A stretch of DNA of 64,000 nt, taken from assembly GCA_029953675.1 (NCBI GenBank), contig JAMWBK010000010.1, positions 1,626,455 through 1,690,454 of the forward strand. Reading direction: 5' to 3'. Position numbers and translations under genes: made by a program. The notes beneath the pieces are model-generated. The model searched no databases and had not been told where the DNA came from. It was given only the letters and a program-made list of their open reading frames with translations. Below, in pieces: positions 1 through 64,000 of the stretch. The DNA is from Rhodosorus marinus CCMP1338 (Eukaryota; Plantae; Rhodophyta). The number at the start of each line of letters is the position of its first letter. Position 1 is the stretch's first letter.

Positions 1-387
1 CAAAACGCACCCAGTGTTCGAAAAACAGTTCTGCCGTCATACTGGCGTCTGCATCCGTCCTAGTCGCGACAAACTTCGCGTACTTCGAGAATCGGTCGAT
101 GATTACCAAGATTGCGTCATGTCCGGATTCCGTCATCGGGAGACTGACAATAAAGTCCATCGAGATATCCTGTAACTTTGATTCTGGTACTGGCAGAGGT
201 TGTAAAAACCCCTGAGCCGCCCTTAATGGTTTCTGACGCTGACATGTCTCACACTTCTGTATCAGGGACTGGACGTCGTCTCTTAAGGTCCGCCAATAAT
301 AACGCCGCTTCAACAGGTTGACCGTTTTATGAAGGCCAAAATGACCTCCGGTTGGTTCATCATCGTGTTTCCGCAGAAGTCCGAATT
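1..387 (-). repeat. Inverted (fold-back) copy of the integrase region at about 490-880
   Basis: Bases 1-360 are the near-exact reverse complement of about 520-880, apart from a 7-nt indel and a few substitutions. The arm runs off the window start. Confidence 0.9.
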
Positions 388-1805
388 TTCGAAGCAGTCT
401 ACCCCGAAGCAGTAAAGTACGAGGAGTAGGGATTTCGTAGGAAGCAAGACATTTTATACAAACATCATCGCGTTTGTGTGCCGTGAAAATTCGTACCGGA
501 CTTACTGCGGAAACTCCATGATGAACCAACCGGAGGTCATTTTGGCCTTCATAAAACGGTCAACCTGTTGAAGCGGCGTTATTATTGGCGGACCTTAAGA
601 GACGACGTCCAGTCCCTGATACAGAAGTGTGACAGCGTCAGAAACCATTAAGGGCGGCTCAGGGGTTTTTACAACCTCTGCCAGTACCAGAATCAAAGTT
701 ACAGGATATCTCGATGGACTTTATTGTCAGTCTCCCGATGACGGAATCCGGACATGACGCAATCTTGGTAATCGTCGACCGATTCTCGAAGTACGCGAAG
801 TTTGTCGCGACTAGGACGGATGCAGACGCCAGTATGACGGCAGAACTGTTTTTCGAACACTGGGTGCGTTTTGCAGGCTTACCGCAGACGATAGTCTCCG
901 ATCGAGATTCCAAGTTTACCGGGCTCTTTTGGCAGCAACTAATGAGGATGCTCAAGGTAAAAACTCACTTAAGTACGTCATACCATCCCCAGACGGATGG
1001 ACAGACAGAACGAGTTAACCAGACTTTGGAGACCTATCTGCGATGTAAGAGTAGCAAGCGACATGGGCCTCTGATCTTCCCATGGCGGACCTGGTATATA
1101 ATACACAAATTTCTGAAGCCAGTAAGTACTCACCGTTTGAGCTCTTCTATGGGCGAAACCCTAACCTACCAGAGACATTATTCGTACCACGCGCCGAAGA
1201 GGCTACCCCTTCGCCTTTACCTGATGCAGCCTAAGCCTTGCTACGACAACAGCAAGATCAATACACGGTAGCCAGGAATAATATACTTTATGCTAAAAAG
1301 GTGCAAAAACTGCGCTATGATGCGGGTAGGCGTGATCCTGAGTTCTTACCAGACGAGTTGGTGTTATTGGCAACAACAAACCTGCCGCTGCGGGACCCGA
1401 AACCTTTCAGACCGCGCTACATCGGACCCTTCAGAATCACGCGAAAGGTGAATGACGTAGCCTATACCTTGCAGTTACCAGCCGAGATGAACATACATCC
1501 CACGTTCCATGTCTCCCTGCTGAAGAAATTTCGGGGAACCCCCGACAACGTTCAACTCAAAATACCCGATTGTGCAGCTGAAGTAACAGGAGGCGAAATC
1601 AAATCCGTGCTTGGTCATCGGATGAAACCAGAGGGAACCAGCGAATATATGGTTTACTTCGAGGGTGAAACTGTAGCTTATGCTCGATGGATTGCAGCTC
1701 ATCAGTTGCCACAAACCACTGCTACAAAAAAGCAAATTCGCTACTACATGAACTTTCATCGTGCTGCTGAATCTGCCCGACACCGCGCTTCTTCGGTGGG
1801 AGGGA

Positions 1806-2109
1806 TGTGACGTCTCCACCTTCCAGCAATGTCCGGCTATGCAAAATTATGCTCGGGCTGTGCCAAAATCTCTGGAGGTGCAACACCCTTTTGATTTTAA
1901 TAGTTATTGCACATCCCGATGGAGCAAGAGTATAAGTGCGATGGGCAAACTCGATATTTCCCAGGTTAGCTGGAGAGAGAAAAAAGGATATAGGAGGAAA
2001 AAGGATAGAATTGGAATATATTACCTAATTAGGGAGTAATTAGGGGGGAATAAACCCGGAAATCTGGAGTAATTGAGTGAATATCCAGCTGGCAGTTTGA
2101 GACGTAAAA
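1806..2109 (+). repeat. LTR1 (3' LTR)
   Basis: Starts TGTGACGTCTCC after the PPT and ends GAGACGTAAAA. Homologous to the 305-bp LTRs at 37859 and 42655. Confidence 0.93.
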
Positions 2110-2661
2110 GAGCCGGCAAAAACCACATTTGTGGTTGCCACCGAACGGGTAAATGATAACCTCTCGTATAGATTCAAGCCAAACCTTGGTCGAGTTTCGA
2201 GTTGCAAACGACCATATCAGAAAAAGAAGAAAAAAGCGTGAAAAATACGGACGCAATCGGTTGTCGGACCATTTATCGTACGAAGCTTTTTTTCTTTTTC
2301 ATTCAGGTCCGATAAACTTATATCGGACGGAAGCGACAGTCTTCATACTATATTATATTAGTGTTGTCATATCTCCCCCTCCGAAAAGGTTATGAAGCGT
2401 CCGATATAAGTTTGTCGGACCTGAATTGCCTAATAATTAATCCATATGGTTTTGGACTCGTGTCCAGTACAAATTTATCTGACCAAAAATAAAAATAAGA
2501 TAAAGAGGTTCGTCCGATAACGGTCCGATAATGACCAATTGACGTCCAATCTGTGGGGCATCGTGTTCGTAATACATAGTGCGCTCCATAATGTTGCTGC
2601 GTTTCAACTTTCTGAATTGGTTGCATTCTGAAAAAACCCCAGATTGTATGACAGCCTGTCG
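2110..2661. repeat. Dispersed non-coding repeat E (possible MITE or DNA-transposon remnant)
   Basis: Collinear similarity to about 23385-23700, multiple GTCCGATA/TATCGGAC motifs, and GACAGCCTGTC at the right end. Confidence 0.6.
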
Positions 2662-2677
2662 ACCTCAGAGGAGCCTA

Positions 2678-2947
2678 TGTCACTTCCTTAAGAGACGGGT
2701 TCATTAGCACGACCTTGCACTGGAGCCCGGAGGGCTAAACATAGCATGCCGGAGGGCTAAAGTGGAGAATCGTGGCAAGATTTGGCACTCTAAACCTAGC
2801 CTATATGTACCATAACTATGGCATCTCTCTAAGGGTTAGTGCTAGGAGAAAACGAGTTAGGAAGAGTTAGGAAAAAGAAGTTAAATCTGAGACAAAAATA
2901 GTAAAATTTACCAAGAAATTGAAATCAAGTCATCTGAGGACGTTTCA
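2678..2947 (+). repeat. LTR2 copy followed by a truncated PBS
   Basis: TGTCAC...GAGGACGTTTCA, similar to 5516-5777, followed by TGGTCTCA. Confidence 0.85.
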
Positions 2948-3079
2948 GATGGTCTCACGTCTGGAAGATACAGGTTCAGTAAAACGGCCGGAGGGCTAAA
3001 GTGGAGAATCGCGACAAGATTTGTTACGCTAACCTTAGCATATATATACCGTAACTATGACATCTCTCTCAGGGTTAGC

Positions 3080-3568
3080 GTCGAATTCGTCCGAGGATGG
3101 TAGCTGCTGGTAAATCGCTGGGCAGTAGGCAACAGTCGCAGGTACTCCTCCACCAGTTTTGACCGGAAATTAGCGCCTCGGTCGGTTAATATCTGTACTG
3201 GCCACACGATCTCTTCGTAGATGAACTTGGCGACATTTGCCTGCGTCGCTTCCGGCATCGCTCGTACTAACGACCAACGTGTCAGGGACTCTACTGCTGC
3301 AAGAATCCACTGATTTCCAGTCAGGGACTCTACTGCTGCAAGAATCCACTGATTTCGTTGGTCGGTAGTACGAGCGATGCCGGAAGCGACGCAGGCAAAT
3401 GTCGCCAAGTTCATCTACGAAGAGATCGTGTGTCCATATGGAGCTCCAGTACAGATATTAACCGACCGAGGCGCTAATTTCCGGTCAAAACTGGTGGAGG
3501 AGTACCTGCGACTGTTGCCTACTGCCCAGCGATTTACCAGCAGTTACCATCCTCGGACGAATTCGACG
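3080..3568. repeat. Palindromic insert of a gypsy-type integrase fragment inside LTR2
   Basis: About 3080-3279 is the reverse complement of about 3356-3568 (QILTDRGANF...SSYHPRTN). The spacer is two tandem copies of a 39-bp unit. Confidence 0.88.
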
Positions 3569-5515
3569 GAAGAAGGGGGGAAGAAGGGAGTTAGGAACAG
3601 TTGGGAAAAAGAACTTAAGTCTAAGACAAAGGAAAAGCCGATTTACGAAGAATTCGAAACCAGAACAAACATCATCTGAGGACGTTTCAGTTGGTCTCAT
3701 CGCGTGATTGCGATTGAGGAACCGACCGGAGGCAGAGAACCTGATGGACAAAGTAAATGAGCCCAGAACCAGAACCAGAATGTCGTCATTCATAAAGATC
3801 CAGGCCCAGCACCCGAAGGCTTACGACGGTCGGAGGGATGCATTGCTGATTATCAAGTTCCTAAACAGCCTACGAACATATTTTAAATTAGCGCAGCTAC
3901 CCGAAGACGACGATGAATATAAGATACCCTGGCCGAGGCTTATCTCACCGGAGACGCATCATATTGGTGGTCGCTGATACACGAAAATCGAAAAACAGAC
4001 CACTACGACGGATTTGAAGACAACCTTGAAGGCTGAATTTTACCCGGCCGACGCGAAAAAATCTGAGCTAAGCAACAGTTCGCGAGACCGGTCCAACGGA
4101 CGTCGGTCGCGGCGTAATCGGCTTATTTCAACAAGTGCCTCATCCAAGTCGGAACGATCTCCGATTCTGAGAACTTTGACCGTTTTGTCCACGGATTGAA
4201 GACTGACATCAACGGTATATTTATATACACGATGTCCAAACATTTGAGGAGGCACAAGCGCTGCCGCTGAAAATGGAGCTGAGATGGCCAGCCAAAATTC
4301 TAGAAGGGAGGGAAAACTTTCACCAAACACGGCAACGTCCCAAACCACCTTCGTACGGCTGTTGAACACCATATTTTTTAACCGGTTGGGAAAGTGTCCA
4401 TATCGGTGGATTTCATTGTCAACTTACCATTGACGTCGGAAGGCTATGACTCCATCCTCGTTCCCGTCGACAGGTTTACGAAATATGTGCGGTTCGTTTC
4501 GACGACCACTTCCGCCACTGTTTCCGAAGTTGCAGAGTTGTGTTCACACCATTGGCTGCGCATTGCGGGTGTTCCCGCGGATACCCTCTCCGATCGCGAT
4601 CCCCGATTCACGTGTGTTTTCTGGGGACACTGATGAAACTACTGAGGGTGAAACAGAACCTCAGTACGGCGTATCACCCACAGACAGATGAACCGACCGA
4701 ACGGACAAACCAAAAGTTGGAAACCTACTTATGATGCACTGCCCGGCGCAGAATTGGGAGGCAGACCTTTCAACTGCCGAGCTGTGGTACAAGAGTCAGG
4801 TCTGAGACCCATTTTCCCCTTTGGAAGTGCTGTACGGACGCAACCCGACGTTAGCGTACGACCTCATCTTGCCGGACTACCACAGTGTGCAACTCCCTTA
4901 CCCGAAACTGCAACGGTGCTCCTACGACGCCAACAAGATCAACAATCTTTATACCGAGTCAACGTTAGGTTCTGCCCAGGACGGCAGCGGTTTTACTCCG
5001 ATCGTGGGAAAAAAGACGTGCAGTTTAAAACCGGCGATTCCGTCGTGCTATCTACGCGAAATCTCCACCCGCCGGGTAGTAAGGTTTTTCGACCTCGCCA
5101 TATGGGGGGGGAAAAGGCGACGCGCCAAGACATGAGGCCATCATGTCACGAAAATCGCGGACAGGAATGCGGGCCTTTCAAAGTTCTACAAAACATCGGC
5201 GAAGTTGCGTACCACTTAAGCTCACGGAGGATTTTCAAATTCATGATGTTTTTCTGCGACGAGTCGAGTAATACCTGCGTTCCTGTGGCTCACGCAACCC
5301 TGCGAGGTTAAGTCGGTATTCGGGCATCGGCTGAGCGCTGAGGATTTGAACGAATATTTGCTCTATATGGATTGGGGAGACAACGGATGATCTACGATGG
5401 TTATCACATCATCTGCCGCAGAATGGGAATACCAAGAAGCAGATCCAGTATTACACAAACCTTCATAAGGCTGCTTCATCTTCAGCCAGAAGTCTTTTCC
5501 TGCGGAGGGAGGAGA

Positions 5516-5777
5516 TGTCACGTCCTGAAGAGACAGGTTCAGTGGCACGGCCGGAGGGCTAAAGTGGAGAGTCGTGACAAGATTTGGCACGCTACCCTTA
5601 TAGCCTATAAATACCGTAACTATGACATCTCTCCAGGGTTGGAAATAGGAGAAAGGGGGTAGAAGGGAAGCGAGTTAAATAGGAAGAGTTAGGAAAAAGA
5701 AGTTAAATCTGAGACAAAAGTAAAAGCTGATTACGAAGAAACTGAAACCAGGGCAAACGTCATCTGAGGACGTTTCA
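5516..5777 (+). repeat. LTR2 (3' LTR)
   Basis: TGTCACGTCCT...AGGACGTTTCA directly after a purine tract. Confidence 0.88.
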
Positions 5778-7251
5778 GCCTAAAGCATACTGCGGAGCCT
5801 AAGGATGGGATGATTGATATTAGACATTCGATGTTTTTATCGGACACAAAATAAGACATGTATTTTAGAAGTATTTCAAGCGGGCTTCGCCTAATTGTCT
5901 TCATTGATTCGAACACAAATTGTCAACGAAAAAGCTTATCGGAGGGTTTATGACAGGGTTTTGAATAGAATTTATTTTCTCTACATGACAGACTGTATGC
6001 CAGATGTCTTAGACTGAGCGGTGATACCTGATAGTGGATAGAAAAAGGGAAGAAATTTTTGCAGGTAAACCAAAAATTGAAATTCTTGAGACCCGTAAGT
6101 TCTCTATTGCGTAGCTTAGTTTCGCGAAATGCAGATCCGTTCGTGTCGAACCAACTTACAACTCCGAGGATTTTGGAGAATAAAGGATTCCATTTAACTC
6201 TTGGACAATTTCCTCATAACTTAGGTTGGGAATAACGGTCGGATCAAATCACCGCTTTTCATCATTATTACCGAAGATCCTAATGCATCTGCATCTTCCC
6301 CTAGTGGGACTATGGCTACTCTTAGTAGCAGGTGAATAACCTGTGTGGTGCTTTGTGACTTCTCCGCACTTGCCCAACAGAATTTGGATCTCCATGAGCA
6401 CAGGCTGCTCCAAATTACGTAATTGAAAATATCGGACGAAGCCATGGAGAGACGCCTACTTACTATGAAACGCATTTTCGATGAGCATTTATCCGGTCGT
6501 CCGCAATTTTGCAATCGGACCTTTTCGGACGTCTTCATATCCGCCCGCGCAAGAAAACCCCGCTCCGTTTAGTACCAATCGTGTGGGAGCACGCGCCAAG
6601 CGTGCTTAACTGATAGAACCAAGTTTGGGGTTTCGTATAAAGTGTGAGCAAGAAATCAAAATGCTGAGCGCGTGCGGACGATGTTTTTCTAATGGAAACT
6701 GGCTTTTCGCGTTCATAGCGCAGAGTGCTTTAGGTTCTGTTCGAGAATTCACATAGTCAGACGCCTCCTGCTCGACCACAGACATCAGCGCATCCTTTTG
6801 TTTTTTTGCGTGCGTCTGCGGTTGCTGCACTCCACCTGAAAGGGGTCAAGTCCTAACTTGGTAGAGTTATGATTCCGGCGTTGAGTCCGCGGTGGATGTT
6901 AGCGAATGCTGCCAGTCACTAGATGCGCTTGGGAAGAGCAATGAACCTTGAACAATGAGCTCTTTAGTCTAGTATCTGCCCCGAGGAAAGGATAATTCCT
7001 TGCACTCTGGCTTTCGAGGGGAGTCCGATTTCGAGTGAAGAACAAACTCTTCATATTTCTCCGCTGTGGACATTTTTCCATTACATACCTTCGAAACGGC
7101 TCGAACGCGCCGAAAAAGCTAGATAGTAAACCATTTGCCAGAATTTGCCACGTGTGCAACGGAAAACAATCGCATAGTTGCCCTGACGAGAAGGTACCAT
7201 AATTCGAGCTAAACTCCTACACTAACTAGTACGAGACGTTTTTGTCAAGTT

Positions 7252-7921
7252 TCAAGAAGCCTTCCTTTTTGACCCTGTAGCCGGCGTGGTCTCTGATTTG
7301 CCTTTCGCGGCTCCCCCTCTCAGTCCGAGCAGTCTTTTCAGCTCTCTTCGAAGGATCAAAAGAGTAAAGACTACCCATAACACTATGGCAGGGCTCCAAA
7401 TGGATTGCCGAAGAACGCTTCTCGCGAAGACTTCGAGGACGTTTAGGACACAGCACGCATAAGTAGCTTGTGCGTCCAGGCGAGATAGTAGCATCGTACC
7501 CGAAAATATTTGCGCCATCCCATACAGAACCCTATCATTCGACGATCAAGATCGAAGTTTGTAAGTCTCCAAGAGCAAGGAAGGGTTTCGAGGGCCAGAT
7601 GCCCACTGTTTTGCCTTCTTGTTCTCCAGATTTATGGGGTACAGCAATCGCAGAGCTCAAACACTTACGTCCCAGATTACGACGCAGAAAAAAATAACCG
7701 ACGTACCTTAGAGAGGTGTCATCAAAAGACGCCGGCATACCAGCCCTTTGCAACAGCGCATGGTATTGCCTGAATTGAAGAAGCTGACGTGCATAATGCT
7801 TAGGATAGAAAAGTCCTGAGATCTTCATCAACCCAGAAGCAGCCATATAAACGAAAAGCGCGAGGGATGCATAGCTAATTGCTTTTACCACCCTCTGAAT
7901 CGCAGTCTGGTCGTCAGCCAT
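7252..7921 (-). CDS. TMEM35/NACHO-like (DoxX-family) membrane protein; 2 exons (predicted intron 7532-7706)
   Basis: Exon 1 is MADDQTAIQRVVKAISYASLALFVYMAASGLMKIS...TSLR. It joins in frame across a GT-AG intron to VLYGMAQIFSGTMLL...IVLWVVFTLLILRR. The hydrophobic pattern resembles TMEM35A from memory. Confidence 0.65.
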
Positions 7922-8474
7922 TGGCGATTTTACCTTCCTGATAGCGCCACCTAAATCAGCAGTCAGACCGCAAGCACATATTATCCAGCCTTGAAACACA
8001 ACCAAAGGATTACCTTAACACTCACCCTAACACCCCCAGTACCGCGAACGATCTGAGAGGGTGCCCGTGTCGTTTCATCTCTGGTCTCACAGGTCCTGGG
8101 AGAGGGTTTCTTTCTGCTGCAGGCCAGAGTGAAAGTGAACAGAAGTTTTTACGATTCGCTTGAACAGTCCTTGCGAACTTTCAGAGGCGAAGATTGTTTT
8201 CAATTAGGAAACGCGTCTCGCTACTGCTATGATACTGGCGCCATGAAGAGTGGCTATTTAAGGTGATCTGACAGCTACGGCGGTTGTTTAAAATTCGGGG
8301 CTATTTTCTCAGAGTATTGGAGCATTAGGTACTCTTCCTCTCTCCGCTGTGGTGCGGAGTTGTTCGATGCAGCTAGGACTCAGCAATAAACACGTGGCCT
8401 CTGAGCTACACATTTCACAGTTCAGATATGTGGTTTCGATAGTATGTCATCCCCAGACTAACGTAACGACAAAG

Positions 8475-9782
8475 TCAGGTGTCTACTTCCCTGCCTTGTG
8501 CTCGAATCTGGCTTGAAGAAATATCTTCCCGGAACAGAGCTTCTGGTATTTCTACGAACATTCTGTTGAGCTCGTTGGGTATATCGATATCCCGCAAGGT
8601 CAAGAATTTGGACTCCCCGTTGCCCAACTGTTCTATCCGGCCAGCGACAAAGATCCGAGAGCCAACGTTTGCCTTTTCGGACAGCTGGTGTATCATCTCT
8701 TCTGACCCACCTGCGTAGTAGGCAGGGTTCAGGATCCTTACTGCTGTGTCATAGCCCGAAACGAAACAGCAGCCTGGGAGTATGTTCATTTTCTCGACAA
8801 ATAAGGGCTTCGTGGTCAGGATCACTTGAGATTCACCCCGGAACTGTTCTACTCGACGGAGTGTCTCGTCCACAGAGAGTCGCCCCTTGTCAGCGTTGAC
8901 CACTGCAAGCTCGTACGCAGCCTGTCGCTCTCCCGATAAGCGCTTGGCCGCTTCGAACAATTTCTGGTGACCTATGTGCAAGGGGTTAAAAGATCCCGGA
9001 AGAACTAAGCCCTGAAAACGCATATACTCGGTCGCAGTCACGCCGTCTTTATCAATAAGAACCGAGTCCAGTCGCGTCTCTCCTTTCAAGAACTTTGCAA
9101 TAAGTGTTCCAGGATTTCGCGATCCTTCTTGATGCTCTAGCTTCTCCACGACATCAAGCCCAATGGTTATGAGTCTATCTGAGCCTCTTCCTTCCTGTAG
9201 GGATCCCTCCAACGCAAAGAGAATGGCTCTCGATACTAGCTCATCCTCTTCTGCTCTTGTCCGTGTTCCTTTTCCTAGCACCGACCCGTAGCTGTGAATC
9301 CCTTCTTTGGTGGCAACGGATACCCAGAACCTATTTGTCCCCTTACGCTCTGGTGTGGTACTGATTGCGGCAGTCGCACCGACTCCTAGCAATCGGTACT
9401 CGGGCGCAGAGCCGCTGTTGACCGTTGAGCCCTCCCGTAGGTACTCTTGTCCTCGGGCATAGCATGCCTCAGCCATAAGAGCAGATATTTCCTGGTTCAC
9501 TGTCCCAGCAACTACATCGGGCAGGGCTGGTCGCAGAAGGTTTTCAAGAGCGCGCCGATTGTATGGCACAATCCCCTCTAAGATCGTAGATGAAGCCCCG
9601 GGCTCATTCAGAAGCCATGCTAGTACTCGTGATCCAGCCCCAGTGGTTGCCAACACAAGCTTCGTTCTACGGTCAGAGTGGAGCCTCTGGATGAAATCCT
9701 TAACTTCGCCTCTGGCTTCATATCCCATACGCAAAGGTGCTCCCGAACCGAAGGCCAACATTTGCTTTTGAGAAGCCGCCAT
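8475..9782 (-). CDS. Nucleotidyltransferase (NMNAT/cytidylyltransferase-like) fused to an N-terminal PncC/CinA-like domain; single exon
   Basis: 435-aa ORF with VLPGSFNPLHIGH (HIGH motif), GYDTAVRILNPAYY and ISSSQIR. The N-terminus has TGAGSRVLAWLL...PGASSTILEGIVPY and GVGATAAI. Confidence 0.85.
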   Translation of the reverse strand: MAASQKQMLAFGSGAPLRMGYEARGEVKDFIQRLHSDRRTKLVLATTGAGSRVLAWLLNEPGASSTILEGIVPYNRRALENLLRPALPDVVAGTVNQEISALMAEACYARGQEYLREGSTVNSGSAPEYRLLGVGATAAISTTPERKGTNRFWVSVATKEGIHSYGSVLGKGTRTRAEEDELVSRAILFALEGSLQEGRGSDRLITIGLDVVEKLEHQEGSRNPGTLIAKFLKGETRLDSVLIDKDGVTATEYMRFQGLVLPGSFNPLHIGHQKLFEAAKRLSGERQAAYELAVVNADKGRLSVDETLRRVEQFRGESQVILTTKPLFVEKMNILPGCCFVSGYDTAVRILNPAYYAGGSEEMIHQLSEKANVGSRIFVAGRIEQLGNGESKFLTLRDIDIPNELNRMFVEIPEALFREDISSSQIRAQGREVDT

Positions 9783-10208
9783 TGGTTCTTTGCGAAAAGA
9801 TTTCCTTTACTGTTTAGTTGGTGGAAAGCTCCTTCCAGCTGACTATCGCACCTTCATCCAACTCCGCAAATTATGATTTTCTCTCGAACGTAGTTGAATG
9901 AATGTGTTCGCTCAACACGATACTACACCCGCGCAATGAATCTCCTAGCTACTCCCGTCCAAGCCTCGACTTGCCTGACCCATGGGATGACTAAGTATGC
10001 ATCAGCTGGTGGTCTCCGCCTCAAAATTGTTGAGACATTTCACCAGGGAAGGGTAGGTCATCCTCCACGTGCTCACCGGGGAATCGAGGAGAACCAATTT
10101 TTTTTCGTCGAGACGCTGATTGTAGGTGAAACGCTTTAAGAACAGTTCTGGGTATTGAGAGTCTTGGGCTAGCATCTGGTGGGGTTTGAATGTCGTAAGG
10201 AATTCACC

Positions 10209-10511
10209 ATGGGAAGCACTGCAAGCAAGGATGAGGAGCCAGCCAGGTCTCAAAAGCAGCCGATGGTTAGTCAAAAGAAGAGAAAGGTATGCTATGAGCA
10301 TCGAGACAAATACTACGAATGTTTCAATACGCAAACGGCCGATGGTTCCGCAGATCAATGCAAAGAGTTGCGGCGCCAATACGAAGAGGCCTGTCTCCGA
10401 TCATGGGTGAAGTACTTTGACGACATGCACAAAAACGAAAAATCTGCCGCGGCACAGAAGCGTATGATGCAGACAGTGCAACCCTCTAAAAGATTCGCAG
10501 CTGAGGAATAG
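10209..10511 (+). CDS. COA6: COX6B/COA6-family cytochrome c oxidase assembly protein
   Basis: RKVCYEHRDKYYEC...C...Y...C..SWVKYF four-Cys pattern. Confidence 0.8.
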   Translation: MGSTASKDEEPARSQKQPMVSQKKRKVCYEHRDKYYECFNTQTADGSADQCKELRRQYEEACLRSWVKYFDDMHKNEKSAAAQKRMMQTVQPSKRFAAEE

Positions 10512-11553
10512 AGCTGCTCTGAATTTGGATTGCTGTGCCTCTCACCCATGATATTGGTATCCACAGAAACAGCTCCGGGCCCCTAAAAGGTCGAGCGCTC
10601 TCAATGGAGTTGGCTTCCCCGATCCAAACACCGCTGAAATCTTAGCATCCAACTCGTGATTGGTCAGCCGGGTGCACATTCCAGAACGCTGCGAAGCTCA
10701 GGGTGTTGCCAGTACGATATAGCGCTCACAGCCTTCACGTAAAGGTGAGAGCTTCTGGACTGAGCTTCACTCGACCGAAGATTTTAGCTCATCCACCGTA
10801 AGCACTGTTCATATGCTCCGTTTTGATAATGGAGGAGTTGAAAAGGAACGGAGCAGAAATAATGATGGAATGAAGGAACAGTAAACTAAATTCTCTTCTC
10901 GTCCTCTGCTTGCACCAACAACCTAACGAGAGGATTGCGAACACACGAGCTGTAGGATTTTTGAGCATCCGACAATCGCGGAGTGCTTCGTCCGCAGTTG
11001 CTTTTTAAGCATACTTGCTTTTCCAGAAACCCAATTCACGAGCGCAGGGCGGCCTCTATATGCATCCTTCTTGCGCACGACGGCCTCATTGCCTTCCGTT
11101 TGACTCTAGATTGCTAATATGAAGCTAATAACTAGGACATGACAGGAGCAAACCCTCTCCACGCAAGCTGAATCCCCACTCAACTGGATGAGGAGTGCGA
11201 GCCTAGCAGAGGAAAAAGTAACTCCATTCATCGACGTTATGCAGAGAATGCTTTCTGCTGTGACAACCATAAACAATACAGGTAAATAAGTTTTTCTTCG
11301 TTATTTTATTGCACATATTCTATATCACTGAGGAGGCTCTATTTGCAGATATAGGACGGCCTGGGAGGATAGGAGGGATGGGGATGGAGGGTGACGCTAG
11401 TCTCGGGAGGAAAGGAATGGTTATAGGTTGTGGAGACCGGAAAACGTGAGAACTACTTTGTAAAGAATAGTTGTAAGGCTCGCGGTAAGTCAATTTGACT
11501 TGAGGAAGTGTGTTGCAGGAGTGAGAAGCTTCTGTCTTCTAATATCCGTTATC

Positions 11554-12104
11554 ATGAGTAAGTGGAAGCCGTTTCCCGTTGATCCGACAAAAATACCGTC
11601 GGCGGTGCCACCGCTGTACCCAGGTGATCTAACGGAGACAAACTGGGTGCCACCGGCCTTCAAATGGATGAAAAGAATGAGTCCGAACCTATCCGTGTTT
11701 ATCGGAACGAGCGTTCTGGTCGTTGTCCCGACCTCGTTGTACTATTTCCTCTGGCTGAATACAAGTAGGCACTCTCTTCAAAGTCTGCTCTCTCTGCTTT
11801 CATGTACCACCTTTGGGAAATGTGACACTCGTTAAACTGCAAAACGCGGTGCAGTATTAAGTTTGGAACATATTCTGGATGTGCAAGGACATTCTTTTGC
11901 ATGCTAGAGCGTTCTCACTCACAGGGAGTCTTTTTTTTTAAACTGCTAGGGACTCTTCCCGAGAGTATGTCGAAGGAATGGCGCGACGAAACAGAGAGGC
12001 AGTTCCGCGAGGGGAAGCAACAGAGATCATATGGTCTGGACAAAGTACAGATCGAACCTATTTCACAGTTCATGAAGGAGGGAAAGCACAGGCAGCAGAA
12101 GTGA
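11554..12104 (+). CDS. Cytochrome c oxidase subunit IV-like protein; 2 exons (predicted intron 11765-11949)
   Basis: A single TM helix (LSVFIGTSVLVVVPTSLYYFLW) splices in frame to RTLPESMSKEWRDETERQF...IEPIS, resembling the COX4 P-x-T/S-x-S-K-E-W and N/EPIS motifs. Confidence 0.65.
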
Positions 12105-12493
12105 ACCCTTGCCAATCTCAGGGATGCGTGGAGCACTCCGATAAAACTAATTGGGTTGGGGTTCAGGTCATCCCCCCGATGCTCCACCAACCAGGAGTAC
12201 TTACTAGAGTGGTTCTAGTTAGTAAACAAAAGTTTCAGTACACTTCGTTAGCCTGGTCAAGTGAATTCTCTTGAAGAACTCCATCTTCTGGGACACTTGT
12301 GTGACCTTCCCCCATGCCGTTCCGACCTCAGAGGCAAAGAATTGGTTCAAGCATTACTACATCGAAGTGTGCCGTGAAAAGCCTCTGAGCCGTCGCCCTT
12401 GGCTGCAGTATTGAATCCCGGTGAGACATATTGACAGTATGCCTGTTCGACTAAAGCACGTTGTCTTCAGGTGAAGAGCACTAAAGCTCTGCA

Positions 12494-12555
12494 CGGATCT
12501 GACGATCACAGTTTAGGTCTACCGGATCTGATACTCACAGTTTAGGTCTACCGGA
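12494..12555. repeat. Tandem duplication, about 29-bp unit x2
   Basis: CGGATCTGA...CACAGTTTAGGTCTAC occurs twice. Confidence 0.85.
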
Positions 12556-13705
12556 GGTGGGTCGCAACAAACGCAATTTTATCGCACTGGTAGGTACCCC
12601 ACCGTAAACCGTTTAGCTCTGAAGAATAGCTCGACAAGCCAGCCCCCCAGAAAAGATTAACGGGTTGCTTTGTGATATGTATTTTTGGCGCTCTTTTCGG
12701 AAGCTTTGGCTTTCTACAGTTTAACCATAGCCCTAACCCCAGGAGCTCATGATGCTTCCAGAAAACAACGGGGCACGTGGAACACCCAATCCATTTTTTT
12801 CTAGTTCCATATTTCAACAGCAAAATATTTTTTGGGATTCTGAGAACAGATTTGAGGGCTACCAGGATTCCTCCGCGGCGTTTGCGAGCAGTTTTTGAAG
12901 GTCGTTTTTGTTGGGATTCCGCGATTCTCTGGAAACTCGCGAGTTCTGCCCCAGAGGGATTTCTGTTTAGCGAAATTTGTAGCTAAATATTAGACATGCT
13001 GATTGGGGCCGACTGAGGGGTTTGGAATGCCTCTCCGACGGAGAACATAGAGTTGCTTATCGAGAGGCTTTGTCCTGGATGAAAACCGTGTAGCAGGAAA
13101 CTCAAGCGAGAACTGTGAAAGAGAAGGATACTGGACCTTGTCCGCCTGCGATCCGTGCAGCGGTGGTATTCTCCCTACCCGCAGAAAGTAGCATTCACAA
13201 TTCTTTGCGGCCCGGTCCAAAACCAGAATTCTCGAAGGATTCTGCCGAAGGGACGGAGAAAGTGCTGATCAGCTTCTTAGCCGAAATCTGACAGGCTACG
13301 AGCGATCGAAGATACGTCAGCAAAAGGGAAAGGGCTCCTTTGGTTAGGTCAGACCATCAGATGTACGTTCGTTCCTCTCCGGAAGCTTTTTCCTGGACCA
13401 CGAGTATTTGGTTTTGACAACGCTTTGCCTTGCCTTGCAGAAACTGGAGCATGGAGTAAACCTCGCACTCCATTGCCCAGATCTGTATCCAGGAGTTCAG
13501 ATACCTTGCTTCCGTTATGGGTAAGCGAAATGAAATAGACCTTTCATCTCTGTTGTCGTTCGAGGAAGGTCCTGCGAGAGAGTAAGCGTGAACCCATTCT
13601 CCAATACTGGCTAGCATCTTTTGGTTCGTGGAGCTCGGGCATTGCTCTGCTTAAGTTCGTTCCAGGTTTCAGTACGCTAGACAAACAATTGGCTTTGGAC
13701 ATGTA

Positions 13706-15943
13706 GTGCTCACGATACTCCGCCGGCTCGGATCCTTTGGTTCCACCTTGCTTAGGTTTGATGATCTCTTGGCGGAGTTGACCGTGAATTCCAGACCCGT
13801 AATACACTTTTTAACTTCTGTAGCCGCCGATAACTCTGCACACGTCAACGCGATTTCTTTCGTGCTTGAATGGCGTATCTACCACTCTTCGTCGGACAAG
13901 AGGTTGCCCCTCTTGTACTTGTTGGACTCCATCGTAAAGAACGTTGGGTATGCGTATAATAGTCGGATCGCGGAGAACATTGTGGAAACCTTCACCAATG
14001 CGTATGAGTTCTCCTCGCTTGAGTTGCGGCAAGTCATGAAGACGCTTCTAAACACGTGGTTTGGACTGTTCGATACAAGTATCTGTGACGCCATATTAGT
14101 GCGTCTGAATGAGATGGATAAGGCAGGAGTGAAAGCTGGTTTAGTATATGTAAACCCGCGAGCTTTGAGAAAGCCTGCCGGTTTGAAGCAAATTCAACAA
14201 AAGAAAATTCTCGAGCAGAAGCTGCGCGTGTCACGAGCTAAGCAGAAAGCAGATCCGAAGGCCATCCGCGGAGACGACTCGAACCCGAATGTGAGTTCGC
14301 ATTCACACAGGCATACAATTGTTTTCTGTTCCTCCCTAACAGATTACACTCTTTCTTTTCGAATGTCAAGGTGGTGGAGGTTGATGACAATGATGGTGCA
14401 TTATCGCTACGTGTCGATGTAGGTTTTGCACAACTATGGAAGAATAAACTGCTAATAACCAGAGCGCGAGGCTTCGTTTTGTTTAACAAAAGCTCTGTTC
14501 TACGCTCGCCCTCAGGGGATGGACTACAACAATGTTGAGAGGCAAACTGAAAATTTGGTCAAGGAGATAGCAGAGGGTTTGTTGAAGAAAGAACAGCCCT
14601 CTGAGGAAAAGATTACTAAGCTGAAGAGGTTGGTGAACTACCAACTCAAGAGAGCAAAAGATGATATGACTATCGAAGGGCTTAACGCCTTGGTTGTCAT
14701 GATTCGACAACTGGAAGGCGACAAAAAAAGTGAAGAGCCATCGCAGACTTTAGCCACGCCCGACAAGGATGGTCCTGCTGAACAATCCGAACAATGGAAG
14801 GAGGGAGCGCAGCTCGACGAGCAGGACGGTAGACAATCAGATTCACCTGATAGCAGAGCGATCGCAGTTGCGACGGACAATGTAAGCAAGAACAACGGCG
14901 GATTCTGTGTTGGAGAGGGAGGTCAACAAGCGCGATCACAGGTAGCAGCTGAGCATGAAGTCACTGGCGCAAGCTATGGCATGGGCCCCGGTCAATCGGA
15001 AGTGGTGAGCACTTCTCACCAGGGATCATCGATAGACCCTGCTCAGATCGCCTCCCTTTTGTCGCAATCGGTGACCGGAGGCGCCCAAATAACGCCGTCT
15101 AGCTCTGGGACTGCAGCACAAAGTGGATCGCATAATCAATTGGGTGGAATTCTGCCTCTCAGTGCTGTGGACGCTGAAAGGCTTGGTACCTTGTCCGCGC
15201 TTGCCTCAAGCGCTGGTGTCACCCCCGAGACTTTGATCCAGCTGTTGGAGATGACACAAGGACAACCGCAGATAGCCCCGTTGCAGGCGCAGCCAGTTGG
15301 ACTACAGCAGAGTGTACCTGTCCAACAACAATCATCGCCGGCCTCCGCTGACAGCTTGGTGTCTATGCTACAGAAGCAACTGTCCTCGTTGCTTGACCCG
15401 AGTGCCCAGAACGCTGCTGATTTCATGGGAGCTATGATGCAGGGGTCGGCGCAGTATGTCGTTCCTACAAATGCTGGAAACCCAGCACCTACAATCGTGA
15501 AAGCGGATCAGGCAGGGGCGCTCTGGGGCCAAGCGCCCTCTTCAATTCAACATTCGATGGCTCCTCATGCCCAGTATTCGGCTACTGGAGGTTTTCCGTT
15601 CGCGAACCTCCAAGGGCAACTGCCATTCTCGACGGATCCCAAAGTAGCGATAGCAGAAAACGGTACAGCGAAGAACGAAGTACGAACTGATGCACCAGCC
15701 GGTTCGAAAAGGAAAGAATCCCGAAGAGACCGAGCAAAGGGGAGCTCCGCGGGAAAGAGGCATGCGAAAAAGTCTGGAAAAGGTCGCAACCGAAATTGGT
15801 CGCGATACCGACGGGAGACGCACGCTGACGCTGACGAGGGAGCCGAAGACCCCGAGGGCTGGTTGGCAGCCCTTCAGGAGCAGCAGGAACAGCTCGGTGA
15901 TGAGGAAGATGGTGAAATTGTTGAGGAAGGAGAAGTGGAATAG
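13706..15943 (+). CDS. PCF11: PCF11-like CTD-interacting-domain (CID) protein; multi-exon, true start uncertain
   Basis: ELTVNSRPVIHFLT...KRLPLLYLLDSIVKNVG is a CID signature. Probable introns lie near 14291-14370 and 14420-14516, followed by a long Q/S/A-rich exon (14519-15943). Confidence 0.75.
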
Positions 15944-17580
15944 CGGTTGAAGGACTCTGGACATCTGCTCTGCTTTTAACTACGAACTAACTTGAGCTTT
16001 AGGACCGTGGCACCCGGCGTACGAATTAAGGTTGCTTTGCACACTTGAGGATGTCGCGATCTCGGGTGGTTGTATATCGCTATTATGCCTAAAAGCTGTG
16101 ACTGATAATCGGTTAACGCTAAATTTCGACTCTCGACGGTTGTCGCATCTTTCTCGACAAGCCAGACTCTGCCTGCCAAGACTCATTCGCCAGACCTGTG
16201 ATTCTGCGATTTGTATTAGCAAGGATTAGCAGTGCTGACGTGGGACCCCGCCTTGCGAGCTGCTTACATCCGCAGCAAAGCGTTTCCCCTCGAAGCTTTT
16301 ATGCGTATATGCGTTTAGAGGTCAGAATTCGTCGACACAACCTTTTCTCAATCTCATTTCGAATTGCGTAAGGGGACATGGAACAACTGTGGCTGGCGCG
16401 GCTTTCTCATTAGAACTGGGAAGCTACTCGTCTTTATTTGACTTCCTGGTAGCTCGTCCGCAACTGGCTCCACGCGAAAGCAGCTGTTGGTGGCATAAAT
16501 TTCTCCTGTTAAAACTGTACTCTCCTCCTCAGACCTGCCTACTTTTTCTGCAACGGGAAGTAGTCGTGCTTGTCGGGAAGAAATCGGATAATTCACACGA
16601 TTTCCCACGGAGTTGCTCAAATGCTCAGTGCTTACTAATTCATTTGGTTCCACATAGAGTTCTCCGGGGCTGGTGTTAAATTTATCACCCAACTGAGAAG
16701 CAAAGCACCGATTGCAGACTGAAATAAGAAGAACTGCAGAGAACATCAACAGTTTCTAGAGCAAAAATCCTAAATCAGGATTTGAGGTATCCCTCATCCC
16801 TTTACTCAGAGCAAACTACCTTGAGAAGGCAGACACAAGATGTTAACGACGACGCGCGTCATCAGCGTCTTATTTCTCGCTTCTCAGGGTAGTTAGGCTC
16901 TGGCTAAACGGACGGAATGACGGCGCGTCAAACAATAACCCGCGGTTGATCCCACGGAGTCAAAGACAGTTCCGTGAGGAGGCTATCAAGACGTCTTGGG
17001 TCGCTTCGAAAGAGATACACGAAGCCAACAAGAAACTGTGCTATCAACTAAGCTATAGCGCTCAGCGATGAAAGGAACAAAGAGATATAATAATGCCGAG
17101 TCGCGAAGCGCAGAGTGTCACATTTCGTAACTGGACTCTTTCAATTGCCTCCTTGACCGACCCATCCGCGTTTTAGTGCGGCTGAAACTGGCATTTGTAT
17201 AGGTTGGCATCCTAGTCGGCCAACCATTCGCGAAATGCTGCCAAATGGTTTCTGCGTAGTTCAGGTACACAAGCGACTAGAGCACAGGACAGCTGTTAAG
17301 ACCAAGAGAAAGTCTGGTCATTACAAGAGGGTGGCTTGAAACACTGTGTAGTTCCAAGATCGAGGCAGGCAAGGAGCGAGAAAGATATGCTGATTCACTG
17401 ACGAGAAATAATAATAATAAATGAAGAAGTTGGCTAAAGACCACAGTTTAAGAAAACAGATTGGTTATGGCTCCTCTTCATAATATGTTTTTTTGCTCGA
17501 TTGCAGAATTGCTCGGAACGGTATAGAACTACAGGATGATGACCATTGCGTTTGCTGGCTGCTGTTACCATCTTGGTTTT

Positions 17581-17681
17581 GGCGGTTTAGTTATCTATGC
17601 CGAAAGTGGACGGCGGTTTAGTTATCTATGCCGAAAGTGGACGGCGGTTTAGTTATCTATGCCGAAAGTGGACGGCGGTTT
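17581..17681. repeat. Minisatellite, 31-bp unit x3 plus a partial unit
   Basis: GGCGGTTTAGTTATCTATGCCGAAAGTGGAC repeated head-to-tail with no spacers. Confidence 0.95.
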
Positions 17682-17867
17682 CTGCGGGCGTTCCAGCGTC
17701 AGAAAAAGGATGGTTATGGTCTTAGTCGTTTCGCTAGGAACTCGTTAGAGCGGGAAAGCGGTCGAAAGCTCCACCACGCACTCTGAGAATTGTATTTCCA
17801 AAAAAATTCGTAACCGCTATCCAACAGGACAACATATTTTCTTAGAACGTGTCCCTTTTTTTTTTAA

Positions 17868-18081
17868 AGAACTCGTCCATAGCGCGGCTGAACAACGAGT
17901 GCTGCGGAGATCTGCAGGGTTCTGCGGAAACGACTGAACCGACGGTGCTCGCATTCGGACCATATTTTCTTCGAGTGTGTCACTTTAGAAACTCGTCCGA
18001 ATAGCGGCTCGAGAACTAGTGCCGCGGAGGTCTGCGGGGTTCTGCGGAAACAGCTGAACAAACTGTGCTCGCATGCGAACC
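17868..18081. repeat. Diverged direct repeat, about 120-bp period x2
   Basis: AACTCGTCC...GCGGCT...TCTGCGGAAAC...GTGCTCGCAT occurs near 17868 and 17988. Confidence 0.75.
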
Positions 18082-18453
18082 AACAGAGCCGACGCTAGGT
18101 AGCAAGATCTCGCAACGGACGGCAGGGCCTGCTGATGCGTTTCGAGGATATGCATGTCATTTCATCAAAGCAAGTCCCTTCAACTGAAATGATCCCAACC
18201 CTTTAGTTTCTTGGAAGTTGGATTCCAAGACATTAAAAAGGACTACTCAGGCGTTTTGGGCCAGAACTCTGTTTCGCTTCTGAGTCAGCTGATTGATGGC
18301 TAAGATTCGTTGCTGCCGAACAGGAGTTGAAGTTGACGGGGGGCTTTTAAATAGGTCAGTGAGGGGGACGGGGCAGCCACGAGCGTGTGCGCTTCCACAG
18401 TTCAGAGCTTTTAGTTCAGAGGAAGGGACTTGTGGAGCAATATGGAAAGTTGA

Positions 18454-20349
18454 GTGGCAATTAGCGGGTTTGGTTTCGAACGTTCAAAACACTTGGCTCT
18501 TGTTGCGATGCAGTTGACAGCCAGCAGTTTCACCGTTGTAACAGATGGACAAGTTGTCCTTGGGGGTTTCAACGGTGTGCGAAAGATTGTTTGCTCTGTG
18601 GGTGCTGGAGCCAGGAAAATCGCGATTCTCGAGGAGTTGCTAGGTAGTACAAGCAGCGCGATTGGGGAGACTTGGGAACATGGCCACGTCGCGAGGGGTT
18701 TCATTTCCAATGATATCGGAGTTCTTGACGTTATAGGGCTAGATGGTGGTGGGGCCGAAATAGGAGACCCCTCAACGGAGGAGGAGGGCGAAATCTGGGA
18801 AACCCGAGCGAATCTCTTTGCTCTTCTTGGTGCGGACGTTATTCTGTTGAACTTGAGCATTAACGACGTCGCGAGGAGGGATGGATCATATTTCCAACTC
18901 ATCAACCGTGCACAAGAGTTAGGGCGCGTTGGAGACGTTTTCGTTCTGCTGCACGATTACGACGAGAGGACACGAGAGGAGAAGCTAAAGTCAATGGTCT
19001 TGGATAGGCTTTCAGTGGAGATTGAACCAGATAGGGTCTTTATCGCCCCCCATTCAAAATACATGAAAGCGGAATTTAAGGCCAGCCTAGCACAAGCGAG
19101 GTCATATGTGCTATCGTGCATTGGAAAACAGTCGGATTCGGAGCAGCCTGCGCGCTTGCAGCTTGCATGGGAACTGTCCCGGGCTGGTTCAGTTCCTCTC
19201 ACTTCTAGGATGCTGTCGCTGGCTGTCTGGAGTGACGAATCTGCACATCAGCTGCTTCGAGGCCTGTCTAGCTCTTTGGAATCTATTCAGTTGAGCTCGG
19301 GGGAGGTTGGCAAGCGGCTATCGGAGACGCGCATGAGTCTGCTCGCGGAGTTTTCCGCTGGCTTGTGGTGTAACCCATTGTGTGAGCCCTGCTTCGCGAT
19401 GGAAAAGGTTGCTGAATTCAACGAGAATGTTGAGGGAATAGTGACACAGTTCTTTTCGGATCACCTAAGCCGTGTTAAGTACAATCTCGTGACCAAAGCG
19501 AAGTCGCGTCTGAATAGAAAACCCGAAAGAGACTCTGACATACCCTTCAGCACACACTACAGGATGGTTCTTCGCCAAGCAGTCGCCGAATTCGACTACC
19601 GTGCTGACCGAGGCAGCATGGACTGCTTGCGTGAGCCTCTTTTGCTAGCGAGAAAGATTCTATTGACGGAAATAGAAATGATGGCAGTTGGCTGCCGAGA
19701 GACTCGAGCGGAAATCACAGAACGTTCAGCTGTGGAAAGATTTCGGGCCACTTTCGAAACCGAACTAGGTCTGAGGCATCCTGTGGAGACCGCGTCTTTA
19801 ACCTACTGGTCCGAGGTTACGAGCACAGCTCGAACGGTTTGGAGAGGAGTCGAAGAGCACCTGCAATATGCCCTCGACTATGAAATGTTGGGATTCCAAC
19901 CATCTGAGGTATCGCGGCGAGTGGCAGACATATCAGTGTCTTGCCATACTGTTGCGGTGAATGTGTGCCGCGCAGCATGTGGTAGCGAGAGGGTTTTTTC
20001 AAATAAGCTTAGAGAGGTATTGCGGGCTCGTATGCCGGATCGGTGGCCAGCCACCCTAAGTTTTCCCCAGCAGGTCAGAGAAATTGCAACAACTACTGGC
20101 CTGAGGATAGCCCTGTTCAGCTTTGTTCTGTTGGGTCAGCTGAAGGAAGTTCTTGGGCAACCGCCGCCGCCGATCGTTGAGCACTTCTCGGCGGAGGCTC
20201 GTGAGAGGTTGGTACAGGATCTTACACGATCTGCTGAGGCTGAAGGACGAAGGGCACTCTTCGACCAACTCGGCCACGGACTTGAGTTTGCCCGCACGCT
20301 CGCGTCTGTTGTTGTTGGCGTTTCGAACACCGTGTCCATGATTCGATAG
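18454..20349 (+). CDS. Divergent Sey1/RHD3 (atlastin-like GTPase) homolog, apparently lacking an intact P-loop
   Basis: 631-aa ORF (start uncertain) with VLDVIGLDG, WETRANLFALLGADVILLNL, VFVLLHDY and FIAPHSKY. These parallel RHD3 VMDVEGTDG, FERKSALFALA.SEVLIVN, LLFVIRD and ALPHK. No GxxxxGKS. Confidence 0.6.
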   Translation: MAISGFGFERSKHLALVAMQLTASSFTVVTDGQVVLGGFNGVRKIVCSVGAGARKIAILEELLGSTSSAIGETWEHGHVARGFISNDIGVLDVIGLDGGGAEIGDPSTEEEGEIWETRANLFALLGADVILLNLSINDVARRDGSYFQLINRAQELGRVGDVFVLLHDYDERTREEKLKSMVLDRLSVEIEPDRVFIAPHSKYMKAEFKASLAQARSYVLSCIGKQSDSEQPARLQLAWELSRAGSVPLTSRMLSLAVWSDESAHQLLRGLSSSLESIQLSSGEVGKRLSETRMSLLAEFSAGLWCNPLCEPCFAMEKVAEFNENVEGIVTQFFSDHLSRVKYNLVTKAKSRLNRKPERDSDIPFSTHYRMVLRQAVAEFDYRADRGSMDCLREPLLLARKILLTEIEMMAVGCRETRAEITERSAVERFRATFETELGLRHPVETASLTYWSEVTSTARTVWRGVEEHLQYALDYEMLGFQPSEVSRRVADISVSCHTVAVNVCRAACGSERVFSNKLREVLRARMPDRWPATLSFPQQVREIATTTGLRIALFSFVLLGQLKEVLGQPPPPIVEHFSAEARERLVQDLTRSAEAEGRRALFDQLGHGLEFARTLASVVVGVSNTVSMIR

Positions 20350-21235
20350 GTGTGGAATACATAGCAGTTCACTAGTCGTTTGGGGTGATATTCTTCTACG
20401 AGCAGGTGCTCGTAGAAGAATACCTTCCAAGTCAACTGCGCGGGACTAGTCTTTGATTCCCCTCATACGTCTTACTACTTGTATATAAAAAGATCCAATA
20501 TCTACGAAGGGAGTCGGCATTTATCATGTACCGAGATCGGGGCTGTGGGCTGTCTGCAATTTCTTGCGTGCCTATCTTAGAAAGAAAACGGTGCCTTGGG
20601 TGAAACACTTGAATAGTGGCGTAACTCTAAGTGTGTCTAGTAGTATTGGTAATTTCTTTCTGGTTGAGATAAGATTGACACGTGCGTCGTCATATCACCT
20701 CGTAGTTGCGCACAAATTCTGTGAGGAAAGTGCAGGTGGTCCGCTGCGCTTCGAAACTCTCGCATGGATGGACTTAGGCTACTGGCTGCAGATAGTAGCA
20801 AGGGCCAAAGTTGTCCCTGTATTCGAGTCCTACGTTAGAAACGCAAGGCTCGAGTCTGAGCCGAACAGGACCATTTCCAGCTTTGCACGAATATCGCTGT
20901 ACTGATTGGACGGCTATGAAGTTCACTATGAGCTATGCACCAATCTCGTCCCGTAAGATTTTAATAGAAGTATCACGAGATTTAATTGGCTTTTCTTGAT
21001 TGCTAATCGGATTAGTTCGCTGTCATTCGCTTTCCTGCCGTTTTATACCGCCAATTGGTCGATCTCCGCTGAGCGCGATCGTATAAGGGAACCGTAGTTT
21101 CGCACTACTTCAAAGGACTTTCTTTGAGACTGTGGTTCATCCTGATGCGAGCTAGCTTGCAGCGTGCAAAATGTGCTGAGTATACACGGGGTTCTTGAGC
21201 CTTTGCAATTACTAGTTTGTTCTCTGTGTTTGAGG

Positions 21236-21715
21236 ATGGGTCCTCCAGGACGCTATCGGTTTCCGAAGGATATATATGCTCCAACGGGTCAGTTTTGGGC
21301 TAACCCTCGGAATTGGAGGAGGAACACGGCTTTGAGTATCGCAGGTATGGCCGTTGCTTACCTGTGGCTTATAAAGGTTGGTATGGATCACGAGGTGAGT
21401 TTCAAGTAGTCAATTGTACACATCAAGGCAATCTTTTACGGGAAATTGAGGAGGCGTGCGTTTTACCGCACCCTCCCAAGCTTCGTATTAGATGCTTTGT
21501 GTTTAAAAAAACAAAAGAGGAGAAAGCGGTGTTCGGATTTTCGAAGCTAACTCTTTGTCGTTTCTGTTTGGTAGGTACTGGCTAGACCCCCAAGGAAGAA
21601 AGTGCCGTGGAGGCCGAACTTGAAACCTGTGCCGTATGGAGAGGACCCGTGGGCTCCAGAAAACCAGCGCAATTATGAAGGAGGACAGATGGACGATGCG
21701 AAGTCGCCGGAATAA
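21236..21715 (+). CDS. Complex I NDUFB2/AGGG-like subunit (plant/fungal type); 2 exons (predicted intron 21395-21574)
   Basis: RFPKDIYAPTGQFWANPRNWRRNTALSIAG plus a TM segment, spliced in frame to VLARPPRKKVPW. Confidence 0.75.
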
Positions 21716-23239
21716 TGGCCGCTTGACTATTTATATGCAGCGATTCGATCAACCTTTCCATTATCTTTTGTTTGTTTGTTGCCGTTAGCCGACGATGAAC
21801 GTGGAGCCGTCGAACTCAAGTTCTAGTGACTAATAAAATCAGGTCTCCGCGGGATCCGAAAATTCTAGTCTTTCGGTGGAGCCTCATAACGGTGGAAATT
21901 AGGGACGCGAGGTTGTTAACCGTACCACACGGTCCATAGAATATGCTTTACATGCACTCAACACTCACTTGAAGTCGGTTGAGGTACGAGAGGGATTGGA
22001 GGAAAGCGCGTCTTCTCCGAGTATCAGTTGGAGTGAAGTACTGAACTGAGGCAGTCGGAAAAGACGATCAAGCAGAACGAGCGGTTTGCTGTTCCTTCTG
22101 AATCTATATGAACGCTTAACTTCTATTCGTTCACCCCAGCAGTTGCGTACGAAAATTGTTGGGAGAGGTTCTTCGTCGGAAAGGAGTCGTCACACACAAG
22201 GGGACAAGCTGTGAGACTCGCACACAGCAGTGACAAAAGATGTGACAGCTGTTTTTCTTCTTGATTGACTCACGGGCATTCGCAGCGGCAAGCACCACTT
22301 ACTCAGAGGGCCACGCCCCCGCTCTCCAGAGCACCTTAAGTATACGTCATGCTGTTGCAATTTGGATCCCGAGCGACGTGGCTTATGAGTTCCTTGACAA
22401 CACAGTGAAACGGGCAATATGCTACTGACCTCACCAGTCAAAGCAAATACTGTCTGGCTTCTCCTGCTCATTAGTCCGCACGCCTGGAGACTAGCATTTT
22501 GGTTCAATTGAACTTTGCCTGACGAAAACGAGATTGTAGACGGCTTTGAGTTGTTTATGGCGATCCCGCAATCAGAGATTTTGCAGAGGAAATTCTCACC
22601 CTCTCGATCTGAATGCGAGTGACTTCCAGCAAAAGCATGTATCGGGGTTTGGTTTCAGGATCGCTTTAGTTGACAATGTCACACGCACATTGAGAGGCTC
22701 AAAAAGGCGCAAAAGAGCCTTTAACAGAAGAAGGGAAACCAGCTTGACTATTTACGTCCAACTGGTTGCATGGCGAGGTAACGGCTTGTCGCAGCAAATG
22801 AGAGGCGTTCAAAATTGCATCTAGGAGAAGGACCTATGTTCCTCGCGTTGTTGAGCCCGCAGCCGGCCTGCTAGCCTACAGCAAATTAAATACGAGAGAG
22901 CAGTTTTGAAGACCTCCCGGGGAGAGAAGATACAAGCTCGAGGGTGATGAGGAGCCAAGGCCAAGGTGAGCCGTGATGTCATTCAAAGCAAACCGTATCC
23001 CGGGAAATCGTGTGGAGGGTGCCCTTCACCCGTTTAATCTCTGCGACTTGAAAGTAGTCATGGGCTGAACGCATAGCTTCCTATCTATTAAGGAGCCTTA
23101 TGAGAGGCGCTGTCCTTTGCGGATGGTTGCATGGACTGAGTGACGCAACTGTTGTATTCCCCGATCAATCAGCTCGATCTTCTAGCTTCCATTTCAGCAG
23201 TGCCGACATATAAGTGCTAATCCGGTCCAGCTATTGAAC

Positions 23240-23350
23240 CATGATTACTTCTTGGTATGGCACGCTCTCACTCGTATATCATGAATCATGGTTGCTTCTC
23301 GGCATGATAGGCTGCCATTCTCATGCAATGAATCATGATTACTTCTGAGC
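23240..23350. repeat. Degenerate tandem repeat (about 45-50-bp period x3) abutting repeat E
   Basis: ATGAATCATG(A/G)TT(A/G)CTTCT recurs near 23240 (partial), 23281 and 23328. Confidence 0.7.
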
Positions 23351-23352
23351 GC

Positions 23353-23700
23353 GACAGGCTGTCTAAACATTAGTTGAACATTAGCAAAAACCATCTTTGT
23401 GGTCGCCACTGAAACAGGTAATAATAACCTCCCGTATTGATGAAAATCAAACCTTGGTCAAGTCGGCAAACGACTATTCACCGAAAAAGATGAAAAGAGC
23501 ATTGAAAACTATCGGACGCAATCGGTGGTTGTCGGACCATTTATCGGACGAAGCCCGCTTTATCTTTTCTATTCAGGTCTGATTAACTCATTTCAGACGG
23601 GGGTTGACAAGAAAATATATTCCATTATTACTTAGTACGGGAACGACAAACGTAGATCGGACCGTCTGATAAAATATCAGACGGAGATGACAACCGTAAC
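23353..23700. repeat. Second copy of dispersed repeat E
   Basis: Similar to 2118-2340; begins with GACAGGCTGTC. Confidence 0.6.
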
Positions 23701-24051
23701 TATGGGTAATTGCGCTTTGTTTGCTTACTCTCGCCAACAGAGTAAGTCACGTACTGTCCTATCTAGTACATTTGCTCTCCCTGGTTAAACACGATATCCG
23801 CTGGAAAAGGCCAATCTTCCCATTGTCTTTTCACAGTCAAGAAAAATCGGGCTTTCCTCCCAGCTCGCTGTGTGCTAAGGTTTCCTGATATTTTTGTTCA
23901 TCTACCTAGAAACCCAATAGCCCCATTTTATTACGAACAAATGGCGACCATCTATTGTATCTCAGGAAATAGTAATGAGTCAGTCGATATTCGTGTATAA
24001 TGATTGAAAAATGTGCGTCATGATCGGATTCAACCTTCAACGAAATTTGCA

Positions 24052-24408
24052 TCACCACCCTGGGGGTCCGTATAGTTCTTTTCTTGGATTGGTTTCATTG
24101 TTCGGTGCGTATACCCCTAGGTCATGAGTCCGCAAAATTTCGTCAGGAGGCAGTTCATTTACTGACGGGGAGGGGGTATTCCCCAACAGTAGTTTACCAG
24201 GAAAAAAACAAATTTGTGATAAAAACCCGTCTCTAATCAATCCTATTGATCCTATTGACTGGGAAAACATCCTGATATAGGGGGCATCTTTCAACACTTG
24301 CTCTGTGCGGAAGAATGCTGGTCTGATCTTCATGGGGTGCATTGGCTGAGGTTGATATCCAACTCCCCCTTGAAAGATTATTGTGAAAGCATCTGAAACT
24401 CCGGCCAC
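24052..24408 (-). CDS. Probable terminal exon of an unidentified gene
   Basis: 118-codon open frame preceded on the minus strand by a possible CCTAG acceptor; no recognisable domain. Confidence 0.3.
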   Translation of the reverse strand: MAGVSDAFTIIFQGGVGYQPQPMHPMKIRPAFFRTEQVLKDAPYIRMFSQSIGSIGLIRDGFLSQICFFPGKLLLGNTPSPSVNELPPDEILRTHDLGVYAPNNETNPRKELYGPPGW

Positions 24409-24728
24409 AATGTTCTCCTAGGATTGAATATTTTTGGTGGGGCTCTTTTTTGAGAGGCGAAGGTTTCGCTCCAAATCAAGTTTTTAATAATAATCTGGCA
24501 TTGACGTATCTCCGTTGCCTGAGGAGATGCCCCATTCTATGTCAATGCTTTCTGCACCAAATGTAAGTTTTAGCGCTTCTTAAATTGCTCCCATAGCACG
24601 CAGTACGGATCGAGCAGGGGAGGGTGGGCGAGGAGATGCGTACGGTGGCTCGGGGTGCTTGCAGTAGTGGACATTGTTGTGTAATCGAAAATCTGTGCGT
24701 ACGATCGTAGACAGATTTCTTGGCAGAT

Positions 24729-25459
24729 ATGAATGCTTTCGTTGGGAGCTTTGCGCCGTCGCGGCTCACGCGCACCACTTTCGCCGGTGCTAGATTGTCA
24801 GGAGCACCAGTCAGAAGCGCTGCTCGTGTAACGATGCAGGCTAAGTCTAAGAGTGTACCTTTCATGGATTGTCCCAAGGCGCTGGATGGATCCATGGTTG
24901 GCGATGTTGGATTTGATCCACTCAACTTCAGCGCATACCTGCCGCTCAGCTGGCTGAGGGAAGCGGAGATTAAGCATTGCAGAATCTGCATGCTTGCTGC
25001 GCTTGGATGGATCACGACGGAATTCTATACCTTCCCTTTCTATGCGGGTGCACCGAAGCTGCCGACTGACGCACATGGTATGTATTCTTCGTGAGCACCA
25101 CGAATGCTTTGAAGTTGTCTCTGCTTCTGTTTGACACCTCTTTTCTGCTCCACACAGACTACTTCACGAAGACCGCACTGGCGCAGGTCCTGCTTTTTGT
25201 GTGTGTGTGGGAAATCTTAACGACCCCCGCTGTCATTCAGATGGTCACTGGCAAGTCTGACCGCAAACCAGGGTACTTCGGATTCGACCCTCTGAATTTG
25301 ACCTCGAAATGGGACCGCTCGAAGCTGGACAAGTACCAGCTTTCGGAACTGAAGAATGGCCGACTCGCGATGATTGCTATTGGAGGCCTTGTCCACCAGG
25401 CGTGGCTCACCAAGTTGCCTGCCATCGCTCAGATTCAGGCTGGCAAGTTTTTCCCTTAA
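24729..25459 (+). CDS. Lhcr: Red-algal-type light-harvesting chlorophyll a-binding protein (Lhcr); 2 exons (intron 25078-25157)
   Basis: GDVGFDPLNF, WLREAEIKHCRICMLA, PGYFGFDPL and ELKNGRLAMIAIGG motifs, with N-terminal transit peptide MNAFVGSF. Confidence 0.95.
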
Positions 25460-25982
25460 TCAGTAGTTGTTAGATTTCTGTGGGACGTCGGGTGGTGAGT
25501 CAAAAAAATTGCAGTAAAAGTTGAACAACCCCGCGATATTTCTGTATGCCGGAATACATTGATCACGCTTAGTTGGGACAGAAACTCTTGAGAATGTCCG
25601 CTTTGTGCCTGTGCTCCAGGGAGCAGATGCGTATCCCAGTTTCCTCGCCGACATTGTTTTCCAATTTCATGGACCTTGTGGAATATTTTGGTAGCATTGT
25701 ATATGGCTGAGACAGAAGAACTATCATAGAAGCAGCGCTGAGAACTCCCGCATACTCCTTGTGAAAGATCAGTAAGACTACTACTACTAATATATTGTTT
25801 GCTCGTGGTTAAAAAAAACTTTATACACGTCCGCTATCGAGCTTCAAGCTAGTACAGTTCACGTCATCTCACTGAAGATAAACGGGGTCCCTCTGTGCTT
25901 CTCGCAACGGCAGATACGTTCTTCCGCTTGTTTCGAGAGGCTCTCTTCTAGTAACTGTTGCTGTTGGGAGCACTCGAACCAA

Positions 25983-26460
25983 TCAAATTTTTGCTACTTT
26001 TGCGGCTTTCACGATTGGGTTGAGTTTTCGCAGCAGGTCCTTGTTCATCGCTTTGTAATCAAACTCACATTCATGCAGCTCTGCGTGACGGTGATTTGCA
26101 CAGTAGTAGTAACCACAGCGACACTTAAAAGTGGTCAGCCCGATTCTTCTGCGGCATGTGAAACACCTGTGCGTCAATTTCTGTGCTTTTCTCTCAGATA
26201 TTGAAGTCTTGGCGCTGGAGTCAGAATCTTCCCTGCGCCGTTTCAAATCTTTCAAAACTTCAACGATGCACTGAATGTTCTCCACACCGTCCTGAAGCTT
26301 CGGCTCCTCCTTTCTATGCGTTTCAGTTCCAGCTTTCGATACACTTGTTTTCTCAGTAGAATCTCGATTTACAGTCGGTTCAGTTTCGCTTTCTCTCTCC
26401 AGGTGCGCCCTGTAGCATTGAGGGCACATGCTCAAGTTCTCCGACGATCTACGGGGTAAA
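25983..26460 (-). CDS. A20/AN1 zinc-finger (stress-associated protein family); 5' exon(s) not resolved
   Basis: SMCPQCY (A20 second half) and RCFTCRRRIGLTTFKCRCGYYYCANHRHAELHECEFDY (AN1), with a possible acceptor near 26452. Confidence 0.9.
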
Positions 26461-28199
26461 CAAAATAATAGAATGCTCAGTCAAGAAGAACCGTTGCTCT
26501 CGGTCCGTCCATCAATCGCCGCGCGTTCCAGTGCAGAGTTTAAAAGTCAAAAAATTCTTCAATTAGCAGCCTTCGAATATAGCATACCCCATAAATCCAC
26601 ATCCAGTAACACAAGGTTGAGGAACAGAAGAGTCTCTGTTGCAACCTGACATGTTGCAAACGCTTCCCCTTCGCACTATGCTTCTCTTTGCAGAGGACTG
26701 CCAGAGACGCTGGTCTTCACTCTCGTCGGGGACCACGCCAAAGTTTCTCGGTGAACTCTAAGTGTTCCGCAAAGTTTCTACTTTATACGCTTGTATTTTA
26801 TTTACGCGGAGCTTAGACACCTCAGAATAGCACAGTGCATGGGTTGTTACTAAAGTACACCAATCCTAGAGCCCCCGCGCACAAACTCAGCTGAGCCCCA
26901 CAACCTAGTCAGCGAAACACCTCTTAAGCTCCCCCCCGGATGCCCCTTCTCACCTCGACACCGAGTGTGAGGAGACAGCCCACTGCGTTAAGCGAGACTT
27001 TTTAACCTCCACAAGACAAGAACAGACTTGCCTCTGGCTTGGCCATGCGGCCGGAAAGAATTCTCATTCGATAGGTGCCCAGAAAATTATGAAATATTGC
27101 TAGTGTGCGTGTCGAATTCTAAGAGGTCGCCGACAGCTATTGCTGGAGATGACACACGGAATATTCCAAAAGAAAGATTTTTGCCCTTATTTTGAGCCTT
27201 GGTATTCCTGATTTTCAGTGTCGTCCAGCAAAAACACGCAAAAACCCAGACTAGCGCAAACGGGGTTTTCTATTTGAAGTACTGACAAGCGCCTTGTAAA
27301 TATGCAGAGACCAACCGAAAACTGTTTAGAAAAAAACGCTCTCTTCGCTCTCGCGCTGTGCGCTCAGAAGTACTCGTGTAGCGTGTACTAGGCTTCTAAA
27401 AGCTGTGCTTTGATAGCGCGCGAGAAAATCGACGCTCTTATTTAATCATTTTTGCTTTTCGTTTGAACCCGGAACAGCAAAATTTAGCGCTCATTTTCCA
27501 ATTTTAAGGGAAGCTGCGTGTTTCTTGAACTCGTGGGCCAGGATGATTTGACAGCTCAGAGCCTTCGTATACTGATTAAATTGGTTCCGTCGTCTGGGAT
27601 GGCGGTGGGGTTCCATCGCGCCAGCCAACAGCTTGGAATTGTGCATCTTATTGTTCTCGATACATTCAATCTTTTCTGATTACTTTAGGACCAGCGAAGT
27701 TCGGGCGACTTGCGCCAATATATATACCCCGCGCATGAGAGCACGCGGCTGCGGTGTAGAAATGGAGCACCATTTCTACACCACAGGGACGATTTTGTGG
27801 AAAGCTACTGGTCGCTGGACTTCTGGGTTTGGAGACATAGATATTAAATGAAACTAGTTTTTTGGAAGACGCATCTAGATAAATTCAGAGGCACGCTGTT
27901 CCTTAAAAATGATGAACGCAAGGAAGTGAAGTATGGGCTGGAGTACTTCAAGGTTCGGTGTCACGGAGATATCAGTTTCTTGTGACCTTTTGCACTACGA
28001 ACCCGCGGTCAAAGTAAACTTCAGGGCGCGAGCAATGATTTGTTAAACAAGTAGCTGCAGTTTCGATTCGCTATTTTGCACTTGTTGCAAGAGTCCCCTA
28101 CTATGCCTGCGTTGCTCGCCCGTAACTGTGTCCTTTGCTGGGCAACTGCCTAATGCAGCGCAAACACTATTTCGATCACTATCTAGGGAAAAGGCCGGG

Positions 28200-31100
28200 C
28201 TTAAACCCACACCCCGGGATCTCTAGCTACGATAAAATATCCCCAGAAAAAACGGAATCAGCTCAAGGTCCCACTGATCCACACGAAGAGCTGCTAATGC
28301 AAGCTCTGCGTTCCCTTCCCTAAGCGTCTTGTTTATCTAAGCGCGTACATTGCTAAGCTCATCGATCTTTGTCAGCTTATGAGTGTATCCATCGCACAGG
28401 AACTCCTGCGTTATCTCTCCCCCGTCCAAATGTCTAGATCGCGATCGGTATGAATGTCGGTATCGTCCGGGTGCTCAATCGCCATTGCGTCCTTGCAATG
28501 TGTAAGTTTTCAGCACTCAGTGTGCTTGGTTGCAAGTCCGTTTGTTTCTCGGCTCCTTGGAAGCTGTCTGGGCTGTAGCGGCGAGACCACGGCACACCAA
28601 TTGCGAATCTCTGTGACGTTCTTGTGGATGGCCACCAGCTCGGGGCCTAGATTGTAGTTCTCAAGGCAGTTTGTTGGTTCTTGTTCGACCTCCCGGAATT
28701 ACCATCGGATAAGCCACTGCGCCACCTCTGGCATATTGTATTTGGTGTCATCTTTGCCGCAGTCCGCTCGATGTCTGACAGCGGTGGATTCTTTGTACAC
28801 CGTTCGTAAGGCGTTTACTACTATTGCCCGTATTTCAGCGTCCGCAGTCGCGGAGTCGGGAGCCCCAAAAGTTCCGCATTCCCGGTCCGCTCAATTTTCT
28901 CCGTCCAAGGTGAGGAAAACCTTGTGTACAAACCTACGGGGGAGCGGATTCGGGCCCTATTTTCGTTGGTAAATTTGAGGCATTAAAGCGTGCGCCGAGA
29001 TGGAGGCGGCAGAGAACACTCTGTTGATCAGCGTTCTAATCTGAGTGTAAGGTCCCCGAATGAGGCATTCTAGGAAGTGCGTTGAGAGCGCGCCTCCAAA
29101 ACTAGTCCAGCACTACAGAGTATTTGATTGTGCACAGTTCTGTTGAACATTGCTGGCGTCGGGGTTTGCCTGTCGTTGTCGGGATTGAAGCTTCCAGGGT
29201 GCGTTGTTCGCAATTGCGCTAAAGGTAGGACCAATGCCCTTGATTGCTTTGGAAAGTATTGACCCGTCCAGTGTAGAATGCAATCAATAGGTTGGGTTCG
29301 TCGTCTCTTTCCAAATCCCAGGCCGCCCCATCTGCATGGGAGTACCACTCGTTTCCAAGGCGGTTGAGTGCCATTCCGGTCCTCAGCAGTTGTTTGGAAA
29401 CAACACAGCAGCCTTTCTAGATGTAGCCTCACCAACGAGTCCGCTTCGCGTGCCAGTGTGCGTCCAAATTGAAACGCCAGCGTTCGCTGTGTATAGTCTG
29501 GGCGAGTTTCAGAGCAAAAGCGGAACAGGGCAGTTGCGCGCTCAGTTCCTGGTGGGAGAAGATGTGCAATCTCCTCGAAGAGTTTGGTTTGTGTCCCAAT
29601 CGGGTTGGAGTGAATTGTCAGCCTTCTCTTGAAATTTCCACGTCTGCCATATCTCGGGTGACCAGTCTCGGGAATCCAGGTGATACCTGAGTAGTGAGAA
29701 CCCCCACTTCTGAGGTTGCAGTTGGGCTCCGATGGTCGGTAGAGTCCTCTGGCTCCAGATTAGAATTGGGGCTTAGGGCTAAGGCATGTAGGCCGGGTTT
29801 AAGAGGGTTCCCCTTGTACCCCGGTGGTGGCCTGCAGGCGTAGGCGGGCTTTACCCTCCTCTTTCCGCGGTAATCTTGGCTATAGTTGCCAGGACATGGC
29901 TATTGTTCGCATCTGCCCGAAGAGCTCGCGTAATAAACTCCTCCGCCTTTGCGACGTTCTCAGTTCTGTATTCCAAAAGTCCGAGCGCATGATAAGTTGC
30001 CGCGTTGTGAGGGTCAACCTTAATGCCTCGCGAAAAGTTACCTTCCGTGTCTTTTTGACACTAGCCAAAGAGCGTAGGGGATTCTTCACAGTGGTTGCAT
30101 ACCCCCGCCGGTAGACGGCTCCAGTTCCGGATAGTGGTGGTCGACGAGTTGCTTATCGATGCGACAATCGATCTGGTTGAACACGTTGGCCAGGTCCAGC
30201 CTGCGTACTGCCGATTCTGGTTCACAGAACAGATGAGCTTGGATGACATGCATTGACTTGTCGCATGCGCCACTTACTGCAAGTTGGAGCGGTACTAGTA
30301 CTCTCGGAGTCACTATGTATCCGAACTGAAGACCTACCGTGCGCCAGCTTCCGGTGGACCTCTGGGACTCCGATCGGGCGAACTGCAGGCCTCACTGGTG
30401 GTGGGCTGGTGGTAGAAGGCTTGACGAATGGCAGTAGCGACTGCTGCGCAAGGCCCTAGTGAGGACTTCCGGAAATCGCTCTGGTGCGGTTGAAAGTTGG
30501 GTTATGAAGCGTACGAGGTGTCGTTGTACCTGACCGTTGAGCGCCCATGGGTATTTTTAACGGAGCCCATTGGACCCGAGGCTCTTGGCCTTAGGCGGGC
30601 GTGCCAGATTGCGAGGAGGCCCTCGTCAACAGCTTCGCCAGCCCACCACCTGCCTCTGAGCTTGCCGTGCCTCCGGTTAGTAAGGTTCTTAGGTTCTGCG
30701 TGAGGGGCTCCGATAGCGGGATCTCCTCAGGGTCCGGGAGCAGATCTTCGAGCTGGTACCATGTATCAGAGTTTGGGTTGCCAGTTCCGAGGCCATGAAC
30801 CCGTGTGCTGCGTCAGAGCGTCCGCCCAGGTGCGCGAGCTTCAGGGCTTGTTTCCGGCGCAAGCGTACTTGGTGCATGGAAGTGTCTAGATCCTGGGTCT
30901 GTGCAGCGGGCTTCGGCCGCGCCGCATGTTCCTCTGAGACCGTACAAACCGTATGGAATTACCGTAACCTCGTGGAATTCTGTACTGCGAGAGCACCTGT
31001 CCCGTTCGGCTCGTTCTGAACGCCCGACGAAGGCTTTAACTCGATAAGATCCTCCAGACAATTCCAACTAGGGAGCGAGGTCCGGACACAGATTCGGATA

Positions 31101-31200
31101 GTCTGGGGTACTTCAGAACGCCCTGAATTCTGCTATCTCTACCCTTACTGAAGTGAACCATGCAAGCCCTCTGTTCGGGCCGCGCGGTCAAAGCCCTCTT
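28200..31200 (-). mobile_element. Degenerate, internally deleted family A REL non-LTR retrotransposon
   Basis: Fragments are collinear with ORF2 at 54221-57034 (KQALKLAHLG, RPIGVPEV, LPCRWGGLGFG, RPELVAIHKNVT-like REL end). The RT core is partly missing. Confidence 0.85.
29853..30036 (-). other. 184-bp copy of a coding segment of the neighbouring HCF107-like gene embedded in the retroelement
   Basis: Matches 32685-32868 in the same orientation, with 2 mismatches seen. Confidence 0.92.
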
Positions 31201-31209
31201 TCTAGGCTT

Positions 31210-31253
31210 TAGAGCTAATTGACCCAGACTAACGTAACCCTAGAGCTAATTGA
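31210..31253 (-). mobile_element. 18-nt micro-insertion of the family A terminal motif with a 13-bp target-site duplication
   Basis: TAGAGCTAATTGA-CCCAGACTAACGTAACCC-TAGAGCTAATTGA. Confidence 0.85.
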
Positions 31254-31476
31254 GCATGTCCGCATACGCGAATAATTCACTCAAGAAGGCGCTGGGAGGT
31301 CGTTCGTTCGGGCCCAGCTAACAAAAGTTAAGGCCAGAAGCGCATCCCTTAGTTCCTTAAATCCAAATCAAATTCGTACTATAAATACTAACTACAGAGC
31401 TGCACAACACAGGTGCAGCAAAGGGTCTCTAATATCTATATACCTACGGGAGCGAATATTGGAAAGTAGCCACGCA

Positions 31477-33591
31477 CTAATCAATCAATCCAAGATCAAG
31501 GCGAGTCTGCGGTGCACGGAAGTCGATGAGATCAACTGAGAATTCCTCTGCTTCGTCTTCGTCTTTGTATTCGTCAACATCCTCATCTTCGGAGGTCTCC
31601 CCCTGACTTTGTCGTTGGATCGGAATGGCTCGAACAGGCTTTTCACTCAAAATTCTTTGCTCTCTCGATGTTGCCTCGTCTCTGTTGCGCAGTGTTCTCT
31701 TCTTCCTCTTTTCTATGCTCACCCTTAGGTCCTGTTCCGTTGTCCATAACCCTGTGGATGCGAAGTCCCCAGATTGGGGCTCTCCAAGCATAACGCGGTT
31801 GTCACTAATGAGTGCCGCCTCAATCGAACGCTGAAAGATTATCTCCGCTCGCGAGGTCTCTCCATACTTGCTCTCGCATGCTTCGTAGCTCCTCCATATA
31901 AGCGGGTTCGAAGGCTCCCTCTGGACAGCTTCCTCAAACAGCTTCCGGCTTTTGAGCATACTCCCAGCCTCAGCCTCAACTCGACCCCAGGCGCAGAAAA
32001 TCCTTGTTGAGTGAGGGTTGGCTTCGAGTCCATATCTGGAGAGCGACAATACAATTGAGGTCTCAGCTTACGGCTACCTCCGCGAATCTGAAACTGGACC
32101 CAAGGCATTTCACAAGCCGACTCACCGAAAGTACGTTTTTGCCCGCTCTATCTCTCCAATCTGTCTTTCGTAAGCTCCCCATGCATGCCATATCCTGTCA
32201 ACAAATTTTGACTTGGGGTTTGCCCATACACCTTGTTGAAACAACTCTCGAGCTACATCTGTATTCTCAAGTCTTGCCTCCATCAAGCCCCATGCTTGCC
32301 AAAGCGGGCAATGCTTTGGTTGTTCCCGTAGTCCTTCTTCAAAGTGACCACGCGCTGCTTCATAGTCTCCCTAAATAAATAGTGTTCCGTAAAACACGTC
32401 GAGAGTGAGTTTATCAAAAGTTGTAGTTCGCAGACGCGAGCGCAGGAGAGGGGATTCGTTCTGCACTACAAAGCAAAAAGCTACCCAAACGCATTCTTGG
32501 GTCTCATCCAGGCAGCACATTTGTTGCGAAAACATGCGCGGTTAGCCGGCCCAGTGATGCCAAGTCTGATTCTGGTGAGCGCAACCTACCTCTTTGATTG
32601 CAAGCATTCCTAGCATCTGGTGAATTACCGCGTCCCTCGGACCTCGGGAACGGCCACGAAGCAGGAGAGATCGCGCTCTGCGCGACCCTCCTCTTTCCGC
32701 GGTAATCTTGGCTATAGTTGCCAGGACATGGCTATTGTTCGCATTTGCCCGAAGAGCTCGCGTAATAAACTCCTCCGCCTTTGCGACGTTCTCAGTTCTG
32801 TATTCCAAAAGTCCGAGCGCATGATAAGTTGCCGCGTTGTGAGGGTTAACCTTAATGCCTCGCGAAAAATACTTGCGAGCCAGTTCTGTGTTGCCATGTG
32901 CATATTCAAGTTCACCCCAAACGTGCCACAAGTAATAGTTTCGGGAATCCGCCTCCGTTCCAGTCCTAAAGCACTGTCTCGCGCTGTCAACGTCGTTGTC
33001 TCGACTCTGATAAAAGAGACCCAACGCAACCCATGAAGCAGCATGCGCTGGGTTAGCTTCACAGGCTTGCAGATACAGGCTCTTAGCTCGGGAGTAGTTT
33101 CCAGTACGCTCTTCTAGTACTCCCCAAGCCTGAAGTAGATGAGAATTTCTCCTGCAGAACTGCAAGGCATTTGCAAAAATCTTCCTAGCCTCAGAAAACC
33201 GTTCCAGGCGCATTTCAAGACGAGCCAGCCCCATCCATCCTCTTCCATCATAGGGTCGCAGTTTTATACACTTAACGTACAGTTCTTTGGCCAGGTCGTG
33301 ATTCGATTGCCTTTGAGCGTTTCTTGCCCAGTAAAAAACCAAGTCAACATTAATCTTTAGGACCTGGCCAGGATGCAGGTCTGGACTGTCTCCTCCCTCC
33401 GTTACGAGGTAATAATCCTGCGCCACTTCCTCGAGGTGTTTCCTATTCAGACCGAACAAAACCTCCCCATCGTTCCTCTCAAAAACAAACCTTGCAACCC
33501 GTATCCGTTTATCTCTGGCCGAACAGCAGCGCAATGTTTCGCTCGGCACCGTCGAGACGGATCCTGAAACATTAACGAAGGAACCATGCAT
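31477..33591 (-). CDS. HAT/TPR-repeat RNA-binding protein, HCF107/Mbb1-like; multi-exon
   Basis: Repeated half-a-TPR units (RPYDGRGWMGLARLE, NSHLLQAWGVLEERTGN, NYYLWHVWGELE, HSTRIFCAWGRVE) and an acidic tail. Confidence 0.75.
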
Positions 33592-35369
33592 GCCTGAATT
33601 ACCCTTGAATAACCTTCACAGGCATGTCATAAAGAGCTCCTCATTCCACGCAGAAGGTTCCAGCTAATCATCCTGCTACCGCCTTCAACAGGATTGCTCC
33701 TTAAGAAAATTCTCCCTCACCGTAGTCTTGTGACCCCGCAGTCTTGCGCCCGCGCCCTGCATTGCTCAAAGCAGACAAGTGAACCATCGGAATGGACAAA
33801 GGAAGCAGGTCGCATCTTGCGGTGGTCAACCGAGATGATCATCGTTTTTCAATTGTTTTTCGTATGTTCACGATCACTGGCTCTGACCAGCACGAAACGA
33901 GGAAAACGTGGTTTGTTTATGACTTAAATTTCTTAATACAGGCTTGATCAATCATTTTCGATCGAACTTGTCATTAATGGCTGATGGTGCCGTATTTGGT
34001 GCTTCAGTTTTCACAAAACAGTGTACTGTCGAAGCACCGCAGAAACGGAAGGAGTCGAACCGGGATTGCGAGAAAGCTCTTTGAAATGGGTGCACTTCTG
34101 CTACATGGTACAGGTCAAGGACGTTTTGTTGTCAGTCTGAACCACGACATCCAGGCAGTTTAGTATTCTGAGCTACTTGAAGACGCTGGCGAAACCGCAG
34201 GGGAAAAGCAGCTACTGCCTCTAGGTCTTCTCCCTGGTGTGCAATATCTAAGCTAATTGGCTATGCTCCACAACGCAAATCGTCCCGTTACCTGTTAGGG
34301 CACACTACTTCAAGGATTCTCCAGAAAAGCTAATATCCTCCTCTGCTAGTCCAAAAGCTTTTCCTGAAGGAACTGACCTTCTTGCATCGTCATCCTCTCA
34401 TTCCCCGGCTTCCGTTGAACAACGGCATCATGAAATCAGTCTTCCAAAGAATATGCTTAATAAACAAGAGTCCTCAATGGACATGCTCCGCATTATTGCC
34501 GTCATCTTGAATCCCGTAAATCTTATATGCTTTAGGCCTGCAACGATAAAAATTACCTACCAACCATCTTCACTCATGTGCTCGTCATGATCACCAAACC
34601 GTCTGCACAGTCTTGCCCTGCTACGAGCACTATCGAGAGGCCTATGCAGAAATTAGAACGCTACACCAAAATTACAACATATCGTAGAAAATAAGTTCCT
34701 CATAAAACTTGGGATAAAAGTGTTCGAATCAGTTACGCTCCAAATCAAAGGTTTAAGCTACACACACTCAAACAGAGAATAATTGAATGAATTGGTTTAA
34801 TAGGGGTTTAGGACAAGTTGGTAAACCCTCGAAAAACAGAGTTTAGGAATGGGTTGTGCAATATCGCCAATGGCCCACGTATTAAAATGCACCTGTTTTC
34901 GGTGGTAAGGGGGGGGTTCTTGAGTTTTTCAAAATCGCACCTGAGGGGAGCGCCGCAGACCACGAACAACCGTGAGGGAAGCTTGGGCGATTGGAAAACA
35001 GTCCGTTGACAGGATGGGGAAGCAGTTCTGCGGAGGTGGTGAAGCATCTATAGAAGCTTCTACATAGCCTTAGCACCTCCCACTCCGCTTGCAGTCCTAA
35101 ACCTGAGGGTTTCGGCAGTAATTCGAACTGGCTTTATTAGCCGAACAGGACAAGGGATCCACATGGTATGGATAGAAGGGCTACTCAAGTAGCTCGACTC
35201 GGGCTTTGGAGCATTCCCCAGATTGCGGATGAGTAAATATTTCTTGCAGGAAGTGAGATCATCGTTCTTTTCACAAGAGCATTGGAAGGCCGAGGGGGAG
35301 TCATGAAATATAAGCTGAGGTAGCAAGTCCTAGCTTGTGAACGTCCCGTCTTTGGGGAGCCCGCATTTT

Positions 35370-35584
35370 ACTGGTTTTTACTAGCATAACCTGAAGCGCT
35401 ACGCAAAACTTGCAAAGGAACTATGAACTAGGGAGGGAAGCGTGCAAACCCAGACGCCGATGGTGCGCCTCGGCAAGCATGCTGCTAGAATATCGCCACA
35501 GGGCGACACTAGTACGTCTTAAGAGTCCCTAAGTATTCAGTAGGATGCTCAGCGAAACATTTCCGCAACCACTTCAAACCCGAT
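35370..35584 (-). mobile_element. 5'-truncated 3' end of a family B element
   Basis: Reverse complement of about 48900-49100, ending in a GCTAGTAAAAACCAGTAAA tail variant. Confidence 0.85.
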
Positions 35585-35589
35585 CGGGA

Positions 35590-36470
35590 TTGTCGCTCCC
35601 GGGTGTACGAACACTTAGTACGTGTACGATCTGTTCACAACCACATGACGCTGCAGGGATTCAACGCCTCCATCCATCACGTTTATTCGCCTCCATCACT
35701 GCACCAGCTCTACAGAGAGCTGGACACTTCGGCACAACATGGTCAGGGACGCACTGGCGACACTGCTGAGACAATGGCGACGAGAAGTGACAGTAGACCT
35801 GACTGGACACTACCAAGGCAGTCGGCTCCGCCGTGACATCCTAGCTCGACACCCACGAACCGGCAAGCTCTGCGTGATCGATGTGAAGGTGACCTCGCCG
35901 CTGCAAAGAACACACCTACACAAAGCGTCTTGGGAGACCGAGTATGCGGTCACAAAGCGGAAAAATTTAAAGAGTCCAAATACTGTGCCAGTATCGGGGA
36001 ACACGATGACGACGTCTTCGTACTCATCTGTCTGGAAACATTTGGGCAGATGGGAAAACAAGGCAGTGAGCTCATGAAGGAAGTGACTGTACACCTGGAT
36101 AAGCGGGAAACGCAGGTGAGTGATGCTCGGGCGATCTTGAACCGCACTCTGTGGAAAGGAAACGCTATCCTGGCCACCCAGGCACGTCGTGTCGACGAGG
36201 CAGACTATGAAATCGTCCCTATCTATGAATGTGGCCACACAACACATTAAGGGTTTCTTTGCTGACCAATAGAATCCTTATTCCTTCTTAATGGGCTCCA
36301 ATAGGGAGCTCTTCAGTAAAGTGTACACGGTTATCTTCCCTAGATAGTGATAGAACTAGTGTTGCGCTGCATTAGGCAGTTGCCCAGTAAAGTCTACAGT
36401 TACGGTTACGTTAGTCTGGGGTATAGTCTGGGGAATTTGACGTTAGTCTGGAGTAGTCTGGGTTGACGGT
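35590..36470 (+). mobile_element. 5'-truncated family A-type element (REL domain, 3' UTR and reiterated TAGTCTGGG tail)
   Basis: RDILARHPRTGKLCVIDVKVTSPLQ...CLETFG. The 3' UTR aligns with the minus strand of 53860-53930, then GTTACGTTAGTCTGGGG and variants follow. Confidence 0.85.
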
Positions 36471-36964
36471 TAAGGGGGCTAACAAGCACAAAGAGAAGGC
36501 GAGGTTTTAGTAAGGAAAGCTTCATGATCGAGAAGAAGATGCTGGGACCGTACCCAGAACCTCCACGCCACCCGGGCACCAACGGCCCTGGCTCAGGCGA
36601 AGAGGGGATGGCGACACCGAATCGGAGTCGGAGGCCAGAACCGTGCGGCAGGACCACAAGCACCCAGGATTTAGGAGCAGCGAACACCCAGGAGGCTTAC
36701 AGGATGGAGACTCAAGAGGTAACTGGACCTGCGGCAGCCTTTTTGCACCAACTTCGCGCCTTCGACCGGCGCTATCAGGACTTGGGAATTGGTGAAGCAA
36801 TTACCGCGCAGTTCTACCAGGCTGTATTCAAACTCTACTCACGGATTAACAGCACCACTGAACTCGAAGGAATTACCGGACGGGTCTGCGAGCTTTCAGC
36901 AAAACCTTATATGTGGCACGGTGGAGCCGCAGCACTGAACCCCTCCCAACTCCTGCAAGATCAC

Positions 36965-37762
36965 GAGGCGTCACACTCGCCTCAAGTACATCCTCAGCGA
37001 ATTTTTGACTCGGATAAGGCATACGGTTGAGGTTGAGTCGGAACTGCCCAGATCAATCTCGGACTCTGCACCGCCCCGTTGTATAGCCGATCTCCTCGTC
37101 TCCGACGCTGCTGCCAGACGCTAAACATATGTGGACCTTGCGATTACCTTCCCCGTGGCCAGCGCCCACCTCACCGCAGCCGCCCGCCGCCGGGGGGCCG
37201 TGGCTTCAGCCCTTCGAAGAGTTAAGGAACGACGGTATGCTGAGAGCATGGCCAGTCTGCCTTGCGCTGAGGGTCGCTCTCACCGGTTCCAGCCATTCAT
37301 TGTGGAAAGCTTTGGTCACGTCGATAAGTCGGGTTTAGAGTGGTTGCGGAAATGTTTTGCTGAGCATCCTACTGAATATTTGGCGCTCTTGAGGCGTTTA
37401 AGTGTCTCCCTTTGGCGATATTCCAGCGACATGCTTTCCGAGGCGCGCCATCGGCGCCTGGGGTTGCATGCTTCCCTCCCTAGTTATTAGTTCATCTTCA
37501 CGCCTTGCGTAGCGCTTCAGGCTATGCTAGTAAAGTCCTAGTAAAGTCCAGTAAAGTCCTACTGAATATTTGGCGCTCTTGAGGCGTTTAAGTGTTTCCC
37601 TTTGGCGATAATCCAGCGATATGCATTCCGAGGCGCGCCATCGGCGCCTGGGGTTGCATGCTTCCCTCCCTAGTTATTAGGTCATCTTCACGCCTTGCGT
37701 AGCGCTTCAGGTTATGCTAGTAAAGTCAGCAAAGTCCAGTCCAGTAAAGTCCAGTAAAGTCC
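36965..37762 (+). mobile_element. 5'-truncated family B insertion with a tandemly duplicated 3' end and a 7-bp TSD (AGATCAC)
   Basis: Near-identical to 48533-49120. A second partial 3' copy spans about 37556-37762. AGATCAC lies at 36958-36964 and 37763-37769. Confidence 0.92.
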
Positions 37763-37858
37763 AGATCACCCGCCGGTGGCGGCCATCAATCAACATGCAG
37801 CCGGAACGCGTCTCAATCAACTTCCGCTCAGGACAGGTGTCACGGTTCCAGTGGACTA

Positions 37859-38163
37859 TTTCACGTCTCCAACAGCCAGCTGGGTATTACTCAAATTATT
37901 CCATATTTCGAGTTTTATTCCCCCCTAATTACTCCCAAATTAGGTAATATATCCCAATTCTATCTTGTTCTTCTCTATCTTCTTCCTCTTCTCTCCAGCT
38001 AACCTGGGAAATATCGAGTTTTGCCCATCGTACTTATACTCTTGCTCCATCGGGATGTGCAATAACTATTAAGCTCAAAAGGGTGTTGCACCTCCAGAGA
38101 TTTTGGCACAGCCCGAGCATAATTTTGCATAGCCGGACATTGCTGGAAGGTGGAGACGTCACA
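37859..38163 (-). repeat. 3' LTR
   Basis: Starts TGTGACGTCTCC after PPT GGTGGGAGGGA and ends GGAGACGTGAAA. Confidence 0.95.
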
Positions 38164-41100
38164 TCCCTCCCACCGAAGAAGAAGCGCGGGGTCGGGCAGA
38201 TTCAGCAGCACGATGAAAGTTCATGTAGTAGCGAATTTGCCTTTTTGTAGCAGAGGTTTGTGGCAACCACTGGTGAGCTGCAATCCATCGAGCATCAGCT
38301 ACTGTTTCCCCCTCGAAGTATACCATATATTCGCTGGTTCCCTCTGGTTTCATCCGATGACCAAGTACGGATGCGATTTCGCCTCCAGTCGCTGCTTCAG
38401 CTACCAACTCGGGTATGTCGGGTTGTACGTTGTCGGGAGAACCGACAAATTTCCTCAGCAGGGAAACGTGGAACGTTGGATGTACCTTCATTTCGGTTGG
38501 TAACTGCAGGGTATAAGCGACATTGTTCACCTTACGCTGGATTCTGAAGGGTCCGATGTATCGAGGTCTGAACGGTTTGGGATCTCGTAGCGGCAAGTTC
38601 GTGGTTGATAAGAGCACCATTTCGTCAGGGAAAAACTCAGGGTCACGCCTTCCCGCGTCGTAGCGGTTTTTCTGTACTTGCTTTGCGTACAACATGTTGT
38701 TCCTTGCTGCAATGTATTGGTCCTGCTGATGTCGTAAAAGAACTTCGGCTGCCTCAGGTAAGGGAGAAACGATAGCCTCCTCTGCACGTGGTACTATTAA
38801 TGTTCCCGGTAGCTCAGGGTTTCGTCCGTACAGAAGTTCGAAGGGCGAATACTTAGTAGATTCCGAGATTTGCGTGTTGTAGACCAACTCCGCCATGGAA
38901 AGATCTGCGGCCCATGTAGTTCGGGTACTGTTGCATCGGAGGTATGTCTCCAACGTCTGATTGACTCGCTCCGTTTGTCCGTCCGTTTGCGGGTGATAGG
39001 CTGTACTCAAATTCGTTCTGACCTTAAGTATACCCATCAGTCGTTGCCAGAATAGGCTGGTGAACTTAGAATCCCGGTCTGAAATTATGGTTCGGGGTAA
39101 TCCCGCGAACCGCACCCAGTGTTCGAAGAATAATTCTGCCGTTTTCGCCGCATCTGCGTCCGTCCGGGTTGGTATAAATTTCGAATATTTTGTGAAGCGA
39201 TCGACAATTACTAGGATTGCATCAGCTCCCGATGTAGTCATGGGAAGACTAACGATGAAATCCATGGTGATGTCCTGCAACTTTGTTTCTGGTACAGGTA
39301 GCGGCTGTAGAAATCCTTGTGATGCCCGGAGTGGTTTCTGCTTTTGGCAGATTTCGCACTTTCCAACCATTGATTGAACGTCATCCCTCATTGTGCGCCA
39401 ATAATAACGTCTCTTCAAAAGGTTGACTGTTTTATGGAGACCGAAATGTCCTCCCGTGGGTTCCTCATGATATCGCCGTAGTAAGTCCGGTACGAATTTC
39501 TGGGGCACACAAACGCGATGATGTTTGTACAAGATGTCCCGCTTTCTACGAAATCCCTGCTCCTCGTACTTCACTGCTTCTGGGTAGACTGCTGCGAAAT
39601 CAGGATCTTGTAGATATGCTCCGGTCCAATCTTCTTGGGATAGTATACCGGAAACCGCCATCTGGTTGATCGCTCCCCGGCTGAGTGGGTCCGCAATATT
39701 TTCCGCCCCTTTCTTGTATTCGATATTGAAGGAAAACGGCATTAAGCGATTCACATATCTCGCTTGTCTCTTGGTAAGCTCCTTTTGCGAGTGTAGAAAA
39801 CGCAAAGGGTTATGGTCGGTGCGAAGCCCAAATCGTTGGCCCTCGACGTACGTCCGCCAATGTAATACCGCTAGGGTCAACGCGTAGAGTTCCCGTTCAT
39901 AAGTGGAATACTTCTCCTCCGTAGTGGTGAACCGCTGTGAGAAGTACGCAATTGGATGTTCTCCATCTTCAAAGGTTTGCAATAACACAGCCCCTACTCC
40001 CTTGTTACTGGCATCAGTACAAATTGTGAAGGTTTTTGTAAAATCCGGATTTCGTAGTACTGGCTGCTGCATCAATTTCTCCCGCAGGGTGTCAAATGCT
40101 TTCTGTTGCTCCGGTCCCCACAGAAATTCTACATTCTTCCTCGTGAGGTTGGTCAGGGGTGCTGCTACCGGGCTGAATCGTGGCACATAGTTACGGAGAT
40201 AGCCCGTAAAACCCAAGAAGGACCTGACATCGTGCACATTTTCTGGGACTTGCCAATTTTTAAGGGCGGCTACCTTGCTAGGATCCGGCCGTCGTCTCCC
40301 ACTCCCAACCAGATGACCCAAATATTTCGTTTCTGGTACACCGAAGACGCACTTTGACCGCTTTGTATAGAGTCGGTGGTTTCTCAGCTTCGAGAAGACG
40401 ATGTCTAGATGTCTTTTGTGGTCTTCCTTATTCGCCGAGTAGATAATAATGTCGTCAAAGAAGATCATGACGAAAACGTTTAACTCGATGAAGAAAATAC
40501 TGTTCAATAGTCGAGTAAACACAGCAGGAGCATTTGTCAGTCCAAACGGCATCACTAACCACTCGTAAAGACCAAATGGCGTCGTGAACGCTGTTTTTGG
40601 AATGTCCTTCTTCTCCACGCGTAGTTGCCAGTAACCACTCCTCAAATCGATCACACTGAGATATGTGGCTTTGCCGAGAGCATCTAGACAATCGTCTATT
40701 CTTGGCGGGCTGGTCTTGTTGAGGATGGTTGCCTGGTTCAGTTTGCGGTAATCGATGCACAATCGCCGCCCACCATCTTTTTTGTCCACAAAAAGACAGG
40801 GTGAAGCAAAAGGCGGTGAGCTAGGTCGAACGAGGTTTTTGCTCAGCAAATCTTGTAGTTGAGTTTTCAGATCCTTCTGATCTGCAAGACTCATTCGGTA
40901 TGGTCTTTGGGATGTTGGTTCAGTTCCCGGTTTCAGATCAATTGTAAAGTTGACGTTTCGCCAAGGGGCCAGGTTCTTAATGTCTTCCACAAAAACGTCA
41001 GCGTATTTATCCGTAATAAATTCCTCCAGATCTTTCGCCTCTTCCAGTCGTTTTTGTGTAAATTTCGTCATATTTTTGATTTCGGGTTCCTCCGTATAAT

Positions 41101-41593
41101 TTTCAGGTTCTGGGTGGTCAGGTTGTTCAGGTTCTACTTCAGGGTTTTGTTCAGGTTCTTCTTCACTGTAATTCTCCCGGTTTTCAGGTTTCTGTTCAGG
41201 CTGAGTGACAAGTTCTTCAGCTTCTTCTGGTTGATTGCTCAGCTTGGCTTCTGGTTTAATGGCTGGATCTGTTTCAGTTTCTTCGGGGTATTCAGGTTCT
41301 TCTGGGTATTCGGGTTCTTTTTCTGGTTTTCCTTCTGGTTTGATAAGTTTATCTTCTGGGTATTCGGGTTCTTCTGGGTATGCAGGTTCTTTTTCTGGGT
41401 TTAACATCAGCAGCTGGTTTGGTAGGTCGAGTCTCGCTTGATAGTAGCTGAGGAAATCTCTTCCCAAATATCCAGGGCTCGTAGCGTCTTCAACTACATA
41501 GGGCTGCCAATCGAAGTGATGACCACCTAGTTGTAGGGTCACGTTGGCTTCGCCCAAGATTTTTATGGATGTGCCCGGCGAGGCCGTGTCCAA
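38159..41593 (-). CDS. pol: Gypsy Pol (protease C-terminal half, RT, RNase H, integrase, chromodomain)
   Basis: RLCIDYRKLN, MPFGLTNAP, IFFDDIII, TDAS, YSTYERELYA, zinc-binding H-H-C-C, SDRD and ERVNQ motifs. The protease active site LVDTGSS lies just upstream (about 41650) in a shifted frame. Confidence 0.95.
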   Translation of the reverse strand: MDTASPGTSIKILGEANVTLQLGGHHFDWQPYVVEDATSPGYLGRDFLSYYQARLDLPNQLLMLNPEKEPAYPEEPEYPEDKLIKPEGKPEKEPEYPEEPEYPEETETDPAIKPEAKLSNQPEEAEELVTQPEQKPENRENYSEEEPEQNPEVEPEQPDHPEPENYTEEPEIKNMTKFTQKRLEEAKDLEEFITDKYADVFVEDIKNLAPWRNVNFTIDLKPGTEPTSQRPYRMSLADQKDLKTQLQDLLSKNLVRPSSPPFASPCLFVDKKDGGRRLCIDYRKLNQATILNKTSPPRIDDCLDALGKATYLSVIDLRSGYWQLRVEKKDIPKTAFTTPFGLYEWLVMPFGLTNAPAVFTRLLNSIFFIELNVFVMIFFDDIIIYSANKEDHKRHLDIVFSKLRNHRLYTKRSKCVFGVPETKYLGHLVGSGRRRPDPSKVAALKNWQVPENVHDVRSFLGFTGYLRNYVPRFSPVAAPLTNLTRKNVEFLWGPEQQKAFDTLREKLMQQPVLRNPDFTKTFTICTDASNKGVGAVLLQTFEDGEHPIAYFSQRFTTTEEKYSTYERELYALTLAVLHWRTYVEGQRFGLRTDHNPLRFLHSQKELTKRQARYVNRLMPFSFNIEYKKGAENIADPLSRGAINQMAVSGILSQEDWTGAYLQDPDFAAVYPEAVKYEEQGFRRKRDILYKHHRVCVPQKFVPDLLRRYHEEPTGGHFGLHKTVNLLKRRYYWRTMRDDVQSMVGKCEICQKQKPLRASQGFLQPLPVPETKLQDITMDFIVSLPMTTSGADAILVIVDRFTKYSKFIPTRTDADAAKTAELFFEHWVRFAGLPRTIISDRDSKFTSLFWQRLMGILKVRTNLSTAYHPQTDGQTERVNQTLETYLRCNSTRTTWAADLSMAELVYNTQISESTKYSPFELLYGRNPELPGTLIVPRAEEAIVSPLPEAAEVLLRHQQDQYIAARNNMLYAKQVQKNRYDAGRRDPEFFPDEMVLLSTTNLPLRDPKPFRPRYIGPFRIQRKVNNVAYTLQLPTEMKVHPTFHVSLLRKFVGSPDNVQPDIPELVAEAATGGEIASVLGHRMKPEGTSEYMVYFEGETVADARWIAAHQWLPQTSATKRQIRYYMNFHRAAESARPRASSSVGGM

Positions 41594-41768
41594 TTTCCGT
41601 GTTGAGTCGGAATTATTGTGGTGGCGTCCGGTCTTCCCCTCAAGACAGAGTGGCTGCTGCCTGTATCGACGAGCAGGGGGGTTACCTTGCCGTTGACCAA
41701 CCCTTTGACTGTCATGTCCCCGTGGAGAGGGATAGGGACGCCTTGTTCAGCAACAGTAACGGCGTCCC

Positions 41769-42545
41769 CTACTGCTGCTCCTCTTTTAACTGCTGGGTTA
41801 AAGGCGGTGCCGACTTCGAGACAGTCAGATCCCGATCAGGGTTGTTCCAGCAGATCCTTTGTGTATGCCCCTTCTTCCCGCAGTAGTTGCAAACAATGCT
41901 GGTGTAGTTACGCTTCTGCAGCGCTTGCGTTCCGGGTTGGTAAATGCGTCCAGACCTGGTTCCCCTGCTTACAGTGGTCTGGGGCGTTGCCATTTTTTGG
42001 GGAAATTTCTCTTCCCGTCTGGAAGGTTGGCTGGCTGCCTCAGCTCCCTCAATTTTTAGGGCAAGTGCCTGTGCCGCCTCAAAATCCTGCACGTCCTGTA
42101 TGTAGATGTATTTCTTGACCTCGGGTTTAAGGCCTTCGACGAAGCGGTCGAATTTCTCTGAATCAGAAATTTCTCCAACCTGGATCAGACATTTGTTGAA
42201 ATATGCGGAATATGCTGCTACACTCGTTTTCTGCTCTGCCCGTGCGAGTTGCTGTTTCGCGCGGATATTAGCGTCTGCTGGGTAGAATTGCGATTTTAAA
42301 GCATCCTCAAATCCGGCGTAGCGCGTGGGTTTTTGCGATTCAGGTATCAGGGACCACCAATACGAAGCGTCGCCAGTGAGATAGCCCTCTGCGAGGGTAA
42401 TCTTGTAGTCGTCGTCGTCGTCAGGCAGACGAGCCAACTTAAAATACGTTCTCAAGCTGTTCAGGAACGTAGCAATGAGCAAAGCGTCGCGTCGCCCGTC
42501 ATAGGCTTTCGGTTGCGGGGCCTGGATCTTGATGAGTGATGCCAT
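41769..42545 (-). CDS. gag: Gypsy Gag with CCHC zinc knuckle
   Basis: Retrotransposon gag motifs (YLTGDASYWW, FVEGLKPE) and CNYCGKKGHTQRIC. Confidence 0.93.
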   Translation of the reverse strand: MASLIKIQAPQPKAYDGRRDALLIATFLNSLRTYFKLARLPDDDDDYKITLAEGYLTGDASYWWSLIPESQKPTRYAGFEDALKSQFYPADANIRAKQQLARAEQKTSVAAYSAYFNKCLIQVGEISDSEKFDRFVEGLKPEVKKYIYIQDVQDFEAAQALALKIEGAEAASQPSRREEKFPQKMATPQTTVSRGTRSGRIYQPGTQALQKRNYTSIVCNYCGKKGHTQRICWNNPDRDLTVSKSAPPLTQQLKEEQQ

Positions 42546-42640
42546 CTGCTGTTTGTCAGGTTTTGGTTCTCAGGTTCACTGGTTCTAGTAGTACTGGGCT
42601 CACTTTTCAGGTTCGCATAATGGTTCCTCAATCGCAACTT

Positions 42641-42652
42641 GCGATGAGACCA
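42641..42652 (-). promoter_or_regulatory. Primer-binding site TGGTCTCATCGC
   Basis: Begins with TGG 2 nt after the 5' LTR; the same sequence follows LTR2 near 3692. Confidence 0.85.
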
Positions 42653-42654
42653 GA

Positions 42655-42959
42655 TTTCACGTCTCCAACAGCCAGCTGGGTATTACTCAAATTATTCCAT
42701 ATTTCGAGTTTTATTCCCCCCTAATTACTCCCAAATTAGGTAATATATCCCAATTCTATCTTGCTCTTCTCTATCTTCTTCCTCTTCTCTCCAGCTAACC
42801 TGGGAAATATCGAGTTTTGCCCATCGTACTTATACTCTTGCTCCATCGGAATGTGCAATAACTATTAAGCTCAAAGGGGTGTTGCACCTCCAGAGATTTT
42901 GGCACAGCCCGAGCATAATTTTGCATAGCCGGACATTGCTGGAAGGTGGAGACGTCACA
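42655..42959 (-). repeat. 5' LTR
   Basis: About 99% identical to 37859-38163 by manual comparison. Confidence 0.95.
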
Positions 42960-44445
42960 GACTACGTAGCGGCCTTCCCAGTCATCGGGAATGGCAGTAC
43001 ACAACCTACCTACGCTGAGCGCAAGGCTCAGAATGCCTCAGTGCGCGGAAAGCAGCACAAACCCGCACAGTAGTAACCCCAGGGCCGCAGACCCAGCAAG
43101 TTGCCGTGAGACATCAGCACGCTACGGTGGGAGGAGCTATCTGGGGACCAGAGACTACACCGGTCCTCGCCACGCTCAGGAATGTACGACCCCCGCGGCA
43201 GGATGAAGTGGCCCCATCAGACTTTGCAACGGTTCTTTTGCCAAGCATTGGGGATCCCGAGCTCTTATCTCTTATGTGGTGCACGAGGACTTCATTGCTT
43301 CCCACGCCAGCCCTATATGCCACCCAGACGCAATCCCGCTTCTCTAAAGCGCCATTACACGGGGAGTTTTAGGACAGGGATTTTCGGATCCATTTACCCT
43401 GCGACACCCCGATCGGGAAGTGACCCTGTCAACTGGCCAGGCGCCCGAGGCCGATAACCTACTGGGATACAACGAACGCCAACGCATCGCACAGGCGGAC
43501 ATCGCGGCCCAGTCACTGCAGAGGACCATCGAGCAGATTATTCGCGTCCGTTCGAGGCTTCGCAGGATGCATCTCTCTTTCAATACTCTCGCGGCACTAC
43601 ACGAGTATCTGGACACAGCTAGCGGTACTGGTTTTTTTTTTGTTGGCTGAGTTGGGCGCGATTGAGTTTGTTCGAGATTTTGGTGTGGGCCGCCATCTTT
43701 CTGCGGCTGTTACTCGCCTTTCCCGGCGTCTCCGGGTCGTTCGCGAAGGGTTTTTTGGGTGGTTTTGGTCTGGGAAGGTGGTTCCGGTAGGGGATTGGTT
43801 TATTTTTAGTGTTGGTGTTTTGCGCGGCGATATTTCGGTCATCGGCAGTGCTTGTGGGGTAGAGCTACTTGATTGGCTACATTCGGTGTGGTAGGTGTAA
43901 ACCCAGACATATGTGCAGACCGCAGACTATGTTGCAGAGCCATATGATGCCTCTTAAGGCTTCACGAAGAGCCAGAAACTCAACCACACGGGTTGAAGTT
44001 GCGTTCAGTCTGCTGCATTGCTGGACAGCTTTGGGGGTCGGTCTGTGGACGTGCTCGGATTCGCATACGCAGATGAGGTACTGTACTTGAAAGCATTAAG
44101 GGTTGACTACCAATCAACTAGGCTCCAGTTCGAAATGATGTACTTCTCTGTCAGGTACCGAGCAGGAGCAAGTCGCACGTGTCTACTGAGGAGTACCTGT
44201 GCAGCTTCCGTTGGATTCATCAAAAATAGTAACTTAGTCATTGGCAGGATGGTAGGTGCTGGAAGGGTTATCTGGGTCACCTAATCAATCTGGGGTTTTG
44301 TTTCTTTTTCGGTCGCGAGCGTGTTCGTTTACGGGAAGCACTTCCTCTGGTACGCCTTCCCCTCGATTTTCCGCGGTGCGTCGTTTGCTTTTGCCACTAC
44401 TTCTGTCTTCCGGGTGGGTGTGTTGCGGGGCCTTTCCTATTTGGG

Positions 44446-45948
44446 TTGGGTTTGGTCGATTATTCTCTCGGTGCGGTTTCATATTGGTGGTGCAACGTTT
44501 CTTTTGCGCATTCCCTCAGGATGGTAGGGATATCTCCGCGCTCGACGGAGCCTCCTCCCAAGGAGGCACTGCCAGGTGGGGGACTCTGTGTTCGCCTCAG
44601 CTGCGGCACGTTTTCTTCCGAGGTTGACTTGGAAGGCGCTTCTGGCACCCAGGCGCGTGCACTTATCTCCGCTGTCACCAGCCTGATCACGGCTGCGAGT
44701 GATCGTGGAGTGCTCCCTCAGCTCACCCAGAAGCTAGGTGGGCTGGAATCGGGATTGGTGGCCAGGTCAAATTCAAATTCGGACGAGAATTTGAATTGCC
44801 CCAGAGTGGCAGCGTTGGCTGAAGGCAGTCAACATCCGGTCAATCAACATGAACCTGTCCCGGGACAGGCGAGGGCTGTTGCTTCTGCGCGGGACAGTAC
44901 GACGTTGGGGAGCGGCAGGCCGGGCCAAAACGCGCTTCAGCGCTCGGGGACTCGAGGCAATGGTGGTGGTGACTGTGCGGCAACCGGTGTGGAGGAGACT
45001 GCAGCTGTGGACTTCCCTCTCTTGGACCAGCCCTCAGGTGGTCACCAGCTCCCGGCTAATGCGGGGGCACGTGGTGGCCGCAAGGGGGGCGCTTCGTACG
45101 CATCAGTCTTGCGGAAGGGCACCACTGCCACACGTACGGCGGCTATGCTCCGTTTCATACCATCTCGCGACCCTCAGGATGGACCTGTGGAGACCACTCT
45201 CCAATTTCTGTGGGTGCGAAATGTCCGGCCCCAGACTACACGAGGACAGGTTCCGTCTATGCGAGACTTCCGGGACACTTTTGCGGAATCGTTAGGGTGC
45301 AGCCGGGGTGATTTCTTCTTCGCAAACTATGAGGGCCGCGACGTGCTGTTTTTGGTCTCCGCAACCGCCGCCAAGTACCTGGAGGCCTAGCTGGCGAAGC
45401 CTACCGAGCAGTGGCCTGAGAGCGCCCGGTGGCCTGAGAGCGCCCGGTGGCTGCGCTGCAACCCGCAGGTGGTTTTGCACTTGGATTTTGACCGTTTCTC
45501 GGGCAATTTCCTGTCTCCGGGAGAAACGGCAGGGCTCTCTGAGCATGAGAGCAGCGTGAAGGCGGCAGCGATCCATTGGCTACGGATTCAGCGCCTTGAG
45601 AGGATCTTGTTGGAGCGGTTCCGGTCGGGCCCTCGTCACCTGCGCATGGCGGTTTCCAGTTTCCTCGATCTGGAGAGGCGACTTGTGCTGACTTCGCGCT
45701 ACAAGACAGAGCTGCAGCGGGTGGGGATTTTGGAGGGCTCTGCTTCCAGCACTACTTCCAGCGAGAGTGGTGAGGCAGGGGAGCAGACTGAGGGCATGGC
45801 GGTGGTGGACGCCCAGGTTACTTTGCTGAAGCCCGCGGGATCCGTTCCGCGAGCCTCGCGGAGTGGGCGGCTCACGACCTTGGTGCGGATAGGAGGTAAG
45901 AGAGCGAGGACCGACTCCCCCGGGTCTAAGGGGGAGAAGCACGATTAG
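44446..45948 (+). pseudogene. Family B ORF1, with one in-frame TAG at 45388-45390
   Basis: 44446-45390 and 45469-45948 are in the same frame. LWVRNVRP...DFRDTFAESLG aligns with family A ORF1. There is an in-frame 18-bp duplication near 45412-45447. Confidence 0.7.
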
Positions 45949-45979
45949 CGCTCCAGGCACGGCTGCGAGGTCGCAGCCT

Positions 45980-48900
45980 ATGGATCTACAGTCTTATGTC
46001 CTGAAGGAGGGCGGAGACTGGGGCATTTGGCGTACGCGTTTTCGGAGTTGGCTCCGGCGGTGGATTTCTTTGGAAGGAGGCTCGCTTCCCCTCCGTGGGG
46101 GCATTCCCCCAGTCGTCCTTCCTCGTGGAGACCTTCTAGTAGCTGGAACCATTCTCGATTTCATCTTCACGAGCCTGGCTCGCAACATTCGGGACACAGT
46201 CATTTGGGTTTTTCTGGGGGTCATGCCGCGGCTGATTCTGGCCCCCATTCACACATCGGAGCGCAGATGGCGAGTACGAGACCGACTGGCCCTGTTCTTG
46301 AGGGGAGACTTCGAAGTACTACAGCGCAGCTATTTGGCGTCGTCAGCACCATCCGTCCGTCGGACTCGGCATGGCACAGTGTCGCCCGTGCCGGCTCGAG
46401 TACAGAAATTGGTAGCAGCGGGCGATTTAAGTCGAGCGGCGCGGGTTTTGGAGGGCCAGGCGCCTGTCCTCCCCTACGATGATAGTCTCGCGCAGACGGT
46501 GTCGTCTTTGTTCCCTGAGTCCGACGTGGATTTGTCCCCTGAATTCGAGGTATTCTTGGACCGTCCGGAGTTGGCCAGGTTTCGCATCGATCTGACGCTC
46601 AGTGAGTCTGACCTGGAGGATTTGCTTCGTACCTCGCGTCGGGGACGCTGTCCCGGACCCTCCGGACTAAGAACAGAGCTATTGCAGGCCCTGAGCCAGC
46701 CTGGCCAGAGCGCGCTTCTGAGGATCCTTAACAAGTTGTTCCAGGGCGTATCGGGTGCGTCTGCGCCATGGGAACATCTCCGGCAGGCACAGCTTTGCTT
46801 GCTCACGAAACCTGACCACCAGCCGGCCCTGCCCACCCGCGTCTCCGGCCGATCGGGATGGTGGAGAGCCTACGGAAGTTAGCCGGGAGGTGGCTATGCC
46901 AGCGCCTTCGCCAGCGCGTCACAGCTTTTATGGCGCCCTTGCAAGTAGGGGTGGGATTTTCTGGGGGTTGCGAACTGATCACCCATGGGATCGAGCTAGA
47001 ACGCGCCAGTAGGCCGGAGTGGGGAGTCTTGGTGGTTGATTTCCGGAACGCATTCAACAGCGTGTCGCGGACGCATGCGCTAGAGGTGCTCCGACGTGTG
47101 TTTCCGGAGGCGTGGCCGTTTCTATTGGGTATTTACGGAGGGGAGAGCCTCCCCTACTTGACAACGGAGGGCACTGTTTTTCAAGCACATACTGGCGTCC
47201 AACAAGGCGAGCCTTGCGGAGCTCTTCTTCATGCCTGTGCCCTACAGCTCATACTTTTACGTCTTTCGACTGAGGTCTCGGATCTTCGAATCTGCGCGTA
47301 CCACGATGACGTAACATTGCTGGGCACCCCTGACACCCTGGCTAGGGGACTGACCGCGATCGAAGCGATTGCACGTCGCGTCGGTTTGACTGTGGAAACA
47401 GAAAAATGTCGCTTTCTCCCCGCGAGGGACGTGTCGCTGAACTCTCTGCCACCCACTCTGCGACTAATCAGCGAACGTGAAGGGTTCGAACACCACGGCG
47501 TCGGATTGGGGACTGACAACTTTGTCCAAGCATCCTGCGAGCGAGTTTTGGCACGGCACAAGCAACTCACCGACGCCATTGAGCACCTACCCGACAGCAT
47601 GCTGCAATCGGCCTGCTTGCTTTCCCGCTTTTGTGCCGGTCCCAGACTCAACTACTGGTTGCGCAGCCTGCCTCCAGCTTGGGGCTCGTGGATCGCGGCT
47701 AAAGCCGACGAAATGACCCTGCAACACTGGGGAACGCTCTTGGATGAGCCCCTCGATCTTGAAGCTGCTCCCGACAGGGACTTAATTCGTGCACAGAGCG
47801 CTCTACCGTTGCGATTAGGGGGATTCGGCGTCGCAGACCGTGGGCTGGTATGCTCGCCAGCGGCGGTTGCCTCCTGGGCTACCGCGCTGCGAACGTTGGT
47901 GACCTTCCGGATGCGAAGTGCCTGCCTCTTGGCTCGAGCTTTGACCAACGAGGATCCAGTGACCCTGCCGCCCCCGCTTTTGACAATTTATGATGGTCTT
48001 CAACACGCGTTCAGGAGGTGCAACGCCGTGCCGGACGCAAATCGGTCCCGCTTTCGTTCCTGGAGGGAGCTGTTATGGGGACGAGCTGGAAGCGATTGAG
48101 GATTGTCCCCTCGACCGAGTTCTTGCCGATGACGGAGAGGCTAGCCCCGGGTCCCCTGTTGCAGACTACCCGGGTTTGAGCCGATTGTGGAGCTCCCGCA
48201 CTGATGTGATTCAACATAGCCTCACCTGGGGCCAACACAGTGCCGCTCACACAGTCATGCTCAATTCTCCTCTCACGCCGCCTACCACTGCCGCTCGTCT
48301 CCGCGGCATGGGAGGCCACCTCTCGCACTTGTGGTTAACCACTCTACCGTCGTCATTGAGTCATCGTCTCGATGCTTTCCAGTTCCGTTCTGCCGCACGC
48401 ATCTATCTCGGTTTGCCACAGGCTCCGTGGCACTCTAATCGGCCGTCTTTCTGTCAGGGATGTGAGAGCCGGATTGACGCTTGTGGCTACCACTTCCTGG
48501 GTTCCTGCGGACTGTTGCGAGGTCTCCGTACGAGGCGTCACACTCGCCTCAAGTACATCCTCAGCGAATCTTTGACTCGGATAGGGCATACGGTTGAGGT
48601 TGAGTCGGAACTGCCCAGATCCATCTCGGACTCTGCACCGCCCCGTTGTATAGCCGATCTCCTCGTCTCCGACGCTGCTGCCAGACGCTCAACATATGTG
48701 GACCTTGCGATTACCTGCCCCGTGGCCAGCGCCCACCTCACCGCAGCCGCCCGCCGCCGGGGGGCCGCGGCTTCAGCCCTTCGAAGAGTTAAGGAACGAC
48801 GGTATGCTGAGAGCATGGCCAGTCTGCCTTGCGCTGAGGGTCGCTCTCACCGGTTCCAGCCATTCATTGTGGAAAGCTTTGGTCACGTCGATAAGTCGGG

Positions 48901-49057
48901 TTTAGAGTGGTTGCGGAAATGTTTTGCTGAGCATCCTACTGAATATTTGGCGCTCTTGAGGCGTTTAAGTGTCTCCCTTTGGCGATATTCCAGCGACATG
49001 CTTTCCGAGGCGCGCCATCGGCGCCTGGGGTTGCATGCTTCCCTCCCTAGTTATTAG
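45980..49057 (+). pseudogene. Family B ORF2 (RT, CCHC, REL endonuclease) with two frameshifts
   Basis: GRCPGPSGLR, DFRNAFNSV, GVQQGEPCG, AYHDD, LPLRLGGFG, CQGC-x8-H-x4-C, RRHT, IADL, YVDL and FIVESFG motifs across ORFs 45980-46882, 46858-48099 and 47990-49057. Confidence 0.92.
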
Positions 49058-49499
49058 TTCATCTTCACGCCTTGCGTAGCGCTTCAGGCTATGCTAGTAA
49101 AGTCCAGTCCAGTAAAGTCCAGTATGAGGGGGGAAAGAACGAAGTCCCCAACGTAGTCCCTAGCCTCGGTTTTCAACGGCTTTGCTTTAGGTAAATGGAT
49201 ACTGCAGGGGAAAACATTCCATCCGCATTTCATGTCGCTCTCCCCCCACCCCAGACTGATATTCAATTTTGTCCTGCGAAGCGCCTAACGGCCATGATGC
49301 AATGATACTCCCCCCTTATAAACCGTTTGTCTCCAATCGTTGCTTGCCGGTTTAGGTTTCTAGCTGTAGAGTATGCATTTGGATGCTGGAGGCGGGATCT
49401 TCGTTGTGCTTTGCTTAGCCTGCTTTTTCCGCTCACATGTCTTTGTTTCAGTCCCCGAGGAGACTGAAAATCCATTTCATTTGTTCTTGGAACAAAAAA

Positions 49500-49565
49500 A
49501 AAACGCCGACGACGGCAAAAAGCCGTTGGCGCAAAAAAGCCCGTTGGCGCAAAAAAAGCCGTTGC
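49500..49565. repeat. Short tandem repeat AAAAAAGCCGTTGGCGC, about 3 copies
   Basis: Directly visible just upstream of the family C fragment. Confidence 0.85.
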
Positions 49566-49659
49566 AAGCAAATCTTCGGTTATGATGGGTATCCCACGGG
49601 GGTACGTTTTTTCTTTTTCGAAGGATGTCTTGGAGGCTACGTTAGTCTGAAACGGCACC

Positions 49660-51530
49660 GTCAGACACGATGGCATTCACCTCTACTTGATTCCCATTGG
49701 CACAAGGAGCTACATGCAAGCATGTAGCCACCCGCCACACATGCGGAGGATACAACGCGAGCAGGAGAAGCTTGTGCACGAAATAATACGATCCCCTACG
49801 GGTCGCCGTCCTTCGTTGAAGGCGAGTTGCTGCAGCTCCTCGGTAAGCACAGACAGCTGGTTGCAGAGCTTCGACGGCTACCTCCGGGCTTTCTCCAGTG
49901 CTCGTTGTTGCTGTTTCGGTATTGTTGCAGTCAGCGGTTAACCTATTGGCTTCGCTCACTTCCAACTCATTGGGGCCGGTGGTTGGCCACTCGTGCGGAT
50001 GCTGAAAGTTTCCGTGACCTGGGGTATTTTCTCGATGAAGAGCTGAGCGCTCTGCCGCGACCCACCTGTGATGTTGTGCGCGCCCAGGTAGGCCTCCCAT
50101 TGAGATTGGGGGGACTGGGCCTCTGCAATCGTGTTGTGGTCCAACCTGCAGCCGCAGTAGGGGCCTGGGGAACCGCACTTCCCACTTTGAGCAGCTTGGG
50201 TATCTCGAAGTTCCGCAATTTGATGGCGAGCCTCTCGCGGGGTGTCTTGCTTCCCAGCGTACCGGAAAGCGCCCAAGACTTGTTTCTGGAGCTCCAAACC
50301 GCCCTGAACTCCTGTACTAGTCTCCCCGAAACCGTTCAACCCCGTCTTCCTGACTGGCGAGCTGTATTTGACCGCTCTCGAGGCTCCGCCCCGGGGATTC
50401 GTCCTGCGCCTGAACCTGTTCTAGGGGAGATTGACCCAGTGGTTGCCGCAGAAGAAGAAGTTCCAGTTGATCCTCCTGATGATTCCCAGCGCGCTGGGAG
50501 CCGAGCTCAAGCACGCACGGATGCGCTGCAAAATATCCTTTCTTGGGACTTGCACCGTGCTGCATATGGCCGACTCCTCGCGCAGATGGTCTCATCTTCT
50601 CGCGCTCGCGCCCGCCTACGTAGTCTTGGAGGGGTTCTTAGCTCTCAGTGGCTCATGACCGTACCAGCCTTTCCGCCACTCACACTGTCGGATTTCGAAG
50701 TGCGTACTTCACTGCGCTTATACCTCGGCTTACAGCAGCCCCCTTGGCCGTACGAGATGGGTTCGTCGTGCCCTCTCTGCTCTCAGACTGAAGACAACGC
50801 AGATTTTGGCGCCCACCTGCTCGCTAGTTGCCCGGCGGTGAAAGGTGCTCGAACCCGCCGCCACACACGGATCTTGAACCTGTTATACCGGGAACTTCGG
50901 CCTATAGTCCAGCAAGCCGGTCTGGAAATCGAACGTGAGAAACCTTTACCCGTCGCGGACTTTCAAAATGATGAACGCCGTGTAGCCGACCTGGTGATAA
51001 CCTGTGACGACAGCCGCCGTACCACATACGTTGATCTTGCTGTTCCCAACCCTCAAGCTAGTCGTTATCTCCCGGCTGCGGGGGAGCGCCGTGGATCTGC
51101 CGCCGCCAGCATGAGACGCCGCAAAGAGATCAAATACGCGGGGGCTTTGTCTTCCCCTGGTGTTCGTGCTTCGGCACTAGCACATCGCTTGGTACCCCTG
51201 ATCATTGAGTGCTTTGGGTTCATGGACTCTGTTGGTTCTCGCTGGCTTCGGGAGTTGTTCCGCGAACGCCCTGACCGTCTTCAATCGTTGTTTACCCGCT
51301 TAAGTTTCCTGCTGTGGCGCATGAATGCCGCTTTGATGTTGGAGGCGCGAGTACTTCGCCGCGCTTAGTCTTTTTTTCCCCTCGGGGTTTTTTTTTTTTT
51401 CAGCCTCCGATTAAACCATTCATTCAAATAATACGATAGAGTTGAGAAGTCCGAAAGGGCTTTCTTCGACACATCCTTCCCCTCGGGCGTTTTTTTCTTT
51501 TAGCTGCCGATTAAATCATTCATTCAAATA
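49660..51530 (+). mobile_element. 5'-truncated family C REL non-LTR element with a duplicated T-rich/CATTCATT 3' end
   Basis: ORF 49827-51368 has LPLRLGGLG, CPLC...HLLASC, RRHTRI, RVADL, YVDLAV, KEIKY and LIIECFG. The unit CCCTCGGG-T(n)-...CCGATTAAA.CATTCATTCAAATA occurs twice (about 51378 and 51479). Confidence 0.9.
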
Positions 51531-52052
51531 AAAGTCCAGTTTACACAGCCGTTCGCATGTGAAGCTTGGAGCTCTAGTGTCGGTCTGGGATGAGCCTGGG
51601 ATTATCGATAATGCTTGGGGTTCACCCAATAGGCGTACCCGAACTTCTACGAAAGCAAAGAACAGTTTTGGTTGTTGGATTAGGCGTTCCAACGGGTTGG
51701 GTGGGGGGGGTGAATCGCCTGACCTTCGAGGCTCCTTTATCTTTGGTTTGTTTTGCGGAATCTCTAGCCCCACACTGGCTGAAGCGAGGCAACGCGAAGG
51801 CCCAAACAGTGTAAACAGTGAAGGAATGCACACAGGCGGGAAATGGACCTTGAAACATGGAAAGTGGGCAAAAATCGAACAGCCCTCGTGCCCACCGCCA
51901 AATCCACCCATGCTCGTCGTAATTGCACAACTCTACTCAGGAGAATAAGTAAGCCTCTTGTTAAGGCTCAGTGAAGTCGAGAGCGGAGGCTTGGTAGATT
52001 TGGGGGTTTGTAGGAGAAAGAAGTTGGACACGGAGACAGGGGTTGAGGAGGG

Positions 52053-52733
52053 ATGGGGTCTTGCGCACTTGTAGCACTCGTACTGGCCGCGGTCCTTGCT
52101 GTCGTTCAATGTCAGGACTGCTCTAGTGATCCACGAAGCGGATTGTTTGAATATTCAGAGTTTTGTAGACCACTCCGTGACAGGAATGGGGTCCGATATG
52201 GTGAAGTATGTGCGGACACAAAGTTAAACAACAATACTGTGGCCGAGTTCCCCGCGAGCTGTATGAGACTCAAGTTCAGAGCTGATGAAGGATATCAACT
52301 CCATGAGCTGCGAGGAGGGGCGCACTTTGGTGAGCCTCCTGAAGAGCAGGATAGATTTACGTCCTACCGGGACATCGATAGACGGAAGTGTTTAAATCGG
52401 ATAGTAGACCCGGTTACGGTAGCCAGGATTCTCATCTGTCCGGAGGAATTAGCTGGAATGTCTGAGTGCTGCGGAGGAACTGTCAATGCAGTCGCGTACG
52501 CCATAGTCAGTTCAATCCCCGATGGTGAGGAAATCCGTGCTTTTCTCGGTGCCAACGAAGATACGGACGACCTATGTACGACACGAGAGGCAGACAACAC
52601 GACCTCCTGTACCGTTGAGATTCAGTGTGAGGCTTGCGCAGGGGATCAGTGCCGAGGGTTAGGGGGTGTTTGTTCGGCGATTGATGACCTTCGCTGCCCC
52701 TTTCCAACGGTATGTCGTTCTTTAATGCGCTGA
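52053..52733 (+). CDS. Secreted Cys-rich protein of unknown family; single exon
   Basis: 226-aa ORF with signal peptide MGSCALVALVLAAVLAVVQC and many cysteines. Confidence 0.75.
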   Translation: MGSCALVALVLAAVLAVVQCQDCSSDPRSGLFEYSEFCRPLRDRNGVRYGEVCADTKLNNNTVAEFPASCMRLKFRADEGYQLHELRGGAHFGEPPEEQDRFTSYRDIDRRKCLNRIVDPVTVARILICPEELAGMSECCGGTVNAVAYAIVSSIPDGEEIRAFLGANEDTDDLCTTREADNTTSCTVEIQCEACAGDQCRGLGGVCSAIDDLRCPFPTVCRSLMR

Positions 52734-53460
52734 ACGTTTAGAACGAATCACGGAGGCCTTGAGTCCATCAGGACTGGTTTTCCTTCAGAAAAACGCGCTT
52801 GGGGTTATTCCATGCTTTACAAACGGAGGGATAGTGAGCGTGTTGCAAACGGCTGACAAGTTGCACCAACCTCTATGCGTTCTTTATGGTAGAAGCCCGT
52901 CAGAGCTGACGACGAAATATGCTCTTGTGAGGAGGAACAGTGCCCGTCGGGTACCTGCTCTAGGCTCGGTTTTACCCCGTGTTACTTCTCCACTGGAGCA
53001 CGTTGCAACAACCAAGCTGTAAGTCTAAGGAAAAGCTCAAGCTCCGTTTCCAGAACAATTCTGACAGAAGAGTGCATCCGTTTCTACTTGGACCTCGCGG
53101 GCATCTGTGCGTCTACTAACCTCGTCTAGTTTGGATTTTCGGGCTTTGTGGGAAATACTTTATTCGGATGCGATTGCTGCAATCCGGGGACCTCGTGTAT
53201 TGACGAACAGACTGACTGGTGTGTCCTCCATAGCGAATTTCCTTGCCCTGGCTCATCTGTACGTGACGAACCTCCGACTTTGTGACACTCCTGCTCACGA
53301 TTTTGCTCTCGTTGTGGACGCACTTTTCTTCCACCTTCGACGATAACGGAGTCGGCCCTTTTTCTTCCTATGTCCCTCTGCCTTAGGTTGCATTCGCCGG
53401 GAACAGAGGATTCTGCACGTGCCTTGAGCCGTAACGGAGGATCCTGCACGTGCGCCTCGT

Positions 53461-53495
53461 AAAACTTCACTTGGCAGCTGCCTACTGCAGACTAG
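53461..53495 (-). repeat. Isolated fragment of the family A 3' UTR
   Basis: The minus strand CTGCAGTAGGCAGCTGCCAAGTGAAGTTTTAC matches the 3' UTR near 53865-53895. Confidence 0.7.
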
Positions 53496-53944
53496 CGTTT
53501 ACGACTAGCGTAAAACTGTACCTTTTACGTATGCGGAAACACTCCAAAACAATGCAGTTGGTTTCGTAGGTTTATCAAGAAAGCCGTGGAGTGTATTTCT
53601 TCACCCGTAGGAGCTACTAAGGCGACTTCTATTTGCACAAGAAGATAGAAGTGTATTCAAGGGGTCCCTATTGCTACAAGAAAGCATGCGAGATAGAGGC
53701 TTATTTAGAGACGAGAGTGTTTGTCCTAAGCAAGAACAACACAGCCAACACATAGCATTGGCCATGGTTGCCATTTCAATCCGATAAAAAATTATCCGAT
53801 TTCGTGTGTAAGTATGGGACTTGAATGTCGTAATACATATGTAACTGTAATCTTTGCAGTAACCGTAAACTTTACTGGGCAGCTGCCTACTGCAGTGCAA
53901 CACTACCTCTAATCCTATCTAGGGTGAAGTGTACTGGAACTCCG

Positions 53945-56900
53945 CTACCGACGTCTCATGCTACGTTCAAAAGAAAAAACAGGCACCAACGGATTTTCCA
54001 ACTGCTCCACGCGCAAAGCGCCTAATGCTATCTCTGCGTTACCTCGCCATAGTTGCCGGTTTATCTGCGATCTCACGTCTCTCAGCTCCTCCCTCCTGTG
54101 CAGTAGGTGTTTGCAGCTGTCGCGGAGGAACTCTTGTGCCATTTGCCCCGTACGCCCAAACGTCTCTATCGCTATCGGAATGAACTTATCATCCGGTTTC
54201 TCGATCACCATCGCTTCTTTCTAGTGAGCGATTTTCCACTTCTCCGCAGCTCTCGCCGCGTATCCGCTAGCATCTTGGCTCCGCCGCAAATATTTTCCCT
54301 GTAATGGTGACACTACCGTCACATCCAGCGCATACCTTTGTTTGGTCCTCGGATGCCTAGCAACGATATCAGGTCTCAGTCCGTAATTCTCGAAGTACCC
54401 CTCAGGTTCTTGCTCTACGTCCATGAAGTTCCATCGCCTTAGCCACCGTGTCAGCTCTCTGCAGATTTCGTCATGCCTACGTTGCCACAGTCCAGTTGAT
54501 GTTGGGTAGTGATGAAACCGTTGTACCCCAGTCCTTCCGTGTTTACTCCGGCAACTAGTGCATTTCTCCGTGGTCCGCAATCCCGGAATTGGCAGACCCA
54601 GCAGTTGTCGAACGTTTACCTGCATCTCAACCGCACTCAATTTTTTCGGTGTCAGCGTTGGTATTTCACGTAGCCACACTCCCGACCCGGATCCCGCGGC
54701 AGACCGTATTCGAGCTCGGTTTTCAGGGGAGATTCGTGGGTTGGTGACCAGCTTTTGGAATGCACAATGGTGTGCCTCTCGAGAGAGGGTTTGTTGTATT
54801 GAACCAATATTCCAAGCTGCAGTCTCGCCCGGTGCGCTTCGAAGACATGGTCCGAGCCTCCGTTGTATTGCTCGCGACGATGCACAGATCTGGTCCGCCA
54901 GCTGTGCAGTCGACCATCGTTGATCCATCGGCTCGTATGTGTCTGGTGAGCGTTCTGCCGTAACCTCCCGCTCTAGTTCAGTCAGGTATGGCCATTCATC
55001 TTCATTGTTCCGGAAGGTGTTTCTCCATGACGAGTAAAACGCGATGGGTTGGACGCGCTTTCGAGTAGCGAAACCCAAACCTCCCCAGCGGCAGGGCAGA
55101 GCGATTCGGTCCGAGATCAGCTCTGCGTACTCATCGTCCTCTACAGCTGTCGTAGCGAGGCCTCCGAATCGAATTTCCAGGTTATATCTGGTCATCACGT
55201 CGGCCTCGCGTGCCAGATTTCTTCCAAACTCGTATGCGAGGCATCGTAGCACATAGTCTAGTCGCGTTTCTGCACAGAACCTGAAGAGGGCATTTTGCGT
55301 CGTAAGCTCCGGTTGTGGGAGCTTGGCAATTTCCTCAAAGAGTTTCTCATGCTTATTTTGCAACCCCCGGCACTCCTGTTCGATATATTCTCGGCTGCCT
55401 ATCGCTATCGAGTGGATGGTGACTCCGTCTCTGGTGACTTGCACTCCAGGAATCTCATGGTTGACCACTCGCGTGGTAGTCAGTGTTCGCCCGTACACAG
55501 TGCACTTTCCGAGTTCCAGGCGTGCTCCAAGAGAGGGGAGCACAGTTTTTGCCCATGCCAGGGACGCCTTCACGGCTTGTAGCGACCCGACAATCGTGAT
55601 ATCGTCGTGGATAGCAACAATCGTTTCGTTGGGGAACTTGGCTCGCAACGCTCTTAGAAAGGGCGCCAGGGATAGTGCATGTAGCACCGACCCCAGTGGA
55701 TCTCCCTGTTGGACTCCTGTAGTTTCTTGGAGAGTCAGGCGAGAGGTGTCGGTTTCGTTCTGTCCAGGGGAACATCGCCAGCCACAGAGCGTCGGTGAGT
55801 CCGCGTTGTCGCTTCCATAGCCAAGTCTATTCACTGGTGCAAGCTCCGGCAAGTGTTCGTCCACCAGTTGCTTGGCAAGGCGTCGGTCGATGCGATTAAA
55901 GGCATTCTCAAGGTCTAGGCGAAGGACCACCGAATCGGGTTCGCATGACAAATGGGCCTGGATCGCGTGAAGTGAGCGTTCGCACCCGCCACTTACTCCG
56001 ATACCCAGTTGTAAGGGCACCAGGAGGAGCTCACGCACCCTGTCCATAACCGCGTGAAGAGTCCATTGCGTTGCTACCTTGCGCAAAACTTCTGGTACTC
56101 CGATAGGGCGAACTCTGGGATGCTCCTGCGGCACTGAACCCTTGTTAGGCTTCGTGAACGGCGGGAGTCGACTACTGCGAAGGGCGCGTGTCAGAGCCGG
56201 GGAAAATTTCTCAGGAGCGGTCGCCAGTTGTCGCAATACACGAATCAACGCCACTTGCGTCTGTTGAGTTGCACCTTGGAGGTGTTCCGATCGGAGACCG
56301 CTAGGACCTGGGCTCTTGCCCTGAGGAAGACGTACCACGATCGACATGAGGCCCTCGTCGGCCGCTTTTCTTGAATCCCACCGCCGCTTTAGTGTTTCGG
56401 TATTCAGAGCGAGCAAAGATTGCAGTGCGTGTGCAATCTCGTCTGGTAAGTCACCTTCCGCCGGGTTGGGAAAGAGCGCTTGTAGTTGTCTCCACGTAGC
56501 CGCGGTAAAAGGTGCCATTTCGGTGGCCTGTAGGCTCCGAGCTGCATCTGAAAGGCGGCCAAGGTGTGCTAGTTTCAGCGCTCGCTTGTGGCGCCCGAGA
56601 TGTTGGCGTCGAACCGCTTCAGCTCCTTGCGGTGCGGTAGTATGCGACAGCATAGACGCCTTGTCCTCTAGAGCACTCCAGACCGTAGAGAATTCTCCTT
56701 CAAGCACATGCGATACCTGAATGCCAACATCAAGTGCAGAGTGTCCAAGGACAAGACCTGGAAGTCCGACAAGAAGCAGGCTGGCGTTTGCTGGTGCGGT
56801 GCTGTCCATAGAGAGCTCTAATGCAGCACGGAAGAGGCAGCTCCATGTGTGAACCTGGGCGCGTGGCACAAATCGCCGTGTGGGAACCGGGCAGTGTGTA

Positions 56901-57034
56901 AGGCGCGTCCACTGCCTGCCTCCTTCCGTGACGTCGTCGACGAAGACGCTCCACCGCCTGATCCAGTCTTGACGATCCGAGAAGAATAGAGGCTCTTCGC
57001 GGCGTCGTTTGATTCCCCTACGTCTGCTCGGCAT
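53945..57034 (-). pseudogene. Family A ORF2 (RT and REL); single in-frame TAG at 54221-54223
   Basis: GKSPGPSGLR, RPIGVPE, DLENAFNRI, GVQQGDPLG, AIHDD, RRHDEI, LRPDI, ALDVTVVSP and IPIAIETFG. ORF 53945-54211 is in frame with 54221-57034. Confidence 0.92.
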
Positions 57035-58618
57035 TATTGGGCTGGGTTTTCCTGGCTCTCCTGCGTGTCCATCGCGTGATGGTTGCCGTCAAGGGCAACC
57101 TGTGTCCCAGTGGTATCCTGTGGAGTCTCCACGGCTGCCGGAGTCATCTCAGTATCCGGTCCGGTGCCATCGGCGGCTACTCGCGAGCGCTTCTGTTGAG
57201 GTGGCTCCGGAAGGTTGCAGAGGAGCTCCGCATGGGGATTGTCCTCGTGTGCTGCGTTGTCAGGTACTTGGGAAGTCGCACTGGTCTCAACCGGGGCGTC
57301 AACTCTTCCACGGTCTGCCTGTACATCCCCTGGAAGGGACGAGGCTTCAGGGTCTGCGCTCGTGGCGGCGGCAGGCGCTGGGGGTTCCGCGCTCTCCCCG
57401 GGTACCGTTGGAGTACGTTGTGTGGCTTGGAGGGCTCCGAGTCTGCTCTCCAGGTACTCGTGTATCGCTGCGACTGTGTTGAACGGGAGTTGCCTTCTGC
57501 GAAGTCTCGCGCGGATCCGGATAGTCTGTTCAATCGCCCGTTTCAGGGTCTGAGCCCCGATATTCGCTGGGGCAATGAGCTGACGTTCATTATAGCCCAA
57601 CAGGTTGTCTGTATCCAGTGCCTGGCCCGTGTAGAGAGTCACTTGCCGATCGGGGTGTCTCTGGGTGAACGATCCGAAGATGCCCGTCCTGAAAACGCCC
57701 CGAGAGATGGCGCTTTGTAGAATCGGAATCGCGTCCGGATGGCAGAGTAAGCACGCATGGGAAGCGATGAAGTCCACGTGCGCCACATAAGAGCTCGGAA
57801 TCCCCAAGGCTCTGCAAAGGACCGTGGTGAAATCCGATGGGGCTACCTGGTCCATCCGTGGGGGTCTTACATTCCTCAGGGTCGCCAGTACCGGCTTGGT
57901 CTCAGGTCCCCAGGAGGACCCTCCCACAGTGGCGTGCAACTGTCGCAGCGCTGCCTGCTGGCTCTGTGGGTCCGGGCGCCCGGCTGGTCGGAGTTGAGCC
58001 TCTGATTCTCGAGCTGGAGTACTTTGGGCAGTCCTCTGAGCGTACGTTGGCCGTGTGCTGCTGGTACCGGCAACAGGGAAGGCCGTGGCATAGTCCAGTG
58101 AGGCAAGGACACCTGTCCCCTCCGCAAGTTGATTGATGATGGGTTCTGCCGCATGTTGATTGACCGCCGCCGTCCGCGGGTGCTGCTGCTGGGGTTGAGG
58201 CGGGGTCGTAGTGGCTCGTCCGTCTTGCCACATATGCGGTTTTTTGGCGAGCTCATTCAGACGTCCTGTCACTGATTGAAGTTCTTTTGAGCAGTTGATG
58301 CGGGAATAGAGGTTGAAGGCGGCCTGGTAGAAGTCGGCGATGTCCGACTGGCCGATTCCCAGCGCTTGGTAGCACTGGTCGTAGCTGTGCAGCTGGTGGA
58401 GAAAGGCGACAGCTGGGTCTGCTGTGGCCTGCTCCGTTGCAAGGTGTTCCCCTCTCTCCTTCCTGTGCTGCTCCCTTGTGCTGGTGCTGTTACTGCTGCT
58501 GCTGCTGCTGCTCTTGTAGCAGCTCTTTCGCCCTCTCCATTTCGCGGGTACCCGAGGTGTGTGGGCCCGCGATCACAAGAGGCTCGGGGTACGGCCCGCG
58601 TACCTCCTTCACAATCAT
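57034..58618 (-). pseudogene. Family A ORF1 (disrupted near a CAG/polyQ tract at about 58490-58515)
   Basis: MIVKEVRGPYPEP matches MIEKKMLGPYPEP at 36524. The rest is collinear with the split ORF1 at 36524-43620. Confidence 0.8.
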
Positions 58619-58714
58619 ACTTGTAACTTTTTATCACCTTTTTCCGTCGTTTTCCACAAACAAAGCCGTCCAAAACCCCAGACTAACGTAACGCAAACAC
58701 CCGAGTGCCAATTG

Positions 58715-58925
58715 GAATGGAGTATAACCCAGAAGGTTGTCTGGGTCCAGCGCCTGGCCAGTGTAAAGGCTTACTTGTCTATCGGCGTGTCGTTGTGTGA
58801 AGGATCCGAATATCCCAGTCCGGAAAACTCCTCGGGAGTTGGCACTTTGGAGAATCGGAATTGCGTCTGGATGGCACAGCAGGCAGGCATGGGAGGCAAT
58901 AAAGTCCACATGCACCACATAAGAG
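58715..58925 (-). mobile_element. Duplicated internal fragment of family A ORF1
   Basis: SSYVVHVDFIASHACLLCHPDAIPILQS...DNLLGY nearly duplicates 57595-57795. Confidence 0.88.
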
Positions 58926-59055
58926 CTAAAAAAAAAAAAATAAACACTGCAAACCCTATGATTATTTAAATCGATCTGTCTCCTCTCCCTCTCATAGGAC
59001 ACCCACCCCCGGTTGTAAGTATTTTTAGGACAAACCCGGCCGTTGTGGTAGAAGC

Positions 59056-59205
59056 GTCACATGGGTACAAATCTGATTACACATTGTCGGTCGAGCGGAC
59101 AAGAGCATCACAAGGGTACAAATCCGATTACACGTTATCCGTCGAGCAGACAGCAGCATCACATGGCTACAAATCCGACTACACATTGTCCGTCGAGCGG
59201 ACTTG
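59056..59205. repeat. Diverged minisatellite, about 51-bp unit x3
   Basis: TCACA.GG.TACAAATC.GA.TACAC.TT.TC.GTCGAGC.GAC repeated head-to-tail. Confidence 0.9.
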
Positions 59206-59434
59206 TTGTTTGTCCACTACCTAGTCAGTCAGTTAGCAAAGTCAGCTTCTCAGACCAGTTTTTCAGTTGGCCGGAGTCACGACCGGTTCAAGTCGGTCTC
59301 GGTAGACAGTGCCCTTGCATACCGTCAGCTCTTTATGTCGACGCATACTGGCAGCGGCAAAACCACGGCGCTCTCCTGCTGCGGGCAGATAACGACTAGT
59401 CTGGGGATTCGGGACTGCCAGGTCACCGTAGGTG

Positions 59435-59655
59435 GTGCGGCGGCTATCGTCGCAGCTGACTACGGTGACTGACTGACTAGGTCAGTCACTCACCGTGCAC
59501 AACCCCAGGCGTCTATGATACGCCCAGGCAACTATGCTTCTTCCGTTGCCTTGGTTCCCTCACCGCAATGCCCAATCGTTAAGGGCCACTCTCCTGACTG
59601 ACCACGCATTGCTCGTTCACGTCCGGAAGTGCTGGCCACCATATCAAGGGACCAA
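59435..59655 (+). repeat. Structured non-coding repeat D, copy 1
   Basis: Near-identical to 63797-64000, with several hairpins (ACGGTGA/TCACCGT, TGACTGAC/GTCAGTCA, GGCGT/ACGCC, AGGCAAC/GTTGCCT, GCAATGC/GCATTGC). Confidence 0.8.
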
Positions 59656-60051
59656 CCAGAAAACTTCAAAAATACATTTAACTTGGCCCGCGGCCACAAG
59701 AAAACGGAGGATATTATTGGTTCTCCTGCAACCTATATTTAGAAACTTTGCACTCGCATGCAATTGAACTTCGCTACTACCTGAGTTTGTAAAAGAGAAG
59801 AAACAACGATGGTCAATCGATTCGGAGAGAGACTTGCTTACTCTTCTCGTATGCATTGGGACGAAAATATTCCGGAAGATTTTATTGATTCCAACTTACT
59901 GCAGGGTTTTATGGGGCAAATTCCGTTCGACGTTGGCCGCGTGATCCTCAGCACCATATTGGCTGGTGGTAGCAGCGAACTGCTCGATGTGAGGATTAAT
60001 TTTGAGCTTTACTGTCGTCCTTTATGTTTTGAAAACAGTTGCCAATTTAGG

Positions 60052-60389
60052 TGGACTTTACTGGACTGGACTTTACTAGCATAGCCTGAAGCGCTACGCG
60101 AGGCGTGAAGATGAACTAATAACTAGGGAGGGAAGTATGCAACCCCAGGCGCCGATGGCGCGCCTCGGAAAGCATGGCGGTGGACTTTACTAGCATAGCC
60201 TGAAGCGCTACGCACGGCGTGAAGATGAACTAAGAACTAGGGTGGGAAGCATGCAGCCCCAGGGGCAGATGACGCGCCTCGGAAAGCATGTGGCTGGAAT
60301 ATCGCCAAAGGGAGACACTTGAACGCCTCAAGAGCGCCAAGTATTCAGTAGGATGCTCAGCAAAGCATCTCCGCAACCACTCCAAACCC
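60052..60389 (-). mobile_element. Two tandem family B 3'-end fragments
   Basis: Reverse complement of the B 3' end, each copy ending in a GCTAGTAAAGTCCA tail (about 60052-60177 and 60181-60389). Confidence 0.9.
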
Positions 60390-60891
60390 ATGATTTTTCT
60401 TGGGTTATTCCTCTTGCAGAGGCCGCCGGACTCGAAGATTTGGTCTTTATCAGCAAGGCAAAATTTCTGCCCACGTCATCATTGGGGAGAGCTACGAATT
60501 GGAGCTCCGTATTACGATAATTATTTCGCGAACACTCGGTCTCTCACTCATCAGTATTCAGCAAGGTCGTTCGAGAAGTCCTCCTGGAAGAGCTATTCAA
60601 GACCTACAGAATACAGTGCTTAATAATAATCGTAGTCCAGAGGATTCTAATTATCGGCTATTTTCGAGCGGTTCAGATGCTGTTCGATCGTACTAGACGC
60701 TGGTTCATATCCGTATCCAGCGTCATGTAACCGAGCAATGACAATCAGCAGGCATATACAGTGACAAACTATAAAGAGGAACTCCTCGAGGTTGGGAAAT
60801 TTCTAGGAAGACGGTGATGACATGAAAGCTATCAAATAAATATCGAATTCTTTTTATGTTTTACTGCCAGTTTACTGAGGAGCTCAAAACA

Positions 60892-63435
60892 ATGTTGAGG
60901 GGCGTGTTCACATGTGTTGTCTTCTTCGTGCTGGTCGTACGCGCCCAGCAGGATGAAGAATTATCTATTGAACCGGAGGGAGTATGGGAATACGTCTCGG
61001 AGATGAGTGGGGAGAACTGTCCGAACTCGATCATCATCGCTGATCGCCTTACGAGCAATTCTTCTCGTAGCTGGACATTCCCCCATAGAAGCTACCCACT
61101 CAGCTCCTTAAAATTCGGATCCGGTGGTTGTGTCGTCGATGACCCATCGACCTCTGCAGTGTCTATGCTGGATTCCGCGGTCAGCCAAGCAGATGCCAGC
61201 TAAGCAGATGCCATCTGAGCCGATCCGAATTCCGAAACCTCACCTGAACTAAGTACTAAAAGTCGTCTTTTCCCCTCCACACCAGAACGCTGCCGAGGTT
61301 CCCGGATTGATTACTAGCTTGGGGGAGCATCCTTGACGGCCAGTCGGATCCGAACTTCGCGGCGTTAGTCAAAACCGTCATGTCCTTGGAGCGCTCTGCA
61401 ACTTTCATCTTCGACCAGGACGTGACCTGCGCAAAAGAAGGGCTTGCGGCGACGGTGGACCCGGTCTGGCCCCACTCACCCGCGGAGCCGATTTCGAACC
61501 CGATCGGGTTTATCTTCAGAGGTAAGCAAACACCGTGAACTGAACAGCTATCTCGTCACGCGTCTTCTAAGAGCTACTTCGGCTTCTATATTAGGCTCGC
61601 CGGATGTCGAAGGCTTCACTTTCGAAGACGGCGTAAAGTACCTTAGCTACGTCATTCTGGACGCCGAAGGTCTAACTGAGAAGCTTTGTACATATTCTCA
61701 GTGGGCATGGGAGACGCCGCTGCCAGAGCCAATCGATTGGATGAATAAACCGCTCAATATGGAGGATCGGGGCGGCATCTACTACGCAGTAGCAGCTCTC
61801 AGCCCGAAAGGGTCGCTCTGCAACTGGGCCCGTAGCACCGAGTTTGACTATTCCAACACCGTAGTGGATTCTCCGGAGCTGTCCTTTGAATTTCCTTATC
61901 AAAACATCGGCCTGGCTAATAAAGCCAATGCGGGAGTCAAATTTAACTTTGAGAATTGCAAAGTAGAGGATCCGTCCTCTGCCACACTTATTGCAGTGAA
62001 TTCCAAGGTGAGTTCACTCTAGGCAAGCGTGCTTTCGCCTATCCCGGTCCTGACTCCATCTCAATGACTGCGCTCTCCATGACAGGATTCGAGTTCAGTT
62101 CCAGGATTGCCGGAAACCATGAGCAGAATTTGGACGTCTGTAGGTGAAGCGGATGCGAGTTTGCTCCGGGACATCATGGCCCTGGACAGGTCGAACGTTC
62201 TTTACTTCAACCAAGACGTAACTTGCGAGCCAGCGACGAACAATCCCGCATTCAGCGCCGAGGTTCGAAAGAACGGGCCATGGTCGCCTTACCACCAACT
62301 CTCCGACAAGCTCCTTCTGCTCTTTGTTGGTAAGGTTTTGACTAGAAATTATGCTGTTTCGCAGCTTTTTTGCTGCGACTTCTCTGCAACAATGCGTTTC
62401 TCTCTCGAAGCTCTGGTACCCTGTTTTCTGAACATCTGTTCTCTGCTTGTCACAGCTGATGAATCTTTGCCAGAATACAACGGTTTCTTGTGGGAGATTG
62501 GGATGAAGTATATTATCTACATAGAACTTGACGAGAGTGGATTCGTGAGGAGTATCTGCCCACAATACAAGTGGGGAGGATGGACGACTCCAGTTCCAAC
62601 CCCAACGCCGACTCCGGAGCCGACGCCGATCCCCCACGAGAAGTTGTCGATCAGCCCCGTAGGTGTCTGGAAAAAGTTGGAGGATATCTCCTTCCCCCCG
62701 GCGTTGTGTCCGGATCACGTCGCCCTCAACTCGGAGACTTCAAGTCTGCCGAACAGAGACTGGGGATTCGGCTACCATAACTACCCTCTCACATCGTTGA
62801 AATTCAAGGATTTCACTTGCGAAGGCGAGAATGATTTTCTCGGAGCGCTTACCTTCTTCGACTCAAAGGTGAGAGAGAAAATTTGTTTGTACTATGACAT
62901 AGAAGAAGCTACTCACGAACCCATCCAACCTTTGAACTACTTCGACTACAGAACGCACAGTATGTTGAGGGTCTGAAAGAATCGATCGAGTTTCTGGAGG
63001 GGCAGAGCAACGTCTCCGAGCTGATTCCCAGCGTAGTAGCTCTGAAGAGATCCGCGATCTTCATGGCCGCTCAGAACTTCACATGCATAGGAGGTCAAGC
63101 AGACTATGATCTTGGCTTCCAGGTGAACAACGAAGGTCCATACTCACCGAAACATGAGCTCTCGGACGTCGTTGGGTTTGTCTTCAGAGGTACGTCAACC
63201 TCGCTTCGATCTCTATTTATTTGTCTACCAAAATAGATATCTGATCAATTTCTCCTAATGCTCTGCAGCTGAGGAAGGGATGGCAAACGGCCACGGCTAC
63301 CAGTTCACTCCCGGTGTCGACTACTTGGCCTTCGGCATGATGGACCCTGCAACCGGAAGTGCGACACTGTTCTGTGGCTATGAGATCGACGAGAGACTAC
63401 CGACGCCTACTCCAACAGTCGCTCCGAAATTGTGA
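60892..63435 (+). CDS. Secreted protein of three tandem homologous domains joined by Pro/Thr linkers; multi-exon, with one apparent +1 frameshift in a G run near 61320
   Basis: Signal peptide MLRGVFTCVVFFVLVVRA. Recurring motifs include YPL.SLKF..C, ALxRS..F..Q..TC and KY/DYL...C followed by PTPTP. GT-AG introns sit at equivalent positions in each repeat. Confidence 0.65.
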
Positions 63436-63563
63436 GAAGAATCCGTGTCTGAATATGAAAGAGTTCAAGGCTAGACAGGAGGGATTGCGACATCTCCTTT
63501 GCGCAGGACTTATGTCGCACGTTCTACGTTACGGGTTACGTTAGTCTGGGGTTCCCGAATATC

Positions 63564-63780
63564 TATCATGTAATATAGTCCAGCTTGAGTTCTCCGCTTT
63601 CATTCCGTATCGCTTCCGCGTAGTGTGCCACCTTGCTATATTCCGCTTTCTTCGCCACATACCCACTCTTCCAGCTGCTCTCCCGCAACAGATGAAGTTG
63701 CAGTGGTGTCGTTACCATCACTTCCAACAGGTAAACATGCCCACTCGTTGGATGCCGTCCCACAATGTCAGGCCGGATCT
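63564..63780 (-). mobile_element. Internal REL-domain fragment of a family A-type element flanked by 9-bp direct repeats
   Basis: GRHPTSGHVYLLEVMVTTPLQ...KAEYSKVAHY, with CCGAATATC at 63555-63563 and 63781-63789. Confidence 0.75.
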
Positions 63781-63796
63781 CCGAATATCGGAAGAA

Positions 63797-64000
63797 GTGC
63801 GGCGGCTATCGTCGCAGCTGACTACTAGGTCAGTCACTCACCGTGCACAACCCCAGGCGTCTATGATACGCCCAGGCAACTATGCTTCTTCCGTTGCCTT
63901 GGTTCCCTCACCGCAATGCCTAATCGTTAAGGGCTCCTGGCTGACCACCCGTTGCTCGTTCACGTCCGGAAGTGCTGGCCACCATATCAAGGGACCGACC
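63797..64000 (+). repeat. Structured non-coding repeat D, copy 2 (reaches the window end)
   Basis: Matches 59435-59655 with a deletion in the 5' arm of the long hairpin. Confidence 0.8.

Follow-up and report, generated by a model that had tools for sequence, protein, structure and literature searches.

A 17-nt sequence, GTTACGTTAGTCTGGGG, recurs in a 64-kb stretch of the genome of the red alga Rhodosorus marinus. It is interpreted here, with moderate confidence, as the tail unit that forms the 3' terminus of the RNA in one lineage of LINEs (the A lineage), so that its solo copies would be aborted insertions and the copies in front of element heads would come from template jumping. Most likely the motif is a tidy case of known LINE behavior and not a new system. 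The 17-mer would then be a convenient tag for one LINE lineage, and its copies a natural record of initiation stutter, aborted insertion and template jumping, steps that are as a rule observed only in in vitro work with R2 protein. Although CRE-like LINEs account for about 9% of this red-algal genome, the sole description of them so far is an entry in a RepeatMasker table.

Genomic setting and occurrence of the motif

The whole stretch analyzed, called the window below, comprises the last 64 kb of the 1,690,454-bp contig JAMWBK010000010.1 in the genome assembly of R. marinus CCMP1338 (GCA_029953675.1; PMC10250338). In the RepeatMasker table of the genome paper's supplement, LINE/CRE is listed with 4036 copies that cover 2.82 Mb, or 9.04% of the genome (PMC10250338). 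From about 28 kb on, the window is an island of LINE/CRE-type elements nested in each other, together with one Ty3/gypsy LTR element (Table 1); both strands carry elements, and orientations are mixed. The contig terminus (window position 64000) falls within a repeat that recurs at 59469-59657 with 94% identity, and no telomere repeat was found at this contig end, so it is one of the unfinished ends of the assembly. The Ty3/gypsy element has 306-bp LTRs that are 99% identical and a 5-bp target-site duplication, GACTA; since it sits in A2 ORF1, A2 predates that insertion. Perfect or near-perfect tandem repeats are present at 3281-3356 (39 nt), 17581-17681 (31 nt) and 59053-59202 (51 nt), outside the island or at its edge.

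Table 1. Motif copies and elements located in the window
Feature	Position	Strand	Description
Motif copy 1	8451-8467	-	Solo; 8 nt downstream of the host CinA/NMNAT-like stop codon
Motif copy 2	31223-31240	-	Solo 18-nt insert GGGTTACGTTAGTCTGGG
Motif copy 3	36405-36421	+	Continuous with A1 3' module and tail: ...AAAGTCTACAGTTACG followed by GTTACGTTAGTCTGGGG
Motif copy 4	58676-58692	-	Directly 5' of the A3 5'UTR
Motif copy 5	63523-63551	+	12 nt of A-tail-like sequence (TCTACGTTACGG) ahead of the 17-mer
A1	35585-36404	+	5'-truncated A-type; frameshifted RLE C-terminus and conserved ~70-nt 3' module
A2	36463-43626	+	Intact 5' end; 5'UTR 36463-36523, ORF1 from 36524
A3	53841-58675	-	Full-length; 5'UTR, ORF1, ORF2 (54221-57034), 3' module
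E1	28119-31110	-	5'-truncated A-type; tail end ...CACAGTTACGG, without motif
A5	53448-53530	-	Relic of A-type 3' module, without motif
Family B, full-length	43627-49123	+	Tail (CCAGTAAAGT)n; comparison family
Ty3/gypsy LTR element	37858-42959		Inside A2 ORF1; 1144-codon pol ORF

The recurrence reported in the original prediction was confirmed. Four exact copies of GTTACGTTAGTCTGGGG are present in the window (copies 1, 3, 4 and 5; in copy 5 the 17-mer itself occupies 63535-63551), and a copy with one mismatch lies at 31222-31238(-). These 5 matches with at most one mismatch compare with 0.01 expected, and 5 were reached in 0 of 100 shuffled sequences. The contexts at 36405 and 58676 had also been described correctly, the latter copy being placed 57 nt upstream of the ORF1 ATG by measurement. 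The sample for motif contexts consists of these 5 sites and two A heads in one 64-kb window.

Three of the five copies are solo or nearly solo, and two solo copies begin at the identical base. The GG of an A tail precedes copy 2 at 31240, and copy 5 abuts an antisense, 3'-truncated A-like ORF2 fragment (63554-63805) that is cut at its ETFG motif. The host gene next to copy 1 (8475-9782(-)) is CinA/cytidylyltransferase-like, and its product shares 84% identity with a protein from Rhodosorus marinus. The solo and near-solo motifs, three in all (8451, 31223 and 63535), each lie downstream of host-like genes and in gene-sense orientation, at 8, ~350 and ~95 nt past the stop codon; this shared placement is not significant, and such sites may be tolerated or preferred.

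Behind copy 3, the motif is reiterated at 36422-36462(+) in the order TA, TAGTCTGGGG, AATTTG, ACGTTAGTCTGGAG and TAGTCTGGG. These units are 5'-shortened and all retain the 3' part of the motif; they are followed by the 5'UTR and then by the ORF1 ATG of A2 at 36524.

The short form TAGTCTGGG occurs 12 times in the window against 0.39 expected, and 7 of these occurrences fall inside the five 17-mer copies or the units at 36422-36462. The other five are located at 27245, 29494, 31099, 45230 and 59397. Those at 31099, 59397, 45230 and 29494 were rejected as motif insertions, being antisense Pro-Gln-Thr codons of element coding sequence (4 of the 5); at the position equivalent to 59397, the paralogue D has CCTCAAGCTAG. 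The partial hits at 31099 and 59397 had originally been listed as motif occurrences, and this part of the list is withdrawn. A further partial motif, GCTACGTTAGTCTG at 49636, was discarded as an insertion in the same way, being within element coding sequence. The remaining occurrence, at 27245(-), is outside element DNA; the sequence behind it, TTTTTGCGTGTTTTTGCTGGACGAC, faintly resembles the A3 5'UTR.

Family A elements and their termini

Judged from its coding sequence, family A consists of real LINEs with a restriction-enzyme-like endonuclease. The original assignment to REL retroelements held, as ORF2 carries both RVT_1 and the REL core spacing. The 937-codon A3 ORF2 encodes RT and REL core and matches Pfam RVT_1 with E=4.6e-08, above the curated cut-off; the same profile also matches family B ORF2, and weak sequence matches in the PDB are all to LINE-1 ORF2p RT. 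The published REL core consensus, RH[DN]-x19-33-E-x9-21-[RK]PD-x12-14-[DE] (PMC12857005), was found by regular expression in A3 ORF2 at 54323-54478(-) as RHD..E..RPD..D; the other copies are frameshifted. Upstream of the RHD, the strict CCHC knuckle pattern C-x1-3-C-x7-8-H-x3-4-C has no match in A3, and variant knuckles are seen instead: C-x2-C-x12-H-H in A3 and C-x2-C-x13-H-C in the sister element L002. Family A is called CRE-like here after the LINE/CRE label, which comes from the RepeatMasker call of the genome paper. Protein searches for paralogues of the host gene, A ORF2 and B RT returned none from the CCMP1338 assembly; evidently, the element ORFs are not among its called genes.

Several family A copies are damaged or interrupted. 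The ORF1 of A3 is frameshifted, with 57034-58272 as its longest open piece. A2 contains two insertions, a family B array (36963-37765) and the Ty3/gypsy element, and it ends at the full-length family B head (43627). A1 directly adjoins, on its left, a family B 3' fragment in inverted orientation (35355-35584(-)). The two 3' fragments meet head to head with tails outward (35355-35584(-) and 35585-36421(+)), and the junction looks as if both ends of one break had been primed on different RNAs. In E1, a 184-nt stretch of the RT region (29853-30036) is 98.9% identical to 32685-32868 in a neighboring host TPR/HAT-repeat gene (aa ~242-303) and occupies a spot where other ORF2s show no homology; its appearance suggests templated repair or gene conversion, with a donor 2.8 kb away.

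A ~70-nt 3' module, CCCTAGATAG...GGCAGYTGCCCAGYAAAG...ACRGTTAC(GG), is common to four A-type ends. Past this module, A1 runs into GTTACGTTAGTCTGGGG, and E1 and A5 run straight into unrelated DNA. The A3 tail has ...GGTTAC and a reiterated 18-nt unit, TGCAAAGATTACAGTTAC, and then passes into unrelated DNA without TTAGTCTGGGG. Bases 1-6 of the motif (GTTACG) are the ordinary A tail end; thus, only the 11-nt TTAGTCTGGGG part is special, and among the four A-type 3' ends this extension is confined to A1. The modules of E1 and A1 are ~93% identical, as estimated by eye from the alignment. E1 has a motif (copy 2) ~100 nt upstream, with target-site-duplication sequence in between. The 3' half of the motif (GUCUGGGG, 36414-36421) can pair with the invariant CCCUAGAU (36338-36345), with which the 3' module begins, and this pairing would close the module as a panhandle; the folded RNA of the 3' module is not more stable than its shuffled versions (z=0.58).

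At the 5' side, the motif stands directly before both full-length A heads (2 of 2), which begin with TTGACGG at 36463 in A2 and with TTTTGGACGG at 58675 in A3. The 5'UTRs of A2 and A3 are strongly diverged by inspection, and the motif before each is identical. No further A heads are present in the window, and no motif stands in front of the 5'-truncated A1. The original prediction that the motif marks family A termini and one clean head-to-tail A junction (36405) is borne out. Its wording that the motif marks both ends was overstated: the motif precedes both full-length 5' ends but follows only one of the four A-type 3' ends.

These termini could also be explained by a terminal redundancy, in which TTAGTCTGGGG would be the true first 11 nt of A and the 17-mer a tail-head junction (GTTACG plus head). 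RNAs made from an array would begin with one head and extend 11 nt into the following one, and the repeat would guide strand transfer like a retroviral R region; A transcripts would not start at TTGACGG or TTGGACGG, which are downstream of the motif. Heads and tails are fitted better by this alternative than by a tail unit. In its favor, TTAGTCTGGGG is found at both full-length heads, the four A tails all end in GTTAC(GG), three of them without extension, and the motif before A2 and A3 is identical despite their diverged 5'UTRs. However, A3 has the head repeat and no 3' repeat, and four units rather than one are present at the A1-A2 junction. On balance, such a redundancy is doubtful. A sister-strain A head in contig L002 no longer lends it support, as nt 1-113 proved to be antisense family B sequence.

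Insertion of motif copies and the origin of the head-to-tail junctions

The motif was inserted at two sites, as seen from the target-site duplication at copy 2 and from the absence of copy 1 in a sister strain. Copy 2 is bracketed by an exact 13-bp direct repeat, TCAATTAGCTCTA (31210-31222 and 31241-31253), which occurs nowhere else in the window; no larger duplication was found around copy 2, the 13-mer alone being common to both sides. This pair is read as a target-site duplication around a tiny retro-insert. A comparison of orthologous empty and filled sites, as proposed with the original prediction, was obtained at one site: the sister-strain contig L014 is collinear with the window on both sides of site 1, across the entire intergenic region, and has an unrelated 36 nt instead of the motif (similarity to the motif not significant, p=0.27).

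Additional information is found upstream of copy 4, where a mosaic (A4, 58693-58927(-)) is composed of an ORF1 fragment followed by an ORF2 'PIGTR' piece. The ORF1 fragment (58927 to 58722, aa ~160-232) has 85% nucleotide identity to A3, and the ORF2 piece of 30 nt, which encodes YSIPIGTRVF, lies between this fragment and the motif. The order of ORF1, ORF2 and motif in A4 and copy 4 is collinear with the A RNA, with large internal skips and with the motif as 3' end. The motif reads as an RNA 3' terminus because all partial copies keep its 3' part, an 18-nt copy has a 13-bp duplication and another copy has 12 extra tail nucleotides. Its behavior as an RNA 3' terminus is thus supported. Even a terminal redundancy would still require RNAs ending in ...TCTGGGG for copy 2, with its duplication, and for the copy at 63523; since motif-ending RNAs are needed anyway, that explanation is less economical.

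The original prediction had offered a dispersed target site as one possibility, and this is not supported. The 3' flanks of A1, A3, E1 and A5 share nothing with each other, which speaks against a dispersed host target. A1 lacks a motif ahead of it, and the motif is itself an insert: one copy has a target-site duplication, and the sister strain does not have the motif at its orthologous site. A known RNA gene target (snRNA, tRNA, 5S or spliced leader) was rejected, as an Rfam search at gathering scores and a tRNA search of the window were empty. Permissive Rfam searches for HDV-like or other ribozymes at the two A heads gave noise only. The 17-mer is absent from the sister-strain Rhodosorus transcript contigs compared, and in the JGI metagenome and transcriptome contigs it occurs only as 10 unrelated singletons. 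A conserved leader or host signal can thus be discounted, and a spliced-leader relic at retrocopy 5' ends was discarded on the same data.

A host-derived unit, akin either to the telomere repeat or to a small host RNA's 3' end and picked up at element junctions, would have analogies in the telomere tracts between MoTeR copies and in U6 fused to L1. The window is a contig end without telomere, and the 3' end of the unit is G-rich, with a loose resemblance to some long yeast telomere units. Moreover, fungal relatives in the CRE clade are telomere-associated (PMC12857005). Red-algal telomere repeats are largely uncharacterized according to a review (PMC7046594), and neither the genome paper nor its supplements report that of R. 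marinus. This origin is very improbable, however: the unit forms no tandem arrays, its boundaries are fixed and not permuted, element orientations are mixed, no Rfam family or tRNA is matched, and the 17-mer is absent from the Rhodosorus transcript sets of the JGI collection.

Under the preferred explanation, a tail unit of the A RNA, the A-lineage RNA would end in ...GTTACGTTAGTCTGGGG, and target-primed reverse transcription would start there. TTAGTCTGGGG would be a short extension in one source lineage and may represent a variant tail unit or a short tag from 3' read-through. Stuttering or re-initiation could have produced the 5'-shortened units at 36422-36462, and synthesis that aborts after ~17-29 nt could have left the solo copies, one of them with its 13-bp target-site duplication. 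On reaching the 5' end of a full-length A RNA and running off, the enzyme may jump to the 3' end of another A RNA; such a jump would place a tail unit exactly before the head and build head-to-tail arrays. Because the jump would happen after 5' run-off, the motif would stand before full-length rather than truncated copies. A transcripts would not start at GTTACGTTAG or TTAGTCTGGGG, and some would end at ...TCTGGGG. That the RNA ends here, and that a jump rather than a targeted re-insertion made the junctions, is inferred. The R2 protein, a model enzyme of RLE LINEs, makes multi-template cDNAs by end-to-end jumping in target-primed reverse transcription (PMC11194090).

Family B provides a comparison for these steps. 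Its tails are (CCAGTAAAGT)2-4; the D tail duplicates ~110 nt and the A3 tail its 18-nt unit, and tail reiteration is the rule in this superfamily, as seen in B, A3 and D. Truncated B copies are stacked head to tail, and the two-unit B stack in A2 ORF1 has one 5-bp duplication (ATCAC) around both units and none between them, so it most likely arose in one integration event. In the sister-strain contig L013 (~1457-1468), compared with window position 46947, a 12-nt insert GTAAAGTCCAGT, equal to one B tail unit, lies within B ORF2, a further instance of a solo tail unit. No B tail unit precedes the one full-length B head (43627), and the window has no solo B tail units, although in this region B is younger than A; the tail-unit explanation therefore does not account for so many very short motif copies.

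Self-targeting, the first option named in the original prediction, was weighed as another source of the junctions: the A endonuclease would recognize the tail motif as DNA and nick just after it, so that new copies land behind old tails. Both full-length copies lie exactly 3' of a motif, solo motifs could be empty targets, and relatives in the CRE clade are strongly site-specific (PMC12857005). On the other hand, 5'-truncated copies would then be expected behind a motif as well; A1 is not, and E1 is so only approximately (~100 nt, with duplication sequence between). No motif bases are duplicated at the A3 3' flank, and 3 of 5 motifs are unoccupied. The family B array, a single event with one duplication for two stacked units, favors junctions by jumping, and self-targeting is considered unlikely. 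In a wider form, that A-lineage LINEs either carry a short terminal redundancy or recognize their own tail, with the 17-mer as a built-in address that places new full-length copies right behind earlier tails, the proposal is doubtful. If true, it would mean a non-telomeric, non-rDNA, self-propagating array system in a CRE-like clade, with an 11-nt repeat that guides strand transfer in the manner of an R region, and would show how a site-specific clade turns its own end into a target.

For the motif as an RNA tail, the evidence counted comprises its recurrence far above chance, the tail continuity in A1, the 12 nt at 63523 and the GG at 31240; the copy 2 duplication, the empty sister site, the partials that retain the 3' part and the order in A4; and the tail reiteration of the superfamily, the solo B unit in L013, the single-event B array and the jumping of R2. 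Against it are counted the presence of TTAGTCTGGGG at only 1 of 4 3' ends and its absence from E1 despite a ~93% identical module. Both full-length heads have the motif, which an integral head sequence would explain without a jump; the B head has no B tail unit, and solo B units are missing from the window. Also counted against it are the start base shared by two solo copies and the sample of only 5 sites in 64 kb.

Relation to known retroelements

In R2 and other RLE LINEs, target-primed reverse transcription, non-templated addition and end-to-end jumping have been described (Bibillo & Eickbush 2004, as cited in PMC11194090; PMC8857657). Family A resembles them in domain order, with a C-terminal CCH(C/H) motif and a PD-(D/E)xK-type endonuclease behind the RT. 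It also shares their conserved 3'UTR module and 5' truncations, as well as junctions with short filler and extra template copies. Unlike R2, it has two ORFs and no rDNA or other fixed target, and in place of a defined 28S junction its tail has a complex unit of 6-17 nt. An AF2 model of the C-terminal third, covering the thumb-linker-RLE region, has a pLDDT of 68; its top PDB match in Foldseek is R2Tg (9dou_A, 292 columns, TM 0.42), which with E=0.72 is not significant.

With the CRE clade (CRE1/2, SLACS, CZAR; MoTeR, Cnl1, FoTeR), family A shares the RepeatMasker label LINE/CRE and the REL core spacing, and its copies cluster and nest in a region that resembles a chromosome end. Known members of that clade target spliced-leader genes or telomere repeats, whereas flanks here are unrelated and orientations mixed; the zinc-knuckle spacing C-x2-C-x12-H-H also sets family A apart. 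No single target of the CRE type was found: the 3' flanks of A1, A3, E1, A5, B and D are unrelated, and no RNA gene was detected in the window. Nor is the pattern that of telomere LINEs (HeT-A/TART, MoTeR, GilM/GilT), as orientation is not uniform and the window has no telomere-type array.

Short reiterated 3' units are known from other LINEs, such as the 8-mer of CR1, the TAA of the I factor, and RTE. Family A is like these in the variable number of its short 3' units and in the very short 5'-truncated copies left behind; it differs in that its unit is longer, is not a simple repeat and is also located exactly before full-length heads. LINE tails of short reiterated units that seed microsatellites are described in PMC2887409.

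Chimeric retrocopies (U6-L1) and 3' transduction are known template-switch and 3'-tag phenomena of L1. As in U6-L1, template switching would join the 3' end of a second RNA to a full-length copy at its 5' end, and as in L1 3' transduction, a short 3' tag would mark the progeny of one source element. In family A, however, the acceptor would be an RNA of its own family and not a host snRNA, and the tag is only 11 nt.

Stacked B-type units repeatedly start at one internal position (CCTACTGAATA) right behind a tail, both in the window (37557 and 37367) and in the sister strain (L013 ~3624 and L002 ~4113). This recurrent start suggests a microhomology-guided jump (CCTA).

Follow-up and report, generated by a model that had tools for sequence, protein, structure and literature searches.

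In the 64,000-nucleotide stretch of Rhodosorus marinus DNA analysed here (the window), the interval 57034-58618 holds the first gene, ORF1, of a LINE retrotransposon carrying a restriction-like endonuclease (RLE), and the ORF1 of this copy, element A, is a real, selected and lineage-restricted protein. All the peptides quoted for it in the preliminary description lie within one minus-strand ORF of 412 amino acids. The 5′ half of the element is arranged as follows.

58273..58672, minus strand: 5′ leader of element A, with a uORF, a (CAG)6 run and a start-less open ORF1 frame
58618-58490, minus strand: 42-codon uORF in a frame differing from that of ORF1, terminating in the (CAG)6 run at 58510-58493
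57034..58272, minus strand: ORF1 of element A, 412 aa from a GTG, with stop TAA at 57036-57034 and first ATG at 58233
57430..57909, minus strand: conserved ORF1 core, aa 122-281, delimited by family alignment, a dN/dS of 0.19, charge and low-confidence AlphaFold2 (AF2) helices
57032..57036, minus strand: UAAUG stop/start overlap between ORF1 and ORF2, read from the sequence

The boundary at 58618 given in the preliminary description is not the start of ORF1; it is the ATG of the uORF, which runs in another frame. Between about 58569 and the GTG at 58272 the ORF1 frame is open but contains no start codon, and its first in-frame ATG comes only at residue 14. Because the frame is start-less upstream of the GTG, the 'reconstructed' N-terminus of A presupposes a frameshift in this copy, whose ORF1 may be frameshifted upstream. 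Over the alignable stretch the protein shares 88% amino acid identity with the copy on the R. marinus contig L001, and the protein annotated on that copy, P0001, is 84% identical across 72% of the query. In public annotation ORF1 and ORF2 are listed as ordinary 'hypothetical' genes (P0001, P0009). The layout is best explained as a low-complexity N-terminal region, a predicted folded core some 160 residues long (an α/β part and then a very basic, arginine-rich helical hairpin) and a tail that is acidic or of low complexity and includes a short, basic, NLS-like patch. In A, the first part of the core holds RNVRPP, HxD-x4-H-x5-HP and RGVFRTGIF, and the second, from 57555, is a hairpin of pI 11.8 whose helices are taken from the low-confidence AF2 model.

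The class of the element is given by ORF2.

53945..57034, minus strand: ORF2 of element A, 1029 codons, with a Pfam RVT_1 and an R2 profile match and an in-frame TAG at 54223-54221
56116-55595, minus strand: reverse transcriptase (RT) motifs of ORF2, from alignment
54562-54542, 54481, 54376 and 54328, minus strand: C-terminal motifs of ORF2, respectively CCHC-like, RRHDEI, RPDIV and LDVTV, from alignment

Pfam RVT_1 is matched by the ORF2s of A (E 4.6e-8) and of a second element, B (E 2.5e-12), and the ORF2 profile matches solved R2 proteins in two stretches with E values of 7e-20 to 1e-11, against 0.004 for L1 ORF2p. The C-terminal CCHC and restriction-like endonuclease motifs (RRH, PD...D) align to R2, the former reading CQGC..H..C and CPLC..H..C and the latter (R/A)(P)D-x13-15-(L/V)D; the CCHC of A lacks its last Cys. 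No Exo_endo_phos match, the signature sought for an APE endonuclease, was obtained in any ORF2 piece (Pfam, E up to 1). The assignment of A and B to two-ORF RLE non-LTR retrotransposons in the preliminary description is thus borne out by RVT_1, the R2 profile match and the C-terminal motifs, and Pfam and regular-expression searches agree with it in finding no C2H2, CCHC-knuckle or Myb motif in the two ORF1s or at the N-termini of the ORF2s. Its statement that most elements of this type have one ORF accords with the literature, in which the RLE clades, CRE included, are essentially single-ORF (PMC12278014, PMC2881922). The usual RLE design, a single ORF with an N-terminal zinc-finger/Myb region, is not that of A and B.

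Element B and the remaining copies occupy these positions.

44296..49124, plus strand: element B, 97.8% identical to L001:13172-17956, with TCTGGGG before its 5′ end
44446..45948, plus strand: ORF1 of element B, with first ATG at 44521, in-frame TAG at 45388-45390 and core at 45181-45693
45980..49057, plus strand: ORF2 of element B, in three frames separated by two frameshifts, with RT, CQGC...H...C, RRHTRL, ADLLV and YVDLAI
49650..51368, plus strand: element C, of a third family, 5′-truncated (ORF2 thumb to RLE) and preceded by ACGTTAGTCTG at 49639
58709..58927, minus strand: isolated A-type ORF1 fragment, aa 160-232, 89% identical, just upstream of the A 5′ junction
42960..43626, plus strand: A′ copy, a degenerate A-type ORF1 with 66% aa identity

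The peptides earlier quoted for B are likewise present, at 44446..45387 and 45394..45945 of the plus strand with the in-frame TAG between them, and the L001 copy of this ORF1 (L001:13322-14806, 494 aa) is intact across the TAG site. ORF1 of B contains a 6-codon duplication, WPESAR, and is separated from ORF2 by a 31-nt spacer, as against the overlap in A; the 3′ end of the element is GCTAGTAAAG, followed by TCCAGTAAAG repeats. The HLLASCPAVKGARTRRH stretch of element C can be aligned with residues 949-983 of R2 (E 0.0013). The 5′ part of A′ lies at 37767-37857, separated from the rest by a gypsy LTR element.

ORF1 might be no functional gene but GC-rich 5′ sequence that happens to be open. Two observations favour this reading: copy A has no ATG where the open frame begins, and the GC-rich region contains many overlapping spurious ORFs. 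The codon comparisons effectively refute it. Compared with the L001 copy, A has a core dN/dS of 0.19, a tail value of 0.67 and a value of 0.38 over all aligned codons; B compared with L003 gives 0.14, whereas for recent, dead B copies the ratio is about 1. The core is moreover kept at 35-48% amino acid identity between subfamilies drawn from independent data sets, the 494-aa ORF1 of B is intact in L001, and a stop/start overlap with ORF2 is found both in A and in a related contig, L004, where it reads AUGA. We regard the non-gene reading as highly improbable; judged from these substitution patterns, ORF1 evolves under purifying selection. L004 is a single 4.2 kb contig of JGI sample 3300016967, taken to be a transcriptome, that bears both ORF1 and ORF2, and an MMETSP transcript codes for an ORF2 76% identical to that of A. 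Since they appear to be transcribed, the Rhodosorus elements may be active; the copies A and B studied here are probably dead, given the TAG in ORF2 of A and that in ORF1 of B.

The description of ORF1 as unrecognised holds: sequence and profile searches of Pfam and PDB gave no match for the ORF1 of A or B, and an HMM search with the A profile against 1.84 billion representative proteins retrieved four matches only, all of family A and none of them trypanosomatid. Word-indexed protein searches gave one match with the ORF1 of A and two with that of B, and two metagenome scans yielded no intermediates between them. By these searches ORF1 is an orphan, a protein family known so far from Rhodosorus only.

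In the RT tree, which holds only relatives retrieved by the sequence searches, A, L004 and B form one clade (100/99) separate from the single-ORF relatives. No ORF1 was recognisable upstream of the distant ORF2 relatives L005, L006, L007 and L008, the last being too GC-rich to judge; ORF2 relatives also occur in the euglenozoan Diplonema papillatum. Of the proposal that these families form a lineage with a distinct ORF1, the lineage therefore stands, as one well-supported two-ORF RT clade, and the ORF1 domain common to A and B is not established. The membership of one RT clade nevertheless makes common descent of the two ORF1s plausible, and their resemblance has to be weighed by itself. It is weak and, from the alignments, appears not to extend beyond some 40-65 residues around RNVRP...DF...LG, the one stretch of A with a likeness to B above chance.

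57796..58047, minus strand: stretch of ORF1 of A resembling B, TYAQ...GPET...RNVRP...PSDF...LGIP

BLASTP of A against B gives an E of 0.021 for the N-terminal block and 1.5 for the remainder. With hhalign, the first two pairs of profiles gave E values of 0.021-0.024 at 2% probability and the deepest profiles 0.0017 at 15% over 65 columns, which falls short of the significant alignment set beforehand as the test of a common domain. Shuffle tests on the whole core gave a z of 3.3 with standard gap costs and 5.1-5.7 with lax ones; the signal comes wholly from the first 40 residues or so, and without that block z is 0.4-1.2. Hence, of the three blocks that had been aligned between A and B, the first (RNVRP...DF...LG) is modestly above chance and the second and third equal shuffles.

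These values leave room for a reading in which the two proteins are not homologous, each family having its own ORF1 and the RNVRP block being due to chance or to convergence of a short RNA-binding peptide. The low profile-profile probabilities and the shuffle-like alignment beyond the first 40 residues speak for it, as do the failure of the A profile search to retrieve any B-type protein and the absence from B of the motif best conserved within family A, the invariant H-x-D-x4-H-x5-HP...RGVFRxGxF. Against it, the matches in the block fall at the family-A-invariant positions N, P, D, L and G of ...N.RP...D...LG. The overall layout is also the same, with the basic hairpin (pI 11.7-11.8) in the same place, an NLS-like patch (KRSR / GKRAR) after it and two long helices in the low-confidence AF2 models of both proteins, and the two ORF2s are sisters in the RT tree. 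Since the ORF2s of A and B are just 31% identical and ORF1 evolves faster, a similarity near the detection limit is what homology would be expected to leave. Independent origin seems to us rather unlikely. The ORF1 of B probably goes back, with much divergence, to the same ancestral ORF1 as that of A, carried by the element from which the two-ORF families of Rhodosorus descend, though on this the sequence evidence is no more than suggestive.

It is known that typical ORF1 proteins hold RRMs which sequence searches leave undetected (PMC3905857), and by this precedent the ORF1 core could be a true but non-canonical RRM, as in L1-like/Jockey-like ORF1p, too diverged to detect. In B, a helix that ends in LG comes after an RNP2-like LWVRNV strand, hhalign aligns the protein in the correct register with an ad hoc profile of eight canonical RRMs (verified as RRM_1 by Pfam), and the low-confidence model suggests an α-β-β-α order like that of the RRM core. 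However, the hhalign E values are 0.08 for B and 0.24 for A, and the score of B, 14.7, is on a par with the controls, 14.3 for the reversed RRM profile and 11.1 ± 1.4 for column shuffles; Pfam gives no RRM match at E up to 1. The AF2 models, built from shallow alignments, reach a pLDDT of only 42 (A) and 54 (B), and the A model draws the would-be β1 segment as a helix. In Foldseek the better of these poor models gave no match with an E below 0.27, although the only matches at a probability of 0.4-0.6, over 51-57 columns, were the RRM-fold RNA-binding domains of DbpA and YxiN. An RRM in the ORF1 core, as put forward in the preliminary description, is in our judgement unlikely. Nor did a regular-expression search find in ORF1 a CCHC knuckle of the Jockey-like kind. 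The N-terminal region is of low complexity and the only long helices come after the α/β part in the low-confidence models, so that no coiled coil is apparent N-terminal to the core, as judged from AF2 helices and low complexity.

The surroundings of the copies bear on how the elements choose their targets.

58673..58689, minus strand: 17-nt motif GTTACGTTAGTCTGGGG, directly adjoining the 5′ end of A and interpreted as the 3′ tail of a preceding copy or as the target
53859..53944, minus strand: 3′ UTR of A, with the palindrome GGCAGCTGCC, CCAGTAAAG and a (G)GTTAC tail

ACGTTAGTCTG occurs exactly eight times in the window, against 0.9 expected, and the same motif stands immediately before 5′-truncated A-type copies in L001 and L009 and before element C. 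In L001, at window 36336-36422 and in L009 it runs on from the 3′ UTR of an earlier element. The A-type 3′ UTR, whose CCAGTAAAG is an AGTAAA hexamer resembling a poly(A) signal, is conserved at L001 10281-10361, at window 36336-36405 and 28120-28190, and in L004 (GGCGACTGCCCAATAAAG). Stacked 3′ fragments are found at window 36963-37760 and 60056-60389 and at L001 17381-18554, and B in L001 begins inside an ORF2 of A. Two other readings of the motif were rejected. It is not part of an RNA-gene target, for neither Rfam nor a tRNA scan detected any RNA gene in the window; nor is it the 5′ end of the elements themselves, since 5′-truncated copies keep it and at three loci it continues the 3′ UTR upstream. 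Indirectly, these positions point to a different mode of target recognition, in which copies settle directly behind the 17-nt motif that ends earlier 3′ UTRs and not in a host multicopy gene. Two observations are left unexplained by tail-directed integration: the 3′ end of A itself is without the GTTAGTCTGGGG part, and a solo motif occupies 8454-8464, in the 3′ part of a host gene.

The best explanation, which we hold to be reasonably probable, is an RLE LINE whose ORF1 is a lineage-restricted accessory protein, and for it we propose the following course. The element RNA would be bicistronic, with ORF1 translated first and ORF2 by termination-reinitiation at the UAAUG overlap. The ORF1 protein would bind the RNA that encodes it through its basic helices and the α/β core, build an RNP and assist its entry into the nucleus. 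The ORF2 protein would then nick the DNA and use target-primed reverse transcription to copy the RNA. New insertions would favour positions directly behind an older copy's 3′ tail, giving rise to head-to-tail, 5′-truncated arrays. RNA binding, oligomerisation and the coupled translation of ORF1 and ORF2 are putative properties, proposed by analogy with L1 and SART1.

The RLE type is considered the most ancient of the LINE architectures, with a single ORF and targeting through zinc-finger/Myb domains, and ORF1 is viewed as a later gain in APE-type LINEs. A selected ORF1 in a red-algal RLE lineage bears on when and how often LINEs gained an RNA-packaging protein, and a lineage without zinc-finger/Myb domains that stacks behind its own tails bears on how an RLE element can choose targets without a DNA-binding module. 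The orphan family is new material for structural work, and the elements are relevant to the annotation of red-algal genomes. A bolder proposal, to which we give little weight, is that the core is an RRM-fold/ORF1p-like RNA-binding domain in an early-branching RLE LINE lineage. If true, an ORF1p-type RNA chaperone would predate the switch from RLE to APE, or ORF1 would have been invented independently at least twice. The missing DNA-binding N-terminus of ORF2 may in addition be offset by integration that is guided by pairing of the RNA 3′ tail with the tails of resident copies.

Compared with the R2, R4, NeSL, Utopia, HERO and CRE groups of RLE LINEs, the Rhodosorus elements have the same ORF2 plan, an RT, a CCHC linker and a C-terminal PD-(D/E)xK-type endonuclease without APE, the solved R2 proteins being the best structural relatives (E 7e-20), and they share 5′-truncated copies and non-random integration. 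They differ in having a separate, conserved upstream ORF1, in the lack of an N-terminal zinc-finger/Myb DNA-binding region in ORF2, in lying outside rDNA, snRNA, tRNA and SL genes (Rfam and tRNA scans empty), and in a 3′ end of the AGTAAAG/GTTAC/TAGTCTGGGG type instead of poly(A). Within these, the trypanosomatid CRE clade (CRE1/2, SLACS, CZAR) is RLE-type as well, and SLACS and CZAR were historically described as two-ORF elements. That earlier two-ORF view is mentioned in PMC12278014. CRE elements insert into spliced-leader RNA genes and end in poly(A), whereas the Rhodosorus copies are flanked by the tails of other copies, with no Rfam RNA gene in the window, and carry AGTAAAG- or TAGTCTGGGG-type tails.

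Dong (R4), some HERO elements and Zepp of Chlorella are tail- or microsatellite-targeting LINEs, and like the Rhodosorus elements they form head-to-tail arrays in which a new copy starts behind an older 3′ tail. PMC4640811 is a source on such LINEs. The Rhodosorus tail differs from theirs in being a complex 17-nt motif or a 10-nt AGTAAAG repeat and not a simple microsatellite or poly(A), and the specificity is not absolute, as the start of B in L001 illustrates. The Bombyx element SART1 has a UAAUG overlap between ORF1 and ORF2, as A does and as L004 does in the form AUGA, so that coupling is a putative trait here; SART1 is, unlike the Rhodosorus elements, APE-type and telomere-specific, and B has a spacer in place of the overlap. 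With regard to L1/Jockey ORF1p, no sequence relationship is apparent; the Rhodosorus ORF1 has no detectable RRM, CTD, N-terminal coiled coil or CCHC knuckle, and its long helices lie C-terminal to the α/β part. The two agree in a folded core set between fast-evolving, low-complexity flanks, in a basic segment of RNA-binding appearance and in an expected role, RNA binding and RNP formation, that would be the same by analogy. As in those elements, ORF1 stands directly upstream of ORF2 (UAAUG in A, AUGA on the single L004 contig) and is under selection.

The window comes from the nuclear genome of the red alga Rhodosorus marinus and is a nest of related LINEs that comprises families A, A′, B, C and D and many 3′ fragments. 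Element A, whose ORF1 has NDN08_004843 (assembly GCA_029953675.1) as its nearest database protein, and element B are laid out as follows.

Layout of elements A and B
58272 to 57034, minus strand: element A ORF1, 412 codons
57036-57032, minus strand: element A junction, ORF1 TAA overlapping the ORF2 ATG in TAATG
to 54224, minus strand: element A ORF2, then an in-frame TAG (54223-54221) and the same frame onward to 53945
44296-49124, plus strand: element B
44446-45948, plus strand: element B ORF1, interrupted by an in-frame TAG (45388-45390) and containing a duplication of six codons

The peptides quoted in the preliminary description are all found in the window. There is an ATG at 58618, where it had placed the edge of the ORF1 interval, but this opens a 42-codon upstream ORF, in another frame than ORF1, that terminates in (CAG)6. 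The frame of ORF1 opens at about 58569 without a start codon, and hence copy A begins at ATG 58233 or was frameshifted in the CAG run. In the public annotation, NDN08_004843 and NDN08_004844, ORF1 and ORF2 of these elements, are entered as ordinary hypothetical genes.

RVT_1 is the sole Pfam domain detected in the ORF2s; Pfam finds no APE domain in them and, as had been claimed, neither zinc finger nor Myb. A profile built from the ORF2s of A, B and C (a 5′-truncated third family) matches solved R2 retrotransposon proteins over two stretches with E values of 7e-20 to 1e-11, whereas with L1 ORF2p it reaches only 0.004. A CCHC motif lies 3′ of the RT (CQGC..H..C in B and CPLC..H..C in C; A has a degenerate form), followed by RRH(D/T) and then (R)PD/AD ... 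(L/V)D, which jointly make up the restriction-like endonuclease (RLE) signature; in the copy of C, HLLASCPAVKGARTRRH aligns to R2 protein residues 949-983. With RT and RLE motifs in the ORF2s and a separate ORF1 in A and B, the two-ORF restriction-endonuclease organization described earlier holds, and the elements are RLE-type LINEs.

ORF1 is a genuine gene. Comparison of A with an 80%-identical copy on another R. marinus contig (L001) gives a dN/dS of 0.19 for the conserved core of 160 residues and of 0.67 for the C-terminal tail; between B ORF1 and a 60%-identical relative it is 0.14, and between two recent B copies about 1, matching the expectation for dead insertions. A third subfamily has its ORF1 and ORF2 together, with an ATGA overlap, on a 4.2 kb contig (L004) of JGI sample 3300016967, which we take as a transcriptome, and an MMETSP transcript codes for an ORF2 76% identical to that of A. 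The protein consists of a low-complexity N-terminal region, the conserved core and a low-complexity tail. The core is built of an alpha/beta part and an arginine-rich helical hairpin (pI 11.8 in A, 11.7 in B), and the tail, acidic in A, carries a KRSR / GKRAR patch. Invariant in family A is H-x-D-x4-H-x5-H-P-(D/G)-A, then RGVFRxGxF (57700-57760, minus strand; ORF1 residues ~171-190); its three histidines and one aspartate might form a metal site.

ORF1 is an orphan. Pfam gave no match, at E up to 1, for the ORF1 of A, intact B or L004, or for the database proteins P0005 and P0006, and profile searches of PDB sequences and two metagenome scans were equally without match. An HMM of the A core retrieved four proteins from 1.84 billion representatives, all of family A, and a word-indexed search with B ORF1 retrieved two relatives, both in Logan assemblies. 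ORF1 therefore fits no described ORF1 family in those libraries, trypanosomatid CRE included, a match to a described CRE-clade ORF1 family having been named beforehand as one refuting outcome.

The proposed sharing of a domain by the ORF1s of A and B was examined by sequence comparison. BLASTP aligns them with E 0.021 over TYAQ...GPET...RNVRP...PSDF...LG, and with E 1.5 in the C-terminal half. By hhalign, two earlier profile pairs gave E 0.021 and 0.024, and an A profile enlarged with L004, L002 and P0005 gave E 0.0017 (probability 15%, 65 columns). In shuffle tests the cores score z 3.3 at standard gap costs and 5.1-5.7 at lax ones, and still 2.7-5.2 when shuffling is confined to blocks of 10-40 residues; z falls to 0.4-1.2 once the first ~40 residues are removed, so that above-chance similarity resides only in the first of the three peptide stretches originally aligned. 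The pairs RQVTLYTG.../PQVVLHLD... and AAIHEYLESRL/AVSSFLDLERRL do not exceed chance in the shuffles. Two facts point in opposite directions on homology: the matches in the first stretch sit on family-A invariant positions (N, P, D, L, G), and B lacks the strongest motifs of family A, H-x-D-x4-H-x5-HP and RGVFRxGxF. In the RT tree, one clade (support 100/99) unites A, L004 and B, separate from their nearest other relatives, marine metagenome and Diplonema papillatum elements annotated as one long ORF each (about 760-1300 aa), and no ORF1 homologue is recognisable upstream of the distant ORF2 relatives in four contigs (L005-L008). This independent context favours a single ancestral ORF1; moreover, since the ORF2s of A and B are only 31% identical, a faster-evolving ORF1 is expected near the detection limit. 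Homology of the two ORF1s is thus somewhat favoured, and the case for a common domain is suggestive only.

The proposed RRM-like character of the core was approached through structure and profiles. AlphaFold2 models from shallow alignments reach mean pLDDT values of 42 (A) and 54 (B) and are untrustworthy; that of B shows helix, two strands and helix, the order of the RRM middle, then two long helices, and that of A differs from it. Foldseek found no PDB match below E 0.27, and matches at probability 0.4-0.6 were limited to the RNA-binding domains of DbpA and YxiN, both RRM folds (51-57 columns), at most a hint of an RRM fold in the core. A profile of eight canonical RRMs, verified as RRM_1 by Pfam, placed LWVRNVRPQTT...FAESLG of B in RNP2/helix-1 register with E 0.08 and score 14.7, against 14.3 for the reversed profile and 11.1 +/- 1.4 for column shuffles; A gave E 0.24. 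As RRMs of ORF1ps are known to evade sequence detection (PMC3905857), the missing match does not count against the RRM idea.

A single in-frame TAG breaks an otherwise open frame in both A ORF2 (54221-54223, minus strand) and B ORF1 (45388-45390, plus strand), and B ORF2 is split over three frames. The B copy at L001:13172-17956 is 97.8% identical to that of the window, with ORF1 intact (494 aa); because it has a sense codon at the TAG site, the TAG of B is a point mutation and not programmed readthrough. On L001 (10361-17956) an A copy stops within ORF2 exactly where the B copy starts, at microhomology TATGT, and stacked B 3′ fragments follow.

Other elements lie among these copies.

37858-42959, minus strand: Ty3/gypsy-type LTR retrotransposon, apparently intact, gag 41769..42545, pol 38159..41593

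Its LTRs (37858-38163 and 42654-42959; 306 bp) are 99% identical, and it sits within ORF1 of the degenerate A-type copy A′ (37767-37857 + 42960-43626); a degenerate relative occupies 3-4348. Two 184-bp segments, 29853-30036 in a D-family ORF2 region and 32685-32868 in a 349-aa ORF (32542..33591) that looks like a TPR/HAT-repeat host gene, are 98.9% identical and may represent a recent small duplication or transduction. An isolated fragment of ORF1 (aa 160-232; 58709-58927, minus strand), preceded by T14-AG, lies a short way upstream of element A. In this fragment, P0004 (a protein of contig L009) and P0005, ORF1 homology ends at one common point, right after ...NL(L/I)G, which could reflect a deletion derivative, a non-autonomous family or a template-switch hotspot.

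A-type 3′ UTRs have in common the palindrome GGCAGCTGCC, then CCAGTAAAG with the poly(A)-signal-like AGTAAA (AATAAA in L004), and next (G/A)GTTAC units, plus GTTAGTCTGGGG in several copies. The B 3′ end carries GCTAGTAAAG followed by TCCAGTAAAG repeats. Common to several families, directly 5′ of AGTAAA/AATAAA, is the conserved element CTGCAGTAGGCAGCTGCC, which includes the palindrome and is a candidate RT-recognition or 3′-processing signal; it recurs in rearranged form ~400 nt downstream of A. The 17-nt motif GTTACGTTAGTCTGGGG is present in strong excess in the window and found at retroelement copy junctions.

Sites of the two 3′ motifs
53859-53895, 53465-53490, 28141-28158, minus strand: CTGCAGTAGGCAGCTGCC
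36367-36392, plus strand: CTGCAGTAGGCAGCTGCC
L004 4092-4112: CTGCAGTAGGCAGCTGCC
8454-8464, 31225-31235, 58679-58689, minus strand: core of the 17-nt motif
36408-36418, 36440-36450, 49639-49649, 63538-63548, plus strand: core of the 17-nt motif
L001 10347 and L009 ~1048: 17-nt motif

At 36410-36470 its unit TAGTCTGGGG is repeated about four times. ACGTTAGTCTG (eight occurrences in the window, 0.9 expected) lies directly 5′ of full-length A (58689-58673), of element C, of the 5′-truncated A copy of L001 (junction at ORF1 residue 69) and of the 5′-truncated A-like copy of L009 (junction near residue 93), where it is the end of a C-type 3′ UTR; TCTGGGG precedes element B. B 3′ ends form head-to-tail stacks (36963-37760 and 60056-60389; L001 17381-18554). 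In the simplest reading, the motif would be the 3′ tail of these elements, new copies inserting just behind resident tails. This reading does not account for three facts: (i) the last part of the tail is missing from A's own 3′ end; (ii) the B start in L001 falls within an A ORF2, and (iii) a solo motif (8454-8464) lies 10 nt past the stop of host gene 8475..9782 with no element nearby. RT template jumping between element RNAs could be the source of some chimeric 5′ junctions. At ~31205-31255 (minus strand), a solo ~19-nt motif, gggttACGTTAGTCTGggt, between perfect 12-bp direct repeats CAATTAGCTCTA looks like a tail-only, extremely 5′-truncated insertion with target-site duplication.

A distant single-ORF RLE element (L006 2334-5753, an ENA metagenome contig) carries a 2A-like 'ribosome-skipping' peptide near its N-terminus (GDIERNPGP, about 70 residues in); such peptides have been reported mainly from APE-type LINEs (PMC3708506). 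Target specificity prevails among the RLE-type clades CRE, R2, R4, NeSL and HERO (PMC4640811), R2 serves as the model of a single-ORF element (PMC2881922), and a 2025 curation finds most trypanosomatid CRE elements to be single-ORF, contrary to older two-ORF descriptions (PMC12278014). We rate the Rhodosorus elements as a lineage of RLE LINEs whose ORF1 is an orphan. What had first been observed is confirmed in part, and its interpretation has partial support. Their ORF2 core is common to them and the RLE clades; in contrast to these clades, they add a conserved ORF1, have no N-terminal DNA-binding domain, end in non-poly(A) tails and have no host multicopy-gene target.
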